DNA of 64,000 nt from Proteobacteria bacterium UBA5122 (lineage in GTDB: Bacteria > Pseudomonadota > Gammaproteobacteria > Tenderiales > Tenderiaceae), in contig DHYU01000071.1 in NCBI GenBank assembly GCA_002415485.1, positions 389 through 64,388 on the forward strand, read 5' to 3'. Each line of letters starts with the position of its first letter. The first letter of the stretch is position 1. The notes beneath the pieces are model-generated. The model worked only from the letters and a program-made list of their open reading frames with translations. It did not search any database and was not told the DNA's origin. Below are positions 1-64,000 of the stretch, piece after piece. A program made the translations under genes and the position numbers.

Positions 1-758
1 CGCAAAACATCGTCGACTACCGCGACAGCAACGGCGCCTTCAAAAATCGCAAAGAGCTGCTCAACGTCAGCCGCCTCGGTGCCAAGGCCTTCGAACAGGC
101 CGCCGGCTTCCTGCGCATCATGAACGGCGACAACCCGCTCGACGCCTCCGCCGTCCACCCCGAGGCCTACCCCGTCGTGCAACGCATCGCCGAATCATCG
201 AACAAAGACCTGCGCGACATCATCGGCGACAGCGGCTTCCTCAAAAAACTCGACCCGAAAAAATTCACCGACGAAACCTTTGGTGAACCGACCGTGCGCG
301 ACATCTTGAGCGAACTCGACAAACCCGGCCGCGACCCACGCCCCGAGTTCACCACCGCCACCTTCAAGGAAGGCGTCGAAAAGGTCAGCGACCTGAAAGA
401 AGGCATGATGCTCGAAGGCGTCGTCACCAACGTCGCCAACTTCGGCGCCTTCGTCGACATCGGCGTGCACCAGGACGGCCTGGTCCACATCTCCGAACTG
501 GCCGACAAATACGTCAGCGACCCACGCGAAGTGGTCAAGGCCGGTGACGTCGTCAGCGTGCGTGTACTCGATGTCGACCTCAAACGCCAACGCATCGCGC
601 TGAGCATGAAAAAACAATCCGACGGCGGCGAACGCATCAAAGAAGAAAAGGCCGCCAACATGCGCGGCGGCCCACAACACAAACAAAAACAAAATCCCCG
701 CCAGGAGAGCCAACCGCAAGGCGCAATGGCCGCGGCGTTTGCCAGTCTCAAGCGCTGA
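1..758 (+). CDS. tex: Transcription accessory protein Tex, C-terminal part (5' end outside window)
   Basis: Frame is open from the window edge (phase from nt 3: [38 protein letters not shown]...). C-terminal S1 domain [29 protein letters not shown] and a basic tail, as in Tex/YhgF. Confidence 0.85.
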
Positions 759-761
759 TAC

Positions 762-791
762 AAAAAAGGGGCGAATCACTCGCCCCTTTTT
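762..791. terminator. Bidirectional rho-independent terminator
   Basis: A6-GGGGCGA-atcac-TCGCCCC-T5 hairpin lying between the tex stop (+) and the stop of a small minus-strand ORF. Confidence 0.8.
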
Positions 792-800
792 CTCTAGTGA

Positions 801-950
801 TCAGTCAGGTGGCCGATTCTCATCCCGCGGCGGCTGCATCAACACCGCCAGTTTCTTCTTCAACAAAAACAAAGCGCCGAACACTGCGAGGGCGATCAGC
901 ATCCCGATCCAAGGGTAGTCCAGCAGTAGTTTGATCACCGTGCCGTCCAT
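801..950 (-). CDS. Small hypothetical membrane protein (49 aa), below the ORF-track cutoff
   Basis: Hand translation: MDGTVIKLLLDYPWIGMLIALAVFGALFLLKKKLAVLMQPPRDENRPPD. GGAGG sits 7 nt upstream of the ATG, there is one hydrophobic helix, and the ORF ends at the bidirectional terminator. Confidence 0.45.
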   Translation of the reverse strand: MDGTVIKLLLDYPWIGMLIALAVFGALFLLKKKLAVLMQPPRDENRPPD

Positions 951-1001
951 CGTCACACCTCCAGACTCTATGGTCTATCCACCATACAACAACACAAATC
1001 G

Positions 1002-1679
1002 TTACAACCAGACCATCAACTCACTCAGGGCGGTGGAGTGTTGGATATAGGCCTGATCAGTTTGTCTGGCGTAGACCTGGGTGGCGCGCAACAGCTGTTT
1101 GACCGACATGGCCTCGACATCGTGACCGGGCGCGGCGGCCGACACATAGCCCCACATGTGCTGCACGGCGTTGCGTGCCCCGCCCAGACTCGGCGCCACA
1201 CCAAGTAACGCCACCAATTGCTCGGCCAAGACATCGAAGCTCAACGCCTTGCCCGCCAGCGCACGGCCGATGGCCTGGTATTGCGCCGTATCACGCGCCA
1301 TGACCGAATACTTGTGCTGCCGCCATAGCTGCTGCGGATGATCCGGCGGCGGAATGCGCCCCGCCGCGCCTCGGCGATAACGCTCGCGTAACAATTGATA
1401 TTGGCGATGCGGCGGTTCCCGATAGCGCGTCGGCCACACCGGTGGCAATGATACCGATTCGGCCAACCCATCCATCTCGACAAAAGTCTCCCCCCGCAGC
1501 GCCAGCTCTGCCTGCAACAAACGACACCGCTGCGTCACCGCCCACGTACAGCCGCGCCAACGCACTGCCTCGGCATCCTCCGCCGGCGCGCCATCACCCA
1601 CCATCCATCCGCGCAATGTCGCCAGTTCCGCATGCAGATCGGCATCACTCAAATACGCCGCTGGGATATCAAAGACCAT
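1002..1679 (-). CDS. DUF1722 (YbgA-like) domain protein
   Basis: The internal Met (MVFDIPAAYL...) is preferred over the 1730 start. The C-terminal half (QHKYSVMARDTAQYQAIGRAL...NAVQHMWGYVS) resembles the YbgA/DUF1722 pattern from memory. Confidence 0.55.
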   Translation of the reverse strand: MVFDIPAAYLSDADLHAELATLRGWMVGDGAPAEDAEAVRWRGCTWAVTQRCRLLQAELALRGETFVEMDGLAESVSLPPVWPTRYREPPHRQYQLLRERYRRGAAGRIPPPDHPQQLWRQHKYSVMARDTAQYQAIGRALAGKALSFDVLAEQLVALLGVAPSLGGARNAVQHMWGYVSAAAPGHDVEAMSVKQLLRATQVYARQTDQAYIQHSTALSELMVWL

Positions 1680-1801
1680 CACTTGTTTGCCTTGAAAGAG
1701 ATAAAAGAAGACTAGAAGAATCGTCGCCATATCTCGAATCGCACGTTCATCACAGCCCGCTATAATCAGCCCCCATCAGATTCTCTACGAGCGCCCACGA
1801 T

Positions 1802-2353
1802 ATGAACGTCACCTACTATGTTGCCAGCAGCCTGGATGGTTTCATCGCCCGCCCCGACGGCGATGTGTCGTGGCTAGATACGCTGAATATTGACCAAACA
1901 AACACCGGTTACGAGCAGTTCTACGCCACGGTCGACGGCATTGTCATGGGCCGCAATACCTATGACTTCATCGTCAAACATGGCGCCTGGCCGTATCAAG
2001 ACAAACCCACCTGGGTCTGCAGTCAGCGCGAGTTTGACGCGATGGAGGGGTGCAACCTGCAACCGGGGCGCAGCGTCAGCGATACCCTCACCCAGGCGCG
2101 CGCTTTAAACATTCAGCATTTATGGCTGGTCGGCGGTGGCCTGCTCGCCGCCTCGTTTATCCGCCAGCAAGCCCTGACCCACCTCAGCATTTCACAGATG
2201 CCGATTGTGCTCGGCCGGGGCCTGCCGCTGTTCGGCGATTTAGAAAACACCGTTGCACTGCGCCCACAACACGCTCCCAACAGGGATGCCGGTTTTACCC
2301 AATTGGACTACTGCATCGACTATGCCACAGAGGCGAAGCCGCCACGCACTTAG
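1802..2353 (+). CDS. Dihydrofolate reductase-family protein (RibD C-terminal domain type)
   Basis: MNVTYYVASSLDGFIARPDGDVSWL...GIVMGRNTYDF...LWLVGGG is typical of the RibD_C/YwjB-like family. Confidence 0.8.
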   Translation: MNVTYYVASSLDGFIARPDGDVSWLDTLNIDQTNTGYEQFYATVDGIVMGRNTYDFIVKHGAWPYQDKPTWVCSQREFDAMEGCNLQPGRSVSDTLTQARALNIQHLWLVGGGLLAASFIRQQALTHLSISQMPIVLGRGLPLFGDLENTVALRPQHAPNRDAGFTQLDYCIDYATEAKPPRT

Positions 2354-2428
2354 GGCCACAGCGCTTTTTGTGGCCCCGCCCCGCCGACGCCACTATAATA
2401 GGCGTTTTCCATTTCCGAGCCGTATCCC

Positions 2429-2821
2429 ATGTCCGAATCCAAATTCAGCGCCCAACAACTGGACGCGATCAACGCCATGCCTGCCGAGCAACGCTACGAT
2501 TATTTCATCACTCAGATCATCGAACTGCGCGAGGTCTGGGGCCTGGCCAGCGACGATGGCTGGTTTGTGATCCCCGAAGACGACGAAGACGGCGAACAAC
2601 TGCCGGTGTGGCCACACGCCGAACTGGCCCAGCTGTGGGTGGAAGGCGAGTTGTCTGATTGCAAACCCGTCGCCATCAGCTTTGATGACTGGATGGAGAC
2701 CTGGTTGCCCGGCATGGACAACGACGGCCTGCTGGCCACTGTCTGTCCGGATCGCGAAACCGACGCCATCGTCGTCAGCGCCGGTGAGTTGTTGTCCGAC
2801 ATCAAACACAAGTTTTCGTAA
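2429..2821 (+). CDS. DUF2750 family protein
   Basis: The pattern RYDYFITQIIELREVWGL..DDGW...LPVWPH..A is characteristic of DUF2750. Confidence 0.65.
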   Translation: MSESKFSAQQLDAINAMPAEQRYDYFITQIIELREVWGLASDDGWFVIPEDDEDGEQLPVWPHAELAQLWVEGELSDCKPVAISFDDWMETWLPGMDNDGLLATVCPDRETDAIVVSAGELLSDIKHKFS

Positions 2822-2824
2822 ACG

Positions 2825-3190
2825 ATGTCTGTGATGAACACCGCCGAGCTGATCGCCCGCCTCAAAACCGCGCCGGACAGCGTTGAGTTCAACGACGTCA
2901 TCGCCACCATCGCGCAGGACTACAACTATCGCCCCAGCCGTTTCAGCAACGGCCGCGGCGAGGGGCAGGTCGTCAACGAGGCGGGCAAAAACGAGGGCTC
3001 GTGCAAGATCTTCGCCTTCGCCCAACTCAACGAGCTGACGCAGGACGAGACCCTCGCCTGCTTCGGCCATTTTTACCGCGACCACGTACTGCCACACCCG
3101 AACGGCGATGACCACATGAACATCCGCAACTTCATGCAGTTCGGCTGGGACGGTATCCACTTCGACCAGAGCGCCCTCAGCGCCAAATAG
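2825..3190 (+). CDS. HopJ type III effector family protein
   Basis: NEAGKNEGSCKIFAFAQL...TLACFGHFYRD...DHMNIRNFMQFGW matches the HopJ family signature as recalled. Confidence 0.75.
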   Translation: MSVMNTAELIARLKTAPDSVEFNDVIATIAQDYNYRPSRFSNGRGEGQVVNEAGKNEGSCKIFAFAQLNELTQDETLACFGHFYRDHVLPHPNGDDHMNIRNFMQFGWDGIHFDQSALSAK

Positions 3191-3204
3191 GCTCAGCGCG
3201 GCCC

Positions 3205-4164
3205 ATGGCTCATCCCGTCGATAGCCTGCCCGCGCCGCTGAGCTACTTTCCGCTGTCGGCGCGGCCGTTTGAGTTCAGCGCCGGGCTGCGGCCGCTGCCC
3301 GCCAGCAGCCATCACCCGCTCGACCAGATCTTCCAGCTCGACCAACAGTGGCCGCAGTATCGGCAAAACAAACTCGATGCCCGCGACGAACACTTCGACA
3401 AATATGTCTGCCGCGCCAACCTGACACCCGCCACCGAGGCAGCCGCCTGTGCGCTGATCGTGCAACAGTTGCGCCACGAACATCCGGCGCTGTTCAGCCT
3501 CGACGACCACACACTCCACTGTGCGCTCAGTGCAGAGACACTGACCTTCGATGAGAACTGGGCGCTGCCCGCGACCTCTCCGTACCACGACAGCCTCGAC
3601 GCCCTCTGCTGCCAGATCCAGGAAGACCTGGCGATCATCGAGGTCGATGACCGGGGCCGCGACCGCATCAGCTATCTGCACCTGTGCGCCCCCAACCACT
3701 GGGCGGCGCAGGACAAGCTCGACCACAGTTTTCTGCACGCCCACGCGCCGATCCCGGCGATGGAGCGCATCAACCGCCACAGCGAAAAACTGGTTCACAG
3801 CCTGATCGACAAGGGCCCATTCGAACGCTTCGCCTGGGGCCTGGCCACCGACACACGACTCAACCACCACCCACTGCCACCCGCCGGGGTCGATGCCGAC
3901 GCGTGGCGTGGCCGCGCCTTCGATCCGGCCCAGCCACGTCTGTATCTGCGCATCGAACGCCAGACCACCACCGGCCTGCCCGAACAACGCGCGCTGCTGT
4001 TTACCATCCGCAGTTATCACCGCGATGTGACCACCCTGGATACCGAACAACGCCGTGTGCTGTGCAGCACTATCACTAGCATGACTCCGGCCGTTAAATC
4101 CTACAAAGGGCTGGCGGATACGAGCGTAAAAATCATTGATTTTTTAATGGAAATATCTGCCTAG
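3205..4164 (+). CDS. DUF3445 family protein (heme-dependent oxidative N-demethylase-like)
   Basis: 319-aa ORF containing YLHLCAPNHWAAQDKL....RFAWGL and LFTIRSY motifs recalled for DUF3445. The opposite-strand ORFs look like shadows. Confidence 0.65.
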   Translation: MAHPVDSLPAPLSYFPLSARPFEFSAGLRPLPASSHHPLDQIFQLDQQWPQYRQNKLDARDEHFDKYVCRANLTPATEAAACALIVQQLRHEHPALFSLDDHTLHCALSAETLTFDENWALPATSPYHDSLDALCCQIQEDLAIIEVDDRGRDRISYLHLCAPNHWAAQDKLDHSFLHAHAPIPAMERINRHSEKLVHSLIDKGPFERFAWGLATDTRLNHHPLPPAGVDADAWRGRAFDPAQPRLYLRIERQTTTGLPEQRALLFTIRSYHRDVTTLDTEQRRVLCSTITSMTPAVKSYKGLADTSVKIIDFLMEISA

Positions 4165-4254
4165 CGAGCGACGCCATCTCGCGCCAACCCAACCTAGGCC
4201 CAAGCAGAATATGCTAATATTTGCCCGCAACATTTAGGAACCACCATTAGCAGC

Positions 4255-6369
4255 ATGAAACACCTTCGTACTTCCGTTCTTCTGATCGCCGCCACCTTCT
4301 ACGCGGCCCCTGGCCTCGCAGAACTGCCTGCCTTTAACGACAGCCTGCTGCTGTCGATCGCGACCGGCACCGAACAACCGCTGACGCGCGCACCCTCCGT
4401 CGCGACGATCATCACCGCCGAGCAGATCCGCAACATGGGCGCCACCAAGCTCAGCCAGGTGCTCGACACCGTGCCCGGCATCCACGTCTATCCGCTCGCC
4501 TACATCGGCATGCAGCCCGCGTATTCGATCCGCGGCATCCATACCGGCGGCGCCGCCGAATTATTGTTCATGCGCAACGGCATCCCGATCCAGCAACCCA
4601 CCAGTGGCGGCCCGTTCAATGCCTTCGACATGCACACCCAGGACATCGCCCGTCTCGAAATCATTCGCGGCCCCGGCTCGGCCGTCTACGGCGCCGATGC
4701 CTTTTCCGGCGTCGTCAACATCATCACCAAAGACGCCAACGACCTGAACGGTAACCACACGGGCATCCGCAGCGGCTCATTCGACAGCCAACAGGCCTGG
4801 CTACAACACGGCGGCCACTATGGCGACTGGGAACTTGCCTTTAATCTGGACGTAGGCAAGACCGACGGCGACCGCAGTCGCATCATAGAGCGCGACCTGC
4901 AGAACAGCCTCGACAAAACCTTCAACACCACGGCCAGTCTCGCCCCCGGCCCGCTGGCGACTGGAGGCGAAACGCTCAACAGCTATCTGAATCTGAAACA
5001 CGGCGCCTGGTCGGTCGATCTGTGGCGCTGGCAGGTGCGTGACAGCGGCAACGGCGCCAACGCCACCTATGCCCTGGACCCCAACGCCGTCGGCAGCGAG
5101 GACTATAGCTCCAGCCAAATCGCCCTCGAGTACCAAGAACAGCTAACGACAGATTGGTCGTTCAACACCCATCTGAGCTATTCGGTACAGGAACTGCGCC
5201 GCCGTTACATGCTGTTTCCACCCGGCGCCAAACTGCCCATCAACAGCGATGGCAACGTCGACTTCGCAAACCCTGTCGGCCTCGTCACCTTCACCGACGG
5301 CATGCACGGCTACCCTTCGGCGGATATGGCAACACGGGAATTTGAAACCAGCTCGATCTTTGAAGGGTTTACCAATCAACGCTGGCGCCTCGGCATTGGC
5401 AGCACCCACATCTCTGCGCGTGGATATTCACACAAGAACTTTGGCAAGGGCATCATCGACGGCACCCAGCCCGTCGTCGATGGTACCTTGACCTACATCG
5501 ACGGCGGTCCCTCGCACTTTTACGATACTCCGAAAAAAGAACGCAATCGTTGGCATGTCTCACTGCAGGATGAGTGGCAGTTTCTGCCCGATTGGATGCT
5601 GACCGCCGGCCTGCGTTACGACCGCTATTCAGACTTCGGCAGCACCACCAACCCACGCGCCGCACTGGTATGGGCCACGCGCCACAACCTGACCACCAAA
5701 CTGCTCTATGGTGAGGCCTTCCGCGCGCCGTCATTCAACGAGCTGTACCTGATCAACAACCCCTCGACCTGGGGCGACCCCAATCTGAACCCGGTGACCA
5801 TCAACACCACCGAGTTGATGGTGATCTACGAGCCCACGTTTGATCTGCACACCATCGCCAACCTTTATCAGTACGATATCGATGACGCCATCGTCTATCG
5901 CACCGACCCGTCGGCCAACGTCAACCGCGCCACCAACCTCGGCGGCCAGCAGGGACATGGCCTCGAACTGGAGGCACAATGGCAGATCAGCCGCCCCCTG
6001 CGTCTCGATGCCAACGCCAACTGGCAACAGGCCGAATATGAACTCAGCGGCGCCGATGTCGCTGACGCCCCCGCCCGCCAGCTGTTTGTGGCCGCCTTCT
6101 GGCAGATGACTAGCGCCTGGTCCCTGTATGGCCAAAGCAAGTGGGTCAGCCATCGCCAACGCCCCGTCGGTGATGGCCGTGACCGCATCGCCGATCACAC
6201 GCTCACCAACCTCAGTCTGCGTTACCAAGCCAGCCAAGGCTGGCACAGCGCGCTGCTGGTGAAGAACCTGTTTGACCGCGAGGCCTTCGACCCCAACAAC
6301 GGTCCGGGCAAGGATGATTTTCCGCGTGAGGGTCGCAGCGTCATGCTCGAGCTGGGTACCGAGTTCTAA
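4255..6369 (+). CDS. TonB-dependent outer-membrane receptor
   Basis: Signal peptide, plug region (APSVATIITAEQIRNMGATKLSQVLDTVPGIHV, IEIIRGPGSAVYGADAFSGVVNIITK), long beta-barrel, and terminal ...LELGTEF ending in an aromatic residue. Confidence 0.9.
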   Translation: MKHLRTSVLLIAATFYAAPGLAELPAFNDSLLLSIATGTEQPLTRAPSVATIITAEQIRNMGATKLSQVLDTVPGIHVYPLAYIGMQPAYSIRGIHTGGAAELLFMRNGIPIQQPTSGGPFNAFDMHTQDIARLEIIRGPGSAVYGADAFSGVVNIITKDANDLNGNHTGIRSGSFDSQQAWLQHGGHYGDWELAFNLDVGKTDGDRSRIIERDLQNSLDKTFNTTASLAPGPLATGGETLNSYLNLKHGAWSVDLWRWQVRDSGNGANATYALDPNAVGSEDYSSSQIALEYQEQLTTDWSFNTHLSYSVQELRRRYMLFPPGAKLPINSDGNVDFANPVGLVTFTDGMHGYPSADMATREFETSSIFEGFTNQRWRLGIGSTHISARGYSHKNFGKGIIDGTQPVVDGTLTYIDGGPSHFYDTPKKERNRWHVSLQDEWQFLPDWMLTAGLRYDRYSDFGSTTNPRAALVWATRHNLTTKLLYGEAFRAPSFNELYLINNPSTWGDPNLNPVTINTTELMVIYEPTFDLHTIANLYQYDIDDAIVYRTDPSANVNRATNLGGQQGHGLELEAQWQISRPLRLDANANWQQAEYELSGADVADAPARQLFVAAFWQMTSAWSLYGQSKWVSHRQRPVGDGRDRIADHTLTNLSLRYQASQGWHSALLVKNLFDREAFDPNNGPGKDDFPREGRSVMLELGTEF

Positions 6370-6382
6370 CTACCCGCCGCCG

Positions 6383-6814
6383 TTACCAATCCACCTTACG
6401 GCGCAAGGCCTTCTGTTTGCCTTGCTTGGTCTTGCTCTCCAGGCGCCGCTGTTTGGCGGCCTTGGACGGCTGCGTGGCGCGGCGTTTTTTCTGCACCACC
6501 ATCGCCGCCTGGATCAGCTCGGCCAGCCGTAGCAGCGCATCTTCGCGATTGCGCTCCTGGCTGCGATAACGCTGGGCCTTGATCACGATCACGCCGTCTT
6601 CCGTCATGCGCCGGTCGCGTTTTTGCAGCAGCCGTTCTTTGTAGCTCTCTGGCAACGATGAGGCCGCGACATCAAAACGCAGATGGATCGCCGTCGCGAC
6701 CTTGTTGACGTTCTGACCACCGGGGCCGGCGGCGCGCATGGCGGTCAACTCGATCTCGGCCAACGGGATCGCCACCCGCGCCGACAGGTGCAGGGATTTA
6801 TCGTCGATGCTCAT
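6383..6814 (-). CDS. arfB: Alternative ribosome-rescue factor ArfB (peptidyl-tRNA hydrolase, YaeJ)
   Basis: GGQ motif (AAGPGGQNVNKVATAIHLRFD) and a basic C-terminal tail. Start taken at MSIDDKSL; its ATG overlaps the upstream gene's stop (ATGA). Confidence 0.85.
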   Translation of the reverse strand: MSIDDKSLHLSARVAIPLAEIELTAMRAAGPGGQNVNKVATAIHLRFDVAASSLPESYKERLLQKRDRRMTEDGVIVIKAQRYRSQERNREDALLRLAELIQAAMVVQKKRRATQPSKAAKQRRLESKTKQGKQKALRRKVDW

Positions 6815-8043
6815 GTGTCCCTCCGCGCCGACAGCAGGATGTTGCGCGGCGTCAGCTCCGGTGCACAAAACAGGCGCAGTGTCAGTTGATAGCCGTGTTG
6901 TTGCAGGTAACAGCCCATATCCAGCACCAGCCACATCTCGATGAAACGTGCGAACGCGGCCCGCACCACGCCCAGCCGCATCACCTCTCGCTGGGCCTGC
7001 CAGGCCTCGGCCTCACAACGCGCCCAGTCGATCGCACCAAGCCCGGTCAAACTCAGACCTTCGCGCACGGCCAGCTGCGTGCAAAAACCTTCATAGTCCA
7101 GCGTCAGCCAGGCCTTGTCGATCGGGCGTATTGGCTGATAACCGTCATCACCCGTGCTGCGACGACGCAGTGCGGCAAAGCCCAGTTTCCACGCCATCTC
7201 CTGATCGCGTTTGCGCCGTTCGCGGCCACTGGCGGTGGTGGTCTGCGTCACTGCCAGTCGCAGATCATCACGCGTCAATGGCAGCTGCGGCCCGTCACAC
7301 CAGGCGCGATAAACCTCGCCCGCCCCCAGGTGGTAACAACACGGCGCCACATCCAGCGCCGCGACACCGGCCGCGATCGATTCGCGCAGCAGATGACGAT
7401 GCAGCTCACCACAGGCATGCAGGGCCAAGGCATGTCGCCCGGCCAGATGTCCGCGCGCCAGTGGCGTCAGCACATCCAACACCTCAAAGCGCTGCGCGAC
7501 GCGGCTGCGCGTCGCCAAGGACCGGCCGTGCTCGCACAGGGCCGCGTCCCGCTCCAGGCTCAGCACCTCGGCCCCGCTGCGCGCCGCCAGCAAACGGCCC
7601 AAATGCCCCTTGCCCGCGCACCACTCCAGCAGCGGCGCACGCACGGCGTCAAGCGCATCGGCAAAGGCGGTGATCTGCGCCCACTTGCGCCCCGGCACAT
7701 CCCACTGCCAGTGTGGGCTGTCGCTGGTGCAATCTTCATTCGGAGCAGCGGCTTGCACCTGCGCCAACCGCGCCGCCTGCTGCATCGCCCGCAGTTGTTC
7801 GGCCTCGGCCGTGGGCAGCTGCGAGCACAACCAATCCGCGGCCAACATCCCATCGGCCAACAGTGATGCTAGCTGTTCGTCGCTGAGTGCCAGCACCGCC
7901 TGTGTCAGTTCGGGGTAGGCCGCACACCAATCCGGCCGCCCCTTGAAGGGTTGCGGCCGCCACAGGTGGGCCAAGGCCAACAGGCCACGATCGAGCGTGA
8001 GCAGGCGATGATTCCAGTCGCTATTGAGGTGATGGTCAGGCAT
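6811..8043 (-). CDS. SAM-dependent methyltransferase-like protein (Methyltransf_32-like)
   Basis: LLEWCAGKGHLGRLLA is a glycine-rich SAM-binding-like motif. Start set at MPDHHLNSDW (8043), because the longer 8301 start overlaps the divergent PCuAC gene. Confidence 0.55.
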   Translation of the reverse strand: MPDHHLNSDWNHRLLTLDRGLLALAHLWRPQPFKGRPDWCAAYPELTQAVLALSDEQLASLLADGMLAADWLCSQLPTAEAEQLRAMQQAARLAQVQAAAPNEDCTSDSPHWQWDVPGRKWAQITAFADALDAVRAPLLEWCAGKGHLGRLLAARSGAEVLSLERDAALCEHGRSLATRSRVAQRFEVLDVLTPLARGHLAGRHALALHACGELHRHLLRESIAAGVAALDVAPCCYHLGAGEVYRAWCDGPQLPLTRDDLRLAVTQTTTASGRERRKRDQEMAWKLGFAALRRRSTGDDGYQPIRPIDKAWLTLDYEGFCTQLAVREGLSLTGLGAIDWARCEAEAWQAQREVMRLGVVRAAFARFIEMWLVLDMGCYLQQHGYQLTLRLFCAPELTPRNILLSARRDT

Positions 8044-8133
8044 GGGCGGATTGTAACGGGCAGGCGGCAGATTGTCGCAACAGTGATAAACTCGTGACAT
8101 TTCACCGACACCAAAACCAACCCGAGGTTTGTT

Positions 8134-8625
8134 ATGAAACGGATACTGACCCTGCTCGGACTGAGCATCGCGATGGGCGCGGCCCAGGCGGAGATCATCA
8201 TCAAAGACGCCTACGTCAATGCACCACCGCCGATGACCCAGGTCACGGCCGGTTTTTTTGAACTGGAAAACCACGGTCACGATACCGTGCGCCTGACCCA
8301 CTTCAGCAGCCCGGTCGCAGGCAAGGTTGAACTACACGCCACCGTCGAACAGGACGGCATGAGCAAGATGATCGCGCAGGATGGCGTTGACATCCCCAGC
8401 CACGGCAGCGTCAAACTACAACACGGCGGCCTGCACCTGATGCTGATGAAACTGACTCAGGAATTGAAACCCGGCGACAAGGTCGACATCAGCCTCGGCT
8501 TCGACAACGGTGACGAGCTGGTGCAGCGCTTCGAAGTGCGCGACATGCGCAAACACAACATGGACCACGGCCATCACGGCGGCCACGCGCCCAAAGAGGA
8601 CACGGGCCACCACGGGCACCACTAA
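8134..8625 (+). CDS. Periplasmic copper chaperone PCu(A)C (DUF461) with His-rich tail
   Basis: Signal peptide, ELHATVEQDGMSKM and GGLHLMLM metal-binding motifs, and a C-terminal HNMDHGHHGGHAPKEDTGHHGHH tail. Confidence 0.8.
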   Translation: MKRILTLLGLSIAMGAAQAEIIIKDAYVNAPPPMTQVTAGFFELENHGHDTVRLTHFSSPVAGKVELHATVEQDGMSKMIAQDGVDIPSHGSVKLQHGGLHLMLMKLTQELKPGDKVDISLGFDNGDELVQRFEVRDMRKHNMDHGHHGGHAPKEDTGHHGHH

Positions 8626-9488
8626 GCCACATCCATCCGGGTCAGGCGGCCATTGCGATAATCGCTGATGGCCTGCTCGATCTCGGCCTGGGTGTTCATC
8701 ACAAACGGTCCGTACTGGGCGATCGGTTCGCCCAGCGGCCTGCCCGCCAGCACCAGCAAACGCGTATCCTCACCCGCGGTAAAACGCAGTTCGCCATCAC
8801 GACTAAGCAGGCCCAACTCGCCCTGCATCAATGGCCGCTCGACACCGGCCAATTGAATTCCACCCTGATAGACATAGACCATCGCCGTGTAACCGGCCTT
8901 GATCGGCAACACCAACTCGACCCCGGCCGCCGGGTGCAGATCCAGGAAGAACGGATCGGTCGCATCGGCCTCGATCACACCACGCAAGGTCTCACCGGCC
9001 AGGCTCAGCTCACCGGCGATCAGTTTGTAATAACTGCCATCCACCGTGCGCTCGGGGATCTGCGCCGCGGGCACATCGCGGTAAGACGGCGGCTTCATCT
9101 TGTCGCGTGCCGGCAGATTGAGCCACAACTGAAAACCGGACAGCCGACCGGACTCCTGCTGCGGCATCTCTGAATGAATCACACCATGACCAGCCGTCAT
9201 CCACTGCACATCGCCGCCATTGAGCAGTCCTTTGTTGCCCATGTGGTCTTCGTGCAGCATCTTGCCGACCAACATGTAGGTCACGGTCTCGAAGCCACGA
9301 TGCGGATGCGGCGGGAACCCGGCGATGTAATCATCGGCCTTGTCCGAGCCGAAGGCATCGAGCATCAAAAACGGATCGAAGCGCTCGGGGCCGCGGCCGC
9401 CGAAGATGCGCGTGAGTTTGACACCGGCACCATCCGAGGTCGCCCGGCCCTGAATCACTTCCTGCAATGTGCGTACTGTCGTTGTCAT
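8622..9488 (-). CDS. Pirin family protein
   Basis: GFPPHPHRGFETVTYML...GDVQWMTAGHGVIHSE is the bicupin pirin signature. Confidence 0.9.
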   Translation of the reverse strand: MTTTVRTLQEVIQGRATSDGAGVKLTRIFGGRGPERFDPFLMLDAFGSDKADDYIAGFPPHPHRGFETVTYMLVGKMLHEDHMGNKGLLNGGDVQWMTAGHGVIHSEMPQQESGRLSGFQLWLNLPARDKMKPPSYRDVPAAQIPERTVDGSYYKLIAGELSLAGETLRGVIEADATDPFFLDLHPAAGVELVLPIKAGYTAMVYVYQGGIQLAGVERPLMQGELGLLSRDGELRFTAGEDTRLLVLAGRPLGEPIAQYGPFVMNTQAEIEQAISDYRNGRLTRMDVA

Positions 9489-9500
9489 GTTCGTTATTCC

Positions 9501-10103
9501 TTATGCTGGTGTGGCCAACGCTGCGGCCATCATCTGTCTTGCCTCACTCAGGCCCTGCTCGCGCTGGTCACCGCCCATATTCAACCCCTCAGCGTAGATC
9601 ACCTCGACATCACTGATGCCGATGAATGCCAAAAAATTACGGATAAACGGCACCTGTGTATCCGAAGGCTGGCCCCGATGCAGGCCGCCGCGGGTGGTGA
9701 TCACAAATGCACGCTTGCCCTGCAACAGGCCACGCGGCCCGGCGCTGGTGTATTCAAACGTCACCCCGGCACGGGCAATATGATCGAACCAGGCCTTTAA
9801 CACCGATGGCACTGAAAAGTTATACATCGGCACACCGATGACCAATACATCGGCCCGCTGCACCTGCTCGATCTGGGCATCGGCATAGTCGACCATCGCC
9901 TGCTGGCGCTCGCTACGATCCGCCGCCGCCGTGCCCAGCGCCTGCATCCGCGCCGGATCGACATGGGGCACACCCTCCGCCGCCAGATCACGGTTGACCA
10001 CCTTGTCACCCGGCTGCAGCAGGGCCGCGATCAGCTCGTCCGCCAACTGATGAGAGACCCCACCTTCGGCAAAGACGCTGCTGTCCACTCGCAAAATATT
10101 CAT
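9501..10103 (-). CDS. azoR: FMN-dependent NADH-azoreductase
   Basis: MNILRVDSS...VIGVPMYNFSVPSVLKAWFDHIARAGVTF is the AzoR/AcpD signature. Confidence 0.9.
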   Translation of the reverse strand: MNILRVDSSVFAEGGVSHQLADELIAALLQPGDKVVNRDLAAEGVPHVDPARMQALGTAAADRSERQQAMVDYADAQIEQVQRADVLVIGVPMYNFSVPSVLKAWFDHIARAGVTFEYTSAGPRGLLQGKRAFVITTRGGLHRGQPSDTQVPFIRNFLAFIGISDVEVIYAEGLNMGGDQREQGLSEARQMMAAALATPA

Positions 10104-10200
10104 GTTGTTTCTCCGTTTTATCTTGGAACAACAACATCATAGGCCTACAATACCGATCAAATGTCGCAGTTATTTGCATTAATTGATCAGGTTTTTAGAT

Positions 10201-11100
10201 ATGTCTGACCACAACCCCCGCATTCCGATCGAATATTGGAGCACCCTCGTCGCCGTCGTCGACCATGGCTCCTTCGCCCGTGCCGCCGAGGCGCTAAACA
10301 AAAGCCAGTCTGCCGTCAGCTACGCCATCGCCCAATTGGAGGCACGCCTGCCCAGCCCGGCCTTCCATACCCAAGGGCGTAAGGCCGAGCTGACCCGTGC
10401 CGGTGAGGTCTTGTACCGCCGCGCCAAACAACTGCTCAATCTGGCCAGCGACATCGAACTGACCGCCCAACACCTGGCCGATGGCTGGGAGCGCAAGCTG
10501 ACCATCGCCATCGATGCCATCGTCGACATGCAGCCCATGCTCCACGCCCTGCAGCAGTTCTCGGCCGTCGCCCCTCACACCCGCATCACACTGCTGGAGA
10601 CCACCCTCTCCGGCACCGATGAGGCCCTGCTCGAACGCCGCGCCGATCTGGCCCTGACCGGCCGCGTGCCGCCCGGTTTTCTTGCCCGTCCGCTGGGCGA
10701 CGTGGTGAAGATCCCGGTCGTCCATCACCAACATCCACTGGCAAAGATAGACGCAGAACTGACCGAAGAGGATTTACGTCAGGCGCGGCAGATCGTGATT
10801 CGCGATTCGGGCATACGACGCGAACAGGACAAGGGTTGGCTGGAATCAGAACAACGACTGACCGTCAGTCACTTCGCCACCGGCGTTCAGGCACTGCGCG
10901 CAGGTCTCGGCTTTGCCTTCGCACCTCAACACTTAGTGAGGTCGCATCTCGAGAGTGGCGAACTAGTAGCACTACAACTCAACAGCGGCGGCACTCAACG
11001 CATTCCGATTAATTTGGTCTCCACCAGCCCCGACCAACTCGGCCCCGCCTGCACGGCGATGATGGAGTGCCTGCAGTCAGCCTATGCAGTAAAACCTTAA
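10201..11100 (+). CDS. LysR-family transcriptional regulator
   Basis: N-terminal wHTH (FARAAEALNKSQSAVSYAIAQLE) plus a substrate-binding domain, divergent from azoR-pirin. The ATG at 10201 is preferred to the TTG at 10183. Confidence 0.85.
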   Translation: MSDHNPRIPIEYWSTLVAVVDHGSFARAAEALNKSQSAVSYAIAQLEARLPSPAFHTQGRKAELTRAGEVLYRRAKQLLNLASDIELTAQHLADGWERKLTIAIDAIVDMQPMLHALQQFSAVAPHTRITLLETTLSGTDEALLERRADLALTGRVPPGFLARPLGDVVKIPVVHHQHPLAKIDAELTEEDLRQARQIVIRDSGIRREQDKGWLESEQRLTVSHFATGVQALRAGLGFAFAPQHLVRSHLESGELVALQLNSGGTQRIPINLVSTSPDQLGPACTAMMECLQSAYAVKP

Positions 11101-11942
11101 CCAGCCCAACGCCGCGGCTTGCCCTTAAACTGCAAATAGGCATCGAGCATTCGATAGACGCGCTGCTCACCGAGTAACGGCAACAACCGCAGCAATAGTT
11201 TTAACACCACCAGTTTCATACGTGTAGAAGCACTCGCGCTTGGCAGGCCTTGTTTGGCACGGGCGGCACACTCTTCCTCTGTCACTTGAATCACGCCTTT
11301 CAAGGTACTGCTGACACCACCCCACTGCATGTCGGCGATGATCACATCCGGCACGAACAAGGCGTCTTTATCCTTTAACTCACGCAATAAAAATTCATAG
11401 TCAGCCGAGATGCGCAATGATTCATCAAAGCCACCATAATCTTCAAACAATTGGCGCGCATGAAAACATCCCTGATGCGGAATCGCCATCGCCTGCGTAC
11501 GAAACGCCATTTGTGTCGCAGACCAATCACGACCACGCGTCTCGATCAACTCACCACTGTCACGCACTACATTGACGCTGCCATACACGACACGCAGCTC
11601 ATCTTGTTGCGCCTGCTTTAAATGCGATGCCATCGATGCCAACACAGTTGCATCATGAAACACATCATCACAACCCAGAAAATATACCCAGTCACCTTTG
11701 ATGTGCGACAGGGATTTATTCCATGCGTTGTAGATGCCCGCATCACGTTCAGACACCCAGTAATTTATCTGCGACTGGTATTGTTGAATCACCGCCAGCG
11801 TGCCATCGCTCGAACCACCGTCCATCACCACCACATCGATGTGTGGATAGGTCTGTGCAAACACCGAATCCAAACAACGCGCCAGCGTTTGCGCGCCGTT
11901 ATACACAGCAATGACGATACTGATGGTGGGCTGTTCGTTCAT
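11097..11942 (-). CDS. Glycosyltransferase family 2
   Basis: ISIVIAVYNGAQTLARCLDSV..QTY...DVVVMDGGSSDGT and a GCDD motif. Confidence 0.85.
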   Translation of the reverse strand: MNEQPTISIVIAVYNGAQTLARCLDSVFAQTYPHIDVVVMDGGSSDGTLAVIQQYQSQINYWVSERDAGIYNAWNKSLSHIKGDWVYFLGCDDVFHDATVLASMASHLKQAQQDELRVVYGSVNVVRDSGELIETRGRDWSATQMAFRTQAMAIPHQGCFHARQLFEDYGGFDESLRISADYEFLLRELKDKDALFVPDVIIADMQWGGVSSTLKGVIQVTEEECAARAKQGLPSASASTRMKLVVLKLLLRLLPLLGEQRVYRMLDAYLQFKGKPRRWAG

Positions 11943-12832
11943 TATGATTGCTTAGACTTTCTGGCGGCGATCACGCCTTGTGCAAAAGAGACTGTCCAAA
12001 TCAACATCGCGAGTAGCACCAAGGGCAAGGCCAGATACAAACGTGACATATAGGCATTGCGCCCTGCCATATTCGTTTTATAAAAATTCAACACACGGTA
12101 CGGAAACAACAAGGGAATCAAATAAGGCTTATGCGCCACTGCCGAACCACGCATTTGATTAAAGTAACGCGCCTGCGCCGAGTGATAACCCGAACGATGC
12201 ATCGCAGCCTTTAATGCAGCCCAGCCTTCTCGATTGATATGCGCAACGTTAATCGTCGGCTCGAAAAATATTTTATAACCTTTCTCAATCAAACCTGCCG
12301 CCAGGATCGTATCTTCACACCAACGATCTTCGGCAAAACCACCCGCCTCTTCCAAGACAAATCGTTTGTACGAAGTGTTACCCGAGGGTGCCAAATGCGT
12401 GTAACGCGCGGCAAGGCCTGACAAGGAAGCACCCAACTCAGCCGCAAATACAATCTGGCCACAGAGGTCATCGGGGTTGTACACACTAAAAGACCCGCTC
12501 ACACCGACGGCATCCAAACCCTCGTGAGCCTCTAGAATCTTGGCCGCCCAATCATCACTCACAACACAATCCGCATCTAAAAACGCAACGATCTCACCCA
12601 CTGCTGCACGCCACCCCAAATTGCGTGCCGCGCCGGGTAATAACTGAATATCACTTTTGATCAATCTGACCTGCGGATAATCTGCAGCTATCAAACGCGA
12701 AGTTTTATCCGTACCGCTATCGACCACGATTACCTCCGCCGCCAAACCATCAATACTCACCAGCACCGACGGTATCGTGTTGACGATCGTCGCCGCAGAG
12801 TTGTAACAAGGAATGACTACCGAAAGCTTCAT
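11942..12832 (-). CDS. Glycosyltransferase family 2
   Basis: LSVVIPCYNSAATI...VIVVDSGTDKT...FLDADC, with C-terminal hydrophobic helices. Abuts the downstream GT2 gene. Confidence 0.8.
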   Translation of the reverse strand: MKLSVVIPCYNSAATIVNTIPSVLVSIDGLAAEVIVVDSGTDKTSRLIAADYPQVRLIKSDIQLLPGAARNLGWRAAVGEIVAFLDADCVVSDDWAAKILEAHEGLDAVGVSGSFSVYNPDDLCGQIVFAAELGASLSGLAARYTHLAPSGNTSYKRFVLEEAGGFAEDRWCEDTILAAGLIEKGYKIFFEPTINVAHINREGWAALKAAMHRSGYHSAQARYFNQMRGSAVAHKPYLIPLLFPYRVLNFYKTNMAGRNAYMSRLYLALPLVLLAMLIWTVSFAQGVIAARKSKQS

Positions 12833-12904
12833 GTTGTCTGGTTGTTCTCACGCTGGATGTTGATGCGCCATATTAACGCATGACCTGATAAAAGGCGCTC
12901 CCAT

Positions 12905-12938
12905 AAAAAAACCCCGGCCCTCTTGCGAAGGCCGGGGT
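12905..12938 (-). terminator. Rho-independent terminator of fbp
   Basis: ACCCCGGCC...GGCCGGGGT hairpin followed by a T7 run when read on the minus strand. Confidence 0.85.
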
Positions 12939-12962
12939 CTGGTATCACATCACTCAGTGAGC

Positions 12963-13967
12963 TTATTCGGCGTGGTAAGAAACTACGCGCTCAACTTCGT
13001 TCTTGGAACCCAGGATAACAGGCACACGTTGGTGAATGTCTTCTGGCTGGATATCCAGGATACGAGTACGGCCAGTGCTGGACGCACCACCGGCTTGCTC
13101 AACGATGAATGACATCGGGTTGGCTTCGTACATCAGGCGCAGCTTACCGGCCTTGCCTGGATCCTTGTTGTCCTTCGGATACATGAAGATGCCGCCGCGA
13201 ATCAGGATGCGGTGAACTTCAGCAACCATAGACGCAACCCAACGCATGTTGAAGTTAGCACCGCGAGGACCTTCTTTACCTTGCAGACACTCTTCAACGT
13301 AACGTTGTACTGGCGCTTCCCAATAACGTTGGTTAGAAGTATTGATCGCGAACTCGCGAGTATCAGCAGGAATTTGCATGTTTGGATGAGTCAGGATGAA
13401 CTCACCGATGTCACGGTCCAGGGTAAAACCATTTACACCGTTACCAGTGGTCAGTACCAGCATGGTAGATGGCCCGTACAGCGCGTAACCGGCACACACT
13501 TGCTCGTTACCTGGGATCAGGAAGTCTTCTTTGGTCGGCTCATTCACGCCTTCTGGGCAACGGGTGATCGAGAAGATGGTACCGACAGAGATGTTAACGT
13601 CGATGTTGGAAGAACCATCCAGCGGGTCGAAAGACATCAGGTACTTGCCGCGTGGGAACTGGGCAGGAATCGGGTAGATGTCATCTTCTTCTTCAGAAGC
13701 CATCGCTGCCAAGTGGCCAGCCCACTCGTTAGACTTGATGAATACTTCGTTGGTGATGACGTCCAGTTTCTTCTGGGTTTCACCTTGAACATTCTCGGAA
13801 CCGGCAGTGCCCAGTACGCCAACCAGCGCACCCTTGTTAACCAGATTAGAGATAACCTTACAGGCTGAGACGATGTCGTTCAGCAGAGAGGTGAAATCAC
13901 CGGTCGCGCCTGGCAGGCGACGTTGTTCTTCGATGATGAACTGAGTAACCGAGACTCCGTTATGCAT
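12963..13967 (-). CDS. fbp: Fructose-1,6-bisphosphatase class 1
   Basis: Full-length match to the Fbp pattern ([10 protein letters not shown]...[35 protein letters not shown]). Confidence 0.92.
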
Positions 13968-14159
13968 ATCGTAATCTTCCTAAATTGAAGTGAATTGAAA
14001 GGCCAAAAAATTTTAGAACCGCGGATTATCCAGCTTTCCGGCCGCAAAATCAAAATAAAACACCATTTCAGCCCCCTCCCTCATCGCTAAGTGCTTGATA
14101 GTTGGTGATACAATGATCGCCGTGTCCTCAACTGACAGTTCCGTTATACTAGCCACCCT

Positions 14160-14960
14160 ATGCTGACCTACCCCGATATCGACCCCGTTGCCCTCCATCT
14201 CGGCCCGCTGAAAATCCACTGGTACGGCCTGATGTACCTCATCGGCTTTGCCGCCGCCTGGTGGCTGGGCACGATCCGCGCCAAGGCGCCCCACACACCA
14301 CTTAAACCCGAGCAGGTTTCAGACCTGATCTTCTATTGCGCCATGGGGCTCATCATCGGCGCCCGACTGGGCTACATACTTTTCTATAATTTCAGTGCCT
14401 ATGTAGAAAATCCGATGGCGATCTTGCGCGTCTGGGAGGGCGGCATGTCGTTCCACGGCGGGCTGATCGGCGTCATCATCGCCATTTGGATGTTCAGTCG
14501 CAAAATCAACCAGACCTTCTTCCGCATCACCGATTTTATAGTGCCCCTGACCGCCATCGGCATTTGCGCCGGCCGCATCGGCAACTTTATTAACGGTGAG
14601 CTATGGGGCCGAGTGACCGATGTGCCCTGGGCCATGGTCTTTCCCAATGGCGGCGACCTCCCCCGCCACCCTTCGCAGCTATACGAAGCCTTTCTCGAAG
14701 GGATCGTGTTGTTTATTATTCTGTGGATCTACACCAGCAAGCCGCGCCCCACCATGGCCGCCAGCGGACTCTTCCTGCTCTGCTATGGAATCTTCCGTTT
14801 CTCGGTAGAATTTGTTCGTAACCCCGATGGTTATGTCGGCATCCCCGGCCTGCAATGGCTGACCATCGGCCAAGGCCTGTCGGCACCGATGATCTTCGCC
14901 GGCGCCATCCTGATGGTGCTCGCCTATAAACGGGCCGGCTCGGTTGCAACACAAAAGTAG
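14160..14960 (+). CDS. lgt: Prolipoprotein diacylglyceryl transferase
   Basis: [11 protein letters not shown]...[13 protein letters not shown]...[14 protein letters not shown]...RHPSQLYE. Confidence 0.92.
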
Positions 14961-15011
14961 ATGCCTCTGAGCGACACAGATAAACGATAACTGGAAAGCG
15001 GACACCCTGAC

Positions 15012-15845
15012 ATGCAGCAATATCTGGACTTAATGCGCCATGTTTACGAACACGGCCACCGCAAGGAAGATCGCACCGGCACCGGCACGGTCAGCGTCTT
15101 TGGTTATCAGATGCGCTTTGACCTCAGCGAAGGCTTTCCGATGGTCACCACCAAAAAGCTGCACCTGAAGTCGATCATCCATGAACTGCTGTGGTTCCTC
15201 AAAGGCGAGACCAATATCGCCTATCTAAAGGAACACGGCGTGCGCATCTGGGATGAATGGGCGACCGAAGACGGCGACCTCGGCCCGGTCTATGGCAAAC
15301 AATGGCGCTCATGGGCCACACCCGATGGCCGCAGCATCGACCAAATATCTGAGGTCATCGCCCAGATCAAGGCCAAACCCGATTCACGCCGCCTGATCGT
15401 CAGCGCCTGGAACCCGGCCGACCTGCCCGACGAATCCATCAGCCCACAGGCCAATGTCGCCGAAGGCCGCATGGCACTCGCCGCCTGCCACACCTTCTTC
15501 CAGTTCTACGTCAACAACGGCAAGCTATCGTGCCAGCTCTATCAGCGCAGTGCGGATATCTTCCTCGGCGTACCATTCAACATCGCCTCATATGCACTGC
15601 TGACGATGATGATTGCCCAAGTCTGTGACCTGGAACCCGGCGACTTCGTCCACACCTTCGGCGACGCCCACCTGTATCTGGATCACCTCGACAAAGCCGA
15701 GCTGCAACTATCACGCACGCCCTTGCCGCTACCGACCATGAAGCTGAACCCGGCGATCAAGGATATCTTCGCCTTCACCTATGACGACTTCACCCTCGAA
15801 GGTTACGAACATCACCCCCACATCCCCGCCAAGGTGTCGGTGTAA
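15012..15845 (+). CDS. thyA: Thymidylate synthase
   Basis: [23 protein letters not shown] (catalytic Cys) and [19 protein letters not shown]. Confidence 0.95.
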
Positions 15846-16336
15846 TGAAGATCTCCATCATCGTCGCCATGGCCGACAACCGCGTCATCGGCATCAACAA
15901 CGCACTGCCATGGAAACTCTCCGGCGACATGGCCTGGTTCAAACAACAGACCATGGGCAAACCCATCATCATGGGCCGCAAGACCTACGAATCCATAGGC
16001 CGCCCACTGCCCGGCCGCGACAACATCATCATCACCCGCGATCGTAGTTATTTTGTTGAAAAATGTGCCGTCGCCCACGACACCGATGATGCAATTAGAC
16101 TGGCTGGCGATGTGGATGAAATCATGATTATCGGCGGCGCCAGTTTTTATGAACAAATGCTGCCACAAGCAGATCGCCTGTACCTAACCCTCGTCCACGG
16201 TGAAGTTGAAGGCGACGCCTGGTTCCCCGAGATTGATTTCAAACAGTGGCAAGAAATCGAACGCCACGATCATCAAGCAGACGAGAAAAATCAGTTTGAT
16301 CACAGCTTTTTGATATTGGAACGCAAACCCTCTTAA
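15845..16336 (+). CDS. folA: Dihydrofolate reductase
   Basis: ISIIVAMADNRVIGINNALPW..L..D..WF...T.GKPIIMGRKTYESIG. The start overlaps the thyA stop (TAATG). Confidence 0.92.
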   Translation: MKISIIVAMADNRVIGINNALPWKLSGDMAWFKQQTMGKPIIMGRKTYESIGRPLPGRDNIIITRDRSYFVEKCAVAHDTDDAIRLAGDVDEIMIIGGASFYEQMLPQADRLYLTLVHGEVEGDAWFPEIDFKQWQEIERHDHQADEKNQFDHSFLILERKPS

Positions 16337-16524
16337 GGCTTGCAGAGTAAATTCGAACTAAATCGCATCTATTGAATTACGGAGGAGACTCATGCGCCTC
16401 CGCGACATACTCATGTCTATTAGCTCAAACTTGAACTAATACAAATCACAGTCACTTGTTATATTTCGTTTTCAGGTAAATTCAATAGTCGCTTGCTTGC
16501 GGAGCGTCCCTCTCGACCTCAGTG

Positions 16525-17010
16525 TTAGGTTGCGTTTCGCGGCAACCGCATATGAATAAGCGCAACCTGATTTCCTTTCTTGTCTTTCCGTTCCTCGACT
16601 GCATAAGGTTGAAAACCCAATTTCGGGTAGAGCAGCAGGCCAGCAACGTTTTGGTTGAAACACGATACCGTTACCTCGGCGGCTTGGTATTTCGAGAAAG
16701 CATGGTCAATCATCTGTTCGATGAGATACCGACCTACCCCGCGCCCGCGGGCCACCGAGGAAACAATGACGTTTCCGATGGAGCAACAGCCGCCAACTTC
16801 CCAGCGGTAGAAGTTGGCGAAAGCGACGACTTCACCGTCAAGCTCTACTACTGTTGAGTCTGAACGCTGTGCAATTGCGTCCTGCAACTGAGATGGGGCC
16901 AACGGAAAATCTGCCATTGGAAACAAGAAGAACAATTCATCCTCGCTTTGCGGAAAGCCGCAAATGATCTGAATGTCTTTCTCGGCGACAGGGCGATGAC
17001 TCAGCGACAT
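16525..17010 (-). CDS. GNAT family N-acetyltransferase (cassette 5)
   Basis: The acetyl-CoA motif VARGRGVGRYLIEQMIDHAF and overall GNAT layout. The cassette begins GTTAGGT (17027-17021), and ACCTAAC overlaps its stop. Confidence 0.85.
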   Translation of the reverse strand: MSLSHRPVAEKDIQIICGFPQSEDELFFLFPMADFPLAPSQLQDAIAQRSDSTVVELDGEVVAFANFYRWEVGGCCSIGNVIVSSVARGRGVGRYLIEQMIDHAFSKYQAAEVTVSCFNQNVAGLLLYPKLGFQPYAVEERKDKKGNQVALIHMRLPRNAT

Positions 17011-17020
17011 GTTTCAAGCA

Positions 17021-17134
17021 ACCTAACGTTGCGCTAAGCTGCATTTTGAATGCGGCGCTTTTTTGCAAAAAAATGAACGAAGCGAGTTGCAAAAAAGTGC
17101 CGCGGAAAATGACGGCTTGAGCGCTTTGTTATGT
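17021..17134 (-). repeat. attC site (between cassettes 4 and 5)
   Basis: Minus strand reads ACATAACAAAGCGCTCAAGCC...GCAGCTTAGCGCAAC-GTTAGGT, an imperfect palindrome of about 114 nt ending in a GTTRRRY core. Confidence 0.7.
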
Positions 17135-17137
17135 GGA

Positions 17138-17536
17138 TCATTTACTAGCACCATCACCTATTTTTCCAAGCACAGGCGACTCACGAAATAGGGCGAAATA
17201 GGGGACAGACCACGTTTTTACTTCTCTTTTTGGGAAAAACGTGGTCTGTCCCCTATTATTCTCTGAAATTACAACGTCATTTTCAGTAATATCGGCGTCA
17301 ACACATTTGTTTCTTTCAAAAAAACTTGTGAAGCTCCTTCCTAAGTAATGAGACGGATCACCGTCATAATCTAACCCATTCTTGATTTTTGAGTACTGAA
17401 CACTCGATGTTGGCTGACAGTAAGGGCTCGGCTTACCCCCGCATACATATTTTGGGTCAAGGTCCTCAAAGTACGGTACTGTAATCGAGCATCCAGACAG
17501 TGCTAAAGCACCGGCCAATATTGCTTCTTTCTTCAT
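17138..17536 (-). CDS. Hypothetical lipoprotein (cassette 4)
   Basis: MKKEAILAGALALSGCS lipobox, AAGGA RBS, internal Met start preferred; no recognised domain. Confidence 0.65.
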   Translation of the reverse strand: MKKEAILAGALALSGCSITVPYFEDLDPKYVCGGKPSPYCQPTSSVQYSKIKNGLDYDGDPSHYLGRSFTSFFERNKCVDADITENDVVISENNRGQTTFFPKREVKTWSVPYFALFRESPVLGKIGDGASK

Positions 17537-17577
17537 GAATATTCCTTTTTCATTGTGCTGCGGATTTACTAAAATTA

Positions 17578-17649
17578 GCCTAACGCCAGCCATCAGCCGA
17601 CCCGAAAACGCGCAGCGTTTTTGGGGTCGGCTGTATGGCCTTGTTAGCG
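17578..17649 (-). repeat. attC site (between cassettes 3 and 4)
   Basis: Minus strand reads CGCTAACAAGGCCATACAGCCGACCC-caaaaacgctgcgcgttttc-GGGTCGGCTGATGGCTGGC-GTTAGGC, a clear stem with bulges. Confidence 0.8.
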
Positions 17650-17652
17650 CAA

Positions 17653-18267
17653 TTATGTCTGCATGCTCTCAACGGCATGGAACAAACCGAACGTTGAACT
17701 ATATGGCACCTGAAGCTGTTTCTTCTCAACATTGACCAGTGCGGTACCTTCTCTTTTCTTCTGTTTCCAGATTAATTTGTAGCGCACCAATTTTCCTGGG
17801 GCAGCTTCCAACTTGACTGTTACTCGCCTTGTGACTTGCTCCCCAAACTCAACGCCAATTGACTTTGACAAGTTCTTCTGAACTTCCGTTTCTATGAGCG
17901 TCCATAGGCTTGTTTTAATTCTCCCATCTGTTATTTGCTTTTTGTTGATTATGAATGAGTTTGTTACCGTTCTTGTAAATTCATGCTCACTTACAAGAGG
18001 GCTTGAGCCGTGTCGATTATCCAGAGGGATTTCTTCCTCTGTAGAGATGACATCTATTTCCGAAAGCATGCGATCTGCCACAAATTGGAAATCTGAAAGG
18101 TCAAAGGCTTCTTCTTCATTCGCACTGCTTATCGGGTCAGCGCTAGATTCCTTTGCCTTGTTTAGAAATCCAAATGAGTGCCGCGCAATTTTTATCGAAA
18201 ACCATATAAAAAACACGAATCCGATTAACAGAAGTATCTGCCAAATACTGATTCCTCCGAAACCCAT
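17653..18267 (-). CDS. Hypothetical membrane-anchored protein (cassette 3, 204 aa)
   Basis: Strong SD (AGGAGGAGG), one N-terminal TM helix (ISIWQILLLIGFVFFIWFSIKIA), and a soluble C-terminal domain with no family I recognise. Confidence 0.6.
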   Translation of the reverse strand: MGFGGISIWQILLLIGFVFFIWFSIKIARHSFGFLNKAKESSADPISSANEEEAFDLSDFQFVADRMLSEIDVISTEEEIPLDNRHGSSPLVSEHEFTRTVTNSFIINKKQITDGRIKTSLWTLIETEVQKNLSKSIGVEFGEQVTRRVTVKLEAAPGKLVRYKLIWKQKKREGTALVNVEKKQLQVPYSSTFGLFHAVESMQT

Positions 18268-18286
18268 GGTTCCTCCTCCTGTTGAG

Positions 18287-18372
18287 CGCTAACGTTTCAG
18301 CTGTGGGGCCAATTGCCGCATAGGGAGGCACGACCGACGCGGTAATTGGTCCCTACTAGCGTATGGTTATGT
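18287..18372 (-). repeat. attC site (between cassettes 2 and 3)
   Basis: Minus strand reads ACATAACCATACGCTAGTAGGGACCAATTACCGCG...TGCGGCAATTGGCCCCACAGCTGAAAC-GTTAGCG. The R'' core overlaps the cassette-2 stop. Confidence 0.75.
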
Positions 18373-18897
18373 TGCATTAATCTTTGGCTGATTATTAAAA
18401 AATAAAACAAGATCTCTAACCGTAATAACTTTTCCGTAGTATGGGTTTGCTTCATAGTTTTCAAATGATCTACCTGTCCTTTGGGCTATTATTCCCGCCA
18501 AATCCATATCTAAATCATCGTCATCCAGCCCTAAATCGTCTTTTAGACTATCGGATGCTTTTATAGGAATGGTTCTGTTGGTTGGGAGAAACTCTTGAAG
18601 CTCCTCATAGACAGCCCTAATTATCCAGGTGTCTACCTCATGGCAGTCAAACTCACGAGCAAATGTACAAATAGACAATGACTCTCTAGATTTAAACATT
18701 TCATCGTAGTGAGCTTTGACCCTAGGAGTATCGATCCATGCCCAAATGCTAACAAAAACTACCAACCCAATAATTACGTAAAGCACCTGAATATAGAAAA
18801 AACACAGTAGCCCTAATACAAGTAAACCCACCCCAAGACTAATAAAACTTGGTTTGGAAGGTGTATATTCGGGCATGTATCTAGATGCTTTTCTCAT
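18367..18897 (-). CDS. Hypothetical two-TM protein with acidic C-terminal domain (cassette 2, 176 aa)
   Basis: Two hydrophobic helices (FISLGVGLLVLGLLCFFYI, VIIGLVVFVSIWAWI) followed by a soluble domain with a DSLKDDLGLDDDDLDMDLAGIIAQRTG stretch reminiscent of carrier-protein helix II. No confident family. Confidence 0.6.
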   Translation of the reverse strand: MRKASRYMPEYTPSKPSFISLGVGLLVLGLLCFFYIQVLYVIIGLVVFVSIWAWIDTPRVKAHYDEMFKSRESLSICTFAREFDCHEVDTWIIRAVYEELQEFLPTNRTIPIKASDSLKDDLGLDDDDLDMDLAGIIAQRTGRSFENYEANPYYGKVITVRDLVLFFNNQPKINAT

Positions 18898-18909
18898 CGG
18901 TACCTTGCA

Positions 18910-19017
18910 ACATAACGCCGCAAATCACCGGCAAATTGTAACAACGTAAGGCTTGTGCTATTCATAGCACAAACGAGCGTTGCGGAAATTTGTCCGAGTG
19001 AATTTGCCTTGTTAGCG
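18910..19017 (-). repeat. attC site (between cassettes 1 and 2)
   Basis: Minus strand reads CGCTAACAAGGCAAATTCACTCGG...CAATTTGCCGGTGATTTGCGGC-GTTATGT. The R'' core overlaps the cassette-1 stop. Confidence 0.7.
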
Positions 19018-19437
19018 GTTATTTTCAAACAAACCCCAATTGTCATGATATTTATTAAGTCTTTGTCGCGACACCACATACGGTTTCCAATTCTTCCCGT
19101 CGCCTTGTTCTGCGATCCTGCGGATTACGGTGCTTGGGGCAAAGTAATAGTCAGCCGTTACATCCCCTGACTCGCCCTTTCTAAGATTCACAAAAGCATA
19201 AATGTGGGACTTACTACCTTTGGGTGGCTCCTTGTTGCCCAAAACCCACCATGTTGATTTCTTGCTGTTTGTCTTCACTTGAATCGAATAGGTCACCCGG
19301 CACTCGGGGTCTGTAACGAGTATGTCGGCGCCAGCCGCACTACGCGACGTCGTCGACGCAATGAACCCTCGAGCAGAAAGTTGTGCTGCTACCAAGAATG
19401 TCCCGGTCATGCCGGTTAGCTGTGCTTTGCTTGCCAT
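19012..19437 (-). CDS. Hypothetical protein with PD-(D/E)xK-like (Hjc/restriction-endonuclease-like) motif layout (cassette 1, 141 aa)
   Basis: GTFLVAAQLSARGFIAS...GADILVTD...YSIQVKT follows the helix, D, then (E/Q)xK order of restriction-endonuclease-fold proteins. GAAGGAG SD. This is the first cassette after attI. Confidence 0.5.
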   Translation of the reverse strand: MASKAQLTGMTGTFLVAAQLSARGFIASTTSRSAAGADILVTDPECRVTYSIQVKTNSKKSTWWVLGNKEPPKGSKSHIYAFVNLRKGESGDVTADYYFAPSTVIRRIAEQGDGKNWKPYVVSRQRLNKYHDNWGLFENNR

Positions 19438-19453
19438 GATCGGCTCCTTCAGC

Positions 19454-19530
19454 CGCTAACAGTTTTATTTTGCTGCACGTGTAACCTATCACACTGCAGC
19501 CTATCCATTTTCTAATCGTTCCAAATAAAA
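19454..19530 (-). other. attI region; crossover core GTTAGCG at 19460-19454
   Basis: Minus strand reads ...AAAACT-GTTAGCG-GCTGAAGGAGCCGATG. The core is identical to the complement of the cassette-1 3' core (CGCTAAC). The extent toward intI is a guess. Confidence 0.5.
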
Positions 19531-19583
19531 TTATAACTTCTAGTTTTAAAAACATTTATTAGTTCATTGGCGAATTTCAAAAA

Positions 19584-19612
19584 GTGATATACAGGCAGCG
19601 CCTGTATATCAC
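19584..19612 (-). promoter_or_regulatory. Perfect 13-bp-arm palindrome (terminator-like on the cassette strand)
   Basis: GTGATATACAGGC-agc-GCCTGTATATCAC; on the minus strand it is followed directly by TTTTT. Confidence 0.45.
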
Positions 19613-19775
19613 CTTGCCGCCTATCCACCTTATAAGCCTATTAACTGTTATTAAACCACCCTTATTTTTCAAGCACTTATTTTAGCCAGATATTAATATG
19701 GTTTTGGATATACGGCATGGGCCGCTGATCTTTTGGCAATATTCGCACATTGACCGATTCCGCTCTTGATTTAAA

Positions 19776-19791
19776 CTGTACATACATACAG
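19776..19791. promoter_or_regulatory. LexA (SOS) box upstream of intI
   Basis: CTGTACATACATACAG fits CTGT-N8-ACAG exactly, 21 nt upstream of the intI ATG and overlapping a possible TTGATT/-10 promoter. Confidence 0.75.
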
Positions 19792-19811
19792 TTAGTGAGA
19801 GAGATTGAATT

Positions 19812-20819
19812 ATGGAAGATATTCCTAAGATGATTCCGTCACCTCCGGTCAAGCTATTGGATCGTTTAAGATTTTTTATCCGTTCTCAGGATTTGACATA
19901 TAAGACTGAACAAACTTATGTGGCATGGATCGCCCAATTCATTCGCTTTCATAACATGCGTCATCCAGAACAGATGGGAGCTCCTGACGTAACCGCCTTT
20001 TTGAATCATTTATCTTTAAATCGTAATGTTGCTAAAAACACTCAGCGTACTGCACTAAACGCGCTCGTATTTTTTTATAAAAAATTCTTACATCGTGATT
20101 TAGGTGATTTGAATATTCGTTACGCCAGTCGCCAACAACGTATTCCCGTCGTGTTCACACACGAAGAAGCGAGCGCTGTGATCAATAATCTTTCCGCTCC
20201 ATATCAACTAATGGCTAAATTGATGTATGGCAGTGGGCTGCGTTTAAGCGAATGTATTAAATTAAGAGTAATGGACGTAGATTTCGGCATGTCTAATCTA
20301 TTGGTTAGGAATGGCAAAGGAAATAAAGACCGCCGCACCGTGTTACCTCAGTCTGTCGTGGAGCCTCTTCAAGTACAGATTGAGCTTGTTAAACGCCTCC
20401 ATAATTTTGACATGGGCAATGGTCATGGCAGCGTATATCTGCCGAATGCCTTAGCCCGAAAATATCCCAGTGCTCCATTTCAACTAGGCTGGAAGTTTGT
20501 CTTTCCCGCAGCCAATGTTGCAAAAGATCCGCGTAGCGAAACCATTCGGCGCCACCACGTGATGGACTCGTCTGTACAACGCAATATTAAAAAGGCGATA
20601 CGGGATGCCAACATTTCCAAGCATTGTGGTTCTCACACCTTTCGCCATAGTTTCGCCACACGCTTGCTGGAGCAGGGCTACGATATTCGTACCATTCAGG
20701 AGCTACTTGGGCATTCAGATGTTAAGACAACCGAAATCTATACCCATGTAGTTAATCGAGGAGGCAAAGGTGTAATCAGCCCTGTGGATAGTCACCCGCC
20801 GACTATGACTTATCGTTAG
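19812..20819 (+). CDS. intI: Integron integrase
   Basis: Tyrosine recombinase boxes (GLRLSECIKLRV; HTFRHSFATRLLEQGYDIRTIQELLGHSDVKTTEIYTHV) plus the IntI-specific insertion LPNALARKYPSAPFQLGWKFVFPA. Confidence 0.92.
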   Translation: MEDIPKMIPSPPVKLLDRLRFFIRSQDLTYKTEQTYVAWIAQFIRFHNMRHPEQMGAPDVTAFLNHLSLNRNVAKNTQRTALNALVFFYKKFLHRDLGDLNIRYASRQQRIPVVFTHEEASAVINNLSAPYQLMAKLMYGSGLRLSECIKLRVMDVDFGMSNLLVRNGKGNKDRRTVLPQSVVEPLQVQIELVKRLHNFDMGNGHGSVYLPNALARKYPSAPFQLGWKFVFPAANVAKDPRSETIRRHHVMDSSVQRNIKKAIRDANISKHCGSHTFRHSFATRLLEQGYDIRTIQELLGHSDVKTTEIYTHVVNRGGKGVISPVDSHPPTMTYR

Positions 20820-20862
20820 CTCATCCACCTTTAACTTTTGGATGATCATTAATGACAGATGC

Positions 20863-20894
20863 AAAAAACCGGGCCTGGGCCCGGTCTTCTTTTT
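20863..20894. terminator. Bidirectional rho-independent terminator (intI / yhcB)
   Basis: A6-ACCGGG-cctggg-CCCGGT followed by a T-rich run, between convergent genes. Confidence 0.8.
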
Positions 20895-20910
20895 CTAAGC
20901 AGCGATGCAC

Positions 20911-21420
20911 TTAGTGTATGGTGCGTGCGGCATCGCTACGATCGGATGTTTCTTTTTCGGCGCTGACGTTTGGCGCGACTGATTCTGTCTTTTCATCCGC
21001 CTTGCTTTGGGTTTCAGTTTCAGCAGGTGCCGTTTTTTTTTCTGCTACCGTTGGCGCAGGCTTCACGGTTTCTTCCGCATGATGTTTGGCGCTGCCTTCG
21101 AGTACGGCCTTGCCATCGTCTGCGGTGAGGCTGCGAATTTGCGGTACGCTGCTGTCGCACAGTTGTTGTGCGCCACCTGCCAGGTGTTGGTAGAGGTCGC
21201 GGTAGTCTGAGGTCATTTTGTTGAACAATTCGGCGGTTTGGCCAAAGTGCTCACCCACCTGCTTGCGATACGCATCCATATCGACCTTGGCCTGCTCCAG
21301 GTCGCCCTGTAGTTGTTTGATTTTGTCGCCGGAGTCGTCTTTGTTGCGCCCCATAAAAATGCCGCAACCGAGGCCTATGCCGAATAGGGCCACGAGCACT
21401 ATTGCCATCCACGGATCCAT
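20911..21420 (-). CDS. yhcB: YhcB/ZapG (DUF1043) inner-membrane protein
   Basis: N-terminal TM, coiled coil, and HFGQTAELFNKMTSDYRDLYQHLA, matching E. coli YhcB (HFARSAELLDTMAHDYRQLYQHMA). Confidence 0.8.
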   Translation of the reverse strand: MDPWMAIVLVALFGIGLGCGIFMGRNKDDSGDKIKQLQGDLEQAKVDMDAYRKQVGEHFGQTAELFNKMTSDYRDLYQHLAGGAQQLCDSSVPQIRSLTADDGKAVLEGSAKHHAEETVKPAPTVAEKKTAPAETETQSKADEKTESVAPNVSAEKETSDRSDAARTIH

Positions 21421-21644
21421 AGTTCTTCCCCCTCTGCTTGATCCAAATTTCCTGAGCTGGCTGCCAGAGTATGCCTCTGCCGATTGATGGTCAAGCCAGG
21501 GCCTTCGCGGCCGATGACATTTGAGTAGATTGTCTATATGTTCACGAGGGAGGCGGTCTACAGCCGAGCGCTGTCGTTGAGACCGCCAAGGGTGGCCATG
21601 CCTCGGCTAACATACTGATTCACGGAAGGTAATTAGACTCATAA

Positions 21645-23204
21645 ATGGGCACCAAAGACCAAACCATCAAAGAAATCTTCGCCAAAATGGATAAGCTGGG
21701 CGACCTGCCGGTGTTCAGCGCCTCGGTTAACCACATCTGTTCGATGAGCAATGACCCCGACGCCGATGCGATGGAGCTGTCGCAAGAGGTGTTGAAGGAT
21801 GCCAATCTCAGTGTGAAGCTGCTACGCCTCTCGAATTCGCCGTTCTATAACCGCAGCATGACCAAGGTAAATGTCATCTCACGGGCGGTGGTGTTATTGG
21901 GCTTTGATACGGTCAAGAATCTGAGCCTGACCATGAAGCTGATCGAGAGCTTCCAGCACGAACACCCCGGTATCGATATGGACCGGCTGCTGGTCAAGGC
22001 CTACATCACCGCCGGCTTTGTGCGCCAGCTGGCGATGAAGTGCGACATCAAGGATGCGGAGCAGACCTACACCTGCGCGCTGCTGCACAATCTGGGCGAG
22101 ATTGCAGTGGCCTATTTTCTGCCGGACCGTTACATCGAGATCGAAGGGCTCAAAAAAGAAGGCAATATGGCGCCGATCGATTGTGAAACGGCCGTGCTGG
22201 GTGGCAGCATTGTCTCCATCGGCAAGGAGCTGGCAACTGCCTGGGAATTCGCCCCCCAGGTGACGGCGACACTGTCATCCGAACTGGAACCGATCAAAAG
22301 CCAGATCACCAAACCGCTGGAGCTGAACAAGGCCCTGGCGTCGCTGGGCAACCGCATTGTCGATGCGCTCTACAGCGACAACCCGACCCAGCAGGAAATG
22401 CGCGAGATCATGGGCGATCTCGCCACTGCGACCGGCACTGACCTGGCCGAGGTCGAACGCTCACTGACGACATCCTTCAAGATGTCCTGCGAGCTGGCCA
22501 AAGAATACGGCCTGCCAAAGAAGAAACTCGCGCCGCTGGTCAAAGAGACCGGCGACGAAAGCCGCGACAAACTGGCGCGCACCTTTTCGTTCTTTGCCAA
22601 CAACCAAAACATCGATCAAGCCCCTCCACCACCTGCCGCCGCAGAGGCTGCGCCCGCAACCGCACCCGCAGAAGTAGCCGCGAGCGGGCCGCGCTTTGAT
22701 CCGATGTTGCAGCTGCAATACATCCAGGAGGTGACCGCGCTGATCACCGATGGCGCCAAGCTCAACACCGTTCTGATCAAAATATTCGAAGGCATCAACG
22801 TGGCGATGGGCTTTGAACGGGTGGTGCTGGCGCTACTGGGGCGTGAACGCAAGGACTACATGGGCCGCATCGCGATCGGCACCGATAAAGAAGAAATGAA
22901 GGCCTTCTTCAGCCGCCCCCTCAAACCGGATACCGACATCTTTTCGCGCATCACGCTGGAGGGGGTGGACCTGCTGGTGGAGGATGTGAACGATCCCCGC
23001 TGGGAGAAGGTCATCCCGCCGAAGTATGCCGCACAGGTAGGGGCCAAGGGCTTTATCATGGCCGCGATCAAGACCGGCGCCAAACCCATCGGCTTTGTCT
23101 ATGCCGACAAGGGCCGCTCACCGGAAAAGATTTTGCCGGAACAACACCGCGGCTTCATCCAGTTCATTGCCCAGGCACGCCTGGCCTTACTGACCTGCCG
23201 CTAA
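21645..23204 (+). CDS. HDOD domain signalling protein with C-terminal GAF-like domain
   Basis: LPVFSASVNHI..., LSVKLLRLSNSPFY, AVVLLGFDTVKNL and ALLHNLGEIAV are HDOD motifs. A Pro/Ala linker is followed by a GAF-like C-terminus. Confidence 0.75.
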   Translation: MGTKDQTIKEIFAKMDKLGDLPVFSASVNHICSMSNDPDADAMELSQEVLKDANLSVKLLRLSNSPFYNRSMTKVNVISRAVVLLGFDTVKNLSLTMKLIESFQHEHPGIDMDRLLVKAYITAGFVRQLAMKCDIKDAEQTYTCALLHNLGEIAVAYFLPDRYIEIEGLKKEGNMAPIDCETAVLGGSIVSIGKELATAWEFAPQVTATLSSELEPIKSQITKPLELNKALASLGNRIVDALYSDNPTQQEMREIMGDLATATGTDLAEVERSLTTSFKMSCELAKEYGLPKKKLAPLVKETGDESRDKLARTFSFFANNQNIDQAPPPPAAAEAAPATAPAEVAASGPRFDPMLQLQYIQEVTALITDGAKLNTVLIKIFEGINVAMGFERVVLALLGRERKDYMGRIAIGTDKEEMKAFFSRPLKPDTDIFSRITLEGVDLLVEDVNDPRWEKVIPPKYAAQVGAKGFIMAAIKTGAKPIGFVYADKGRSPEKILPEQHRGFIQFIAQARLALLTCR

Positions 23205-23207
23205 GAC

Positions 23208-24005
23208 CTATTCCAACACCTCAACCGACATGCCGACGGCGATCTCACCCTCGCCATCGGCGATCACGTTCTGCCCGAAAAAGACCTGATTGCCACGCTT
23301 ACGGAACGTCGCCAGGGTCCGTGCCGGTTCCTTGCCCGCCTCGGCGGTGGCAGGATCGATATTCGGAATGATGCAGCGGCTGCACGGCTTCACCACCCGC
23401 AGCTCCAGCTCGCCTATACGCAATCGTTTCCAGCCATCCTCGGCGAACGGCTCACAGCCCGTGACCACCAGATTGGGGCGGAAGCGGCTCATCGGCAATG
23501 GCGCGACCATGCGGCTGTTCAGCTCATCGAGTGAGGCCTGTGAGATCAACAAAATCGGAAAACCATCGCTGAAGGCGGTGCGATCACCGGGCCGGCCATA
23601 GGTCTGATCGACCACACGTTCACGGCGCTCATCGAAATACACCAGCCGGCACGGCTGCTGCAAAAACTCGCCCAACCAGGCGGCGGCCTCATCACCGGCA
23701 TCGAGGCCATCGACGCGATCGCCCCACACCTGCACCTCGCGCACTGCCAGCGATGACGGCCGCGCCACCGACAGCGGCGCCATGCCCGGCGCCGACAGTT
23801 GCAGGCCATCACCATGGAGCTGCGCCATCACCAGGCACATACGCGCAATGCGGCGCTGCGTCAGGAATTCACCGCCCTCGTCGACCACCATCCAGCGTCG
23901 ATCGTGGGCCAGCCCCATCGCCTCCACCCGCGCCCGCGGCAGGTCCAGCCCCGCCAGGGATTTGACCGGATAGATCGACAAACCACTTACCACCAACCCT
24001 GTCAT
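23208..24005 (-). CDS. MOSC domain protein (YcbX-like)
   Basis: LSIYPVKSLAG...AHDRRWMVVD (MOSC_N) and RFRPNLVV...KPCSRCIIPNIDP (MOSC). Internal Met start chosen. Confidence 0.8.
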   Translation of the reverse strand: MTGLVVSGLSIYPVKSLAGLDLPRARVEAMGLAHDRRWMVVDEGGEFLTQRRIARMCLVMAQLHGDGLQLSAPGMAPLSVARPSSLAVREVQVWGDRVDGLDAGDEAAAWLGEFLQQPCRLVYFDERRERVVDQTYGRPGDRTAFSDGFPILLISQASLDELNSRMVAPLPMSRFRPNLVVTGCEPFAEDGWKRLRIGELELRVVKPCSRCIIPNIDPATAEAGKEPARTLATFRKRGNQVFFGQNVIADGEGEIAVGMSVEVLE

Positions 24006-24074
24006 GACACCCCCCCAAACAAAAACAGCGCCCAGACTAACCAAGCAGTCTGGGCACTGTAAAGGTGTGACGCC

Positions 24075-25445
24075 TTATTTGATGATGCGGTAACAGGGGC
24101 TGTATTTCGCCCCCGGCAACTTCATGCGCTGACGGGCAACGAACGAGGCCAGTAGCGTATCGAGCGACTCCATGATCTTCTTGTCACCCCTGATCTCGAA
24201 CAGGCCATGCTCCTCTATGGACTGAATGCCATCGGCCTTTACGTTACCGGCGACGATACCGGAGAAGGCGCGGCGCAGGTTGGCCGCCAGGAGATGCACC
24301 TCCTGGTCCTTATGTAATGCCAGATTGGCCATGTTTTCGTGCGTGGGGTGAAACGGCTGCTGGAATTCACGTTCGATCTTCAGGATCCAGTTGAAGTAAT
24401 AGGCATCACTGGTCGAACGGCGGAACTGGCGCACCTCATCGATACCGGCCTTGATCTCACGCGCCACAGCGGCGGGATCATCGACGATGATGCGATAACG
24501 CTTTTGCGCCTCTGCACCGAGCGTGGCAGCGATGAACTGATTGATCTCATCGAAATACTGGGCCGAGCTGGCCGGGCCGGTGAGGATCAAGGGGAACGGC
24601 ATGTCGGCATTGTCCGGATGCAGCAGGATGCCGAGGATATAGAGGATCTCCTCCGCCGTGCCTGCACCGCCGGGGAAGACCACGATGCCGTGACCGGTGC
24701 GGACAAAGGCCTCGAGCCGCTTTTCGATATCCGGCAGGATCACCAGGTTGTTGACGATGGGGTTAGGCGATTCGGCGGCGATGATGCCCGGCTCCGACAG
24801 GCCGATGTAACGGCCATCGCCGATCCGCTGCTTGGCATGACCGATGGTCGCGCCCTTCATCGGCCCCTTCATCGCGCCCGGCCCGCAGCCGGTGCAGATA
24901 TCCAGGCCGCGCAGCCCCATCTCGTGGCCGACCTCCTTGGTGTAATCATATTCTTCGCGGGCGATGGAATGACCGCCCCAGCACACGACCAGATTCGGGT
25001 TGGGGCTCGGCTCCAACACGGCCGCATTGCGCAGGATGTGGAACACCGCGTCGGTGATGCCGTCGCTGCTGTCCATATCAAACTTGCAGGTGTTCTCGAT
25101 CTCGTTATTTACATAAACGATATCGCGCAGCACCGTGAACAGATGCTCGTTGATACCCTTGATCATCTTGCCGTCGACAAAGGCATGGGCCGGCGCGTTT
25201 TTCACCTCGAGCTTGATGCCACGCTCCTGCTGAATCACGCGGATATCAAAATCCCTGTAGCGCTCCAGCAACTGTTTGCCATCATCCAGGCTGCTGCCAC
25301 AGTTGAGCACCGCCAGCGAGCAGTTGCGAAAGATTCGATAGAGGCCGCTCTGACTGGTATCGAGCAGGGCCGCCACCTCCCCTTGAGACAGAATATCGAG
25401 TTTGCCCTCGGGCGTGATCCGCGCATCCATTACGTTATAAGCCAT
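24075..25445 (-). CDS. ppnN: Nucleotide 5'-monophosphate nucleosidase PpnN (YgdH, LOG family)
   Basis: LYRIFRNCSLAVLNCGS...FDIRVIQQERGIKLEV and PGGAGTAEE parallel E. coli PpnN. Start at MAYNVMD. Confidence 0.85.
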   Translation of the reverse strand: MAYNVMDARITPEGKLDILSQGEVAALLDTSQSGLYRIFRNCSLAVLNCGSSLDDGKQLLERYRDFDIRVIQQERGIKLEVKNAPAHAFVDGKMIKGINEHLFTVLRDIVYVNNEIENTCKFDMDSSDGITDAVFHILRNAAVLEPSPNPNLVVCWGGHSIAREEYDYTKEVGHEMGLRGLDICTGCGPGAMKGPMKGATIGHAKQRIGDGRYIGLSEPGIIAAESPNPIVNNLVILPDIEKRLEAFVRTGHGIVVFPGGAGTAEEILYILGILLHPDNADMPFPLILTGPASSAQYFDEINQFIAATLGAEAQKRYRIIVDDPAAVAREIKAGIDEVRQFRRSTSDAYYFNWILKIEREFQQPFHPTHENMANLALHKDQEVHLLAANLRRAFSGIVAGNVKADGIQSIEEHGLFEIRGDKKIMESLDTLLASFVARQRMKLPGAKYSPCYRIIK

Positions 25446-25617
25446 ACAACACCTACCTTCCTGATTCGCTGCGGCCTCATTTCCCCGGCGCCCCCTTGGC
25501 ACGGAACATCACGCGCCTATACCTAAGTATGTCGCGATCACAAATCAAATGGGCCGTATAGTTAGTCTACGGCAACAAAGGCATAATCTTGACCGGGATC
25601 AAACCCCAAAGAAAGGA

Positions 25618-26025
25618 TTATTTCAGGCGAGAGAACAACTTAACGATGGCTTCTTCATTGAGCGGCTTGGCCAGCACCCCTGCCAGCCCCAGCCCGGCGA
25701 CCTCCTGCAACAACTCCTTGGTCAAGGCACCCCCAACCAGCACCACCTGAATATCAGGGAAGGCCTTTTTCACACTGGGGATCAGCTCCTTGAAGTTGAC
25801 CGCAGGCATATCGACATCCACAAACAACACGCCGGTCTTGAGCTGGCGAACCAGGGTCAACAGCTCGCGCAGGTCCGCGGCCTGACCGGCAAACTGCAGA
25901 TTGCGCGCACGCAGGGTGTCTTTCAATTTGGCGACATCGGCTGCATCCACCAAACCAACGATCGCCTGTTTGCGCTTCGGGTCCAAGGTCTTGCCTGACG
26001 TAAAATCAAATTCCTGAATCGGCAT
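25618..26025 (-). CDS. Single-domain response-regulator-like (receiver-like) protein
   Basis: 135 aa with LFVDVDMP and a later VLAKPL pattern typical of CheY-like receivers. The N-terminal acidic pair is not evident. Confidence 0.5.
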   Translation of the reverse strand: MPIQEFDFTSGKTLDPKRKQAIVGLVDAADVAKLKDTLRARNLQFAGQAADLRELLTLVRQLKTGVLFVDVDMPAVNFKELIPSVKKAFPDIQVVLVGGALTKELLQEVAGLGLAGVLAKPLNEEAIVKLFSRLK

Positions 26026-26082
26026 CGTGCCACTCTCAAATAATAATTATCTCTAGCGGTATCGGCCCCTGCTCCCGCTGCT

Positions 26083-27573
26083 TTACCGCCAGGCGCTCAT
26101 CAGTCCCAAACAATACTGATTCAAGGCCTGCGCCCGCTCGGCACTGTCCGCCTCGTTGTAACAGCGCAGCTCCGGTGCATTGCCCGATGGGCGCAGATGC
26201 ACCACCTCGGCGTTATCAAAGGTAATGCGCAGACCATCGGTCCGATCCAGCGCCGCCACCGCGCCCAGGCCCGGAAAGGCGGCGGCGATGGCCTGGGCAT
26301 CGGCTGCCGCATCGCCGCTGTCGAACCCGGCCAGCCGCGCCTGACTCAGCTCGGTCGGAAATTCCTTGAGCCGGTCACTGCTGGTGTAGCGCGGCGGCAA
26401 GGTCGCCAACAGTTCAGAAACACTCTGCCCCGCACGGCGGGCCAGCATCAGGATCGTCAGCGGCACGATCACCGCATCGCGGGTCGGCAGCGCCTTCAAC
26501 ACGCGGTCGCCCAGCCTGATGTCCGAGGCCAGCAGAAAACCACCATTGGCCTCATAACCGACGACCTGCCCCTGACCGAGCATCGCGTTCATCGCCTCGA
26601 TCACAAATGGCGAACCGATGCGCGTGCGCGCCACCTCGCGGAACCAGCCACACTTTTCAACGGCGCTGTTGCTGCTGACCGGCGTCGCCACATGACTGGC
26701 CTGCAGATAACGTGCGCACAACACGCCGGCGACATCACCGCGCAACCACTCGCCGTTTTCGTCGCTGACCAGCGGCCGGTCGCCATCGCCATCCGCCGAG
26801 ATGATCGCATCGAACGACTGCTCCTTGGCCCACTGCGCCGCCAGCGCCACATCCTCCGGCCGGACGGCCTCGGTATCGACCGGGATGAAGGTGTCGGAGC
26901 GGCCGAGCGCGGTCACCGTCGCCCCCAGCGCGGTGAAGATGCGCACCATCAGATCGCGCGCCACCGTTGAATGTTGGTAGACACCGACACGACAGCCCTC
27001 CAGCGAACCGGCACCGAAGAAATCGAGATATCGATGGACATAGGCGTAATCCGCCTCAACGCAGACCTCGGGCAAGGGCTGCGGCGCACGCGCCATGCCC
27101 TGCTCATCAAACAGATCCGGCACGGACACCGTCGCCGCGCTGATCGCCTGCTCATCGGGCTTGAGGATCTCACCGCCGGGCTTGTTGAACTTGATGCCGT
27201 TGCGATCATCCGGGATGTGGCTGCCGGTCACCATCAAACTCGCCAAACCACGGCCCATCGCATAGCTGGCCACGGCTGGGGTCGGGATAAAACCGCAGTT
27301 GATCACATCGCAGCCCACATCGCGGATCGCCATCGCCGCCGCCGCCATGATCCGCGGCGAGCTCGGCCGGAAGTCACCGCCGATCGCCACCGGACAACCG
27401 GTCACGATCTCGCCCTCACGCAGCAGGTGCTCCATAAAGGCACGGGTATAGGCATAACACACACGATCGGTCATCGCCGCCGCCAGGCCACGCGCACCGC
27501 TGGTGCCAAACTTCACACCGCTACGCTCCATCAATTCAGCGATTACCAGCTGAGAACTTTCCATCACCGACAT
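26083..27573 (-). CDS. Phosphomannomutase/phosphoglucomutase family protein
   Basis: FGTSGARG, catalytic loop TGSHIPDDRNGIKF, metal loop ADGDGDR, and C-terminal RPSGNAPELRCY. Confidence 0.85.
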   Translation of the reverse strand: MSVMESSQLVIAELMERSGVKFGTSGARGLAAAMTDRVCYAYTRAFMEHLLREGEIVTGCPVAIGGDFRPSSPRIMAAAAMAIRDVGCDVINCGFIPTPAVASYAMGRGLASLMVTGSHIPDDRNGIKFNKPGGEILKPDEQAISAATVSVPDLFDEQGMARAPQPLPEVCVEADYAYVHRYLDFFGAGSLEGCRVGVYQHSTVARDLMVRIFTALGATVTALGRSDTFIPVDTEAVRPEDVALAAQWAKEQSFDAIISADGDGDRPLVSDENGEWLRGDVAGVLCARYLQASHVATPVSSNSAVEKCGWFREVARTRIGSPFVIEAMNAMLGQGQVVGYEANGGFLLASDIRLGDRVLKALPTRDAVIVPLTILMLARRAGQSVSELLATLPPRYTSSDRLKEFPTELSQARLAGFDSGDAAADAQAIAAAFPGLGAVAALDRTDGLRITFDNAEVVHLRPSGNAPELRCYNEADSAERAQALNQYCLGLMSAWR

Positions 27574-27691
27574 GAGTCACACATTCCTAATATAGACAGA
27601 TCGATCGAGTATAACGAAAAGCCCATGCCCAGACAGCCACAGCGATGGTAAGATGAGGCGCTTTGCACAGCCCACCAACAAAAGACCAGCA

Positions 27692-28402
27692 ATGAATATC
27701 AACGACTATTTCAGCAGCAACGGCAACACCATTCACTTCAGCCGCCAACAGGGAAGCTGCTTTGCCAAGGAAATCGCCGGCGACTTCAACCCGATCCACG
27801 ACGAAAGCAACAAACGCTTTTGTGTGCCCGGCGACCTGCTGTTCTCAGTAGCCCTGAGCAAACTCGGCCTCAACCAACAGATGAACGTGGTCTTCTCCGG
27901 CATGGTCGGCGACGGCGTACAACTCAACATCCCCAACAGCGATGCGCCACAACTCGATATCGTAGACGACAAACAAAAGACCTACCTCAGCATCGAACGC
28001 AGCGGCGCCCATAGCGACAACGCGCAACTGATCAAAAACCTGACGCTGGCCTACGTGCAATTCTCCGGCCAGACCTTCCCTCACCTGCTGGTGCCGCTGA
28101 TGCAGCAACACGAGGTGATGATCAACCCCGAGCGGCCACTGGTCATCTACGAAAGCATGAGTATCGAAATGGAACGGCTAGATGTAGAAGACATCCGCCT
28201 CGCCACCGACTCCACCAGCCTCGACGTAGACGGCAAACGCGGCAACGCACATCTCAAATTCAAACTGATCAGCAACGGCGAAACCGTCGGCACCGGCAGC
28301 AAACGCCTCGTGCTCAGCGGCCTGCGCGGTTACGAACAAGACAAGATCGATGAACTATGCGCCGCCTATGCGCAGTGGAAGGATAATTATCAGGCGGCCT
28401 GA
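27692..28402 (+). CDS. DUF3581 family protein
   Basis: FSRQQGSCFAKEIAGDFNPIHDESNKRFCVPGDLLF matches the recalled DUF3581 N-terminus. An alternative start is at 27653. Confidence 0.6.
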   Translation: MNINDYFSSNGNTIHFSRQQGSCFAKEIAGDFNPIHDESNKRFCVPGDLLFSVALSKLGLNQQMNVVFSGMVGDGVQLNIPNSDAPQLDIVDDKQKTYLSIERSGAHSDNAQLIKNLTLAYVQFSGQTFPHLLVPLMQQHEVMINPERPLVIYESMSIEMERLDVEDIRLATDSTSLDVDGKRGNAHLKFKLISNGETVGTGSKRLVLSGLRGYEQDKIDELCAAYAQWKDNYQAA

Positions 28403-28415
28403 CAGGGAACCGACA

Positions 28416-28967
28416 TCACCCCCTACCCAAGGTCTGATACAAACCCGCGACTGAACCCGACAACATCTCTATCCAGCCGTAGTATTCATCATCGTCCATC
28501 TCCATCTCTTCTTCGCTGTGCAGCAAGGCCAGCGTGGCGATGGGGGCCAATAATTCTTCCTGCGCCTTGCTCAGGCCACTCCATTCCTTTTCATGATGGG
28601 TCACGGCGAGCATGAAACCAAAACACCAGCCTTCATAGACCTCGATCACCTCGTCCTCTTCACCCTCTTCTTCCACTACCAGTGGTTCAAAGGGCACGCC
28701 TGAACGCAACATCTCTTCGATATCTTCATACAGCTTGCGCATCAACACGGTCATGCGTTCGCCCTGGGCCGCATCGGCAAACGCGGGTTCGCCCCACACC
28801 GATTCCAGCCATTCGCCTTCGGGCACCGGTGCGCCACTGAGGATCAGCGCCGTTAAATAACCATGCGCTTCGTCGATCGACAGACTATCGTGCTCCCCGG
28901 ATAACAAAAACTCATCCAGTTCGGCGAGCTCGTCATCTGACAATATCGATTGGTAGCTGGGCGCCAT
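28416..28967 (-). CDS. UPF0149 (YgfB/YecA-N-like) family protein
   Basis: LSDDELAELDEFLLS...SIDEAHGYLTALILSG and a very acidic C-terminus. Confidence 0.7.
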   Translation of the reverse strand: MAPSYQSILSDDELAELDEFLLSGEHDSLSIDEAHGYLTALILSGAPVPEGEWLESVWGEPAFADAAQGERMTVLMRKLYEDIEEMLRSGVPFEPLVVEEEGEEDEVIEVYEGWCFGFMLAVTHHEKEWSGLSKAQEELLAPIATLALLHSEEEMEMDDDEYYGWIEMLSGSVAGLYQTLGRG

Positions 28968-28977
28968 GATCTTTCTC

Positions 28978-29364
28978 CTATTGATTACGCATATGGTCGG
29001 CGGTCTGTTGCAGGGATTGCAACAGATGCCCTTTTAACAACTCATCGTCGAGTTGCATCTCGTCGATCGCCTGGGTCATGCACATCATCCACGCATCGCG
29101 CGCCGATGCATCCACTGCAAACGGCAGATGACGCATGCGCAAACGCGGATGGCCATACTCTTCGATATACAGCTGCGGACCACCCAACCAACCGGACAAA
29201 AACTTAAACAGCTTATCTGCCGATCCACTCAGATCGGCAGGGTGCATGACACGGATCGCCTGTGCCTCGGGCAAGGTATCCATCAGCTCGTAAAAACGCA
29301 GTACCAGTTTACGGATCGCGGCCTCGCCTCCGAGGCGCTGATAAGGTGTGATTTCAGGATTCAT
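28978..29364 (-). CDS. Group II truncated hemoglobin
   Basis: YQRLGGEAAIRKLVLRFYELM...HPADL...FLSGWLGGPQLY...GHPRLRMRHLPF. Confidence 0.85.
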   Translation of the reverse strand: MNPEITPYQRLGGEAAIRKLVLRFYELMDTLPEAQAIRVMHPADLSGSADKLFKFLSGWLGGPQLYIEEYGHPRLRMRHLPFAVDASARDAWMMCMTQAIDEMQLDDELLKGHLLQSLQQTADHMRNQ

Positions 29365-29372
29365 CGTGGTCC

Positions 29373-30161
29373 TTATTTAAACGCCGAATAAAACATACGT
29401 TGCATCTGCATCCACGAATCGACATCGGCATGACCATTGTACGCAAGTGGCAATTTAAATTTGGCCGCGACATCATCCGCCCCAGGGTTGGTGAAGCTGT
29501 GTTGCACACCACCGTAGGCCAGCAGCGTGTAATCGGCACCGGCGCCATTCATCTCATCCATAAATGCCTTCACCTGATCGGGGCCGACCATCGCATCGGC
29601 CGCGCCGTGGGCAACCAGAATCTTGGCCTTTACCTCGCCTTGTTTGGCTGGTGCGGCTGTCGCCAATGCGCCGTGAAAACTCACGACCGCATCCAGGTCC
29701 ACGCCTTCACGCGCCATCTGCAACACCACACTGCCACCGAAGCAATAACCGATGGCGGCGATGTTTTCACCGTCTGCCATGTCATGGCCATTGACCACAT
29801 CCATCGCTGCCAGGAAACGCGCCTTGCCTGCGGGCATGTTCTCCATCACTTCTTTGTAAAACTTGGTTGCCTCTTCCGGATGCTGGGCGAGCTTGCCATC
29901 GCCATACATATCCACTGCCAACGCCAGATAACCCAATTCCGCCAACTGCCGCGCGCGGTCACGCGCATATTCGTTGTGGCCCCACCATTCGTGCACCACC
30001 AACACCGCCGGACGTTTGCCTTCGATGGCATCATCCCACACCAGGTAACCCTTCAACGTGGTATCGCCTGCCTTGTAATCGACATTCTTCTCAACCAGCG
30101 CGGCCTGCGCCAAACCACACACGGACATCAACAACAAAAAAGGCAGCAGAATTTTTTTCAT
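29373..30161 (-). CDS. Dienelactone hydrolase family protein (secreted)
   Basis: Signal peptide MKKILLPFLLLMSVCGLAQA, VLVVHEWWG, nucleophile elbow GYCFGG, and HSF near the C-terminus. Confidence 0.85.
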   Translation of the reverse strand: MKKILLPFLLLMSVCGLAQAALVEKNVDYKAGDTTLKGYLVWDDAIEGKRPAVLVVHEWWGHNEYARDRARQLAELGYLALAVDMYGDGKLAQHPEEATKFYKEVMENMPAGKARFLAAMDVVNGHDMADGENIAAIGYCFGGSVVLQMAREGVDLDAVVSFHGALATAAPAKQGEVKAKILVAHGAADAMVGPDQVKAFMDEMNGAGADYTLLAYGGVQHSFTNPGADDVAAKFKLPLAYNGHADVDSWMQMQRMFYSAFK

Positions 30162-30240
30162 TTCAATCCCTCGACGTTGAAAGTTAAACATGGGCAACCT
30201 AACATCACACACTATAGTGACTAATCCCGAACTACGCAGC

Positions 30241-30510
30241 ATGAATGATCAAACAAACCCCTGGGGCGATCCGGAACTATTCAAACAATTGGCCGAGGCG
30301 CGCATGCCCTTTGGCAAATACGCCCACCGACGCCTGATCGATCTGCCCGAACCCTATGTGGTGTGGTACGCCAACAAGGGCTTTCCACCAGGAAAGCTAG
30401 GCCAGATGTTGGCCATCGTGCACGAGATCAAGATCAACGGCCTCGAATATTTGTTTGAGCCGCTGCGTCAAACCGACACCTCAGCACCGCGACGCCCCGG
30501 ACGGAAGTAA
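30241..30510 (+). CDS. DUF3820 family protein
   Basis: MPFGKYAHRRLIDLPEPYVVWYANKGFPPGKLGQML is the recalled DUF3820 core. Internal Met start chosen. Confidence 0.6.
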   Translation: MNDQTNPWGDPELFKQLAEARMPFGKYAHRRLIDLPEPYVVWYANKGFPPGKLGQMLAIVHEIKINGLEYLFEPLRQTDTSAPRRPGRK

Positions 30511-31340
30511 TTCTGATTTAGGTAATAGGCCTCGTCTTCGTTGGCCGCATCCCAACCCGGCACACCCAACAGCGGAAACGGCGACAAGGCCTTGGGCTGG
30601 CGAAAGGCGGGATCATGCTGTAGACGTTCGTACAACAGACGGTCCAGCTGCTGCCATTTCTGCGGCCAGCTCAATTGAAAATATGTGGCATCCACGTGTA
30701 TCAAAATACAGTTGGCCGTCATGCCCACGTATGGCGACAGACCCTTTTCATACACGGCGTGACCGAACACCACACACTCAAACTGACGCCCGAAGCTCTT
30801 GCGATGTTCGACGAACAATTCACGCCATTTAAAATCACGCACCAGTTCAAACAAAGACTCATCGCTACTCACCAATAGCGCTCCGCCTTCATCAAACAGC
30901 GACAACATATTTTCGAGCGGGGTGCGCCGCCCCAACTCCTGATTCTGCAAACGTGCCTGCGCGCGCGGGATATGCAGTGAATTGATCAAGGCCTTGCTGT
31001 GCGGAAACATGAACCAGGTCAGATACTGAAAATAGTCATGCCAGTTGTTGCGCCGCGTCTGCAACTCCCCGCTATGAAAAATGCGACTGACATACATCTC
31101 TTCAAAACAACTCGGTTTGGCTGCCTGCTCCACCAGCCTGATCGCATCGCCATTGAGATTCACCACCGGTCGTGGCCAGGCATCCAGTACTCGCTGCATG
31201 TCTTCCAGCTGCGGCCATTGTTCGAACGCGGCAAACTTCTGCACCAAGGGCTGTAGCGGAGAAAACAGGGCATGGCGCTCGGCAAAGTGCGGCGTCCAAT
31301 CGGGCAATTTGATACGTGGATCCATCAGTCCTTCATCCAA
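30468..31340 (-). CDS. DUF3025 domain protein
   Basis: RRNNWHDYFQYLTWFMFPHSKALINSLH resembles the DUF3025 signature. The start could be MDPRIK (31325). Confidence 0.55.
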   Translation of the reverse strand: MDEGLMDPRIKLPDWTPHFAERHALFSPLQPLVQKFAAFEQWPQLEDMQRVLDAWPRPVVNLNGDAIRLVEQAAKPSCFEEMYVSRIFHSGELQTRRNNWHDYFQYLTWFMFPHSKALINSLHIPRAQARLQNQELGRRTPLENMLSLFDEGGALLVSSDESLFELVRDFKWRELFVEHRKSFGRQFECVVFGHAVYEKGLSPYVGMTANCILIHVDATYFQLSWPQKWQQLDRLLYERLQHDPAFRQPKALSPFPLLGVPGWDAANEDEAYYLNQNYFRPGRRGAEVSV

Positions 31341-32020
31341 CTCAACAACAAACTATCGACATCGATGCTTTCATGCACGGCCTTGGGCGCCTTTATCCAC
31401 TTTGGCTCACCCACTTCCAGCACTACCTTGTTACCTTTGATCACCACACCTTCACCATCCTGCAACAACAGCACCTTGTGTCCTGAATGCAAGGCCAGCG
31501 CCTTCAATTCGCGCCGCTCCTGTTTTGCAGTGGCAGCATCTGGCTCATAGTGCGGGCTGATATGAAATGGCAAACGCGCCATGCCCCGATAATCTTCAAG
31601 CTTGACCCGTTCATCATCCGGGCATGTACTTGGGATCGATGCCGTGGCGATGGTGGGCGACAACAGGATGCTGCCTGCGGATTCAGCCACAATGATCCCG
31701 CCGCGCTGTTCAAACTCCGCCAACAAGGCAAACAAACCGACACGTTGTGCATAGGCCAGGAACTCAAAGGTATTGCCACCTGCCAGATACACCGCATCAG
31801 AGTGTTGAAAGATGACCGGCAGCCGTTTGCGATCCTGGTAATAACGCAGTGGCTGCAGGCGCGCGCGTATACCCTGATGGCGGAAATAAAGTTTGTGTTG
31901 TTTGGCCGAGGCCATGTCGTTCATCGAGGCGGGGATGATCGTCAGCGTATGTTTATCGCCCAGTTTTTTCAGGAGCGCCTGATCCAGCGCCGGCACTTCA
32001 CCACTATAGATAAATATCAT
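31325..32020 (-). CDS. Peptidase S51 / type 1 glutamine-amidotransferase-like protein
   Basis: AVYLAGGNTFEFL and IVAESAGSILLSP (nucleophile Ser context) fit the dipeptidase-E-like family. Confidence 0.65.
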   Translation of the reverse strand: MIFIYSGEVPALDQALLKKLGDKHTLTIIPASMNDMASAKQHKLYFRHQGIRARLQPLRYYQDRKRLPVIFQHSDAVYLAGGNTFEFLAYAQRVGLFALLAEFEQRGGIIVAESAGSILLSPTIATASIPSTCPDDERVKLEDYRGMARLPFHISPHYEPDAATAKQERRELKALALHSGHKVLLLQDGEGVVIKGNKVVLEVGEPKWIKAPKAVHESIDVDSLLLSWMKD

Positions 32021-32029
32021 CGTCGCTCA

Positions 32030-32482
32030 TCACATTAATGGTTGCGCGGATACCAACAAGGTCAGCTCACGCAATAACAATACCGAGGCTATCGCCGTCA
32101 TGCCCATGCCGATCATGCGCGCCTTCGGCCCCTTGATCACCTTGGCCGACACTGGCATCTTCAAGCCCTTCGGCGGCAGCCGCTGGCCCTGCACCACCAA
32201 CATGCCCAACCACAGGAACATCAGAATCGGCAGGCTACGCAACACACCAAACGCAATCGCCGCCACATAGGCCTTCTTTTGGTTCAGTGCATTCAGCGAT
32301 TCGGGGGAATGATCATAGGGCAACTGCATCAACATAAAGTCGATCACCGGCTCCAGCCACAACAGGATCAACAGATATAATCCCACCAGGATCAGCCAGC
32401 TCCTCAGCACGCGCGGATCGCCGTGTACAAATTCGTCTTTATCTTGCTTGCGTCGCATCTGTTTACCATCGGTTACTGACAA
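32030..32482 (-). CDS. Hypothetical membrane protein
   Basis: 150 aa with four hydrophobic segments; no recognised family. Confidence 0.45.
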   Translation of the reverse strand: MSVTDGKQMRRKQDKDEFVHGDPRVLRSWLILVGLYLLILLWLEPVIDFMLMQLPYDHSPESLNALNQKKAYVAAIAFGVLRSLPILMFLWLGMLVVQGQRLPPKGLKMPVSAKVIKGPKARMIGMGMTAIASVLLLRELTLLVSAQPLM

Positions 32483-32500
32483 CAGGCTGTCAGCAGTGAC

Positions 32501-33649
32501 ATGTTAAGGTTTGAAAAACACCCGGAGTCCCTCATGGAAGCACTCAAAGACAAATACCTGAGCCACGATTATTACCGCCAGTTGGCGCATGACATCAAAC
32601 AGGCCTACCCCGCGCTCAATGCCGGGAAATTCTATCACGATGCGGTCGCCGACCTGGACAGCCGCGAACTGATGGCTCGTATCCAGCACACCACCGGCAT
32701 CGTCCACCAACACCTGCCCCACGACTATCGCCAAGCTCTGAAGGTGCTCTATGCCGTCGGCGAGGTCATCCAGACCCGTCTTGGTGAACACAGCAACTCA
32801 GAACTGGGCTCGCTGTTTATCCACCACTACATCTCGCAATACGGGCAGCACGACTACGCGCGCTCGATCACCGCGCTGCGCGACCTGACCCACCTCTGCT
32901 CATCCGAATTCGCCATCCGTGACTACCTGCTGCTCGATTGTGAACGAACGCTTGGCCACATGAAGTCCTGGGTGGAAGATCAAAATGCACATATCCGCCG
33001 TCTCGCCTCCGAAGGCTGCCGCCCTCGCCTGCCGTGGGCCAAACAGGTGCCCGCGCTGATCAAACACCGCGGCGCCACCTGGTCGATCCTCGATGCGCTG
33101 AAACAGGACGACGCGCTCTACGTGCGCAAATCCGTTGCCAATCACATCAACGATATTTCCAAAGACCATGCCGACTGGCTGCCTAAACAACTCAAACACT
33201 GGGATAAACAACACAAGCACACCCAGTGGATCATCAAACACGGCTGCCGCACGCTGATCAAACGCGGCCATGCCCCCACACTGAAACTGCTCGGCTTCGG
33301 CAATGCCGATCACGTGCGTCTGACCAAACTCACGTTATCCGCGCCGTCGCTGCATATCGGCGACACACTCGCGTTCACGTTCAATCTGAGCTCCACGCAG
33401 CAACGCGGCCAGGCACAACCGCTGGTGATCGACTACAAGATTCACTACATGAAAAAATCAGGCGAACTCAAGGCCAAGGTCTTCAAACTCAAAACCGTGA
33501 ACCTCGCCGCGGGTGACAGCATTCAGCTCAGCAAACAACACCATTTCACGGACTACACCACACGCAAACACTATCCCGGACGCCACGAACTGGAGATCAC
33601 CGTCAACGGCATCAGCCTTGCGCGTAAACAGTTCGAACTATTGCACTGA
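32501..33649 (+). CDS. DNA alkylation repair protein (AlkD-like HEAT-repeat family)
   Basis: SEFAIRDYL...HIRRLASEGCRPRLPWA...YVRKSVANHINDISKDH is the typical DNA_alkylation family motif. The start may be MEALKDKY (32534). Confidence 0.75.
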   Translation: MLRFEKHPESLMEALKDKYLSHDYYRQLAHDIKQAYPALNAGKFYHDAVADLDSRELMARIQHTTGIVHQHLPHDYRQALKVLYAVGEVIQTRLGEHSNSELGSLFIHHYISQYGQHDYARSITALRDLTHLCSSEFAIRDYLLLDCERTLGHMKSWVEDQNAHIRRLASEGCRPRLPWAKQVPALIKHRGATWSILDALKQDDALYVRKSVANHINDISKDHADWLPKQLKHWDKQHKHTQWIIKHGCRTLIKRGHAPTLKLLGFGNADHVRLTKLTLSAPSLHIGDTLAFTFNLSSTQQRGQAQPLVIDYKIHYMKKSGELKAKVFKLKTVNLAAGDSIQLSKQHHFTDYTTRKHYPGRHELEITVNGISLARKQFELLH

Positions 33650-34057
33650 TGACGCGAACAGGGCGCGAATCTCCTCCACCCGTTCACGGTTCACACCAAA
33701 ATCGGAATACCCGGTGCGCGAGGCCGAACGCACATGGATCATCTTCGCCGCATCATCGAAGATGAACTCCACATCATCGACAAAGCGGAACACAAACGAC
33801 ATCTGCGTCACATGCAGGGCACCGGCAGACTCTGCCACCAACTCTACCCGCGGCATCGCCAGCAACACCTGTTTCAGGCGCGCCTGCGCAGCAGCCATCT
33901 CGCCCTGATACGCCAGCGGCGCAATCCGATGCTGCTCGGTCGTCGCCTGCGACGACACGCAGTTCGGCGACTCCGGACACGGTTTAAGCTCGGCCGCCAT
34001 CAACCACCCCGACAACAACATCCCAACGACTATCCATATCAATTTCATCCCTGACAC
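33638..34057 (-). CDS. DUF1499 domain protein
   Basis: Signal peptide, PCPESPNCVSS and FVDDVEF...HVRSASRTGYSDFGVNR motifs. Confidence 0.75.
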   Translation of the reverse strand: MSGMKLIWIVVGMLLSGWLMAAELKPCPESPNCVSSQATTEQHRIAPLAYQGEMAAAQARLKQVLLAMPRVELVAESAGALHVTQMSFVFRFVDDVEFIFDDAAKMIHVRSASRTGYSDFGVNRERVEEIRALFASSVQ

Positions 34058-34122
34058 CCTCCAACGAAAAAGGCCCGCACCATCATGGCCGGGCCTTTAG
34101 ACATACACAACTTAGCGTTCGT

Positions 34123-34428
34123 TCACGAACTTGCCAATACAGTTTCCTGTTCCGCATCACGCTTGAGACGCATCTCCAGCACAAAACACGCAAATGGAAT
34201 CATGCCCGCCAACACCACACCGATGGTGTACATCGGCGACCACATATAACGATTGCTCAGATTAACCGCCATATAAACATAGGCCATGAACAAAAAGCCG
34301 TGGGCCCAGCCCATCACCGTCACCGCCTCAGGGATGCCGAACTGATACTTGGCCGGCATCGCCACAAACAGCAGCAACAGGAAGGAAACGCCCTCCAGCA
34401 TGCTAACAATACGAAAACGATTCATCAT
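34123..34428 (-). CDS. DUF3817 membrane protein
   Basis: FRIVSMLEGVSFLLLLFVAMPAKY....GWAHGFLF. Internal Met start chosen. A paralog lies at 46049-46366. Confidence 0.75.
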   Translation of the reverse strand: MMNRFRIVSMLEGVSFLLLLFVAMPAKYQFGIPEAVTVMGWAHGFLFMAYVYMAVNLSNRYMWSPMYTIGVVLAGMIPFACFVLEMRLKRDAEQETVLASS

Positions 34429-34638
34429 AGTGAGACTCTCTGAATAACTTATCTTTTTTAATCTGGTACTACCCGCCCCTCCCCAGAGACGGACCGTCAT
34501 ATTAGCTTAATAATTCAGAGAATGCTAAAAAGGGCCGCAAGTGATTGTTTTTGAATGATGTCACACCATCACCAGAACCTCTTTGCCGCTATTTTCGTTT
34601 AGACTAATCACTAATCTGAACACCCATCGGGAGCCCAC

Positions 34639-35277
34639 ATGCACGGACCTTCACCCACCAACCCACATCCGATGCAGGGCTTCCCACAGGTCTGCTTCAT
34701 CAAAAACACGGTCAATAATCCCAACATCATCATTGGCGATTACACCTATTATGACGACCCGGACGACTCCGAGAACTTCGAGCGCAATGTGCTCTACCAC
34801 TTCCCGTTCATCGGCGACAAACTGATCATCGGCAAATTCTGCGCGATTGCACGCGGCGTAAAATTCATCATGAACGGCGCCAATCACAAGATGTCGGGCA
34901 TCTCGACCTACCCGTTTCAGATCTTTGGCAATGGCTGGGAAAGGGTCATGCCGGAACTCGGCGCGCTGCCTTACAAAGGCGACACCGTCATCGGCAATGA
35001 TGTGTGGATAGGATACGACGCGCTGATCATGCCCGGCATTAAGATCGGCGACGGCGCCATCATCTCATCGCGCGCCGTAGTCACCCGCGATGTAGCACCC
35101 TACAGCATCGTCGGCGGCAATCCGGCAGAGCTGATCAAATATCGCTTTGAACCTGATTCAATTCAGCGGCTGGTAGACATCGCCTGGTGGGATTGGCCGG
35201 TAGAAAAAATCAGCCAGCACTTGCCTTTGATCGTTTCTGCCAACATCGACGCCTTGCATACCGCAGCGATAGAGTAA
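34639..35277 (+). CDS. Xenobiotic/streptogramin-A O-acetyltransferase family (Vat/CatB-like hexapeptide)
   Basis: IIIGDYTYYDD...FERNVLYHFPFIGDKLIIGKFCAIA.GVKFIMNGANH...ISTYPF...GDTVIGNDVWIG is the Vat-type left-handed beta-helix acetyltransferase pattern. Confidence 0.85.
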   Translation: MHGPSPTNPHPMQGFPQVCFIKNTVNNPNIIIGDYTYYDDPDDSENFERNVLYHFPFIGDKLIIGKFCAIARGVKFIMNGANHKMSGISTYPFQIFGNGWERVMPELGALPYKGDTVIGNDVWIGYDALIMPGIKIGDGAIISSRAVVTRDVAPYSIVGGNPAELIKYRFEPDSIQRLVDIAWWDWPVEKISQHLPLIVSANIDALHTAAIE

Positions 35278-35336
35278 GATCCGCCCGCCACCATGCTTAA
35301 ACACATGAGGTCAGAACGCAGTCAACGCTGACTTGA

Positions 35337-36179
35337 CTAACGTTCGCGCAGCAGGCGTTTGATCTCATCCATATCGCGCTGAAGTTCGGCCAGGGACTTT
35401 TGCAGACTGGCCGTGTCGCCTTCGATCTTATGCTCCAGGCTTTCTTTGGCCTGCTCGATCTCGCCGTGCTGCACATCCTGCACCGCATTGACGATCACCG
35501 CCATGATCAGGTTCAACATGGTAAAAGTGGCGATCAAAATAAACGGCAGGAAGAACAACCAGGCATGCGGATAGACCTCCATCACCGGCCGCACGATGCC
35601 CATCGACCACGACTCCAGCGTCATCACCTGGAACAAGGTATAGGCACTCGCGCCCATGCTGCCAAACCATTCGGGAAACGCATCACCAAACAGATTGGTC
35701 GCCATCACCGCCGCGACATAAAAGATGATCACCAGGATCGCGCCGACCGAACCCAAACCGGGGATAGCCTTCAACATGCCGCCGACCACACGCCGCATCG
35801 ATGGCACCATCGTCAACAGGCGCAACACCCGCAGTACACGCAGCGCACGCAAGACCTCGAACGGGCCGGTGGCTGGCACCAGCGCAATCGCAACGACGAT
35901 AAAGTCGAACACGCTCCACGGGTCGCGGAAAAACCGCAGTCGATGCACCAGCAGCCGTAACACAATCTCGATGACAAAGATCGTCAGAATCACCTTGTCT
36001 ATCGCGAGCAGGGCACCACCGACAGCCGCCATCACACCATCATCGGTCTCCAGACCGAGGATCGCGGCGTTGATCAGGATCAGCGTAATGATGGTGCGCT
36101 GGAACCACTGCGCCTCAACAAATGCACGTAATTTCAAACGCCAAGGGGACCAGTGTTCAGTCGAGGAATAGGCAATCAT
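35337..36179 (-). CDS. Bacterial voltage-gated sodium channel (NaChBac/BacNaV family)
   Basis: Six TM segments, S4 with RALRVLRVLRLLTMVPSMRR, pore filter FQVMTLESWSMG, and a C-terminal coiled coil. Confidence 0.85.
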   Translation of the reverse strand: MIAYSSTEHWSPWRLKLRAFVEAQWFQRTIITLILINAAILGLETDDGVMAAVGGALLAIDKVILTIFVIEIVLRLLVHRLRFFRDPWSVFDFIVVAIALVPATGPFEVLRALRVLRVLRLLTMVPSMRRVVGGMLKAIPGLGSVGAILVIIFYVAAVMATNLFGDAFPEWFGSMGASAYTLFQVMTLESWSMGIVRPVMEVYPHAWLFFLPFILIATFTMLNLIMAVIVNAVQDVQHGEIEQAKESLEHKIEGDTASLQKSLAELQRDMDEIKRLLRER

Positions 36180-36273
36180 AAATCGTTTAAACCGAAGGGT
36201 TGTTAGTCAAAGAATATTCGCCCCATGTGATGGGGCCCAGGCATTTTAGTTCAACTCCGCACCGGATCGCAGT

Positions 36274-36302
36274 CAAAAAAAGAGCCCGCGCTTTGCGGGC
36301 TC
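36274..36302 (-). terminator. Rho-independent terminator of the protease gene
   Basis: GAGCCCGC-aaagc-GCGGGCTC followed by a T7 run on the minus strand, 27 nt after the stop. Confidence 0.8.
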
Positions 36303-36328
36303 GATAACTCACCATCTTGGCGAAACAA

Positions 36329-38131
36329 TTATTTGGTCACGCCCGGATCGGCCGCATCCTGACTACTGTCGTAACGCATGCCGTCCTTGATGATGTTGTA
36401 GATCGTCGTTGTGTACTGACCACCCGATGCCTGGCGCACGGTGTATTGCAGCTCGCCCTTGCGATTGGTCAGGCCGTTGAAGTAACTCAACAGGCGGCCA
36501 TTATGGAAGATCGCTGCAAAGACATGGGCATTGGTCACAATACGCCCACGGGCATCAACCACCGTGACGATCGCCTTCAGCCCGCGCTTACCCGACTCGT
36601 AACGAATCGCGCCCACATGCATCGGTGCCAAGGCCACACGCTCGATGGCCACGCTGCCGCTGGCGCTCAAACCACGACTATCGGTCGCAACGACCTGGAT
36701 GCTGTAACGCTGATCCGGCGTCAGGCTCGAGATGTCCAAAGCCAACGCATAACGGCCCTGGCCGATCTCACTAAAGCCGGTGCGCAGACCATCCAGGGTG
36801 CCGAGATTGATACTGCGTGCGTCGACGCCCGTCACCGCACCGCCAAGCTCATTGACCAGGGTCACGTTGAGCACGGCCTGGGTATCGACCTCGGTATAAC
36901 CGGCCTTGTCCAGGGCCAGACCCATGCGCAAGGCCGGATCTGGGTCGGCAATCGCGCCGACCACAGCCTGTGCATCCAACAACGGTTCGGCAATGCCATC
37001 CCTGTCGCCACTCATCACGATTCGCTCGCCCGAGGCAATCAAGGCAAAACGAATCGCGCCTTCAGCCGTCGCCCGCGTCAGGCTGGCCAGATTGGCCGCC
37101 ACGTACAGCGCTGCGCCACCTGCCACATGCGGGGCCGCCATGCTGGTGCCGCCATACGTGGCGTAGCGCTGGCCCGGCCAGGTCGACAGGATCGACACCC
37201 CCGGCGCCGTCATGTCCACGTCCACCCCGTAATTGGAGAAACTGGCAAAGCTGTCGTTGCCCGGATTCATCGCCGATACGGTGAACACGCTGTCGTAGGC
37301 TGCAGGCACCATAAAGGCCGCATCGGTGCTGCTGTTGCCGGCGGCGACCGCAATGAAACAACCGCTGGCGACAGTGCGCTCGAAGGCACGTCGAAATGCG
37401 TTATCCGTATCGCTACCACCACCGCCCAGGCTGAAGTTGGCGACATGGATCATGTCGGCATAGCTGGCAGCGTTAGTGTTATGACGGGTGATGTAATCCA
37501 GCGCCGCCATGATATCGAGCGACGAACCCAGACCCGAGCTGCTCAAGACCTTCAGCGCCACCACTTCCGCCTGCGGCGCCACACCGATCACACCGCTGCC
37601 GTTGGCCGAGGCCGCTACCGTACCTGCCACGTGCGTGCCGTGACCATGATCATCAAAGCCATTGGCCGTCGTAGGTGACTCGATGGTCACGAAGGTGCGC
37701 GACAGACCGACGTTCACGCGGCCGATCAGATCCGAGTGGTTGTAATCAACCCCGGTATCGACCACCGCGACCCGCGCCCCGGCACCGGTGGCACCTGCGG
37801 CATGGGCCCACTCGCCATCAACGCGGTCTATGCCCGTCGGCAGGGTATCGGCCACCAGGCGCACTTCAAATTCCGGCTCGATCGACTGCACCAGCGGGTG
37901 CTTCTCCAGCGCCGCCAGCGCCTGCGGACTCAAACGCGCCGCAAAGCCATTGAACACCGCCTGATAACGATGCATCGCCTGATGGCGCGCTGCCTGCTGT
38001 GCCGCCTCGGCCGCAGCCCCCGGCAGATCCTTAAACACCACCACATAACGCTCACTGGCCGTGGCCGACGCCATGCCAGCAAACCAAATCCCAACCGCCG
38101 CAATGATCGCGACCACGTTTCGCAACAACAT
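36329..38131 (-). CDS. Secreted subtilisin-like serine protease (peptidase S8)
   Basis: Catalytic triad contexts VAVVDTGVDYNHSDL, HGTHVAGTVAA and GTSMAAPHVAG. I9-like propeptide and signal peptide MLLRNVVAIIAAVGIWFAGMASA with a GGGAGAGG RBS. The 702-aa track ORF is an upstream read-through. Confidence 0.85.
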   Translation of the reverse strand: MLLRNVVAIIAAVGIWFAGMASATASERYVVVFKDLPGAAAEAAQQAARHQAMHRYQAVFNGFAARLSPQALAALEKHPLVQSIEPEFEVRLVADTLPTGIDRVDGEWAHAAGATGAGARVAVVDTGVDYNHSDLIGRVNVGLSRTFVTIESPTTANGFDDHGHGTHVAGTVAASANGSGVIGVAPQAEVVALKVLSSSGLGSSLDIMAALDYITRHNTNAASYADMIHVANFSLGGGGSDTDNAFRRAFERTVASGCFIAVAAGNSSTDAAFMVPAAYDSVFTVSAMNPGNDSFASFSNYGVDVDMTAPGVSILSTWPGQRYATYGGTSMAAPHVAGGAALYVAANLASLTRATAEGAIRFALIASGERIVMSGDRDGIAEPLLDAQAVVGAIADPDPALRMGLALDKAGYTEVDTQAVLNVTLVNELGGAVTGVDARSINLGTLDGLRTGFSEIGQGRYALALDISSLTPDQRYSIQVVATDSRGLSASGSVAIERVALAPMHVGAIRYESGKRGLKAIVTVVDARGRIVTNAHVFAAIFHNGRLLSYFNGLTNRKGELQYTVRQASGGQYTTTIYNIIKDGMRYDSSQDAADPGVTK

Positions 38132-38210
38132 GGGCCTCTCCCTATGTATTTGATTAAGCGGGCGCATTGTAACCGCCCGAGACTGATAATGGGCTGAACA
38201 GATGACAATC

Positions 38211-38239
38211 TTGCAATCACCCCGGTCAGTCCATAGAAT
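38211..38239 (+). promoter_or_regulatory. Sigma70-type promoter (TTGCAA-17 nt-TAGAAT)
   Basis: Near-consensus -35 and -10 hexamers with a 17-nt spacer, pointing into a non-coding stretch. Confidence 0.5.
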
Positions 38240-38244
38240 TTCCA

Positions 38245-38429
38245 GCGCGAGTGGGAAGCCGGCAACGCGAAGAGAGGCCGGCCATAGATGACCAGCGCAG
38301 AGCGAAGCGTGCAACGTGAAGAGTGGACACGTGGAGTGAGAGAAGTGGGCACGGGCCCCGCCCAAGAGACGAGAGAGGGACGGGGTCGCGTGCTTTTTAA
38401 TTTGCAAACCCTCGGCTGAGGGTTTTTTT
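38245..38429 (+). ncRNA. Candidate small RNA or cis-regulatory leader (about 185 nt) with tandem intrinsic terminators
   Basis: Starts after the promoter above. Purine-rich, with four GGA motifs. Hairpin 38349-38393 plus T5, then AAACCCTC-ggct-GAGGGTTT plus T7 (38406-38429). No plausible ORF. The downstream ATG is at 38447. Confidence 0.4.
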
Positions 38430-38446
38430 GTCACCAAGGGTTTTGC

Positions 38447-39403
38447 ATGGATTGGTTACACAAGGCGCGTTCGGTGTTCGTCCTCAGCGACGCCGCCATC
38501 GACGAATATCTCGCCACGCTGTTTGTCTCGACCCTCGGACACGGCCCGCGCATCGCCGGCGAGTTGATCGTCAATGCCGACTGCATCGCCGACCCGGCGA
38601 TGGTCACCGGCCTCAAGATCCGCCGCGCACTTGGCCTCGACATCCCGCTCGGCCTCAGCGCCGCCCGCGGCTGGAACCCCTTCCCGTGGCAATACCGCGA
38701 AGACTGCATCCGCCTCGGCCAGATCGACATGCTGCGCGAGATCGAGATCCCCTCGCAGAGCTGGGCCGACGGCGACGCCATGCTGCGCGACTACCTGCAG
38801 GCCTGCGCCCCCGGCGAGGCGTTGATCCTCTGCATGTGCCCACCGACACCGCTGACCGACATCCTGCGCGCCCAGCCCGCGCTGGCCACACGCATCGGCG
38901 GCATGATTTGGATGGGCGGCGCGCTCAACGTCCCTGGCAACCTCGACCCGGCGACCCTGCCCGCCGCCGTCTGCAATCCAAGCGCCGAATGGAATGTCTT
39001 CTGGGACCCCAGCAGCGCCGACTGGCTGTTCCGCCATACCGACTTCCCGCTGCTGCTGGCGCCGCTCGACGCCAGTGATCCAGTCAAAATCAGCGCCGAA
39101 CTGCTGCGAACCCTGCGCGAACAAGCGGCCAATGGCTCCAAATTGTCAGAACTGGCTGCCGAGGCCTACAGCCTCGTCGCCGATGAAAAATTCTATCGGC
39201 TGTGGGATGTGGTCTCGGCGCTGCCGCTGCTCGACCTGGACCTGTTTCACCACCACGACACCGGACTCGAGGTGATCAGCCATGGCCCAGCGCAAGGCAC
39301 AGTGCGCGAACACCCCGGCGGCCGCCGCGCCACCGTACTCAGCGGCGTGCGTGACCTGCCGCAGCTCTACGCCCGCGTCTGCCGCCAGTTCAACCACGGC
39401 TGA
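38447..39403 (+). CDS. Nucleoside hydrolase-like protein
   Basis: Overall IUNH-like layout (VLSDAAIDE..., MIWMGGALNVPGN, AEWNVFWDP). The N-terminal Asp cluster looks degenerate. Confidence 0.6.
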   Translation: MDWLHKARSVFVLSDAAIDEYLATLFVSTLGHGPRIAGELIVNADCIADPAMVTGLKIRRALGLDIPLGLSAARGWNPFPWQYREDCIRLGQIDMLREIEIPSQSWADGDAMLRDYLQACAPGEALILCMCPPTPLTDILRAQPALATRIGGMIWMGGALNVPGNLDPATLPAAVCNPSAEWNVFWDPSSADWLFRHTDFPLLLAPLDASDPVKISAELLRTLREQAANGSKLSELAAEAYSLVADEKFYRLWDVVSALPLLDLDLFHHHDTGLEVISHGPAQGTVREHPGGRRATVLSGVRDLPQLYARVCRQFNHG

Positions 39404-39480
39404 CAACTTGGAGCCACGCGCCATTATCGGTTAAGCTGTCGAACCTCAGCACAGCAGTCAGACATTCAGGAGGCGCACCG

Positions 39481-39867
39481 ATGCAGACATCCCGATTCAA
39501 CTCCCTGGCCTGCGGCCTACTCGCACTGGCAATCGTTGCCGCCCCCGTCGCCCATGCCGGCGACCCCACCACCCGCAAGATGGCCGAGATCATCCTGCAG
39601 ATGGACGCCAAACCCGGCGATGAGGCCAAGGCCACGCTGGAGAAGATCGCCACCAACATCGGTTCCACCGCCACCGAACAGACCCTGGCCAAGATCATGC
39701 TCCATGTCGATGGCAAGATCCGCCCGATCGACAAACCGGTCGCGATGAAGGTCATGCTCGACCCCGCCGCCAGCCCCAACGAACGTAATATCGCCAAGGC
39801 CCTGCTGCGCTACGAAGGCGAGGCCAACGAGAAGGTTCAGACCGTACTCAACGAGGTCATTCGATAA
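39481..39867 (+). CDS. Hypothetical secreted protein
   Basis: Signal peptide MQTSRFNSLACGLLALAIVAAPVAHA followed by a helical 100-aa domain; no recognised family. Confidence 0.5.
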   Translation: MQTSRFNSLACGLLALAIVAAPVAHAGDPTTRKMAEIILQMDAKPGDEAKATLEKIATNIGSTATEQTLAKIMLHVDGKIRPIDKPVAMKVMLDPAASPNERNIAKALLRYEGEANEKVQTVLNEVIR

Positions 39868-39876
39868 CCAGCAACG

Positions 39877-42800
39877 TCAGCGCTCGATCGAAAAGATGAA
39901 ATCGGCGCTCTGATATTCACCCGACTCCGCCTTCAGCTGCCAGTCTTGCGAGAGCTGGTAGCGCAGGTGGAGGGTGTTCACCGCATCCAGCAGGCCCACG
40001 CCGTAACCGACATACAGCCGTGGCGACAGATACCGCCCCATCAGCAACGCGGCCTGGTCGCCACCGCCACTGGTATCGATGCGCATCTCCTCCAGACCAA
40101 ATCGGTCACCGATACTGCGGGCCAGAAAATCCCCGCCCTTGAGACCGATCGCCAGCGCCGCCTGCGCCATCATCGCGCCCTCGCTGGACGAGGCGGTGCG
40201 ATCCAGCGGCCGCCCCAGCACCAGGTAACCGAGCACGTCGGTCTGCTCCATCGCCGGCACCGAATACAACTCAAACTCCGGCTGACGCAGCAGGCCCCGC
40301 ACCCGGATGCCCGCCGTCACGCTATCGATCTTACGCACTGCACGCAGGTCCAGCGCCGGGTTCGATACCGGCCCGCCGGCGAACATCATGCGCCCCTGCT
40401 CCACCGTCAGGTTCTGGCCATAGGCCTCATACCGCCCCTCGACCACACTGACCTCGCCGTTGGCCGTGGTCGGCTGGCCCGGCTCTTCGACCAACAACAG
40501 ATTGCCCGCAATCTTGCCCTCGAAACCAAAGCCATACAGATAGACCGGCTCGGCCAGCACCACTCGCACCCGACTGCTGATCTGCCACGGCGACGCCGGT
40601 GGTGCCTCGGCCCCGATGATCACCACGTCATCGGAGACCGATTGCACCGCCACCAACTCCTTCGGCAGCAGCCGGGCCTCAACCACACGCACCTCACCAT
40701 CCAGCCATAGCTGACTGCCCTTCAACCGCAACTGTAAATCGGGATCGACGAACACATGCGCCTCGGGGATATGCGAGACCTCTACCCGTTCACCCTTCAG
40801 CGCCAGCTGCGTCTCCCACCCCTGCTCGGCATCGAGCACGGTCTCACCGCTGGCCTGAAAACGACCACCACCCGACTCGCCGCTGAACTGATAGACCAGC
40901 CGCTCACCACCACGGCTCTGGACATCGGCCTCCAGCGCACTGACGTGCAGCCCCAGGCGCGGCACCTGCAAACGCCCATCGCGCAGTCCGAGGCGACCAT
41001 TGATCTTGGGCTGACCCAGGGTCCCTGACACCTGGGTTTCCAGATCAATATTACCCTCTACTCCAAATATCTCGTCTAGAACATTATTAAACAGGCCTAA
41101 ATCTGTGATGTGCCCCTTGGCCTTCACATCCAGCGCCTGCGCCGGCCCGGCAAACGCCAGCGGATCAAAACCCGGCAGGTTCAAATGCCCCTTGATGCCA
41201 TCACCACCAACGATCTGAACATCCACCTTCGAACGCAGACCCCGGCGATCAAATTCGCCACGCAGACTGCCACGGCTGAAATGCCAGTGGCCGCGCTGCT
41301 GGTCGATCAACGGATACGAGATGCTGCCCTTGCCCATGTCGATCGCCAACGAACCCGACACCTCGCCCGCCGCCTGCGCCGCGCGGACCGTCAGATCGAC
41401 ACGCCCATCGTGCAAACTAAAATCCACCGGCATCAGCTGATTGACCAACCGCAGATCGGTCAGCGTCACTGCCAGCTCACCTTGCCAACGCCCGGCATCA
41501 CCGCCGCCATTCAGACAGACGCGCGACCCGGCATTCAACCAACAGACCCGCGCCAACTGCCATTGTCCATGCAACCAGGAGAGATCCGCAGCAGCCTCTT
41601 GCTGACGCCAGCTGCCCCAACGCGGCGACGTGAATTCGGAGCCGGTCAGCAGACCACGCCAACCCACCCCGTCCTCATAACCACCCCGCACACTGATGCC
41701 CGTCGCATAGGTCGCGCGCGTCATATGGGCGCTGACCCGGTGTCGTTGCAGATCGCCATTGGCATTGATGCGCAACGCCGCCATCGACTCGCCCGCCACG
41801 TACAGATCCCGCGCATCGAGATTGAGATTCAGGTCCTGCCAACTGAGCAGCGTCAGCCCAAGCCGCCCCTGCAGCTGATCCACCATCGATGATCCACTGC
41901 CATCCTGATACACCAACCGCCACCCCTCAAACGACAGACTCAGTCGGGGTGCCTGACGACTGCCGCCCACTGTGCCGCGAATATCCAGCCTGCCGCTCAC
42001 ATCGGGGTATAGTGCGGCCAGGGACTGGCTGTTAAACAAGACGTCCAGCTTCACGTCATCCCCCCAGCGACCACTGAGCTGCAGACTGTTCTGCGGTGCG
42101 CTAAGCATGAACTGCTTGATCGCCATCTCCCTGCCGCTGGCCTGGACCTCAGCCACCAGCTGCAACGGCCCCTGCCGCAGCTGAGTCAAAACGGTCTCCA
42201 GCGCGGGTGATTGCGGCGGCAGCCACTGGCGCAACCACTGAAAGTCCTCGTCACCCACCACCAGGCCCGCCGCATCGAGGCGCAGGTGCCCGTCAATACC
42301 ACCATTCACCCGCCAATCGCCATCGGCATCGATCCGCGCCAACTGACTCTCGCCATGACGCAGATCATCACCAACGATCCTGAAGCTGATGTGTGGCCGT
42401 GCACGTTCACCATACGCACGGCCTTCTGCATCGACCCTGCCCGCCAACGACGGATGCAGCTGTTGCAAGGCCGGCGAGCGCAAATGCCAATTCAGCGCCA
42501 GCTGTTCACCCACGCGCCCCTTGAGCATCAATTCGCTCTGCGCCGATTTGAATTCACTGTGGGCAATCAACCAGTCGTCGCCGTTAAACTCCAAGCCCGC
42601 CTGCACGGCCACCGGATAATCACGCAACTCCCCGGTCAGGCGCTCGACCTCGATCGCCATGATGTGCGATTCGCTCGATACCTGGCGACCACCGGCGATC
42701 CCTGCCAAATCGATCTTTCCCGGGAATTCGCGCCAGATAGCCTCAGGATTAACGCCCTTCGCCTCCAGATCAACGAACCAGGCAAAATCCCCACCCCAAT

Positions 42801-43695
42801 TCAACTCACCTTGCGCCTGTAATTCGCCGCCCAGCGCCTGCAAGGTCAGCGACTGCACCTGCATCTGCGTCAGATCACCACTGGCCCATCCCTCACCACT
42901 CACCGGCAGCGCGGGCCAGCCTGCATAAAGCTTGGTCAGCGGCGCCCGCGCCATGCGCAGGTTCAGCTGCCAACGTAGGTCGGTCAACACGTCGAAGGCA
43001 GTGATCTCGGCATGGCCACGGGTCGGCAGGCGCAAGTCAGTGGTCAGGCGGGTCTGGTGCAGATCGCCCTTGAGCTGACCCTGCCCGGCCAGCCGCTGCC
43101 AGGCCGGGATATCCAGCACCAGATCCAGCGACAGGCTGTGGCGGTAATCGGCCCACGGCTGCAACAGGCCACTGAACTTGGCCTGGATCGCCGGGCCATC
43201 AATCTCCGCATCATCAAAATGAATACCATCATCATTGATGCTTGCCGCCACACGCAGCCGGTTCAACTCAAATGGCGCGCTCCCCTCGGCCTCATAACGT
43301 AAGCCAGCCAAGGTTAGCTCGCGCACCGCCACCCGCAGCGGCAAGTGCAGGTCTGGCAGCCCCTCGCCTGACTGCTCACTCGCCGGGGTCAGGATCACCA
43401 AGCCCTGCAACCTCGCCCGCTTGATATACAGCTCACCCAACAACAACTGACTCAGGCGCCAGCTGAACTCACCCTCTTCGAGCATCACCGTCACCGCGGC
43501 ATCCTGATAACGCAGCCCTTCGACGCGCACCGGGCCAATCAAGGCTCCCTCCACCCGTTCGATGCTCAGTTGCGGCGGCAGCGTGCGCGCCAGCAACCAG
43601 TGCAGGCCGTGTTCGGTGCCGATCAGCCACGCCAGCGGCAGGCTCATCAACCAGAACAACAACAAAATTAGAAAGTTAAAGCGACGCACGATCAC
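39877..43695 (-). CDS. tamB: Translocation and assembly module protein TamB (DUF490)
   Basis: About 1270 aa with an N-terminal anchor (FNFLILLLFWLMSLPLAWLIG), a long beta-rich body, and C-terminal DUF490 (RYLSPRLYVGYGVGLLDAVNTLHLRYQLS). Proposed GTG start overlaps the tamA stop (GTGA). Confidence 0.85.
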   Translation of the reverse strand: MIVRRFNFLILLLFWLMSLPLAWLIGTEHGLHWLLARTLPPQLSIERVEGALIGPVRVEGLRYQDAAVTVMLEEGEFSWRLSQLLLGELYIKRARLQGLVILTPASEQSGEGLPDLHLPLRVAVRELTLAGLRYEAEGSAPFELNRLRVAASINDDGIHFDDAEIDGPAIQAKFSGLLQPWADYRHSLSLDLVLDIPAWQRLAGQGQLKGDLHQTRLTTDLRLPTRGHAEITAFDVLTDLRWQLNLRMARAPLTKLYAGWPALPVSGEGWASGDLTQMQVQSLTLQALGGELQAQGELNWGGDFAWFVDLEAKGVNPEAIWREFPGKIDLAGIAGGRQVSSESHIMAIEVERLTGELRDYPVAVQAGLEFNGDDWLIAHSEFKSAQSELMLKGRVGEQLALNWHLRSPALQQLHPSLAGRVDAEGRAYGERARPHISFRIVGDDLRHGESQLARIDADGDWRVNGGIDGHLRLDAAGLVVGDEDFQWLRQWLPPQSPALETVLTQLRQGPLQLVAEVQASGREMAIKQFMLSAPQNSLQLSGRWGDDVKLDVLFNSQSLAALYPDVSGRLDIRGTVGGSRQAPRLSLSFEGWRLVYQDGSGSSMVDQLQGRLGLTLLSWQDLNLNLDARDLYVAGESMAALRINANGDLQRHRVSAHMTRATYATGISVRGGYEDGVGWRGLLTGSEFTSPRWGSWRQQEAAADLSWLHGQWQLARVCWLNAGSRVCLNGGGDAGRWQGELAVTLTDLRLVNQLMPVDFSLHDGRVDLTVRAAQAAGEVSGSLAIDMGKGSISYPLIDQQRGHWHFSRGSLRGEFDRRGLRSKVDVQIVGGDGIKGHLNLPGFDPLAFAGPAQALDVKAKGHITDLGLFNNVLDEIFGVEGNIDLETQVSGTLGQPKINGRLGLRDGRLQVPRLGLHVSALEADVQSRGGERLVYQFSGESGGGRFQASGETVLDAEQGWETQLALKGERVEVSHIPEAHVFVDPDLQLRLKGSQLWLDGEVRVVEARLLPKELVAVQSVSDDVVIIGAEAPPASPWQISSRVRVVLAEPVYLYGFGFEGKIAGNLLLVEEPGQPTTANGEVSVVEGRYEAYGQNLTVEQGRMMFAGGPVSNPALDLRAVRKIDSVTAGIRVRGLLRQPEFELYSVPAMEQTDVLGYLVLGRPLDRTASSSEGAMMAQAALAIGLKGGDFLARSIGDRFGLEEMRIDTSGGGDQAALLMGRYLSPRLYVGYGVGLLDAVNTLHLRYQLSQDWQLKAESGEYQSADFIFSIER

Positions 43696-45440
43696 AAATC
43701 GGGCCCGATGTTGATGTGCACCCGCCACGGATGCTCCGGCTCTGAGACGGCCCAGGCGACATCGAAACGCAGCGCACCGACCGGTGTCAGCCAACGCAGC
43801 CCCAGCCCGGCGCCGCGTTTGAGCGACGCACTGTAGTCATTCATCGCATTACCGGCATCGGCAAACACGGCCAGCCCCCAATCCTGTAAAAAACGAAGTT
43901 CATATTCGACACTGGACTCAAGCAGGTGTTTGCCCCCCACCACCTCACCCGTGGCATTCACCGGCCCGAGTGACTGGTAACGATAACCGCGCACACTCTG
44001 CGCGCCGCCGGCAAAGAAACGCACCGAGGCCGGCAGCTTGTCGAAGTGATCGACCTCGGTACTGCCGACCCCGACACGGGCCAGCAAGCGATGACGCCGC
44101 CCCAGCGTGGTCAGCCCTTTGAGTTTGAGTCGGCCCTGTACGAAATCGGTATCAGACAGGGTGTCCTCACTAGCGCCGCGCAACTCCATGTCGAGTGAAA
44201 TGCCATCATCCAGCACGATACGCTCCTCGGCCCAGCGCCGCCCGAGGCCGATCGACGGGATCAGCAAGGTGGTATCACCCTCGTCGTCTGCGATGACAAA
44301 TTGCTCCTTGTGAAAATTCAGCGCCCACGTCTCCTGCCACGGCCCGCGGATCTGTAACAGACTCACCCCAAGGGTAAAGATATCGCTCTCACTGGTATTC
44401 AGATCGGTGGTGACATAACCGGCACTCAGCGTCCAGCGCTCCAGTCGCGGATTGCCGGCGGGGATGTGATAACGCCCCTCGATACCGCCGCCAATGGTCG
44501 ATATATGCAGCTCGGTCTCGATACGATGCCCGTCGGCATTGACGCGGGGCTGCTCCCAGCCCAGCTTGGTACGGGCCCCCGTATCAGTGCCATAGCCCAG
44601 CGCCAAGGTATAACGATTGTCCTTACGCGGCATCACCTGCACCGATACCGGCACCTGCATACCATCGGGCGAACCTTCCGGCAGCACTTCAACCTCGCTG
44701 AAATAATCGCTATCGATCAACGCCTGCTGCAGACTCAGCAACTTCGCCACGTCATAGGGGTCACCGGCCGCAAAGTCGATGTAACGCGCAAACAAGGCCG
44801 GCTCCAGCACATCCTGTAACAAACCAATCTCGCCAAACTTATAACGGTGACCACTATCGAAGGTCAGTTCAATGTCCGCCTGATAACGCTGCAGATCAAT
44901 GCTGATGCGGGGCTGTAAAAACTGGGCATCAAAATAACCACGCTCATGTGCGAGCTTGATCAGGTCATCCTTGGCCTGCTCGTACAGCAACTGATCCAAC
45001 ACCATGCCGTCGCTGAGCGGGAACGCTTGCCACATCGCCATAAACTGAGGATCGGCCGCCGCCTCACCCGTCAATTCACGCCGCACCTGGCCAATCAACA
45101 ACGGCGGCCCCAGTTCAACCCGATAACTGGCCTGCCAACCGCCTCCGTCGATCGGTGACAACATCGACTCCACACTCGGCCGGTAATAACCATATGGCTG
45201 CAAGGCCTGCTCAATCTCGCTGCGCGCCTTTTCATGCAGACGACGCACGCGACCTTCCGTCATCAAGGGGTGATTACGCTGCTGCTGGATCGACAGCCAC
45301 TGCATGATGTTGGTCTGCATCACACCACTGACGCCCTCGACAGACACCTCCACCGAAACGTCGGCGCGCAGTGGCAATGGCAGCCCCGCGACTACCATCA
45401 GACCCACACTCATCAAATACGCCCGCCAACCTCGAACCAT
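43692..45440 (-). CDS. tamA: Outer-membrane assembly factor TamA (Omp85 family)
   Basis: Signal peptide, POTRA repeats, and a C-terminal barrel ending FDVAWAVSEPEHPWRVHINIGPDL. Start at MVRGWRAYLMSVG. Confidence 0.88.
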   Translation of the reverse strand: MVRGWRAYLMSVGLMVVAGLPLPLRADVSVEVSVEGVSGVMQTNIMQWLSIQQQRNHPLMTEGRVRRLHEKARSEIEQALQPYGYYRPSVESMLSPIDGGGWQASYRVELGPPLLIGQVRRELTGEAAADPQFMAMWQAFPLSDGMVLDQLLYEQAKDDLIKLAHERGYFDAQFLQPRISIDLQRYQADIELTFDSGHRYKFGEIGLLQDVLEPALFARYIDFAAGDPYDVAKLLSLQQALIDSDYFSEVEVLPEGSPDGMQVPVSVQVMPRKDNRYTLALGYGTDTGARTKLGWEQPRVNADGHRIETELHISTIGGGIEGRYHIPAGNPRLERWTLSAGYVTTDLNTSESDIFTLGVSLLQIRGPWQETWALNFHKEQFVIADDEGDTTLLIPSIGLGRRWAEERIVLDDGISLDMELRGASEDTLSDTDFVQGRLKLKGLTTLGRRHRLLARVGVGSTEVDHFDKLPASVRFFAGGAQSVRGYRYQSLGPVNATGEVVGGKHLLESSVEYELRFLQDWGLAVFADAGNAMNDYSASLKRGAGLGLRWLTPVGALRFDVAWAVSEPEHPWRVHINIGPDL

Positions 45441-45609
45441 GCAACACTCAACCCGCTTCAATTCTTTCACGATAGCGCGAACCTTCCATATATAAAAGAA
45501 AGACCCACACAATCTCTGCCCCATAAAACACAGCAACCCCCAACTGCCAAATTCAATCACGCTTTGCTACATTAAGCGCCATAATATCGATAACCTTGGA
45601 GCACACCCC

Positions 45610-45927
45610 ATGCGTCACATCTTGTTGGTCACCACACTCAGCCTTGGCCTTGGCGCCTGCAGCTGGGTTGAAGTCACCCCCGGCGGCAATACCGTACTGC
45701 TCGCCACCGATAGTAGCCAAATTGCCCACTGCAAGCTCATCGGCACCGTCGATGCCAGCGTGATGAATCGACTGTTCTTTAGCCGTGATCGCACCCAAGT
45801 CGCCAGCGAACTGGCCGACCTTGCCCGCAACCGCGCCGCTGAGATGGGGGGCGACACCATCACCGCCGCCAATGCCATCGATGAAGGCAAACAACGGTTT
45901 AACGTCTACAACTGCAATAACCAATAA
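45610..45927 (+). CDS. DUF4156 lipoprotein
   Basis: Lipobox LGLGAC and C-terminal NRAAEMGGDTI...NVYNC. Confidence 0.65.
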   Translation: MRHILLVTTLSLGLGACSWVEVTPGGNTVLLATDSSQIAHCKLIGTVDASVMNRLFFSRDRTQVASELADLARNRAAEMGGDTITAANAIDEGKQRFNVYNCNNQ

Positions 45928-46048
45928 CCATGCCCCCTTGGCAGCAATGCCAAGGGGGTCACAGTTTTCGATCTTTCCTTTCAAGCACGCCTGCAAGCAG
46001 TCGTAAACCGTGTGTAGCCATCACACAACCACCGCAGGAGCCGTGCGC

Positions 46049-46366
46049 ATGAAAGCATTTAGAACATTGAGTTTGGTTGAAGGGGTATCACTGCTGATAC
46101 TGCTGTTTATCGCCATGCCCGCCAAATATCAATTCGGCCTCGACCAGGCTGTATTCTACGCCGGTATTACCCACGGCATATTGTTCCTCGCCTATCTGGT
46201 CGCCACGCTGGCCGTCAGTCACAGCCAGGGCTGGTCGATCATACGTTGGTTGATGGTCTTCCTTGCTGGCGTCATCCCGTTTGGCTTTATCTTTGTTGAT
46301 CGTCAACTTAAGAATGTACCGCAACCTCCCATTGACACTGACGCAACCTCTCCGAAAACAGCGTAA
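46049..46366 (+). CDS. DUF3817 membrane protein (second copy)
   Basis: FRTLSLVEGVSLLILLFIAMPAKYQFG...THGILFLAY, with an AGGAG RBS before the internal Met. Confidence 0.75.
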   Translation: MKAFRTLSLVEGVSLLILLFIAMPAKYQFGLDQAVFYAGITHGILFLAYLVATLAVSHSQGWSIIRWLMVFLAGVIPFGFIFVDRQLKNVPQPPIDTDATSPKTA

Positions 46367-46528
46367 AAACCTTTTCTTATCGATAACACCCTTATTTTGC
46401 GCATAAGGGGAAGCTTAATCGCGCCCTTACTTGGCATTCTCTCGCAATAAACACTAGATTTTTTGCCCAAGCCGGCCAATACTTGAAAAAACTTGATTTC
46501 AAATTTGGACTCCATATAATGCAGCGCC

Positions 46529-47653
46529 ATGCGTAAGGTCATAAATCAGCTCGCCCTCCAGCAAGCCCTTGAAGAGCTAGGCTGGACTCAATCCAAACTA
46601 GCCGAAAAAGTAGGTGTTTCTGCCCAGTCAGTTACAAATTGGATGCAAGGAGAAGGCTTTCCGCGTCCAGCAACTTTACTCAAACTTGCCACACTATTGC
46701 GCCTGAATTTTGAGCAACTAGTACAAACGGAAGAAAAAGATCGTCCTGTTGTTGCCTTTAGAAAAAAGGGCAATGCAAAAACTACCGAAATTCACATTAA
46801 TAAAGCCTCTGAAATTGGCATGCTGCTCAAACCTCTGGTGCCATATCTGCCAGAAATGCTAGCACTACGCACCCTGATCACCTCACCATCAACGGAATAC
46901 AGCAAACTGCAAACTGCCGTATCCCAAACTCGTGCTCGACTTGGCATAGGCGACCATGCCGTACTACGGTATGAACAATTGATCGGTGAATTTGCCGACA
47001 GTGGCGCCATACTGATTCCGGTATTGTGGGGAAACAAAGGCAACCATGAAAACGCCATGCACATCCGCCTGCCCGCGGAAGATATCACCTTCATCTTTGT
47101 GAACCTGGACACCCGCGTCGAAGACTTTAAATTCTGGATGGCACATGAGCTGGCTCATGTCTTCACCCCTGATTTAGCGGGCACCATCGAAGGGGAAGAT
47201 TACGCCGATGCCTTCGCCGGTTCGTTGCTATTTCCACGCGCCTGTGCTGAATCCGCCTATGCCGAAGCCAGCCGCAAACGTAGCACCAAGGGAGAGATTG
47301 AAGCATTACTTCATCATGCTCACAGCCACAGTATATCGCTCAACACGGTATACCAGCGCGTCAAAGAATTTGCTTCCTTCGCAAAGCTACCCGCATTGCG
47401 CGTGGATGATCGCGCCATTCATATGGTACGTAACAGCATCACAGGCCCTCTTGTCAGTGAAGCACTGTTTGACCCCATGCCGCCAAGTCCTCAACAGTTC
47501 ATTGCCAACGCAGAGAACAACTTCCGCTCCAGTTTCTTCCAGGCACTAAAGCAGATGATTTTGGATAAAGGTACAGAAGCGGGCTATTTACAACAGATAC
47601 TCGACCTCTCCATTGGCGATGCCCAGGCACTGCATGAGGAAATGACTCATTGA
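46529..47653 (+). CDS. XRE-family HTH fused to ImmA/IrrE (COG2856/DUF955) zinc metallopeptidase domain
   Basis: N-terminal HTH (WTQSKLAEKVGVSAQSVTNWMQG) and an HExxH motif (WMAHELAHVF). Lies in a visibly lower-GC stretch. Confidence 0.8.
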   Translation: MRKVINQLALQQALEELGWTQSKLAEKVGVSAQSVTNWMQGEGFPRPATLLKLATLLRLNFEQLVQTEEKDRPVVAFRKKGNAKTTEIHINKASEIGMLLKPLVPYLPEMLALRTLITSPSTEYSKLQTAVSQTRARLGIGDHAVLRYEQLIGEFADSGAILIPVLWGNKGNHENAMHIRLPAEDITFIFVNLDTRVEDFKFWMAHELAHVFTPDLAGTIEGEDYADAFAGSLLFPRACAESAYAEASRKRSTKGEIEALLHHAHSHSISLNTVYQRVKEFASFAKLPALRVDDRAIHMVRNSITGPLVSEALFDPMPPSPQQFIANAENNFRSSFFQALKQMILDKGTEAGYLQQILDLSIGDAQALHEEMTH

Positions 47654-48189
47654 CACTCGTCCTGCTCGATACCAATGCCTACCTTAGAATAGCCAAACGT
47701 GTCCGACCTATGCTTGGTGTTAAGTTCGGACAAAAAGAATACGTACTCACCATTCTTAAAATCACCGAGGATGATGTCCACAAAAGCCCGAAACTACTCC
47801 ACAAATTCGCCTAAAACCTGAAGAAAAATCGGGACTCAGCATCGCTAAAGGCATCTTCCGCCAACACGTCCTCGAAAATGCTGCCAACTACAAAACCCCA
47901 CCGTCCCCCGCCGACTGCCATATCCTAGCTTTTTGACAAATACGCCCCGCGATCGTTGTCACAGACGACTTAAGCATGCATCAACTTGCAAGAATTTGAT
48001 CTGGAAAAATCAATTTGGCATGGCCACGAGCTGCTACATAAAATGCTCAGTGGACAACATATCGACAAACAACTGGTCAGGGAAATTTACGAAGCACTAG
48101 AAAATAATGGTGATCTCCCGAAAAGCTGGCAAGACGTAAAACACACCACTTTCAAGAAAATTTTTTGGCCCCTCATAACCCATCATTAG
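47650..48189 (+). pseudogene. Decayed PIN-domain (VapC-like) gene
   Basis: The frame-1 segment LTLVLLDTNAYLRIAKR... stops at 47812. Frame 0 continues ...PADCHILAF (TGA at 47934) QIRPAIVVTDD... (TGA at 47997), then frame 1 resumes at 47986-48189. PIN acidic motifs are spread over three broken frames. Confidence 0.55.
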
Positions 48190-48352
48190 CAATCCAGCTT
48201 TCTTCATACAACACTCCAGCAAGCTCCGCTCCAAATGCAAATTATAAAAACCATCAGCACAAAAAAATGCCACCCGGGATCAACTCCCCTGATGACATTT
48301 TTCTAATCCGTCCTACACTTAATCTTTATGTAGAGCCTGGCTTTATAAATAA

Positions 48353-49939
48353 CTAGCCGTTCTTCTTGCCACTGGTAGAGACATGATAGTGCGGATCTTC
48401 CGACACATTGACCTCGACCAATTCACGCGCGTTCTGTAACAACATCTGGCACTCTGGACTCAGATGACGCAAGGTCAGCTTTTTACCTTCGGTCTGATAC
48501 TTTTTAGTGAGACTATCAATCGCCTCTATGCCGGTATGGTCGTATACACGCGAATGCATAAAGTCGATCGTCACGGCGTCCGGATCACCCTTGGGATCAA
48601 ACTGTTCAACAAAGTTTTTGGCCGAAGCAAAAAACAGCGGTCCATGCACTTTGTAATCTTTAGTCGTCACACCATCCTGTTCACTGATGCTGGACTCCAG
48701 AATAATCCGCTCCGCGTGCTGCCATGCAAACACCAAGGCAGAAACAATGACACCAGCGATGACCGCCACCGCCAAGTCAAACATCACGGTCAAGACCGTT
48801 ACCAACACCATGATGAAGCCATCGGCCTTGGTCATACCGCGCATGATGTTCCAGCTCGACCAGTTAAATGTCGCGATGACGACAAAGAACATTAAACCAA
48901 CCAAGGCACCAATCGGCACCATCTCGATCCACGATGACGCAATCAACACGATCACCAACAAACCTACCGCCGCAGTAATACCCGATAGGCGACCAGTGCC
49001 GCCGGAATTGACATTGATCATCGATTGACCGATCAACGCACAACCACCCATCGTGCCGAAGGTGCCCGCCGTACAATTGGCCGCGCCCAACGCGATACAC
49101 TCTTTGTTGGCCTTGCCACGTGTCTCAGTGATATCGTCGATCAAGGTCATGGTCAGCAGTGATTCCACCGAGCCGATGATGGTCAGGATCACCGCATAGG
49201 GCAGAATGATCCACAGGGTGGCCAGACTAAAGAAACCTTCCGGCAATGCGCCAAACCAGCTCAAGCCCTGAAAGCCACCCTCGACACCATCACCAAAGAT
49301 CAAGGATTCCAAGGTGCCGGAGACAGAGGCGCGATCGCCGACAGTCACGGCATTGATATCAAAGAACACCACCGCCAGTGAGACCAAGACGATGGCCGCC
49401 AATGCCGATGGCACCGCCTTGGTCAGACGTGGCAACAGATAGATAATCGCCATCGTTGCCGCGATGATCATACCCATCACCATCATCGCATCGTTCGACA
49501 ACCACTCGCCATTTGAGTCTTTAAACTGCGTGAACTGGGCGAAGAGAATGATCAAGGCCAAACCATTCACAAAGCCGAGCATGACCGGTGCGGGCACCAT
49601 GCGGATAAAACGCCCCCACTTCATCAGGCCAATAAATATCTGCAACATGCCCATCAAAATAACGGCGGCAAACAGATAAGAAGCGCCATGCTCCATCACC
49701 AGGTGCATCATCACCACCGCCAACGACCCCGCCGCCGCACTGACCATGCCCGGACGACCACCAAAGACCGAACAGATCAGGCCAACGATGATGGCCGCAT
49801 ACAGCCCCACCAACGGATGAACACCTGCGACAAAGGCAAACGCCACCGCCTCCGGCACCAAAGCAAGGGATACAGTAATCCCAGACAGGGTGTCATTCTT
49901 ATATTTCTGCCATTCAAATGGCTTGGCGTTGGTGCTCAT
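48353..49939 (-). CDS. SulP family anion transporter with C-terminal STAS domain
   Basis: DTLSGITVSLALVPEAVAFAFVAG, many TM segments, and STAS (YKVHGPLFFASAKNF). Confidence 0.9.
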   Translation of the reverse strand: MSTNAKPFEWQKYKNDTLSGITVSLALVPEAVAFAFVAGVHPLVGLYAAIIVGLICSVFGGRPGMVSAAAGSLAVVMMHLVMEHGASYLFAAVILMGMLQIFIGLMKWGRFIRMVPAPVMLGFVNGLALIILFAQFTQFKDSNGEWLSNDAMMVMGMIIAATMAIIYLLPRLTKAVPSALAAIVLVSLAVVFFDINAVTVGDRASVSGTLESLIFGDGVEGGFQGLSWFGALPEGFFSLATLWIILPYAVILTIIGSVESLLTMTLIDDITETRGKANKECIALGAANCTAGTFGTMGGCALIGQSMINVNSGGTGRLSGITAAVGLLVIVLIASSWIEMVPIGALVGLMFFVVIATFNWSSWNIMRGMTKADGFIMVLVTVLTVMFDLAVAVIAGVIVSALVFAWQHAERIILESSISEQDGVTTKDYKVHGPLFFASAKNFVEQFDPKGDPDAVTIDFMHSRVYDHTGIEAIDSLTKKYQTEGKKLTLRHLSPECQMLLQNARELVEVNVSEDPHYHVSTSGKKNG

Positions 49940-50145
49940 AACAAGTTCCTTCAGATCAATTCAGCATCATCCAACCGAACAGATCAGACGAAATTAGGGG
50001 GGAAGAAGCGCGGATTTTAACAAAAAGCGGCGGGAATACCGAATCCAGCCGCCAAACGGCAGCTCCAGAGCAAGCGAATTATGAATGAGATTTATTCAGC
50101 ACTTACCGCAAGCACCGGCGATAATTAACGGAATGATCTGACGAC

Positions 50146-51156
50146 TTAATTCTTTAAGTGCGCCAACAGCTGATTACGCAAGGCATTGGGCAACCCCTTG
50201 ATGGTCAACGTATCGCTCTCCTCGTCATACAACACCCGGCTGTGCAAGTGATAGGTGGAGAAACTGATGGACAGATCCTTGTCGCGCCCCATAAATTTCA
50301 CATAACGGCGCAACTCACGTCGATCGACCTTGATCTCCTCTTCACCTTTGGGATTGTACGGCGCCATCTCGCGTACAAATTTTTCGCAATCTATCCCTTC
50401 AAGTTCTTTGGATAAACCGGCAATCGTCACCGGCTCGTCCTTTTGCTCCTGACTCATGCAGTAATCAACCACCTTGGCACGGTAGTCATTCACCGCTTCT
50501 TGCGGCACCTGTTTGGCAAAGGCATCCACACCGGCAAGAAAACTTTGCGTGGCCTCAGTCGTATTCAAGCCATCGCCAAAGCCGGTAATGCCTGTGAACA
50601 ACTCGGCAAAGGGTGTGCTGCCACGCGGCGGCAAAAATGAAAGGTAGGCATAATTTTTACGCACCTTCCATTCAGACAGATCAACCTTAATACCCACCAT
50701 TGATGGACCCGTGTCGACCGAATAACTGGGCGTGACCTCTAAGGACTCGTTAATCGCCAGCGACTGACTTTGATTGACGATATATAAATAGAACACACTG
50801 TGATGATCACTCACCTGTTCCAGAAAAAACAGAAAATAGGCATCCAGCTCAATGTCACTTTCGTTCAGCCCATGCTCAAAGGCCTGCATCAAGACCACAC
50901 TCATTTGCGAAAACGAATGTGTCTCCGCCAGAAATTGTTCTAAGGCTGTTTGTAACAGAGAGGGCTCACCTTCATCAGCCGTTTTAAAACTGCCATGCTT
51001 GCGCGCCAGCCGTGATAAAAAACTGCGCTTTAATTCATCCAGCAAATCATCTTTATGATCGCTCAGCGCCAACTCATCAGAACGAAGATTCAAGGTCGCT
51101 GTTTGATCATCAATGCGACTCAAGTGGTGTGCAATTACATGGCTAATCGCCATCAT
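50146..51156 (-). CDS. yejK: Nucleoid-associated protein YejK/NdpA
   Basis: Collinear with E. coli YejK, including KVDLSEWK...YLSFL and the C-terminal DTLTIKGLPNALRNQL. Confidence 0.8.
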   Translation of the reverse strand: MMAISHVIAHHLSRIDDQTATLNLRSDELALSDHKDDLLDELKRSFLSRLARKHGSFKTADEGEPSLLQTALEQFLAETHSFSQMSVVLMQAFEHGLNESDIELDAYFLFFLEQVSDHHSVFYLYIVNQSQSLAINESLEVTPSYSVDTGPSMVGIKVDLSEWKVRKNYAYLSFLPPRGSTPFAELFTGITGFGDGLNTTEATQSFLAGVDAFAKQVPQEAVNDYRAKVVDYCMSQEQKDEPVTIAGLSKELEGIDCEKFVREMAPYNPKGEEEIKVDRRELRRYVKFMGRDKDLSISFSTYHLHSRVLYDEESDTLTIKGLPNALRNQLLAHLKN

Positions 51157-51251
51157 TCATCCTCGCCTACAAACCAATACACACATATACACTTAGGACC
51201 TGTTAGTGCAAACAACATCTTTATATTTTTACCTTCATCCAGCCAGCTCGA

Positions 51252-52262
51252 TTAGAGCAAACACGCCATCAACCGCGCACTCCAATTATCACTGATCTTG
51301 GCTGCAATAATCTCGATCCTACTCTCGCGGCATTCATCCAGCGCGAACGCCGACATCGTATCGGCTGCAATATTGCAAGCCCATGGCCCCTCGTCCGTGA
51401 TGAACACGCCCTTCACACGCTCGACATGTAAAGCGGCCAACACATCAATGAGTTGCGCCCGATTGAATACCTTATCTTCAGCAAAGCGCCAACCCACACT
51501 CTCAAATCCTTCACCGTGATTGATAGCCTGCACATAACCCACATCGGGAATCGGCATCTCATCCAATGAAGCATCATGATGGCTATGGGAATGATGATGA
51601 TCATGAACATCAGCATCTATGCCTATCGACTGCGCAGCGCCATCGAGATATGCAACATCGATCACGCCCTGTTGCGTAGTCAAGATAGACACCTGCGCCA
51701 AGCCCTTTTGCTGAACATATTTTTCTAGCGCTGCATAATCGGCCTGTTGATACAGGTCTCGTTTATTGCCGACGACCACATCTGCAATTTCGATCTGCTG
51801 ATTAAACACATCATTATCGGTGTAGCGTGCATCCGCAAGCTGGCGCGCATCGACCAAGACGATTGTGTTTTGTATAGACAACACGTCCTGAAAGTTTCGG
51901 TCAGACAGTACATGCAACACTTCTTTAGGGTGACCGAGTCCTGTGGGCTCAATCAGTAAACGATCAGGTTTAGCCTTGACCAGCAACTGAGTTAGGGCGA
52001 CCCGCATCGGCACACCCGCGGCACAGCACATACACCCACCCGGCACTTCACGCACAAACACACCCGATTCTTCCGTCGATTGCCCTTGCAAAAAACTGCC
52101 ATCGACACCTATCTCACCAAACTCATTCACCAACACCGCCCAGCGTTCATCGCTAGGCTTGTTTTTCAGCAGGTGCAAAATAGCGGAGGTTTTACCAACC
52201 CCAAGAAAACCGGTAATGATATTGGTAGGAACCTTGGACACTTTTAGACGAGCACTACTCAC
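51252..52262 (-). CDS. COG0523 (CobW/ZigA-like) metallochaperone GTPase
   Basis: P-loop GFLGVGKTS, the GCMCCA (CxCC) motif, and a His-rich insert DVHDHHHSHSHHD. Confidence 0.85.
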   Translation of the reverse strand: MSSARLKVSKVPTNIITGFLGVGKTSAILHLLKNKPSDERWAVLVNEFGEIGVDGSFLQGQSTEESGVFVREVPGGCMCCAAGVPMRVALTQLLVKAKPDRLLIEPTGLGHPKEVLHVLSDRNFQDVLSIQNTIVLVDARQLADARYTDNDVFNQQIEIADVVVGNKRDLYQQADYAALEKYVQQKGLAQVSILTTQQGVIDVAYLDGAAQSIGIDADVHDHHHSHSHHDASLDEMPIPDVGYVQAINHGEGFESVGWRFAEDKVFNRAQLIDVLAALHVERVKGVFITDEGPWACNIAADTMSAFALDECRESRIEIIAAKISDNWSARLMACLL

Positions 52263-52332
52263 ATCATATCCCCACTATACATACCCAGCCCTTACTCTCT
52301 GACACAACGAATAGGTATAAATATTTTCTTCA

Positions 52333-52755
52333 CTATGTACTAGGCCACAAGGCATCGCGTTTAAACGCATATAGAAACAAGCCCCGCAGCAGGAAGCCAT
52401 ACATCGTGAAATAAAATCCGATAAAGATCAGACGACCTATACCAATCTCACCCAAGTTCGCCGCCGTCTCTGGATTGTTAAGGGTCAAAAACGCCGAAAT
52501 CACACCCAGCGGAATCAATATGCTACTCAACGCTGCCAAACCTATGAAATAGATACGCCAAAAGCGTTGACTGGCAATGGTCTTATCAAAGGCCAAACCA
52601 TACAGGCCGGTCGAACCCAATCCCAACAAGGATAAACTGAACAGATTGATCGTGTCTTTCATGAGGTCATTGATGATCATCAGCACAATCAAAATGCCCC
52701 AGATATTAAAAATGATCTTCCAGAATTTGTTGGTCATGCTGGCCCTGTCGCTCAC
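52333..52755 (-). CDS. Hypothetical membrane protein
   Basis: 140 aa with four hydrophobic helices; no recognised family. Confidence 0.45.
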   Translation of the reverse strand: MSDRASMTNKFWKIIFNIWGILIVLMIINDLMKDTINLFSLSLLGLGSTGLYGLAFDKTIASQRFWRIYFIGLAALSSILIPLGVISAFLTLNNPETAANLGEIGIGRLIFIGFYFTMYGFLLRGLFLYAFKRDALWPST

Positions 52756-52881
52756 GGTGAATTGATATGGGCATTATGGTACCTCATACCCACCACAAGT
52801 TCAGGTGAGAATATGTCGGCTTGGGGGCCATCCCAGTCCGTTATTTCAACTGAAGAATCGTTCCACGGCTGCGTTAATACC

Positions 52882-52932
52882 AGGGCCTGTTAATACTAAT
52901 CAATGAATCGGTGATTAGTGTTAACAGGCCCT
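52882..52932. repeat. Inverted repeat, 21-bp arms (1 mismatch), 9-nt loop
   Basis: AGGGCCTGTTAATACTAATCA-atgaatcgg-TGATTAGTGTTAACAGGCCCT, in the intergenic region downstream of the 52945 gene. Confidence 0.6.
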
Positions 52933-52944
52933 AGCGATGATTCA

Positions 52945-53379
52945 CTATCTACCGCTTCGCGCCCGATAGCTGCCCAGCCCATGCAACACGCTGCCGCGCA
53001 CCGGCGCAGCTAAAAAGGCATTCTTCACAAATGCCCAAGTGAGTGGCACGGCACGATTCAGCGGCAACAACATCAACATTCGCGCCAGCAAACAATAACC
53101 AAACAACACCCGCGCTATCAAACCAAACGCCGGCACCCAATACAACCATTGCATGGACTCTGGATACGCGATCATCAGATATGCCAAAAAGGCCATCCTT
53201 ACCTGCACTGAAAACGCCAGCCATCGCCCCTCGTGCAAGACATAATGCAGCAGGTGCACGACCGACACCGCCATGGCCCACAGATAACCATCGAACACCC
53301 CGTATACCGACAGATTAAGCAGACAGGACAACACCAGCCAATACCACCAACCCAGGTCCTTATAATCAATCATCCACAT
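52945..53379 (-). CDS. Hypothetical membrane protein
   Basis: Start taken at MWMIDYKDLGWWYW; four hydrophobic segments. The longer 53481 start would overlap the tautomerase gene. Confidence 0.5.
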   Translation of the reverse strand: MWMIDYKDLGWWYWLVLSCLLNLSVYGVFDGYLWAMAVSVVHLLHYVLHEGRWLAFSVQVRMAFLAYLMIAYPESMQWLYWVPAFGLIARVLFGYCLLARMLMLLPLNRAVPLTWAFVKNAFLAAPVRGSVLHGLGSYRARSGR

Positions 53380-53443
53380 GGCCTGACCCTCGATTCTGGC
53401 AGACGACCGGGGGGGGCACCCCCCCTCCGGAATCTGCAATGAC

Positions 53444-53671
53444 TTAAGCTGCCGCGTCACCACGTTGCAGCGCATGCACATCCGCCGCCATCAACGGCTG
53501 ACCACCGATACCGAAACTGCCTTCCTTCACATCCTCGATAAATACCCAGGTCACACCGCGCATATTCTCGCCTTCGATCTCGACCATGGTGTTGGTCAGC
53601 TTCTCGATCATCAGCTTCTTTTGCTCAGCGGTGAACACGTTTTCGATCAGTTTTACATTGATAATAGGCAT
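53444..53671 (-). CDS. 4-oxalocrotonate tautomerase family protein
   Basis: N-terminal MPIINVKL (catalytic Pro1 context), about 75 aa. Confidence 0.8.
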   Translation of the reverse strand: MPIINVKLIENVFTAEQKKLMIEKLTNTMVEIEGENMRGVTWVFIEDVKEGSFGIGGQPLMAADVHALQRGDAAA

Positions 53672-53825
53672 GATTATTTCTCCTTAAATTTTGTAATTTT
53701 GCTCAGAGACTCCGTGCGTCTCTGGGAAAAATAGTAGCCAGCACAGGGTGTTATCGATACTTCCGATCTTGTAGTATCTAACTACTAGAATAGAAGTAAC
53801 CTACTACACAAAAAGGAGTGAGGAC

Positions 53826-54512
53826 GTGAGCTATGGCCAATTCTGCCCAATCTCAAAGGCGCTGGATGTCCTCGGTGAACGCTGGACACTACTCATCGTG
53901 CGCGAACTGCTGTTGGGCGCCACCCGCTTCAACGAACTGCAGCGCGGCCTGAGCCTGATCTCCCCCTCCATCCTCACCAAACGCCTCAACGACCTCGACA
54001 CCGCCGGCATCATCCTGCGCAAAAAGATCCCCGGCCAGAAAGGTCACGAATACCAGCTCACCGCCCGCGGCCGGGAACTGATGCCCGTCATCGAAGCCCT
54101 CGGCGTCTGGGGCATGCGCTGGGCACGCAGCAACATGCTCGACACCGAACTCGACATCGAACTATTGATGCTCTACCTCGAACGCAGCATCCAACGCGAC
54201 AAACTGCCCAGCGGCGAAACCGTCGTCCGCTTTCAATTCACCAATCTCGACAACTATCGAGACTGGTGGCTGATCGTCAAACCCGACCACACCGACATCT
54301 GCCTCAAAGACCCCGGCCGCGACGTCGACGTTTACTTCACCGTCGACCTACGCACCATGGTTGAACTGTGGATGGGCGACTGCAGCTATAAAAGCGCCAT
54401 CAACGACGGCCGTTTAAAACTTGTGGGACACACAGCACTCACCCGCAGCGTCACCGACTGGCTCGCGCTTGCAAGCTTTGCGCATGTAAGGAGTGCGGTG
54501 GAGATTGGTTAG
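53826..54512 (+). CDS. HxlR-family transcriptional regulator with C-terminal extension
   Basis: CPISKALDVLGERWTLLIVRELLLGATRFNELQRGL..ISPSILTKRL. GTG start 7 nt after AAGGAG. Confidence 0.85.
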   Translation: MSYGQFCPISKALDVLGERWTLLIVRELLLGATRFNELQRGLSLISPSILTKRLNDLDTAGIILRKKIPGQKGHEYQLTARGRELMPVIEALGVWGMRWARSNMLDTELDIELLMLYLERSIQRDKLPSGETVVRFQFTNLDNYRDWWLIVKPDHTDICLKDPGRDVDVYFTVDLRTMVELWMGDCSYKSAINDGRLKLVGHTALTRSVTDWLALASFAHVRSAVEIG

Positions 54513-54622
54513 CGATGATTGTTTACGCACGCGCCGACGTTCTTCCTTCGGGCGGGCGGTCGGGCGTCAAACCTCATTTGACCTACGGTCAAATCTTAAT
54601 GACTTAAACGAACCCCAATAAT

Positions 54623-54655
54623 AAAAAAGGCCCCCTCGATGAGGGAGCCTTTTTT
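54623..54655. terminator. Bidirectional rho-independent terminator
   Basis: A6-GGCCCCCTC-gat-GAGGGAGCC-T6. It sits immediately 3' of the tRNA remnant on the minus strand and downstream of the HxlR gene on the plus strand. Confidence 0.8.
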
Positions 54656-54662
54656 GGTTATA

Positions 54663-54708
54663 TGGCGCGCCCGAGAGGATTCGAACCTCTGACCTCAGCC
54701 TCCGGAGT
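54663..54708 (-). tRNA. 3' fragment (about 45 nt) of tRNA-Arg(CCG); not an intact gene, likely an island att repeat
   Basis: Minus strand reads CTCCGGAGGCTGAGGTCAGAGGTTCGAATCCTCTCGGGCGCGCCA: anticodon loop (CCG), variable loop, T-arm and 3' acceptor plus CCA, very close to E. coli argX. The 5' acceptor, D-arm and 5' strand of the anticodon stem are absent. Confidence 0.8.
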
Positions 54709-54959
54709 GGGTTAAAAGACATTTATCAAACAAGTACATACATTTCATCTTGTTGATTTTATTGCCTATTGACCGCCATTCAGAATTACAAAACACCACC
54801 AAAAACCGCTCGCAGTGTCCCAAATTTGTCCCAACATTTCAGCCTCGCAAACCGCCACTTAATCTGGAAATTCTTCAGTGTCGAGAAATATTAAAGGGCT
54901 GACCTTTGGCGCCCAATCCACTAGCGTTGGCACCGTACTACAACGAATGGTGTTTGACG

Positions 54960-55190
54960 ATGATGGATCAATATTACTCCGATAACGAGCTTGCCGATCT
55001 GCTGGGCATTTCGCTTTCGCGCTTGCGTGGCAAGATCTACCAGGGCGAGCCTCTACCTGCACGCATCCAGGTGCCCGGCAGCCGCACCCGGCTATGGCGC
55101 AAGCAGGATGTGCATGACTGGCTGGCGCAGTTTCGTACCGAAGACAGCCTGTTTGAGACGACGCGCCACGGCCGCAAGCTCAAGCGATGA
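54960..55190 (+). CDS. Small HTH DNA-binding protein (AlpA/MerR-like)
   Basis: SDNELADLLGISLSRLRGKIYQG...RLWRKQDVHDWL. ATG preferred to the TTG at 54906. Its stop overlaps the repA ATG (ATGA). Confidence 0.6.
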   Translation: MMDQYYSDNELADLLGISLSRLRGKIYQGEPLPARIQVPGSRTRLWRKQDVHDWLAQFRTEDSLFETTRHGRKLKR

Positions 55191-56056
55191 AGAAGCGTAG
55201 CTTTGACTATCTCTTCCACATCGCCGAACAGATCCAGCAACACAGTGCACTGCAAGCCGACAAGATCGCCTTTATCCCGCGCCTGATGGCAGGCACCTCC
55301 CTGCCGGTGCGCAAGCAGGAGGACAACGAGTTCATCCGCCGCAATGGCCGCCGTACCCTGAGCATGATCGCCAGCCGCGAGATCGGCCTGCCCTATGGTG
55401 CGATGCCGCGCCTGGCGCTCTGTACCATCACCACGCTGTGCAAACAGAGCCAGTCCCGCACCATTTTCCTCGGCAGTAGCGCACGGGCCTTTCTTGGGCA
55501 GATGGACAAGCGTTGCAGTGGCGGTAGCAATGGCTCACTGACCCATGCCCGTGATCAACTGAAGCGACTGCTAAGCTGCACCATCCAGATCACCGAAGAG
55601 TCTGACCAGCACTGGCGCATGGACTCACTGCGCCTGTCGCAAAGCGCCACTCTGTTATGGCAACCCTGCGCTCCGCAGCGCTGGCAAGCCCAGCTCACGT
55701 TGAGCGAGGAGTTCTATCAACACATCCAGCAGTTCGCCATTCCGGTGGACCTGCGCGTACTGCATGCCTGCGCCCACTATCCGCTGGCCATGGATCTCTA
55801 TGGCTGGCTCACCTATCGCTACTTCAGCCTGCGCCGCCCTACCCTCATCGAGTGGCGGGAGCTGATGCTTCAGTTCGGCAATCACTATCAGCGCGAGTCG
55901 CACTTCAAAGCCCACTTCCACCATGCTCTGGAACGAGTCGCGCTGTTCTATCCCCAGGCATTCTTTTTACTTCAGCCCAACGGACTTCTGCTCCTGCCTA
56001 GCCAGACACATATCCCGCCCAGGGATCTCAATCGCTTTCTCAAGCACGGTGCATAA
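55187..56056 (+). CDS. repA: Plasmid-type replication initiator RepA
   Basis: LPYGAMPRLALCTITT, PLAMDLYGWLTYR, W.ELMLQFG..Y and a terminal LLLLPS...IPP follow the layout I recall for plasmid/ICE RepA initiators. Iterons follow directly. Confidence 0.7.
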   Translation: MKKRSFDYLFHIAEQIQQHSALQADKIAFIPRLMAGTSLPVRKQEDNEFIRRNGRRTLSMIASREIGLPYGAMPRLALCTITTLCKQSQSRTIFLGSSARAFLGQMDKRCSGGSNGSLTHARDQLKRLLSCTIQITEESDQHWRMDSLRLSQSATLLWQPCAPQRWQAQLTLSEEFYQHIQQFAIPVDLRVLHACAHYPLAMDLYGWLTYRYFSLRRPTLIEWRELMLQFGNHYQRESHFKAHFHHALERVALFYPQAFFLLQPNGLLLLPSQTHIPPRDLNRFLKHGA

Positions 56057-56074
56057 CCCTGTGGAACACCCCAC

Positions 56075-56378
56075 TTATCCACGCATATAAGGTGACAACG
56101 GCTGCGCATACAAGGTGGTCAATGTGCGCATATAAGGTAACGCTTTGCGCATAAAAGGTGGCACAAGTGAGCATATAAGGTGGTGCGCAACCGCCGCCAG
56201 ACCTTGTGTATCAAGGCTTTCAAAGCTTCTCCTATAAGCCCTTTAAAGAGATAAAAATAATCTTCAGTTATTTGCGGCAGCAATTCGGTGGATAACCTTT
56301 GTCGGGCGGCGTTACCCACAGGGTCCACCGCCTGATCTGCTTGAGTGAGGAGCCATCAGCCCGTGGACTTGTGGATAA
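56075..56378. other. oriV-like region: DnaA boxes, iterons and an AT-rich tract
   Basis: TTATCCACg (56075-56083), the iterons, an AT-rich tract at 56243-56274, gGTGGATAA (56087-56095 of the 562xx line, i.e. 56287-56295), and a perfect TGTGGATAA (56370-56378). Confidence 0.65.
56081..56183 (+). repeat. Five iterons (consensus GCGCATATAAGGTGG) at 21-22 bp spacing
   Basis: Copies start near 56081, 56104, 56126, 56147 and 56169, i.e. two helical turns apart. Confidence 0.85.
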
Positions 56379-56396
56379 CGCTTTTGGTCTGCAGGA

Positions 56397-56771
56397 TCAG
56401 GTTGGTCGCTTGATTGGCCTTCCTTGCTTCAATTTGCCGCTCTCACCCGTGGGTCTGAGCCAGGGGCCTTGCAGCAGCGGCAACCAGTGTTCATCTGTTT
56501 GCAGTGCAAACACCAACAGACGCACCGTCAGCCAGTGGCGATAACGAGTACCTAGCGTGAGTGTTTTGGTCTGTTCGGTCAGATACCACCGTAGATGCTT
56601 GGCCTGCCATTGATACGGGCCCACCTGCCAGCGCCGCCAGATGCTCTCGGCGATTAGTTCGGCGCGTTGTAGATGGGCTTTTACCGTTCCGCGCCTTGAT
56701 CCGGGCAGACGCCTTACCAGAAGATCACGGGCAATACGGGCCGCTTGGTGTTGATTGGCGGGGTTGGCCAT
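56397..56771 (-). CDS. Hypothetical basic protein (124 aa)
   Basis: Start overlaps the stop of the upstream integrase-like gene (TGATG); no recognised family. Confidence 0.4.
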   Translation of the reverse strand: MANPANQHQAARIARDLLVRRLPGSRRGTVKAHLQRAELIAESIWRRWQVGPYQWQAKHLRWYLTEQTKTLTLGTRYRHWLTVRLLVFALQTDEHWLPLLQGPWLRPTGESGKLKQGRPIKRPT

Positions 56772-57721
56772 CAGCGCGCACTCCCCACGTAGGCCGACAC
56801 CACATCCACCCGGCCATGCCCCAACTCTGAAGAGATGATTTCGCGGGCGGTAAGATCACTCTCCCTCTCCGCGAGGCGTTCACCGCTGATGACCGGGGCA
56901 GGGGAGCCGGTCAGCTGTTCGTAACGCTCACAGGCATAGGCGGCACGCAGATCATGAAAGCCCTTTAATTCATGATCCGGCGCCACCTGCGACCAGGCAT
57001 GGTAGGCGTGGTCACGCCACTGGGCATAGCTGCTCTCAGCCGGGATCAGATTGCGCCCGTCGCCCTGCAACTCGACGGCCCTTTCCAGTGCCATCGTGGC
57101 CGGTTCGCTCACCGGTACCCAGCGATCCACCAGATGGCCCCGACCGCCCTTTGTGCCGTCGGTGATATTCACCGCCCCCTTTTCGGCGACCTGTGCCAAT
57201 GCGGCACGGGCATCGAGCAGCGAGGCCTCGCGAAAGCGCAGCCCCAGCGCCCGAGCCAGTTCGGCCACTGATGCCACTCGATCCTCACCGCGCTCCCGCA
57301 ATTCAGCGGTGGCCCGTTGCAGGCGCTCGCGCTCCATCCCTGCCGGAGCCTCCTGGCGCACACTACTACGCTCCCCCACCAGATCGGAGGGGGAGACACG
57401 CAGCTGCGTATCACCCCGCATGGTCTCCAGGACCACATTGACCGACGACAGCAGGTTCTGTGCGTAACTCACCGCCATCTCACCCGCCTCAACCCGCTGT
57501 TGCAGTGACTCACCGTAGGCGGTGACCAATGCTTCAGTCACCTGGCGCACATCTCGCACCTCCTGATCACGGGCATAGTCGCAGAACTGCTGCCAACGCT
57601 CGCTGTGCGCTGCCTGAGTCCCATAGTGTCCATCACCGTAACGATCCGCCAAGGCATTCTTGCCCGCCCAGGCCATCTGCTTGCCATAACCAAAGTTACG
57701 CTCTCCACCCATCTTGCCCAT
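56771..57721 (-). CDS. Integrase-domain (tyrosine-recombinase-like) protein
   Basis: Candidate catalytic residues in order: LRFREASLL (R), TKGGRGH (K), FHDLRAAYA (HxxR), ELGHGRVDVVSAYV (H, Y). Resembles the Integrase_1-type family as recalled. Confidence 0.55.
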   Translation of the reverse strand: MGKMGGERNFGYGKQMAWAGKNALADRYGDGHYGTQAAHSERWQQFCDYARDQEVRDVRQVTEALVTAYGESLQQRVEAGEMAVSYAQNLLSSVNVVLETMRGDTQLRVSPSDLVGERSSVRQEAPAGMERERLQRATAELRERGEDRVASVAELARALGLRFREASLLDARAALAQVAEKGAVNITDGTKGGRGHLVDRWVPVSEPATMALERAVELQGDGRNLIPAESSYAQWRDHAYHAWSQVAPDHELKGFHDLRAAYACERYEQLTGSPAPVISGERLAERESDLTAREIISSELGHGRVDVVSAYVGSAR

Positions 57722-58374
57722 CTGCTTACCTTCAAGCTGTTAAGTGTTAAACCGGATAGAGCGCCGGTCGCGCTTGGGTCATTCCCCATGACCAGGGGCC
57801 GCACGGCAGCGGCAGGGCAGTTCACTCCCGAAGGCACGGCACCTCTGCACGGTCTGCATTGCACAGATCGCAGGTCAGGTGCTGGCTGTTGCAGGGCCAG
57901 GCCCTGTCGCCGCATTCGGGGGTTTTGCATCGACGCACTGCGCCAGAAAAGCCTTGATTGATAGGACGTTGCGCCAGTTTCCGGACGCCCGTCTCTGTGG
58001 ACGGCTACGCCGCCCAACAAAGACGGGCGCAGCATGACAACTGCAACAGGCACGCAAATAGCCTGGCGCAGTCCACTAAAGGCAGCCATGGTGGCCGGGG
58101 TGAATCAGACTCGAAAGGGAAGTGGAAGAGGGCTCGCAGCCAAACGGCTGAGCACCGCAAAGCGAGCCTGGGCGGTGCAAGGGGCCGATTGCTCGGCAAG
58201 GGAATCTCCAATTGACCGTGGCGATGGCGGGTAGTGCAGAAGATAATTTAGCAGTGAATTATTTCGTTAACTCCTGGAGTAACGCGATCTTTGAGGACAC
58301 TATTGCCCATGAATTTGGAACCTGGCAGCGCCTCAGCCTCCATAAGACTGGGATATTCTGTTAAATCTAACTCT

Positions 58375-59229
58375 CTATTCGTCAGACGGCGGCAACGTCT
58401 TCGTGGTTTTAGCCAATTTCTTCTCTTCTGACTTAACCCGGCGATCCAGTTTCTTAAGATCCTCCTCAGCGGCCAACTTTTCCGGCTGAATACCCCGCTG
58501 ACCTAACATATCGCGCACGCTGACATTATTTTGCACATGCTCATCGGTAATCGCACGCTCCCCCTGCAAATTGGCCTGTTGTACGTTATGGTTGGTCATT
58601 TCCGTGGCTAGATTTTTGGCAGCAATGGTCAGAGTGGGCAGAAAATCAGCCAGTGGGCGGCTTCTAACGATGCCATACCTATCCTTCATCGCCTGGGTAG
58701 TATGCCCACCAAACAGGGCTTGATCCCCCTTGGAGCGGATACGCCCAAAACCAGCATCATCCACCCCCCTCTCATAGATATTCTGTGACAGGGCTTTTTC
58801 CGACTCCTTCAGCCGCTCCCGCGCTTCCATCCGGGCCTGGAGCTGCATGCGATCCTCAATCAGCTCCTGCTTGCGGGTTTGCAGGGCAAAATAGCTTTGG
58901 GCGAAGGCGATTTCAGGCTTGCGAGGGTCACCATTCTGGGCAATCAGGTAGCAGGCGTAGCGGGTGAGCATAAAATCATCAACTGGGCGCTGCCCACCTT
59001 TGCCTACCTCGATCATTTTCGTGACGCCACGAAAATGATCCGAAGCCTTGTGGCCACTGGCCTCGCAGGATTCCATCGCCCGGTTGATCGCAGTCTGAAA
59101 GTTCTCCCAACGTGCATAACCGAGGGGGGCTTGCAGGTCTCGTGCAAACCAGAATTCGATACCCTCGGTGTCCGCTCGTTGTACCGCGGCCTCGAGACTT
59201 TGCTGCAGAGCCTGTAATTGTTTATCCAT
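58375..59229 (-). CDS. dinD: DNA-damage-inducible protein D
   Basis: IEFWFARDLQAPLGYARWENFQTAINRAMESCEASGH...DHF and LTRYACYLIAQNGDPRKPEIAFAQSYFALQTRKQEL run parallel to E. coli DinD. Confidence 0.8.
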   Translation of the reverse strand: MDKQLQALQQSLEAAVQRADTEGIEFWFARDLQAPLGYARWENFQTAINRAMESCEASGHKASDHFRGVTKMIEVGKGGQRPVDDFMLTRYACYLIAQNGDPRKPEIAFAQSYFALQTRKQELIEDRMQLQARMEARERLKESEKALSQNIYERGVDDAGFGRIRSKGDQALFGGHTTQAMKDRYGIVRSRPLADFLPTLTIAAKNLATEMTNHNVQQANLQGERAITDEHVQNNVSVRDMLGQRGIQPEKLAAEEDLKKLDRRVKSEEKKLAKTTKTLPPSDE

Positions 59230-59261
59230 AAATCTTCAATCCTTCGATAAGCCTTTGTAAT

Positions 59262-62200
59262 TTAAGACCTAAGCCCTGAGCCCTTACCCTGCAACACCAC
59301 GGCCCGATACAGCATCTCGATCATGCCTTTCTGAAAATGCTCATCTGAAAAGAAACTACGGTATAAATCCAAATCCTTACGGCGCTCTTTGTTAATTGCT
59401 GACTGCACAATCTTTTCAAAGGCCAGCCGTTGATTCTGACTATCACTATTATCCAGCACTTGGCTCTGAAATGATGGATCTGCCTCGATGTGTTTACGCA
59501 GATTAATCACCTTTACGCGCTTCTCTTCATCAGTCCCTTCCCAGCCAGCAAAGAAGCGATCATTAAACACTCGGATAATCTCATCCAGCGGATCGCGTTC
59601 ATCCTCGCCTCGCTTACCACGTGGTTCTGGGTTCTGCGGATCGACCTCTGTTTCGGAATCATCCAGCCCAATGGTGACATTGAGCTTTACTCGTTCCAAA
59701 CCATAGGTCGATAAATCAACGCTATTGAGCAGCTCATCCAGTTTATCCTGATCGGGGTCTTGCACCTTGAGCTTGGGGATCAAAAACTTCAGGAACCAGT
59801 GCAACATCTCCCATGCAACATTATTAAATGGAATGATGCAGGCAACCTGGGCATAGATCTTAACGAACTGTTTGGCCTTGATCTTGTAATCGATCTTTTC
59901 ATCTTCTTCCAGATCCTTATCGAACCGTTCTACCACCCCGTCAATAATCGGATGCAGCGTATCCGCATCGGCGCTGTTAAAAAACAGCTCATTGAATTGC
60001 TGTACTTCCGACCAATCATAGATACCCACATCATCCAGCGCGTCCTTGAGATCATGCAACACATTCACATCGGTCGGCTGACTTAAAGAGGTAGAAGTAT
60101 AAAAAACATCAAAGGCTGTTTTTATCTCTTCCACAGAATTATGGAAATCCAGCACAAAGGTATCTTTCTTATCCAGCTTGTCATTGCAGCGGTTCAAGCG
60201 CGACAATGTCTGAACCGCCAAAACACCCTGAAGCTTTTTATCCACATACATCGTATGCAACTTGGGCTGATCAAAGCCGGTGAGAAACTTATTCGCCACC
60301 ACCAACAACTTGTAATCATCGCTATCGAATTGCTCTGGAATATCTGCACCAGGAAATCCATTCAGACTGTCTTCTGTATGCTCAACTCCCTTCACCATCT
60401 TCTTGCCGGTAAACGCTACAACCGCCTTAAACGGTGCGTTCACCTCTTGCAGGGCATCACGAATGGCAAAGAAATAATGGATTGCAGATTCGATGTTACG
60501 CGTTACCACCATCGCCTTAGCCTTACCCTTGAGCTTCTTGGCCTGGTAGACCTGCTGCATAAAGTGATCGACCATAATGCGCGCCTTCACTTCGATGGTT
60601 TCCGGGTGCGCTTCGACAAATGCCCGCAGTTTTTTCTGCGCCTTACCGGTTTCAAACTCGGGGTTATCCTCCACCGACTTCTGTAACTCGTAATAACTTT
60701 TATAGGTGGTGTAGTTCGCCAGCACATCGAGGATAAAACCCTCCTCAATGGCCTGCTTCATGGAATAGAGATGAAAGGGATAAAACTTACCGTCGTCAGC
60801 CTGGTGGCCGAACTTCTCCAACGTCGTATTCTTAGGTGTCGCGGTAAAGGCAAAGAATGATGCGTTATCACCTGCACGTCGGGCATCTATGGCCTGGTTG
60901 ATCTGCTCCTGAATATCCTCCGGCTCTTCATCTGCGCTATTGCCACCACCCAGGGCCGACGCCATCGCTCCAGCCAAGCCCGTGCTTTTATCTTGCGAAG
61001 AGTGAGCCTCATCGATGATCACCGCAAACTTGCGATCAGATAGATCCGCAACACCATCCACAATCACCCGAAACTTCTGGATCGTAGTAATGATCAAGCG
61101 CTTGCCGTTCTCCAGCGCCGCTTGCAGTTCCTGTGAGTTATAGGCATGGGCAACGATATTTCTCACCTCAGAGAACGAACGAATATTGTCTTTCAGCTGC
61201 TTATCCAGCACCCGCCTATCCGTCACCACAATCACCGAATCAAAAATGTTTTTTGTACCACTCGGGTCATAGAGCTCGATCAACTGATAAGCCAACCAGG
61301 TAATGGAGTTGGACTTACCCGAGCCTGCGGAATGCTGGATCAAATATTTCTGCCCCGGCCCACTCTGTTTGGCCTGGGCCAACAGGCGACGCACCACCTC
61401 CATCTGGTGATAACGAGGGAAGTACAAGGTCTTCTTCACCTTGCCGGTTTTCTTGTCCTTCTCTTCAGTGAGCTTGGCAAAGTGCTCAATGATATTGGTC
61501 AGGCTCAGGCGCCCCAGCACCTCCTCCCACAGATAGGCCGTTTTATAACCATTGGGGTTCGGTGGATTACCCTTGCCGTGATTATTGCCTTTGTTGAAGG
61601 GCAGGAAATAGGTCTTATTGCCATCCAACTTCGTCGTCATCCACGCCTCATCGGTGTCGACAGCAAAATGGACCAGGCAACGCCCAAACTGAAACAACGG
61701 TTCCTTGGGGTCGCGATCCTTCATGTACTGTTGTTTGGCGTGGTAGGTGGTTTGGCCCGTCCAGGGATTCTTCAGCTCAAAGGTCGCCAGGGCCAGACCA
61801 TTGATAAACAGCACCATATCGACTGACTTATAGGGGTCACTGGCAGAGTAATGAATCTGGCGTGCCAAAGAAAAGATATTGGCATTGAAGTTCACCACCA
61901 CCTCAGGGTTGAGGTCATTGTAGGGTTGGCGATAGAGCAGGGTGAATTGGGCATCATCGATGGCAATGCCCTTCTTCAATACCGAGAGCACACCGTCTTT
62001 TTTGATCTTGCGATCCAGCCGCTCCAGAATCAGCCGCTGCCAGCTGGGGCGATCTCGCAGTTTGTTTAACTCGTCAGCCTGGGTAGATTCGAGGAAACGC
62101 CAAAAGGCCTCTTTATCGATGGCGAATTCAGTATCGAAATTGGCCGGATCAGCAAACTCATAACCCGTTGCCACCCTCACCCCATAGCTGGGCGCATCCG

Positions 62201-62303
62201 GCTCCGCCGCCCGCCGCTCTTCCAGCGAACTGCCGACTAACGCCTTTTCTATATGGGCCTCCAGCGCGGCCTCATTGGTTTGACTGACCATCCCTACCCC
62301 CAA
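59262..62303 (-). CDS. hsdR: Type I restriction endonuclease subunit R
   Basis: N-terminal nuclease region, helicase motif I (QHSAGSGKSNSITW), DEAH box (VIIDEAHSSQ), and motif VI region (LSRLNR). About 1010 aa. Confidence 0.92.
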   Translation of the reverse strand: MGVGMVSQTNEAALEAHIEKALVGSSLEERRAAEPDAPSYGVRVATGYEFADPANFDTEFAIDKEAFWRFLESTQADELNKLRDRPSWQRLILERLDRKIKKDGVLSVLKKGIAIDDAQFTLLYRQPYNDLNPEVVVNFNANIFSLARQIHYSASDPYKSVDMVLFINGLALATFELKNPWTGQTTYHAKQQYMKDRDPKEPLFQFGRCLVHFAVDTDEAWMTTKLDGNKTYFLPFNKGNNHGKGNPPNPNGYKTAYLWEEVLGRLSLTNIIEHFAKLTEEKDKKTGKVKKTLYFPRYHQMEVVRRLLAQAKQSGPGQKYLIQHSAGSGKSNSITWLAYQLIELYDPSGTKNIFDSVIVVTDRRVLDKQLKDNIRSFSEVRNIVAHAYNSQELQAALENGKRLIITTIQKFRVIVDGVADLSDRKFAVIIDEAHSSQDKSTGLAGAMASALGGGNSADEEPEDIQEQINQAIDARRAGDNASFFAFTATPKNTTLEKFGHQADDGKFYPFHLYSMKQAIEEGFILDVLANYTTYKSYYELQKSVEDNPEFETGKAQKKLRAFVEAHPETIEVKARIMVDHFMQQVYQAKKLKGKAKAMVVTRNIESAIHYFFAIRDALQEVNAPFKAVVAFTGKKMVKGVEHTEDSLNGFPGADIPEQFDSDDYKLLVVANKFLTGFDQPKLHTMYVDKKLQGVLAVQTLSRLNRCNDKLDKKDTFVLDFHNSVEEIKTAFDVFYTSTSLSQPTDVNVLHDLKDALDDVGIYDWSEVQQFNELFFNSADADTLHPIIDGVVERFDKDLEEDEKIDYKIKAKQFVKIYAQVACIIPFNNVAWEMLHWFLKFLIPKLKVQDPDQDKLDELLNSVDLSTYGLERVKLNVTIGLDDSETEVDPQNPEPRGKRGEDERDPLDEIIRVFNDRFFAGWEGTDEEKRVKVINLRKHIEADPSFQSQVLDNSDSQNQRLAFEKIVQSAINKERRKDLDLYRSFFSDEHFQKGMIEMLYRAVVLQGKGSGLRS

Positions 62304-62410
62304 ATTGTTGTTATATCCCTCCCATCAGGATGGGCATGTGGCGCCCCAACAGCCATGGAGAGACAAATGGAGACTGTTTCTCAGATCACACTCCACTAGC
62401 CATGGCTAAA

Positions 62411-63442
62411 TCAAAGCCATTGTTGTGTCTGCAAGCGCTCAAAAGCTTTATGAATATGCTTGGGCTGCATCAGTTTGGCCTTACGTGCATTCCAGGCTTG
62501 CACCTTGGCAACGGCGGTATCGCTATCAGTGGCCGCTTCATGGTTTGCCACCCAATGCACCGAGGCCAGCAGCTCCATGCCATAAGGGGTTTCAAACCCC
62601 TCGATCAAGGCCTTAACCTGAGCCAGGCGCGCCGCCGCATCGGCATCTTCCGCCAAAAAGGCATCCGCTTGAGCAACGGCATCCGGCATCAAATGAATCT
62701 GGGCATCTTTGCCACGGCTGCGATCCCCATAACCGCGAATGAAGTGGCCTTCTATCCGCTGCAACACATGGTTCAGATTTTCCGCGTAAGGGCCAAAAAT
62801 GTGCTTCTTATACCCCAAGCGCAGCTCCTCCCCCGCCTCCTGCAGGAAGTAACCCAATTTTTGAACCTCCAACAGACTCAGGCGATACCCCGGCAGGCTG
62901 TATTGCTCGATCAGCTTGATAAACAGCGCCCGCGCCCGCGTCATCGCAGGTGCCTTGGTGGCGACAGGCATGGCATCCACTGCCGGAGCAGGCTGGGGGC
63001 CATAAACAAAGGCCTCTACCTCTGGCAGTTGCTCGAAGGCCTGCTCAATCAATGGCTGTACATCAGCCCAATCCAGCCCGCCATTGCCGCAGCCCAGCGG
63101 AGGAATAGCGATAGATTTGATCTGCTTTTCACGAATCACGCGCACCAGATCCACCAGGCCCTGCTCAACATGCTCAAGGCGGGATTTGGCCTTCCAATGG
63201 GTTTTGGTCGGAAAATTAATGATGAACCGGGGGTTTACCAGATCCCGCCGCTCAAACACAAACATACGTCCGGGCTGAACCTCGGCGGCGTTGCACGCCT
63301 TGGCATACACAGCGAAATTTTCAGGAAAGGCCTGTTTAAACTGCAAGGCAATGCCCTTGCCCATCACCCCAACACAGTTCACTGTATTGATGATGGCCTC
63401 AACATTCGCCTCTAATAGATTGCCTTTGGAATAGTGAATCAT
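62411..63442 (-). CDS. darG: DarG antitoxin (N-terminal macrodomain plus C-terminal DarT-binding domain)
   Basis: Macrodomain GNLLEANVEAIINTVNCVGVMGKGIALQFK...IAIPPLGCGNGGL. Lies 3 nt downstream of the DUF4433 gene. Confidence 0.85.
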   Translation of the reverse strand: MIHYSKGNLLEANVEAIINTVNCVGVMGKGIALQFKQAFPENFAVYAKACNAAEVQPGRMFVFERRDLVNPRFIINFPTKTHWKAKSRLEHVEQGLVDLVRVIREKQIKSIAIPPLGCGNGGLDWADVQPLIEQAFEQLPEVEAFVYGPQPAPAVDAMPVATKAPAMTRARALFIKLIEQYSLPGYRLSLLEVQKLGYFLQEAGEELRLGYKKHIFGPYAENLNHVLQRIEGHFIRGYGDRSRGKDAQIHLMPDAVAQADAFLAEDADAAARLAQVKALIEGFETPYGMELLASVHWVANHEAATDSDTAVAKVQAWNARKAKLMQPKHIHKAFERLQTQQWL

Positions 63443-63445
63443 CGT

Positions 63446-64000
63446 TTAATAATACCAGCGAGGTAGCACTTTTACCTTAACTTCATGAGTCAACCCGCTC
63501 GCCACCAGGGCCGCCTCAACCTTAATCTTAGTCGCCTCCGTTTTGACCCCAATACCCACCATCATCCCCCACGGTGCCATTTCGTAAATCAAGAACTCGG
63601 CCTGACGCCGCCGCGAACGATCCGGGTCATCATCATTGGCAAACCAATACCTCGCAACCAACACATCCCAGTCCACCTCATCCAGATGAGAAAGGTCATC
63701 ATAAAAATCCGTAAAATCCCGTGTCGCGTGGCCATCGGTAAAGACAAACGGCAACCCCATCTCCGTCACCTTGGCCGCAGTGCTCACCAGATAGATCACC
63801 GGCTCCTGCCCCTGTTCATACCCTGCCACACTTCCTTTATGAATGGCATACAGCATCGGTGATTTACGCCCCAGATAAAACGGCGCGTAATCATGCAGAC
63901 ACCCACCGGGGCCGCACGGCACCGGCTTGGTATGACGGCGCGCTTGAATCGTCTCATGGGAGATATCGATATAACTTCCCGGCGGCACCCGATTATTCGC
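63446..64000 (-). CDS. darT: DarT DNA ADP-ribosyltransferase toxin (DUF4433), N-terminus outside window
   Basis: GGCLHDYAPFYLGRKSPMLYAI, LPFVFTDGHA, RRQAEFLIYE and terminal LPRWYY parallel Thermus/Mycobacterium DarT as recalled. The frame stays open to the window edge, so the track's start at 63988 (a GTG codon) is not the real start. Confidence 0.85.
   Translation of the reverse strand, partial: ANNRVPPGSYIDISHETIQARRHTKPVPCGPGGCLHDYAPFYLGRKSPMLYAIHKGSVAGYEQGQEPVIYLVSTAAKVTEMGLPFVFTDGHATRDFTDFYDDLSHLDEVDWDVLVARYWFANDDDPDRSRRRQAEFLIYEMAPWGMMVGIGVKTEATKIKVEAALVASGLTHEVKVKVLPRWYY

Follow-up and report, generated by a model that had tools for sequence, protein, structure and literature searches.

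A probably complete chromosomal integron with five captured cassettes next to folA in an environmental gammaproteobacterium

The locus at positions 16337-20819 of the window, i.e., of the whole 64-kb stretch of DNA analysed, is with a probability of roughly 93% a complete chromosomal integron platform of intact structure, carried by an environmental gammaproteobacterium. It comprises an integrase gene, a candidate docking site and five captured cassettes, the array being divergent from intI (Table 1). An integron integrase together with at least one attC site is what IntegronFinder defines as a complete integron (Cury et al., 2016; PMC4889954). The integron reading is supported by an integron-type integrase, four attC sites that are well formed and lie on the strand expected, the boundary signature of circular intermediates, a LexA-like box and the attI junction. 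Thus, the canonical layout next to folA that was described in the first-pass annotation is borne out by the integrase family, the attC folds and models and the cassette boundaries, and the coordinates and core strings given there all agree with a minus-strand reading. The five minus-strand ORFs do lie in AT-richer DNA: the GC content is 44.2% over 16337-20910, compared with 54% to the left, 59% to the right and 55.6% in the window. Both this drop and a break in synteny coincide with the edges of the integron. Judged from the closest relatives of IntI and of the cassettes, the host probably belongs to the Cellvibrionales/Spongiibacteraceae.

Table 1. Features of the integron and its flanks, in window positions (R2, attC covariance model)
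Feature	Coordinates	Strand	Description
folA, left flank	15845..16336	+	Chromosomal, not a cassette; converges on array
Spacer	16337..16523	.	187 bp, folA stop to truncated array end; without attC
Fifth-site R'' core	16530-16524	-	ACCTAAC
Cassette 5, truncated	16524..17026	-	ORF 16525-17010, GNAT acetyltransferase, 161 aa; PF00583 at 7.8e-15
attC4	17021-17134	-	114 nt; R2 42.7 bits, E 8.7e-10; cores ACATAAC 17134-17128 / GTTAGGT 17027-17021
Cassette 4, chimera	17027..17583	-	557 bp; ORF 17138-17536 (or from 17593); first ~100 codons of lipoprotein family
attC3	17578-17649	-	72 nt; R2 28.6 bits, E 7e-6; cores CGCTAAC 17649-17643 / GTTAGGC 17584-17578
Cassette 3	17584..18292	-	709 bp; ORF 17653-18267, 204 aa; N-terminal membrane helix, predicted beta pore-forming module
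attC2	18287-18372	-	86 nt; rule-based detector, -15.6 kcal/mol; cores ACATAAC 18372-18366 / GTTAGCG 18293-18287
Cassette 2	18293..18915	-	623 bp; ORF 18367-18897, 176 aa; membrane protein
attC1	18910-19017	-	108 nt; R2 38.7 bits, E 1.1e-8; cores CGCTAAC 19017-19011 / GTTATGT 18916-18910
Cassette 1	18916..19459	-	544 bp; ORF 19012-19437, 141 aa; predicted PD-(D/E)xK nuclease fold
attI region	19454..19635	-	Crossover G|TT at 19460/19459
Candidate intI promoter	19750-19777	+	TTGACC-16-TAAACT; promoter scan
LexA-box-like palindrome	19776-19791	+	CTGTACATACATACAG; overlaps candidate promoter, 36 nt 5' of ATG
intI	19812..20819	+	Integron integrase, 335 aa, apparently intact; TIGR02249, PF00589, PF13495
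zapG-like core gene, right flank	20911..21420	-	PF06295 at 3.1e-19
HDOD-domain gene	21645-23204		Beyond zapG-like gene

The integrase scores 427.9 bits with the integron-integrase model TIGR02249 (cut-off 265) and matches PF00589 at 3.6e-37 as well as PF13495. Its alignment with VchIntIA (PDB 2A3V; residues 18-325, E 2.7e-85) is ungapped across the IntI-specific domain, spanning LPNALARKYPSAPFQLGWKFVFPA...RRHH, and the equivalents of W219, P232, H240 and H241 are kept. Model score and alignment together substantiate the IntI-specific insertion that had been claimed for this protein. All R/K/HxxR/H/Y catalytic motifs were found. In two large collections, the GTDB species representatives and the JGI metagenomes, the best identity of IntI is at most 63%; consequently its lineage is a distinct one among hundreds of comparable ones in the environment. 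With the class-1 equivalog model for IntI1, NF011946, it reaches 317.8 bits, which is under the cut-off of 435. The motif CTGT-N8-ACAG occurs a single time in the 64 kb, namely as the LexA-like box before intI. Among 141 related loci, 43 carry CTG-N10-CAG within the 200 nt preceding intI (expectation, about 0.06 per locus), at positions -14 to -52 in the 40 loci listed, and one locus has a box identical to CTGTACATACATACAG at -37. By sequence comparison, the position of this putative box is conserved among related intI loci.

For the attC sites, a covariance model (R2) was built exclusively from 18 foreign sites of other integrons. Over the whole 64 kb it gave exactly three matches, attC4, attC1 and attC3, while at 80 independent metagenomic intI loci it gave 17 matches at E<=0.01, all 17 of them upstream of intI and on the expected strand. 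Site attC2 was missed by R2 and recovered by a rule-based detector only, its fold energy being obtained with the R box forced; its longer central spacer and 3-bp first stem are also present in foreign arrays. Applied to both strands of the 64 kb, the rule-based detector returned the four array sites (-15.6 to -31.3 kcal/mol) and two weak hairpins in the remaining ~124 kb. At 80 foreign intI genes it found 44 matches upstream on the expected strand vs 11 in the remaining zones and strands taken together.

The attC architecture is present at all four sites: each has R''/R' cores of the form RYYYAAC / GTTRRRY as well as L boxes, a central spacer that is left unpaired, extrahelical bases on the bottom strand and a terminal structure that varies. 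As bottom strands, attC1 and attC3 reach fold energies of -24.1 kcal/mol (z -4.2) and -25.9 kcal/mol (z -6.7), respectively. On the 3' arm, attC1 has extrahelical bases at positions 19001, 18997 and 18993; in attC3 the T at 17634 is bulged, and in attC2 so are the T residues at 18357 and 18350. Bottom-strand bulges on the 3' arm are thus A/A/T in attC1, T/T in attC2, T in attC3 and G/A in attC4. Beyond the central spacer, all single-base bulges are located on the 3' ('') arm, the lone exception being a 5'-arm A in attC2. The sites are 72-114 nt long, with a mean column identity of 46%. The first-pass annotation had proposed an attC covariance search and bottom-strand folding. The former matched three of the four sites, with attC2 left unmatched; the latter gave attC folds with extrahelical bases on the correct arm at all four. 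Its statement that a palindrome follows each ORF holds for four of the five, since past the 7-nt R'' core behind the GNAT ORF nothing attC-like is found.

The boundaries of the cassettes are those expected of circular intermediates. In cassettes 1, 2, 3 and 5 the first seven nucleotides are the exact complement of the cassette's own R'' core, as had been pointed out before and as expected of circles cut at G|TT, whereas no complementarity exists between any of the four R'' cores and the R' adjoining it in the array. Four or more such matches arose in 4 of 120 permutations. The mismatch in cassette 4 is explained by its chimeric nature, discussed below. Independent copies of cassettes 1, 2 and 4 start their homology at GTT, and at other loci, too, all three families occur as cassettes bounded by attC sites, with the same cores at start and R''. 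The first cassette opens with GTTAGCG at 19460-19454; in an independent copy of cassette 1 homology starts precisely at this GTTAGCG, with attI 5' of it here and an attC there.

Sequences of attI sites are lineage-specific. Here the candidate attI region contains a pair GTTACAC...GTTAGCG that resembles a simple site and two 29-nt direct repeats (19487-19515 and 19607-19635), which IntI may bind. Between intI and attI stands a 16-bp hairpin with a trailing T-run (19581-19615; -14.1 kcal/mol, z -5.4), which counts against the complete-integron reading. For a cassette promoter Pc, the promoter scan detected no sigma-70-like site of at least 9/12 on the cassette strand of the intI-attI interval, where inspection by eye found a perfect TATAAT with a poor -35 only. 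As is established for integrons, LexA would repress intI until the SOS response. IntI would bind attC sites folded as bottom-strand hairpins by recognising their bulged bases, excise cassettes as circles through attC x attC recombination and insert these again at attI with a cut between G and TT, and the cassette nearest attI would be the best expressed. We infer that IntI recombines attI and attC sites in this way at the present locus.

The cassettes had been called mostly orphan, which is right in that they lack an assigned function; cassettes 1-3, however, have 106, at least 145 and 23 homologues, respectively. The product of cassette 1 is predicted to be a PD-(D/E)xK nuclease-fold protein: its AlphaFold model (pLDDT 90.6) matches Hjc, EcoRV, the SPARDA nuclease and I-Ssp6803I in Foldseek, and among 44 homologues D38 and V54-K55 are invariant and Q53 nearly so, with E in some. 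The cassette 2 protein, whose homologues come from marine Gammaproteobacteria, has an acidic ACP-like C-terminal domain without the Ser. Before one of these homologues lies an attC of 32.2 bits, and its leader GTTAnGTTGCAAGGTA is shared with cassette 2. For cassette 3, a membrane-anchored aerolysin/enterotoxin-like beta pore-forming module is predicted, based on an AlphaFold model (pLDDT 79.9) with Foldseek matches to 3zix, 6lhz and 3kog (E 4e-5 to 6e-4).

The remaining two cassettes, at the array end, bear scars. Homologues of cassette 4 belong to a lipoprotein family of ~250 aa and align to query residues ~1-100 only; thus, what had been counted as a candidate novel function is a truncated gene instead. 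After the lipoprotein-derived portion come a perfect inverted repeat of 23 bp (17197-17257; -25.5 kcal/mol, z -8.9) and then the attC of another cassette. In L171, an intact cassette of this family, the start GCGTTAGGCTAATT is identical to window 17586-17573 and the attC has the R'' core GCCTAAC predicted from that start, while the R'' core in the window is ACATAAC. Cassette 4 is therefore a lipoprotein cassette fragment joined to a foreign attC, either by internal deletion or by fusion of two cassettes. In cassette 5, the R'' core ACCTAAC is the exact complement of the start GTTAGGT. The region 16400-16530 forms no hairpin (fold z -0.34), and R2, run with its filters off, gave no attC-like match in the interval from folA to the GNAT stop. 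The missing fifth attC indicates that the array end is truncated, and with its attC lost beyond R'', cassette 5 is no longer excisable.

Such scars raise the question whether the locus is an integron relic, a platform that looks intact yet is inactive, with a frozen and eroding array. The last attC is cut to 7 nt, cassette 4 is a deletion chimera with a truncated ORF, and no Pc was found in the interval scanned. Furthermore, the array is identical in three independent sequencing runs, so no cassette turnover is visible. The lost distal attC and the rearranged cassette could mean that the element is decaying. However, the three runs may be one strain, IntI is full length with its catalytic motifs and attC-binding residues all present, LexA box and promoter are in place, and four attC sites retain good hairpins and cores. 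We consider a relic unlikely. A Xer-like recombinase beside unrelated palindromes such as REP elements or terminators can in turn be dismissed almost entirely. Intergenic hairpins are generally common, and attC2 and the fifth site fail R2. Yet the TIGR02249 score is far over its cut-off, and Xer proteins resemble IntI mainly towards its two termini: the Xer stretches listed (XerA 16-192; others 247-317 or shorter) never cover IntI residues 193-246. Within the 64 kb, R2 yields no match besides three sites, all at E<=7e-6, and the circular-cassette complementarity holds. A Xer-like recombinase with chance palindromes is refuted by TIGR02249, the VchIntIA alignment and the behaviour of R2 in the window and on independent loci.

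The genomic setting bears on how the integron platform came to lie beside folA. The flanks, lgt-thyA-folA and zapG-HDOD-MOSC, are syntenic with the relative L083, whose homology runs through thyA and folA to window 16324 and resumes at 21078 for 6.3 kb. The start of folA overlaps the thyA stop by one base, and FolA scores 196.9 bits on NF008037 (type 3 DHFR, cut-off 168); this gene was thus rejected as a dfr cassette and is a core type-3 DHFR. Small hairpins in the spacer (16380-16417, z -2.6) may terminate folA. A single related genome was recovered, with 91% amino acid identity in folA and 77-84% identity in the flanking DNA; in it, the slot between folA and the zapG-like gene holds four unrelated genes (GST, CMD, AraC and a 269-aa gene) and no integron; it is a variable chromosomal position. 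The first-pass annotation had suggested comparing the locus to learn whether cassette content varies around a fixed intI and folA; of these two, the related genome has folA alone. None of 160 related intI loci adjoins folA, thyA, zapG or HDOD homologues. Neither the large array of highly similar attC sites that characterises superintegrons (here five cassettes, with attC sites of 72, 86, 108 and 114 nt) nor vertical inheritance at a fixed locus was found, given one related genome and the 160 intI loci. The term sedentary is consequently not supported, as the array is short, the attC sites are heterogeneous and the related genome lacks the integron at this site.

These same three observations, together with a GC content below that of the host, would suit a mobile integron that a transposon or genomic island has recently carried into the folA-zapG interval. 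However, the variable segment consists of the integron alone: no mobility genes (transposase, tni, IS), terminal inverted repeats or target duplications were detected in it, and with syntenic flanks the location is chromosomal, outside transposon or plasmid. In addition, IntI remains under the class-1 cut-off and is distant from anything in both collections. We regard such a mobile origin as quite improbable.

Compared with known systems, the integron beside folA is genuine, yet ordinary in kind. It shares with complete integrons the IntI additional domain, attC sites that share a strand and lie within 4 kb, the divergent intI/attI/cassette layout and cassettes made mostly of a single promoterless ORF plus attC; there is no difference in kind. 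Like the chromosomal integron of Vibrio cholerae (VchIntIA/IntI4, VCR-type attC), it is chromosomal, with a full-length IntI that keeps the attC-binding residues, stems interrupted by bulges on the '' arm and a LexA box. In contrast, that integron holds more than 100 cassettes and a homogeneous family of attC repeats, whereas here there are five cassettes with attC sites heterogeneous in length and sequence, and the absence of the integron from this site in the related genome does not support long-term residence. Class 1-5 mobile integrons resemble it in the small array, the heterogeneous attC sites and the SOS-box-regulated intI, but at the present locus IntI stays under the class-1 equivalog cut-off, and neither a transposon or plasmid backbone nor resistance cassettes are present.

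Anti-phage systems occur among integron cassettes (Kieffer et al., bioRxiv 10.1101/2024.07.02.601719), and sedentary integrons have been portrayed as defence biobanks in work cited in PMC12614218. The present cassettes are similar in being compact and single-gene, and the folds predicted for cassettes 1 and 3, a nuclease fold and a pore-forming fold, are effector-like and typical of defence effectors. Unlike anti-phage cassettes, they have no sensor component, and the five proteins gave no match to PADLOC models at E<=1. Cassette homologues adjoin EcoRII-C, Mrr_cat, HNH_2 and Peptidase_U49 genes. Taken together, the cargo of this integron comprises a predicted PD-(D/E)xK nuclease-fold protein, a membrane ACP-like protein, a predicted membrane-anchored aerolysin-like module, a truncated lipoprotein and a GNAT acetyltransferase, and we hypothesise that this content may serve an anti-phage role.

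The locus is a real, canonical integron. The layout beside folA that the first-pass annotation had described is borne out by the family score of the integrase, by the folds of the attC sites and their matches to a covariance model built from foreign attC sites only (R2), and by the cassette boundaries. According to the ORF list, lgt, thyA and folA (+) are followed by five minus-strand ORFs, intI (+), a zapG-like gene (-) and an HDOD gene (+). The GC content of 16337-20910 is 44.2%, versus 54% in the left and 59% in the right flank, confirming the array DNA as AT-richer, and a minus-strand read of 16300-19900 together with the ORF list reproduced all coordinates and core sequences reported before.

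Features of the integron and its surroundings (cassettes numbered outward from attI; folding energies in kcal/mol from free folding into single hairpins for attC1 to attC4)
Feature	Position	Strand	Energy	z	R2 bits	R2 E	Description
intI	19812-20819	+					335 aa
Box CTGTACATACATACAG	19776-19791
Promoter-like site	19750-19777
29-nt direct repeats	19487-19515; 19607-19635						intI-attI spacer; 79% identical, 120 bp apart
16-bp hairpin	19581-19615						followed by TTTTT on cassette strand
Cassette 1	19012-19437	-					106 homologues, 40-77% identity; predicted PD-(D/E)xK nuclease fold, pLDDT 90.6
attC1	18910-19017		-24.1	-4.2	38.7	1.1e-8
Cassette 2	18367-18897	-					at least 145 homologues, marine Gammaproteobacteria; two putative membrane helices, ACP-like acidic domain without Ser
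attC2	18287-18372		-16.5	-2.2
Cassette 3	17653-18267	-					23 homologues; membrane helix, disordered linker, aerolysin/C. perfringens-enterotoxin-like module (E 4e-5)
attC3	17578-17649		-25.9	-6.7	28.6	7e-6
Cassette 4		-					ORF of 132 aa; ~250-aa lipoprotein family; truncated gene
23-bp inverted repeat	17197-17257		-25.5	-8.9			perfect, 15-nt loop, within cassette 4 ORF
attC4	17021-17134		-31.3	-5.6	42.7	8.7e-10
Cassette 5		-					GNAT acetyltransferase
21-nt direct repeat	16371-16391; 19804-19824						81% identical; folA-GNAT spacer and across intI start codon
Weak attC-like hairpins	6154-6227; 41657-41751	-	-12.7; -14.9				GC-rich DNA

IntI matches PF00589 and PF13495, and against TIGR02249, the model for integron integrases, its score of 427.9 bits is well above the cut-off of 265. 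The class 1 equivalog cut-off is not reached (317.8 vs 435). Its top match among solved structures is VchIntIA of Vibrio (2A3V, E 2.7e-85), to which it aligns over residues 18-325 without a gap and with which it shares the equivalents of W219, P232, H240 and H241; the catalytic R, K, HxxR, H and Y motifs were all found. Among the Xer matches listed, XerA spans IntI residues 16-192 and the others 247-317 or less, and none crosses residues ~193-246, which are the IntI-specific domain. The insertion seen on first reading is thus upheld. Three exact copies of intI were found, each with an identical cassette array. The locus represents a further environmental lineage of integrons: closer integrases were sought among GTDB representatives and JGI metagenomes, and none recovered there exceeds 63% identity.

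Upstream of intI, the promoter-like site is overlapped by CTGTACATACATACAG, the sole CTGT-N8-ACAG within the 64 kb. A CTG-N10-CAG box occurs at most 200 nt upstream of intI in 43 of 141 related loci, with ~0.06 per locus expected, and lies at -14 to -52 in the loci printed. Integron integrases are known to be under SOS control, as reported by Guerin et al. (2009), and the boxes fit this. No convincing Pc was found between intI and attI. The two 29-nt repeats of this spacer, the second of which is overlapped by the 16-bp hairpin, could be accessory IntI-binding sites, or the hairpin a terminator insulating the array.

Since Rfam holds no attC family, and a scan of the window returned sub-threshold noise only, the attC sites were tested by folding, by a rule-based detector and by a covariance model. 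The bottom strand of the cassettes is the plus strand of the window. With TAAC/GTTA pairing enforced, all four sites show an R-box stem, an unpaired spacer of 2-4 nt, stems broken by bulges and a variable apex. Extrahelical bases, which had been proposed as a check on the bottom strands, are present in all four; the single-base bulges lie on the 3' arm, bar one 5'-arm A in attC2. The detector, which encodes exactly these features, reported the four array sites and two weak hairpins elsewhere when run over both strands of the whole window; the latter are probably due to chance, because the covariance model gives them no support. Applied to 80 foreign intI loci, it located 44 sites in the 278 kb that lie upstream of intI and on the expected strand, and 11 across all remaining zones and strands (~1.67 Mb).

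A covariance model made from the four sites of the window itself, in trimmed form, matched attC3 alone in full and attC4 and attC1 only in part, with truncation, and was abandoned as unable to span long sites; MAFFT misaligned the 3' ends of full-length attCs. R2 was trained on 18 foreign detector sites with their variable centres masked. Over the whole window it returned three matches in all at E<=10, namely attC4, attC1 and attC3. In a second set of 80 independent loci around metagenomic intI genes it gave 17 matches at E<=0.01, every one of them upstream of intI and on the expected strand. Three of the four proposed palindromes were therefore recovered by R2, while attC2, whose geometry differs (longer spacer, 3-bp first stem), escaped it even with filters off; the same geometry occurs in foreign arrays.

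The cassette boundaries agree with this picture. Each attC is bounded by 7-nt cores, R'' (RYYYAAC) and R' (GTTRRRY), and in cassettes 1, 2, 3 and 5 the first seven nucleotides are the exact complement of the cassette's own R'' core, as had been noted before, while none of the four R'' cores in the array is complementary to the adjoining R'. Such a pattern is what circular cassettes leave behind when they are cut at G|TT. The boundaries are confirmed by independent copies. In locus L169, a homologue of cassette 1 sits after an attC and begins GTTAGCGGCTGAGGAGG where the cassette in the window begins GTTAGCGGCTGAAGGAG; the two sequences diverge upstream of the G, and the downstream attC likewise terminates in CGCTAAC. 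In locus L085, the cassette 2 homologue is preceded by a 32.2-bit attC, and the leader GTTAnGTTGCAAGGTA is common to both. The palindrome claimed after each ORF holds for four cassettes but not for the GNAT cassette, where the R'' core ACCTAAC is the sole attC remnant; a search for a fifth attC across 16337-16530 gave neither a hairpin (z -0.34) nor an R2 match. The array end has lost its distal attC by deletion, along with anything that lay farther out.

Cassette 4 resembles its lipoprotein family only over the first ~100 residues, and the homology stops exactly at the perfect inverted repeat, which may mark a rearrangement junction, e.g., a snap-back duplication. A sub-threshold Rfam match to 'mir-329' (27 bits) is spurious and is really this repeat. 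An intact cassette of the family (L171) opens with GCGTTAGGCTAATT, as does window 17586-17573, and ends in a 38.9-bit attC whose R'' core, GCCTAAC, is the exact complement that cassette 4 is without; the attC following cassette 4 has ACATAAC instead. From the partial homology and the differing cores it follows that cassette 4 is the 5' part of one cassette joined to the 3' end of another. Such core bookkeeping, own start against own R'', is able to reveal cassette chimeras, and this array is a worked example.

The stop codon of thyA overlaps the start of folA by a single base (15843-15847). The two genes are therefore probably translationally coupled, which makes folA a core gene and not a dfr cassette. 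On a contig of a related organism (L083), thyA-folA is followed by GST, CMD-family and AraC-type genes, a 269-aa gene and zapG-HDOD-MOSC; its folA is 91% identical in protein to that of the window, and the flanking DNA is 84% and 77% identical. Positions 1228-4574 of this contig hold non-integron genes in the place of window 16337-20910. As homology breaks off at 16324 and returns at 21078, the integron occupies a variable slot, and the folA/zapG junction is such a slot in this group. The comparison with relatives that had been proposed, made with this one contig, thus found folA kept, but unrelated genes in place of the integron, and the label 'sedentary' is not supported. Neither another mobile element in the slot (ORF list and repeat search) nor transposon ends or target duplications flanking the integron were found. 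The 21-nt direct repeat is probably a chance similarity, because none extends past it. The most fitting description of the locus is a small chromosomal integron that bears two structural scars, rather than a proven sedentary superintegron.

The cargo proteins are the sole part of the locus with upside. Their description as mostly orphan has to be revised, as cassettes 1, 2 and 3 have homologues and cassette 4 is a truncated gene. The confidently graded model of cassette 1 matches the folds of Hjc, EcoRV and the SPARDA nuclease; it belongs to a widespread family (~139 aa, Ktedonobacteraceae to Zoogloea and Magnetococcus), and across 44 homologues D38 and V54-K55 are invariant and Q53 nearly so. 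The family has no Pfam entry, and PHROGs returned unknown-function families only. Members in three loci (L084, L168, L169) adjoin Mrr_cat, HNH_2 and Peptidase_U49 (Lit-like) genes. Cassette 2, whose membrane helices are our own reading of the sequence, has a conserved DLxLDxDDLDxDL like the acyl-carrier-protein motif, with no Ser for phosphopantetheine, and a few database sources label its homologues 'acyl carrier protein'. Pfam searches on family members gave no match, nor did PDB sequence profiles for the families of cassettes 2 and 3. We judge cassette 3 to be a putative inner-membrane-anchored, minimal aerolysin-like pore-forming module, facing the cytoplasm because positive residues come after the membrane helix; a small membrane-tethered aerolysin-fold protein of this kind is unusual.

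None of the five cassette proteins matches PADLOC. Mrr_cat, HNH_2, Peptidase_U49 and EcoRII-C genes lie beside homologues of cassettes 1 and 3, and such neighbours are no more than suggestive of defence. The predicted stand-alone 140-aa nuclease of cassette 1, the pore-forming module of cassette 3, or both might be new effectors, encoded by one gene each and travelling as integron cassettes, that act against phage (by abortive infection) or as toxins, which we consider unlikely, at perhaps one chance in seven. The useful part of the locus is its cargo, which is cheap to assay for anti-phage or toxic activity: both the small nuclease and the aerolysin-like module with its membrane anchor stand for conserved, uncurated families whose members are met repeatedly in cassette arrays and next to restriction or abortive-infection genes. 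If the proposal were true, a protein of aerolysin fold that is tethered to the membrane and works from within the cell would represent an effector type not described so far.

Follow-up and report, generated by a model that had tools for sequence, protein, structure and literature searches.

Analysis of the high-coordinate end of the window, the whole 64,000-nt stretch of DNA under study, revealed four consecutive genes on the minus strand, namely darT (63446 to past 64000), darG (62411 to 63442), hsdR (59262 to 62291) and a dinD-like gene (58375 to 59229). The initial annotation had proposed to extend the window, expecting hsdM and hsdS just beyond position 64000. An extension was provided by contig k127_591556 of ERZ925377 (L001), which matches the window at 100% identity across 11,590 nt and reaches 1,720 nt further, covering the full-length DarT, a 447-aa hsdS directly upstream, a 160-nt structured insertion and the last 44 codons of hsdM. 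Both restriction genes are hence found where they were anticipated, hsdM only as its 3' end, and the resulting gene order on a single strand is hsdM(partial)-hsdS-darT-darG-hsdR. The features are as follows.

Contig L001 294 to 1637, just past the window, same strand as darT: hsdS, 447 aa (Methylase_S above the Pfam cut-off)
63446 to 64000, minus strand: darT, 3' 184 codons, predicted DarT2-type toxin acting as ssDNA thymidine ADP-ribosyltransferase (Pfam, PADLOC, NCBIfam)
62411 to 63442, minus strand: darG, antitoxin with an N-terminal macrodomain (predicted ADP-ribosyl-DNA glycohydrolase) and a C-terminal DarT-binding domain (NCBIfam, PADLOC, structures)
62292 to 62410, minus strand: darG-hsdR intergenic region, 119 nt (107 nt with a TTG start at 62303)
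59262 to 62291, minus strand: hsdR, type I restriction endonuclease/translocase subunit, 1009 aa (Pfam, PADLOC, homologue alignment)
58375 to 59229, minus strand: dinD-like gene 32 nt past the end of hsdR, with a Bro-N domain, listed by PADLOC as candidate defence gene PDC-S13
54906 to 57721, mixed strands: island mobility/replication module (Pfam, tandem repeats, PHROG excisionase-like match), made up of the next five entries
56771 to 57721, minus strand: Integrase_1 (PF12835)-like gene (Pfam)
56397 to 56771, minus strand: ORF of no assigned family, 124 aa
56082 to 56184: iteron-like 22-nt repeats (tandem-repeat scan)
55187 to 56056, plus strand: RepA_C gene (Pfam)
54906 to 55190, plus strand: HTH_17 gene, AlpA/excisionase-like (Pfam; PHROG excisionase-like match)
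54656 to 54707, minus strand: tRNA-Arg 3' fragment, anticodon loop to CCA, 52 nt (comparison with E. coli tRNA-Arg)

The genes of the operon are tightly packed. The hsdS stop codon overlaps the darT start (TGATG), darG follows darT after 3 nt, as first described (TAA ACG ATG), and hsdR and the dinD-like gene are separated by 32 nt. For the darG-hsdR junction, the originally reported distance of 107 nt holds if translation of hsdR begins at the TTG at 62303 (frame 59262 to 62303); since a homologue with 57% identity likewise starts with MVS..., we prefer the ATG at 62291, which sets the gap at 119 nt. In other loci of the same type I family the gene occupying this position overlaps or abuts hsdR. 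A consensus scan of the gene junctions yielded neither promoters nor terminators, and between darG and hsdR no sigma-70-like promoter or terminator in particular; its promoter-like sites were fewer than in shuffled sequence, which renders the scan uninformative either way.

Within the window, darT forms an open frame of 184 codons from 63446 to the edge, and all motifs quoted in the initial annotation were recovered in minus-strand ORFs. The windowed product matched the Pfam DarT family PF14487 (DUF4433) with an E-value of 3.3e-51 and 174 bits (cut-off 22.5) and the PADLOC DarT profile with an E-value of 2.3e-60; as the match begins at profile position 30, the window edge truncates the protein at its N-terminal side. 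On L001 the gene starts 84 nt past the edge (virtual coordinate 64084) and encodes a protein of 212/213 aa, which reached 248.1 bits against NCBIfam toxin_DarT (cut-off 150). DarT is 43.9% identical to the enzyme of Thermus sp. 2.9 (PDB 7OMV), and the alignment with this structure revealed that the equivalents of H13, T15, N19, R51, H65, Y71, M78, H119 and E160 (Thermus numbering), whose catalytic and NAD-binding roles have been described (PMC9967889), are all kept. Absence of the catalytic Glu or of the N-terminal domain had been named at the outset as fatal to the proposal; both are in place, as the Glu of QAEFLIY aligns with the E160A position of the 7OMV crystal and the NAD-binding N-terminal segment (YHITH...) is present in the full-length protein. 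The nearest DarT among 80 fetched loci is 54% identical.

The adjoining darG encodes 343 aa and matched PADLOC DarG (E 1.3e-138), NCBIfam antitoxin_DarG (482.6 bits, cut-off 250) and Pfam Macro (E 1.3e-24). Its macrodomain aligns with the DarG macrodomains of M. tuberculosis (5M3I, E 1.2e-57) and T. aquaticus (5M31, E 2.7e-56) and conserves N22, K29, K80, H82, W83 and G119, with the motif FPTK(80)THW corresponding to FPTKKHW of both reference proteins; the roles of K80, N22, K29 and G119 have been reported (PMC5179494). Residues 187-337 align with the DarG C-terminal domain in chain B of the M. tuberculosis DarT-DarG complex 7YK3 (E 4.5e-27). A macrodomain antitoxin is the defining mark of DarTG2, the thymidine-specific subclass (PMC11543638), and on this basis we assign the system to DarTG2, with thymidine-specific activity, toxicity and rescue as predicted properties. 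DarTG1 (DarT1-NADAR, PMC11543638) likewise combines a DarT-fold toxin acting on ssDNA with an antitoxin in a two-gene phage defence system, but it carries a NADAR antitoxin and targets guanosine, and the macrodomain with K80 found here rules out this identity. The toxin-then-antitoxin order, the full set of DarT catalytic residues, the DarG macrodomain with K80 (E about 1e-57) and the C-terminal DarT-binding domain are shared with the DarTG systems of Thermus aquaticus, Thermus sp. 2.9 and M. tuberculosis (7OMV, 5M31, 5M3I, 7YK3), from which the present pair differs in its diverged sequence and in its host, an uncultured gammaproteobacterium.

Domain matches identified HsdR as a PD-(D/E)xK nuclease domain joined to an SF2 translocase, with HSDR_N, SWI2_SNF2, ResIII and T1R_D3-like all above the Pfam cut-offs, and a match to PADLOC REase_I (E 1.7e-39). 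The protein aligns over its full length with HsdR of a same-family locus (L085, 57% identity) and shows remote similarity to the HsdR of EcoR124I (E 2.5e-12), in which the D...ELK nuclease motif and the DEAH box line up, but it stays below the TIGR00348 cut-off (213 vs 284.55 bits). The E-values rule out chance as an explanation for the darT, darG and hsdR calls. HsdS is 31% identical to its L085 counterpart and shows conserved N-terminal, central and C-terminal blocks with two variable regions; as judged from this alignment it fits the type I architecture, with two predicted target-recognition domains and with conserved helices in the centre and at the C-terminus. These findings led to the conclusion that an intact-looking DarT/DarG pair is embedded in a type I restriction-modification (R-M) operon on a genomic island, with hsdS on one side and hsdR on the other.

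The product of the last gene scored 375.5 bits against the NCBIfam DNA damage-inducible protein D (cut-off 242), and matched PADLOC PDC-S13 (E 2.9e-118) and phrog_8036 (E 1.6e-84). In E. coli, DinD is an inhibitor of RecA. None of the 80 related DarG loci carries a DinD homologue, and a relationship to the RhuM protein beside the closest DarG homologue was rejected, the two showing no similarity. Towards lower coordinates, the HTH_17, RepA_C and PF12835 genes sit between the dinD-like gene and the tRNA-Arg fragment. All 5,426 E. coli genomes have an annotated tRNA-Arg whose 3'-terminal 52 nt share 88.5% identity with this fragment. Next to it come a stem-loop with a T-run and then core genes. 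The fragment is probably a displaced att repeat marking the low-coordinate end of the island. The earlier description of a tRNA-Arg island holds only in part: this 3' fragment is the sole tRNA sequence in view, and no intact tRNA was detected anywhere in the window by ARAGORN or Rfam. A second copy of the fragment was found neither in the window nor in the 1.7-kb extension, the opposite island end lying past the contig, and no tyrosine-recombinase (PF00589) gene is in view. An Rfam search of 54-64 kb at a permissive threshold returned just two matches, both at chance level. Base composition was also considered as a sign of a foreign origin of darTG and proved uninformative (genes 0.49-0.55 GC, window 0.556).

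Comparison with related loci revealed that the architecture recurs. The order hsdM-hsdS-darT-darG-hsdR was present in 7 of the 41 well-flanked loci with a related DarG, and Methylomonas sp. TEB (L005), available as a complete genome, carries integrase-hsdM-hsdS-darT-darG-hsdR-YgjP/M48-like. As about 80% of the related DarTG loci lie outside R-M operons, the linkage is not obligatory; the statement that DarTG is often found in type I R-M loci holds insofar as the combination occurs, yet it accounts for about 17-22% of related loci. In type I loci of the same family, the slot between hsdS and hsdR is occupied by a Fic gene (L085) or a YhcG-like PDDEXK nuclease gene (L083, L086).

The closest characterized counterpart in layout is the RRDM island of EPEC E2348/69, rptR-hsdM-hsdS-darT2-darG2-hsdR-M48 peptidase, which is phage-protective (PMC12255303). 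Both place a DarTG2 module with a macrodomain antitoxin between type I hsdS and hsdR, on one strand and on horizontally acquired DNA. They differ downstream of hsdR, where the present locus carries the dinD-like gene (PDC-S13, Bro-N) in place of the M48-family metallopeptidase, an EPEC-style gene that does follow hsdR (YgjP/M48-like) in Methylomonas L005, and in the 160-nt structured insertion between hsdM and hsdS. Every contig found stops short of the stretch upstream of hsdM, where the EPEC island carries the repressor gene rptR. A search for DNA-level similarity by which to reach the EPEC island returned none to any E. coli genome. A further analogy is offered by the prr locus, where the anticodon nuclease PrrC resides inside the type IC EcoprrI hsd operon (PMC1484252). 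Here, too, a suicide effector would be held within a type I R-M operon as a "second strike" should restriction fail, suggesting the same cargo-slot logic. PrrC, however, is a nuclease of tRNA(Lys) that is kept inactive by physically associating with the R-M proteins and is set off by T4 Stp, whereas DarT belongs to the ADP-ribosyltransferases acting on DNA and has its own antitoxin to silence it, and HsdMSR is not known to control DarT.

Taken together, the region very likely belongs to a composite anti-phage operon of the order hsdM-(160-nt insertion)-hsdS-darT-darG-hsdR-dinD, of which it covers the distal two thirds; the operon would be carried by a mosaic genomic island inserted at a tRNA-Arg 3' end. 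This reading is based on DarT, DarG and DinD passing curated cut-offs and HsdR and HsdS passing Pfam domain cut-offs, on retained active-site residues, tight junctions, hsdS and the hsdM 3' end upstream and the same order elsewhere, on the phage protection conferred by the EPEC island of the same order (PMC12255303), and on same-family R-M loci, in which a Fic gene or a gene for a YhcG-like nuclease fills this slot. It is weakened by the mere 44 codons of hsdM, the insertion, the TIGR00348 score of HsdR and the non-obligatory linkage. From the gene families we infer the enzymatic activities, co-transcription and an anti-phage function in the source organism. The type I enzyme, an HsdM2S1 methylase together with HsdR, would mark host DNA by methylation and cleave incoming DNA that lacks the modification, with the embedded DarTG2 module as a second layer of defence. 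DarT would transfer ADP-ribose from NAD+ to thymidine N3 in single-stranded DNA and thereby block replication, while DarG is expected to restrain it, its C-terminal domain binding the toxin and its macrodomain (catalytic K80) removing the adduct. Phage infection may then free DarT activity, so that viral DNA would become ADP-ribosylated and the infection would abort.

Alternatively, DarTG might serve mainly as an addiction module that retains the R-M operon and the island. Stabilisation of a type I R-M locus by toxin-antitoxin insertion was proposed by the discoverers of DarTG, Jankevicius et al. (PMC5179494), and the island that bears the locus is a mobile one, equipped with RepA_C, excisionase-like and integrase-like genes as well as iteron-like repeats. 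We nevertheless consider this somewhat unlikely as the main role, because direct protection from phage is given by DarTG2 systems and also by the EPEC RRDM island as a whole (PMC12255303, PMC11543638), in agreement with the protective function cited as established in the initial annotation, and because the single effectors without an antitoxin found in the slot of related R-M loci are a better fit to defence cargo. Addiction and abortive-infection roles of DarTG can coexist.

It also had to be weighed whether the restriction system is decayed or silenced, with hsdM truncated or disrupted or hsdS uncoupled by an inserted repeat element, leaving DarTG as the sole working part or the locus as a relic. 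Every assembly stops within the hsdM 3' end, and all five locus-bearing contigs retrieved by DarG look-up end 105-207 nt into it. The 44 codons on L001 match HsdM C-termini (E down to 2.4e-14) of homologues that carry the source label "type I restriction enzyme M protein" (JGI), but the C-terminus, …AEILEVEHV*, is shorter than the …AEILGVxVxxVxGxxHD* of the homologues. It is followed by the strongly folding 160-nt insertion, at a junction where hsdM and hsdS of relatives overlap by ATGA, and the insertion could reduce expression of hsdS-darTG-hsdR. Searches for a longer hsdM gave the following picture: all matches to the 44-aa fragment were terminal fragments themselves (91 found), an exact 44-nt scan of JGI metagenomes gave four related loci, none identical, and a 428-aa same-family HsdM fragment retrieved thousands of homologues, none with the C-terminus of the locus HsdM. 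Contig breaks at hsdM 3' ends are thus common across metagenomes, which argues for an assembly effect, with conserved hsdM beside variable hsdS, rather than gene damage. In addition, the near-repeat bounding the insertion, GGAGGTGG(AG/CA)CATG, provides hsdS with a ribosome-binding site and a start codon, and hsdS, darT, darG, hsdR and dinD are each full-length open frames with intact motifs, which makes decay of the restriction system unlikely.

Endogenous control of growth or replication, as reported for M. tuberculosis, where DarT governs replication and stationary-phase adaptation (PMC12170906), with the R-M position as incidental hitch-hiking, would be in line with the predominance of related DarTG loci outside R-M systems but appears very improbable, given that a horizontally acquired island, a defence operon and an adjoining PADLOC candidate defence gene fit defence cargo and that translational coupling to hsdS speaks against an incidental position.

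Within the composite-operon interpretation, the hsdS-hsdR junction of this type I family might even serve as a slot in which latent toxic effectors are exchanged, with the R-M complex, and perhaps the DinD-like protein, functionally coupled to this cargo; for example, the complex might release or potentiate DarT once restriction is blocked, as for EcoprrI with PrrC. We regard this reading as quite doubtful. Simple co-location is an alternative.

The hsd-DarTG arrangement was noted in 2016 (PMC5179494) and functionally characterised in 2025 (PMC12255303); as both the architecture and its role in phage defence are on record, the locus opens no new question. Its practical value lies in annotation, in that DarTG2, the type I R-M system and PDC-S13 are to be called jointly at this island, with hsdS and hsdM just off the window. 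Layered defence operons that combine restriction with abortive infection are a known class, to which the locus adds an environmental member from the Gammaproteobacteria; together with its relatives, it shows that one type I family accepts differing toxic cargo genes at its hsdS-hsdR junction.

The minus strand from 58375 to 64000 carries four consecutive open reading frames, as follows.

63446 to the window edge, minus strand: darT, an open frame with the motifs CLHDYAPFYLGRKSPMLYAI, FVFTDGHA and QAEFLIYE
62411-63442, minus strand: darG, 343 aa, 3 nt downstream of darT
59262-62291/62303, minus strand: hsdR, with HSDR_N, SWI2_SNF2, ResIII and T1R_D3-like domains
58375-59229, minus strand: dinD-like gene (NCBIfam DNA damage-inducible protein D, 375.5 bits, cut-off 242)

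Family matches for all three genes on one strand confirmed the initial annotation of DarT/DarG directly upstream of hsdR, and its interpretation was supported with corrections concerning the tRNA, hsdM, the hsdR start and the downstream partner. The darT frame matched Pfam DarT PF14487 (E 3.3e-51) and PADLOC DarT (E 2.3e-60); as the PF14487 match begins at profile position 30, the gene is N-terminally cut by the window. Exact matching of DarG retrieved five contigs, among them the ENA metagenome contig ERZ925377 k127_591556 (L001; 256,543 nt), which shows no difference from the window over the 11,590 positions compared and reaches 1,720 nt beyond coordinate 64000, and the likewise identical UBA MAG contig L002 (GCA_002448895.1). 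Read from the L001 extension, the complete DarT comprises 212/213 aa including an N-terminal YHITH segment and shares 43.9% identity with Thermus sp. 2.9 DarT (PDB 7OMV), with all role-assigned residues of that structure kept (H13, T15, N19, R51, H65, Y71, M78, H119, E160). The 7OMV crystal is the E160A variant and the equivalent position here is Glu; DarT has both its catalytic Glu and its N-terminal segment. DarG scored 482.6 bits against NCBIfam antitoxin_DarG (cut-off 250; PADLOC DarG E 1.3e-138), keeps K80, N22, K29, H82, W83 and G119, and aligns over residues 187-337 with the DarT-binding C-terminal domain of the Mtb complex 7YK3 (E 4.5e-27). With a macrodomain antitoxin rather than a NADAR protein, the pair was assigned to DarTG2, and thymidine modification is predicted from this subfamily.

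Among 80 GTDB species-representative loci encoding the closest DarG relatives, 41 were well flanked (no less than 5 kb of upstream and 3 kb of downstream sequence); in seven of these HsdM is encoded upstream and HsdR downstream in the same orientation, and nine have at least one R-M component. A Pfam scan of nearest neighbours agrees with these counts, finding Methylase_S in 9/63 upstream and HSDR_N or ResIII in 7-9/56 downstream neighbours. In Methylomonas sp. TEB, whose genome is complete, the order is HTH_17-integrase-hsdM-hsdS-darT-darG-hsdR-YgjP/M48-like. That the toxin-antitoxin pair serves to stabilise the R-M locus is conceivable but doubtful. The closest DarG homologue (83% identical; Thiotrichaceae MAG NORP103, L003 4295-11032) lacks a DarT neighbour; it is preceded by a RhuM-family gene and, further upstream, by genes resembling those of type III R-M systems (N6_N4 methylase, DUF559, ResIII helicase), and is apparently an orphan DarG in a different R-M setting. 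No DarT was detectable in the relatives L004, L014, L043 and L044 either.

HsdR showed distant likeness to EcoR124I HsdR (E 2.5e-12) and scored below the TIGR00348 cut-off; it is full length relative to its homologues and contains the D...ELK nuclease motif, GSGKS, DEAH, TATP and QxxSRxNR, and decay of the R-M part is considered unlikely. The same-strand order of darG and hsdR stood, while the proposed 107-nt gap, which assumed a TTG at 62303, shifts by 12 nt: a 57%-identical homologue starts at the equivalent of ATG 62291 (MVS...), making 119 nt the more likely figure. Both hsdS and hsdM had been proposed as probably lying just past 64000, which holds for hsdS and for the end of hsdM. A 447-aa HsdS was found upstream of darT in L001, the two genes overlapping as TGATG (hsdS stop TGA, darT start ATG), with the usual pattern of N-terminal, central and C-terminal conserved blocks and two variable target-recognition regions. 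Beyond a spacer of ~160 nt, hsdM was recovered for its last 44 codons (...EISFNKYFYRHKPLRSMEEV...), whose relatives carry the database name type I restriction enzyme M protein; the remainder was sought and not recovered, and every contig found for the locus stops 105-207 nt into the hsdM 3' end (L001 1-135). With these 44 residues as query, 91 comparable HsdM end fragments (P0001-P0091; 46-77 aa) emerged from many metagenomes, and together with the common stop of all assemblies this indicates that breakage at the boundary of conserved hsdM and variable hsdS seems systematic.

The exact interval from hsdM stop to hsdS start is filled by a 160-nt nested inverted-repeat, MITE/REP-like element (L001 128-293; window-equivalent about 65428-65593), whereas four related loci have an ATGA overlap. 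The folding energy of its RNA is -88 kcal/mol (z -4.7), and its flanking near-repeat GGAGGTGG(AG/CA)CATG supplies the ribosome-binding site and start codon for hsdS; a 57-aa ORF called within it is probably spurious.

The junctions comprise a 1-nt overlap (hsdS/darT) and gaps of 3 nt (darT/darG), 119 nt (darG/hsdR) and 32 nt (hsdR/dinD), and a consensus scan found no terminator-like site at any of them nor a terminator after dinD. Spacing between cargo and hsdR in same-family JGI loci (11-nt overlap in L085, 59 nt in L083) fits read-through transcription, and we infer co-transcription of the operon. The DinD-like protein also matched PADLOC candidate PDC-S13 (E 2.9e-118), and no DinD homologue was found among the 80 DarG loci. 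It further matches positions 1-276 of the 717-position PADLOC PDLC03083, a type I specificity subunit (E 1.7e-46), and DinD-like domains are thus found fused to HsdS elsewhere. Between the dinD stop and an integrase-like gene lie 653 nt (57722-58374; GC 0.58) with no family-assigned gene.

The proposed tRNA-Arg island is plausible through a 3' tRNA fragment, although ARAGORN and Rfam found no tRNA gene in the 64-kb window. Its features are:

54656-54707, minus strand: tRNA-Arg 3' fragment, with 88.5% identity to the last 52 nt of E. coli tRNA-Arg
55187-56056, between fragment and dinD: RepA_C gene
56082-56184, immediately downstream of RepA_C: 22-nt iteron-like direct repeats, 4.7 copies
between fragment and dinD: HTH_17 excisionase-like gene
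between fragment and dinD: 124-aa ORF, no function assigned
between fragment and dinD: PF12835 integrase-like gene

The fragment runs from the anticodon loop (...CUCCGGA...) to the CCA end; after it come a stem-loop with a T-run and, next, core genes. It looks like an att repeat displaced to one end of the island, whose opposite end, like the intact tRNA, would be located past hsdM and outside the contig. The repeats directly after RepA_C suggest a plasmid-type replication origin within the integrated island. About 7 kb from the end of the island, in what is presumed to be the core region, a 374-aa protein (46529-47653, plus strand) combines an N-terminal XRE-type HTH with a metallopeptidase-like HExxH motif (AHELAHV) of ImmA/IrrE type; its match to the transcriptional regulator phrog_2439 has E 2.5e-21.

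By family membership, the type I enzyme would restrict unmodified DNA, while DarG would hold DarT inactive through binding and macrodomain reversal of the adduct; upon infection, DarT would ADP-ribosylate thymidines in single-stranded phage DNA and abort replication, with DinD/PDC-S13, transcribed in the same direction, as a third candidate for defence. An endogenous growth-control role of DarTG appears very improbable.

This architecture is already known and experimentally characterised: the arrangement was covered by Jankevicius et al. (PMC5179494), and a 2025 paper demonstrated phage protection by the EPEC RRDM island, rptR-hsdM-hsdS-darT2-darG2-hsdR-M48 (PMC12255303). The Methylomonas locus has the same gene order as that island, whereas the present locus carries the DinD-like gene in place of the downstream M48 peptidase gene. 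Four JGI contigs that have 44 nt near the end of hsdM in common with this locus belong to the same R-M family (HsdR 57% identical), and DarTG is absent from all four. Between hsdS and hsdR, three of them carry:

L085, 1760-2845: Fic/DOC protein
L083, 10814-11881: YhcG/DUF1016 PDDEXK nuclease
L086, 1871-2278: truncated copy of the L083-type nuclease

The varied cargo of this R-M family matches both the classic case of EcoprrI, with PrrC inside an R-M locus (PMC1484252), and the published idea that the hsdS-hsdR site is a potential hotspot (PMC12255303).
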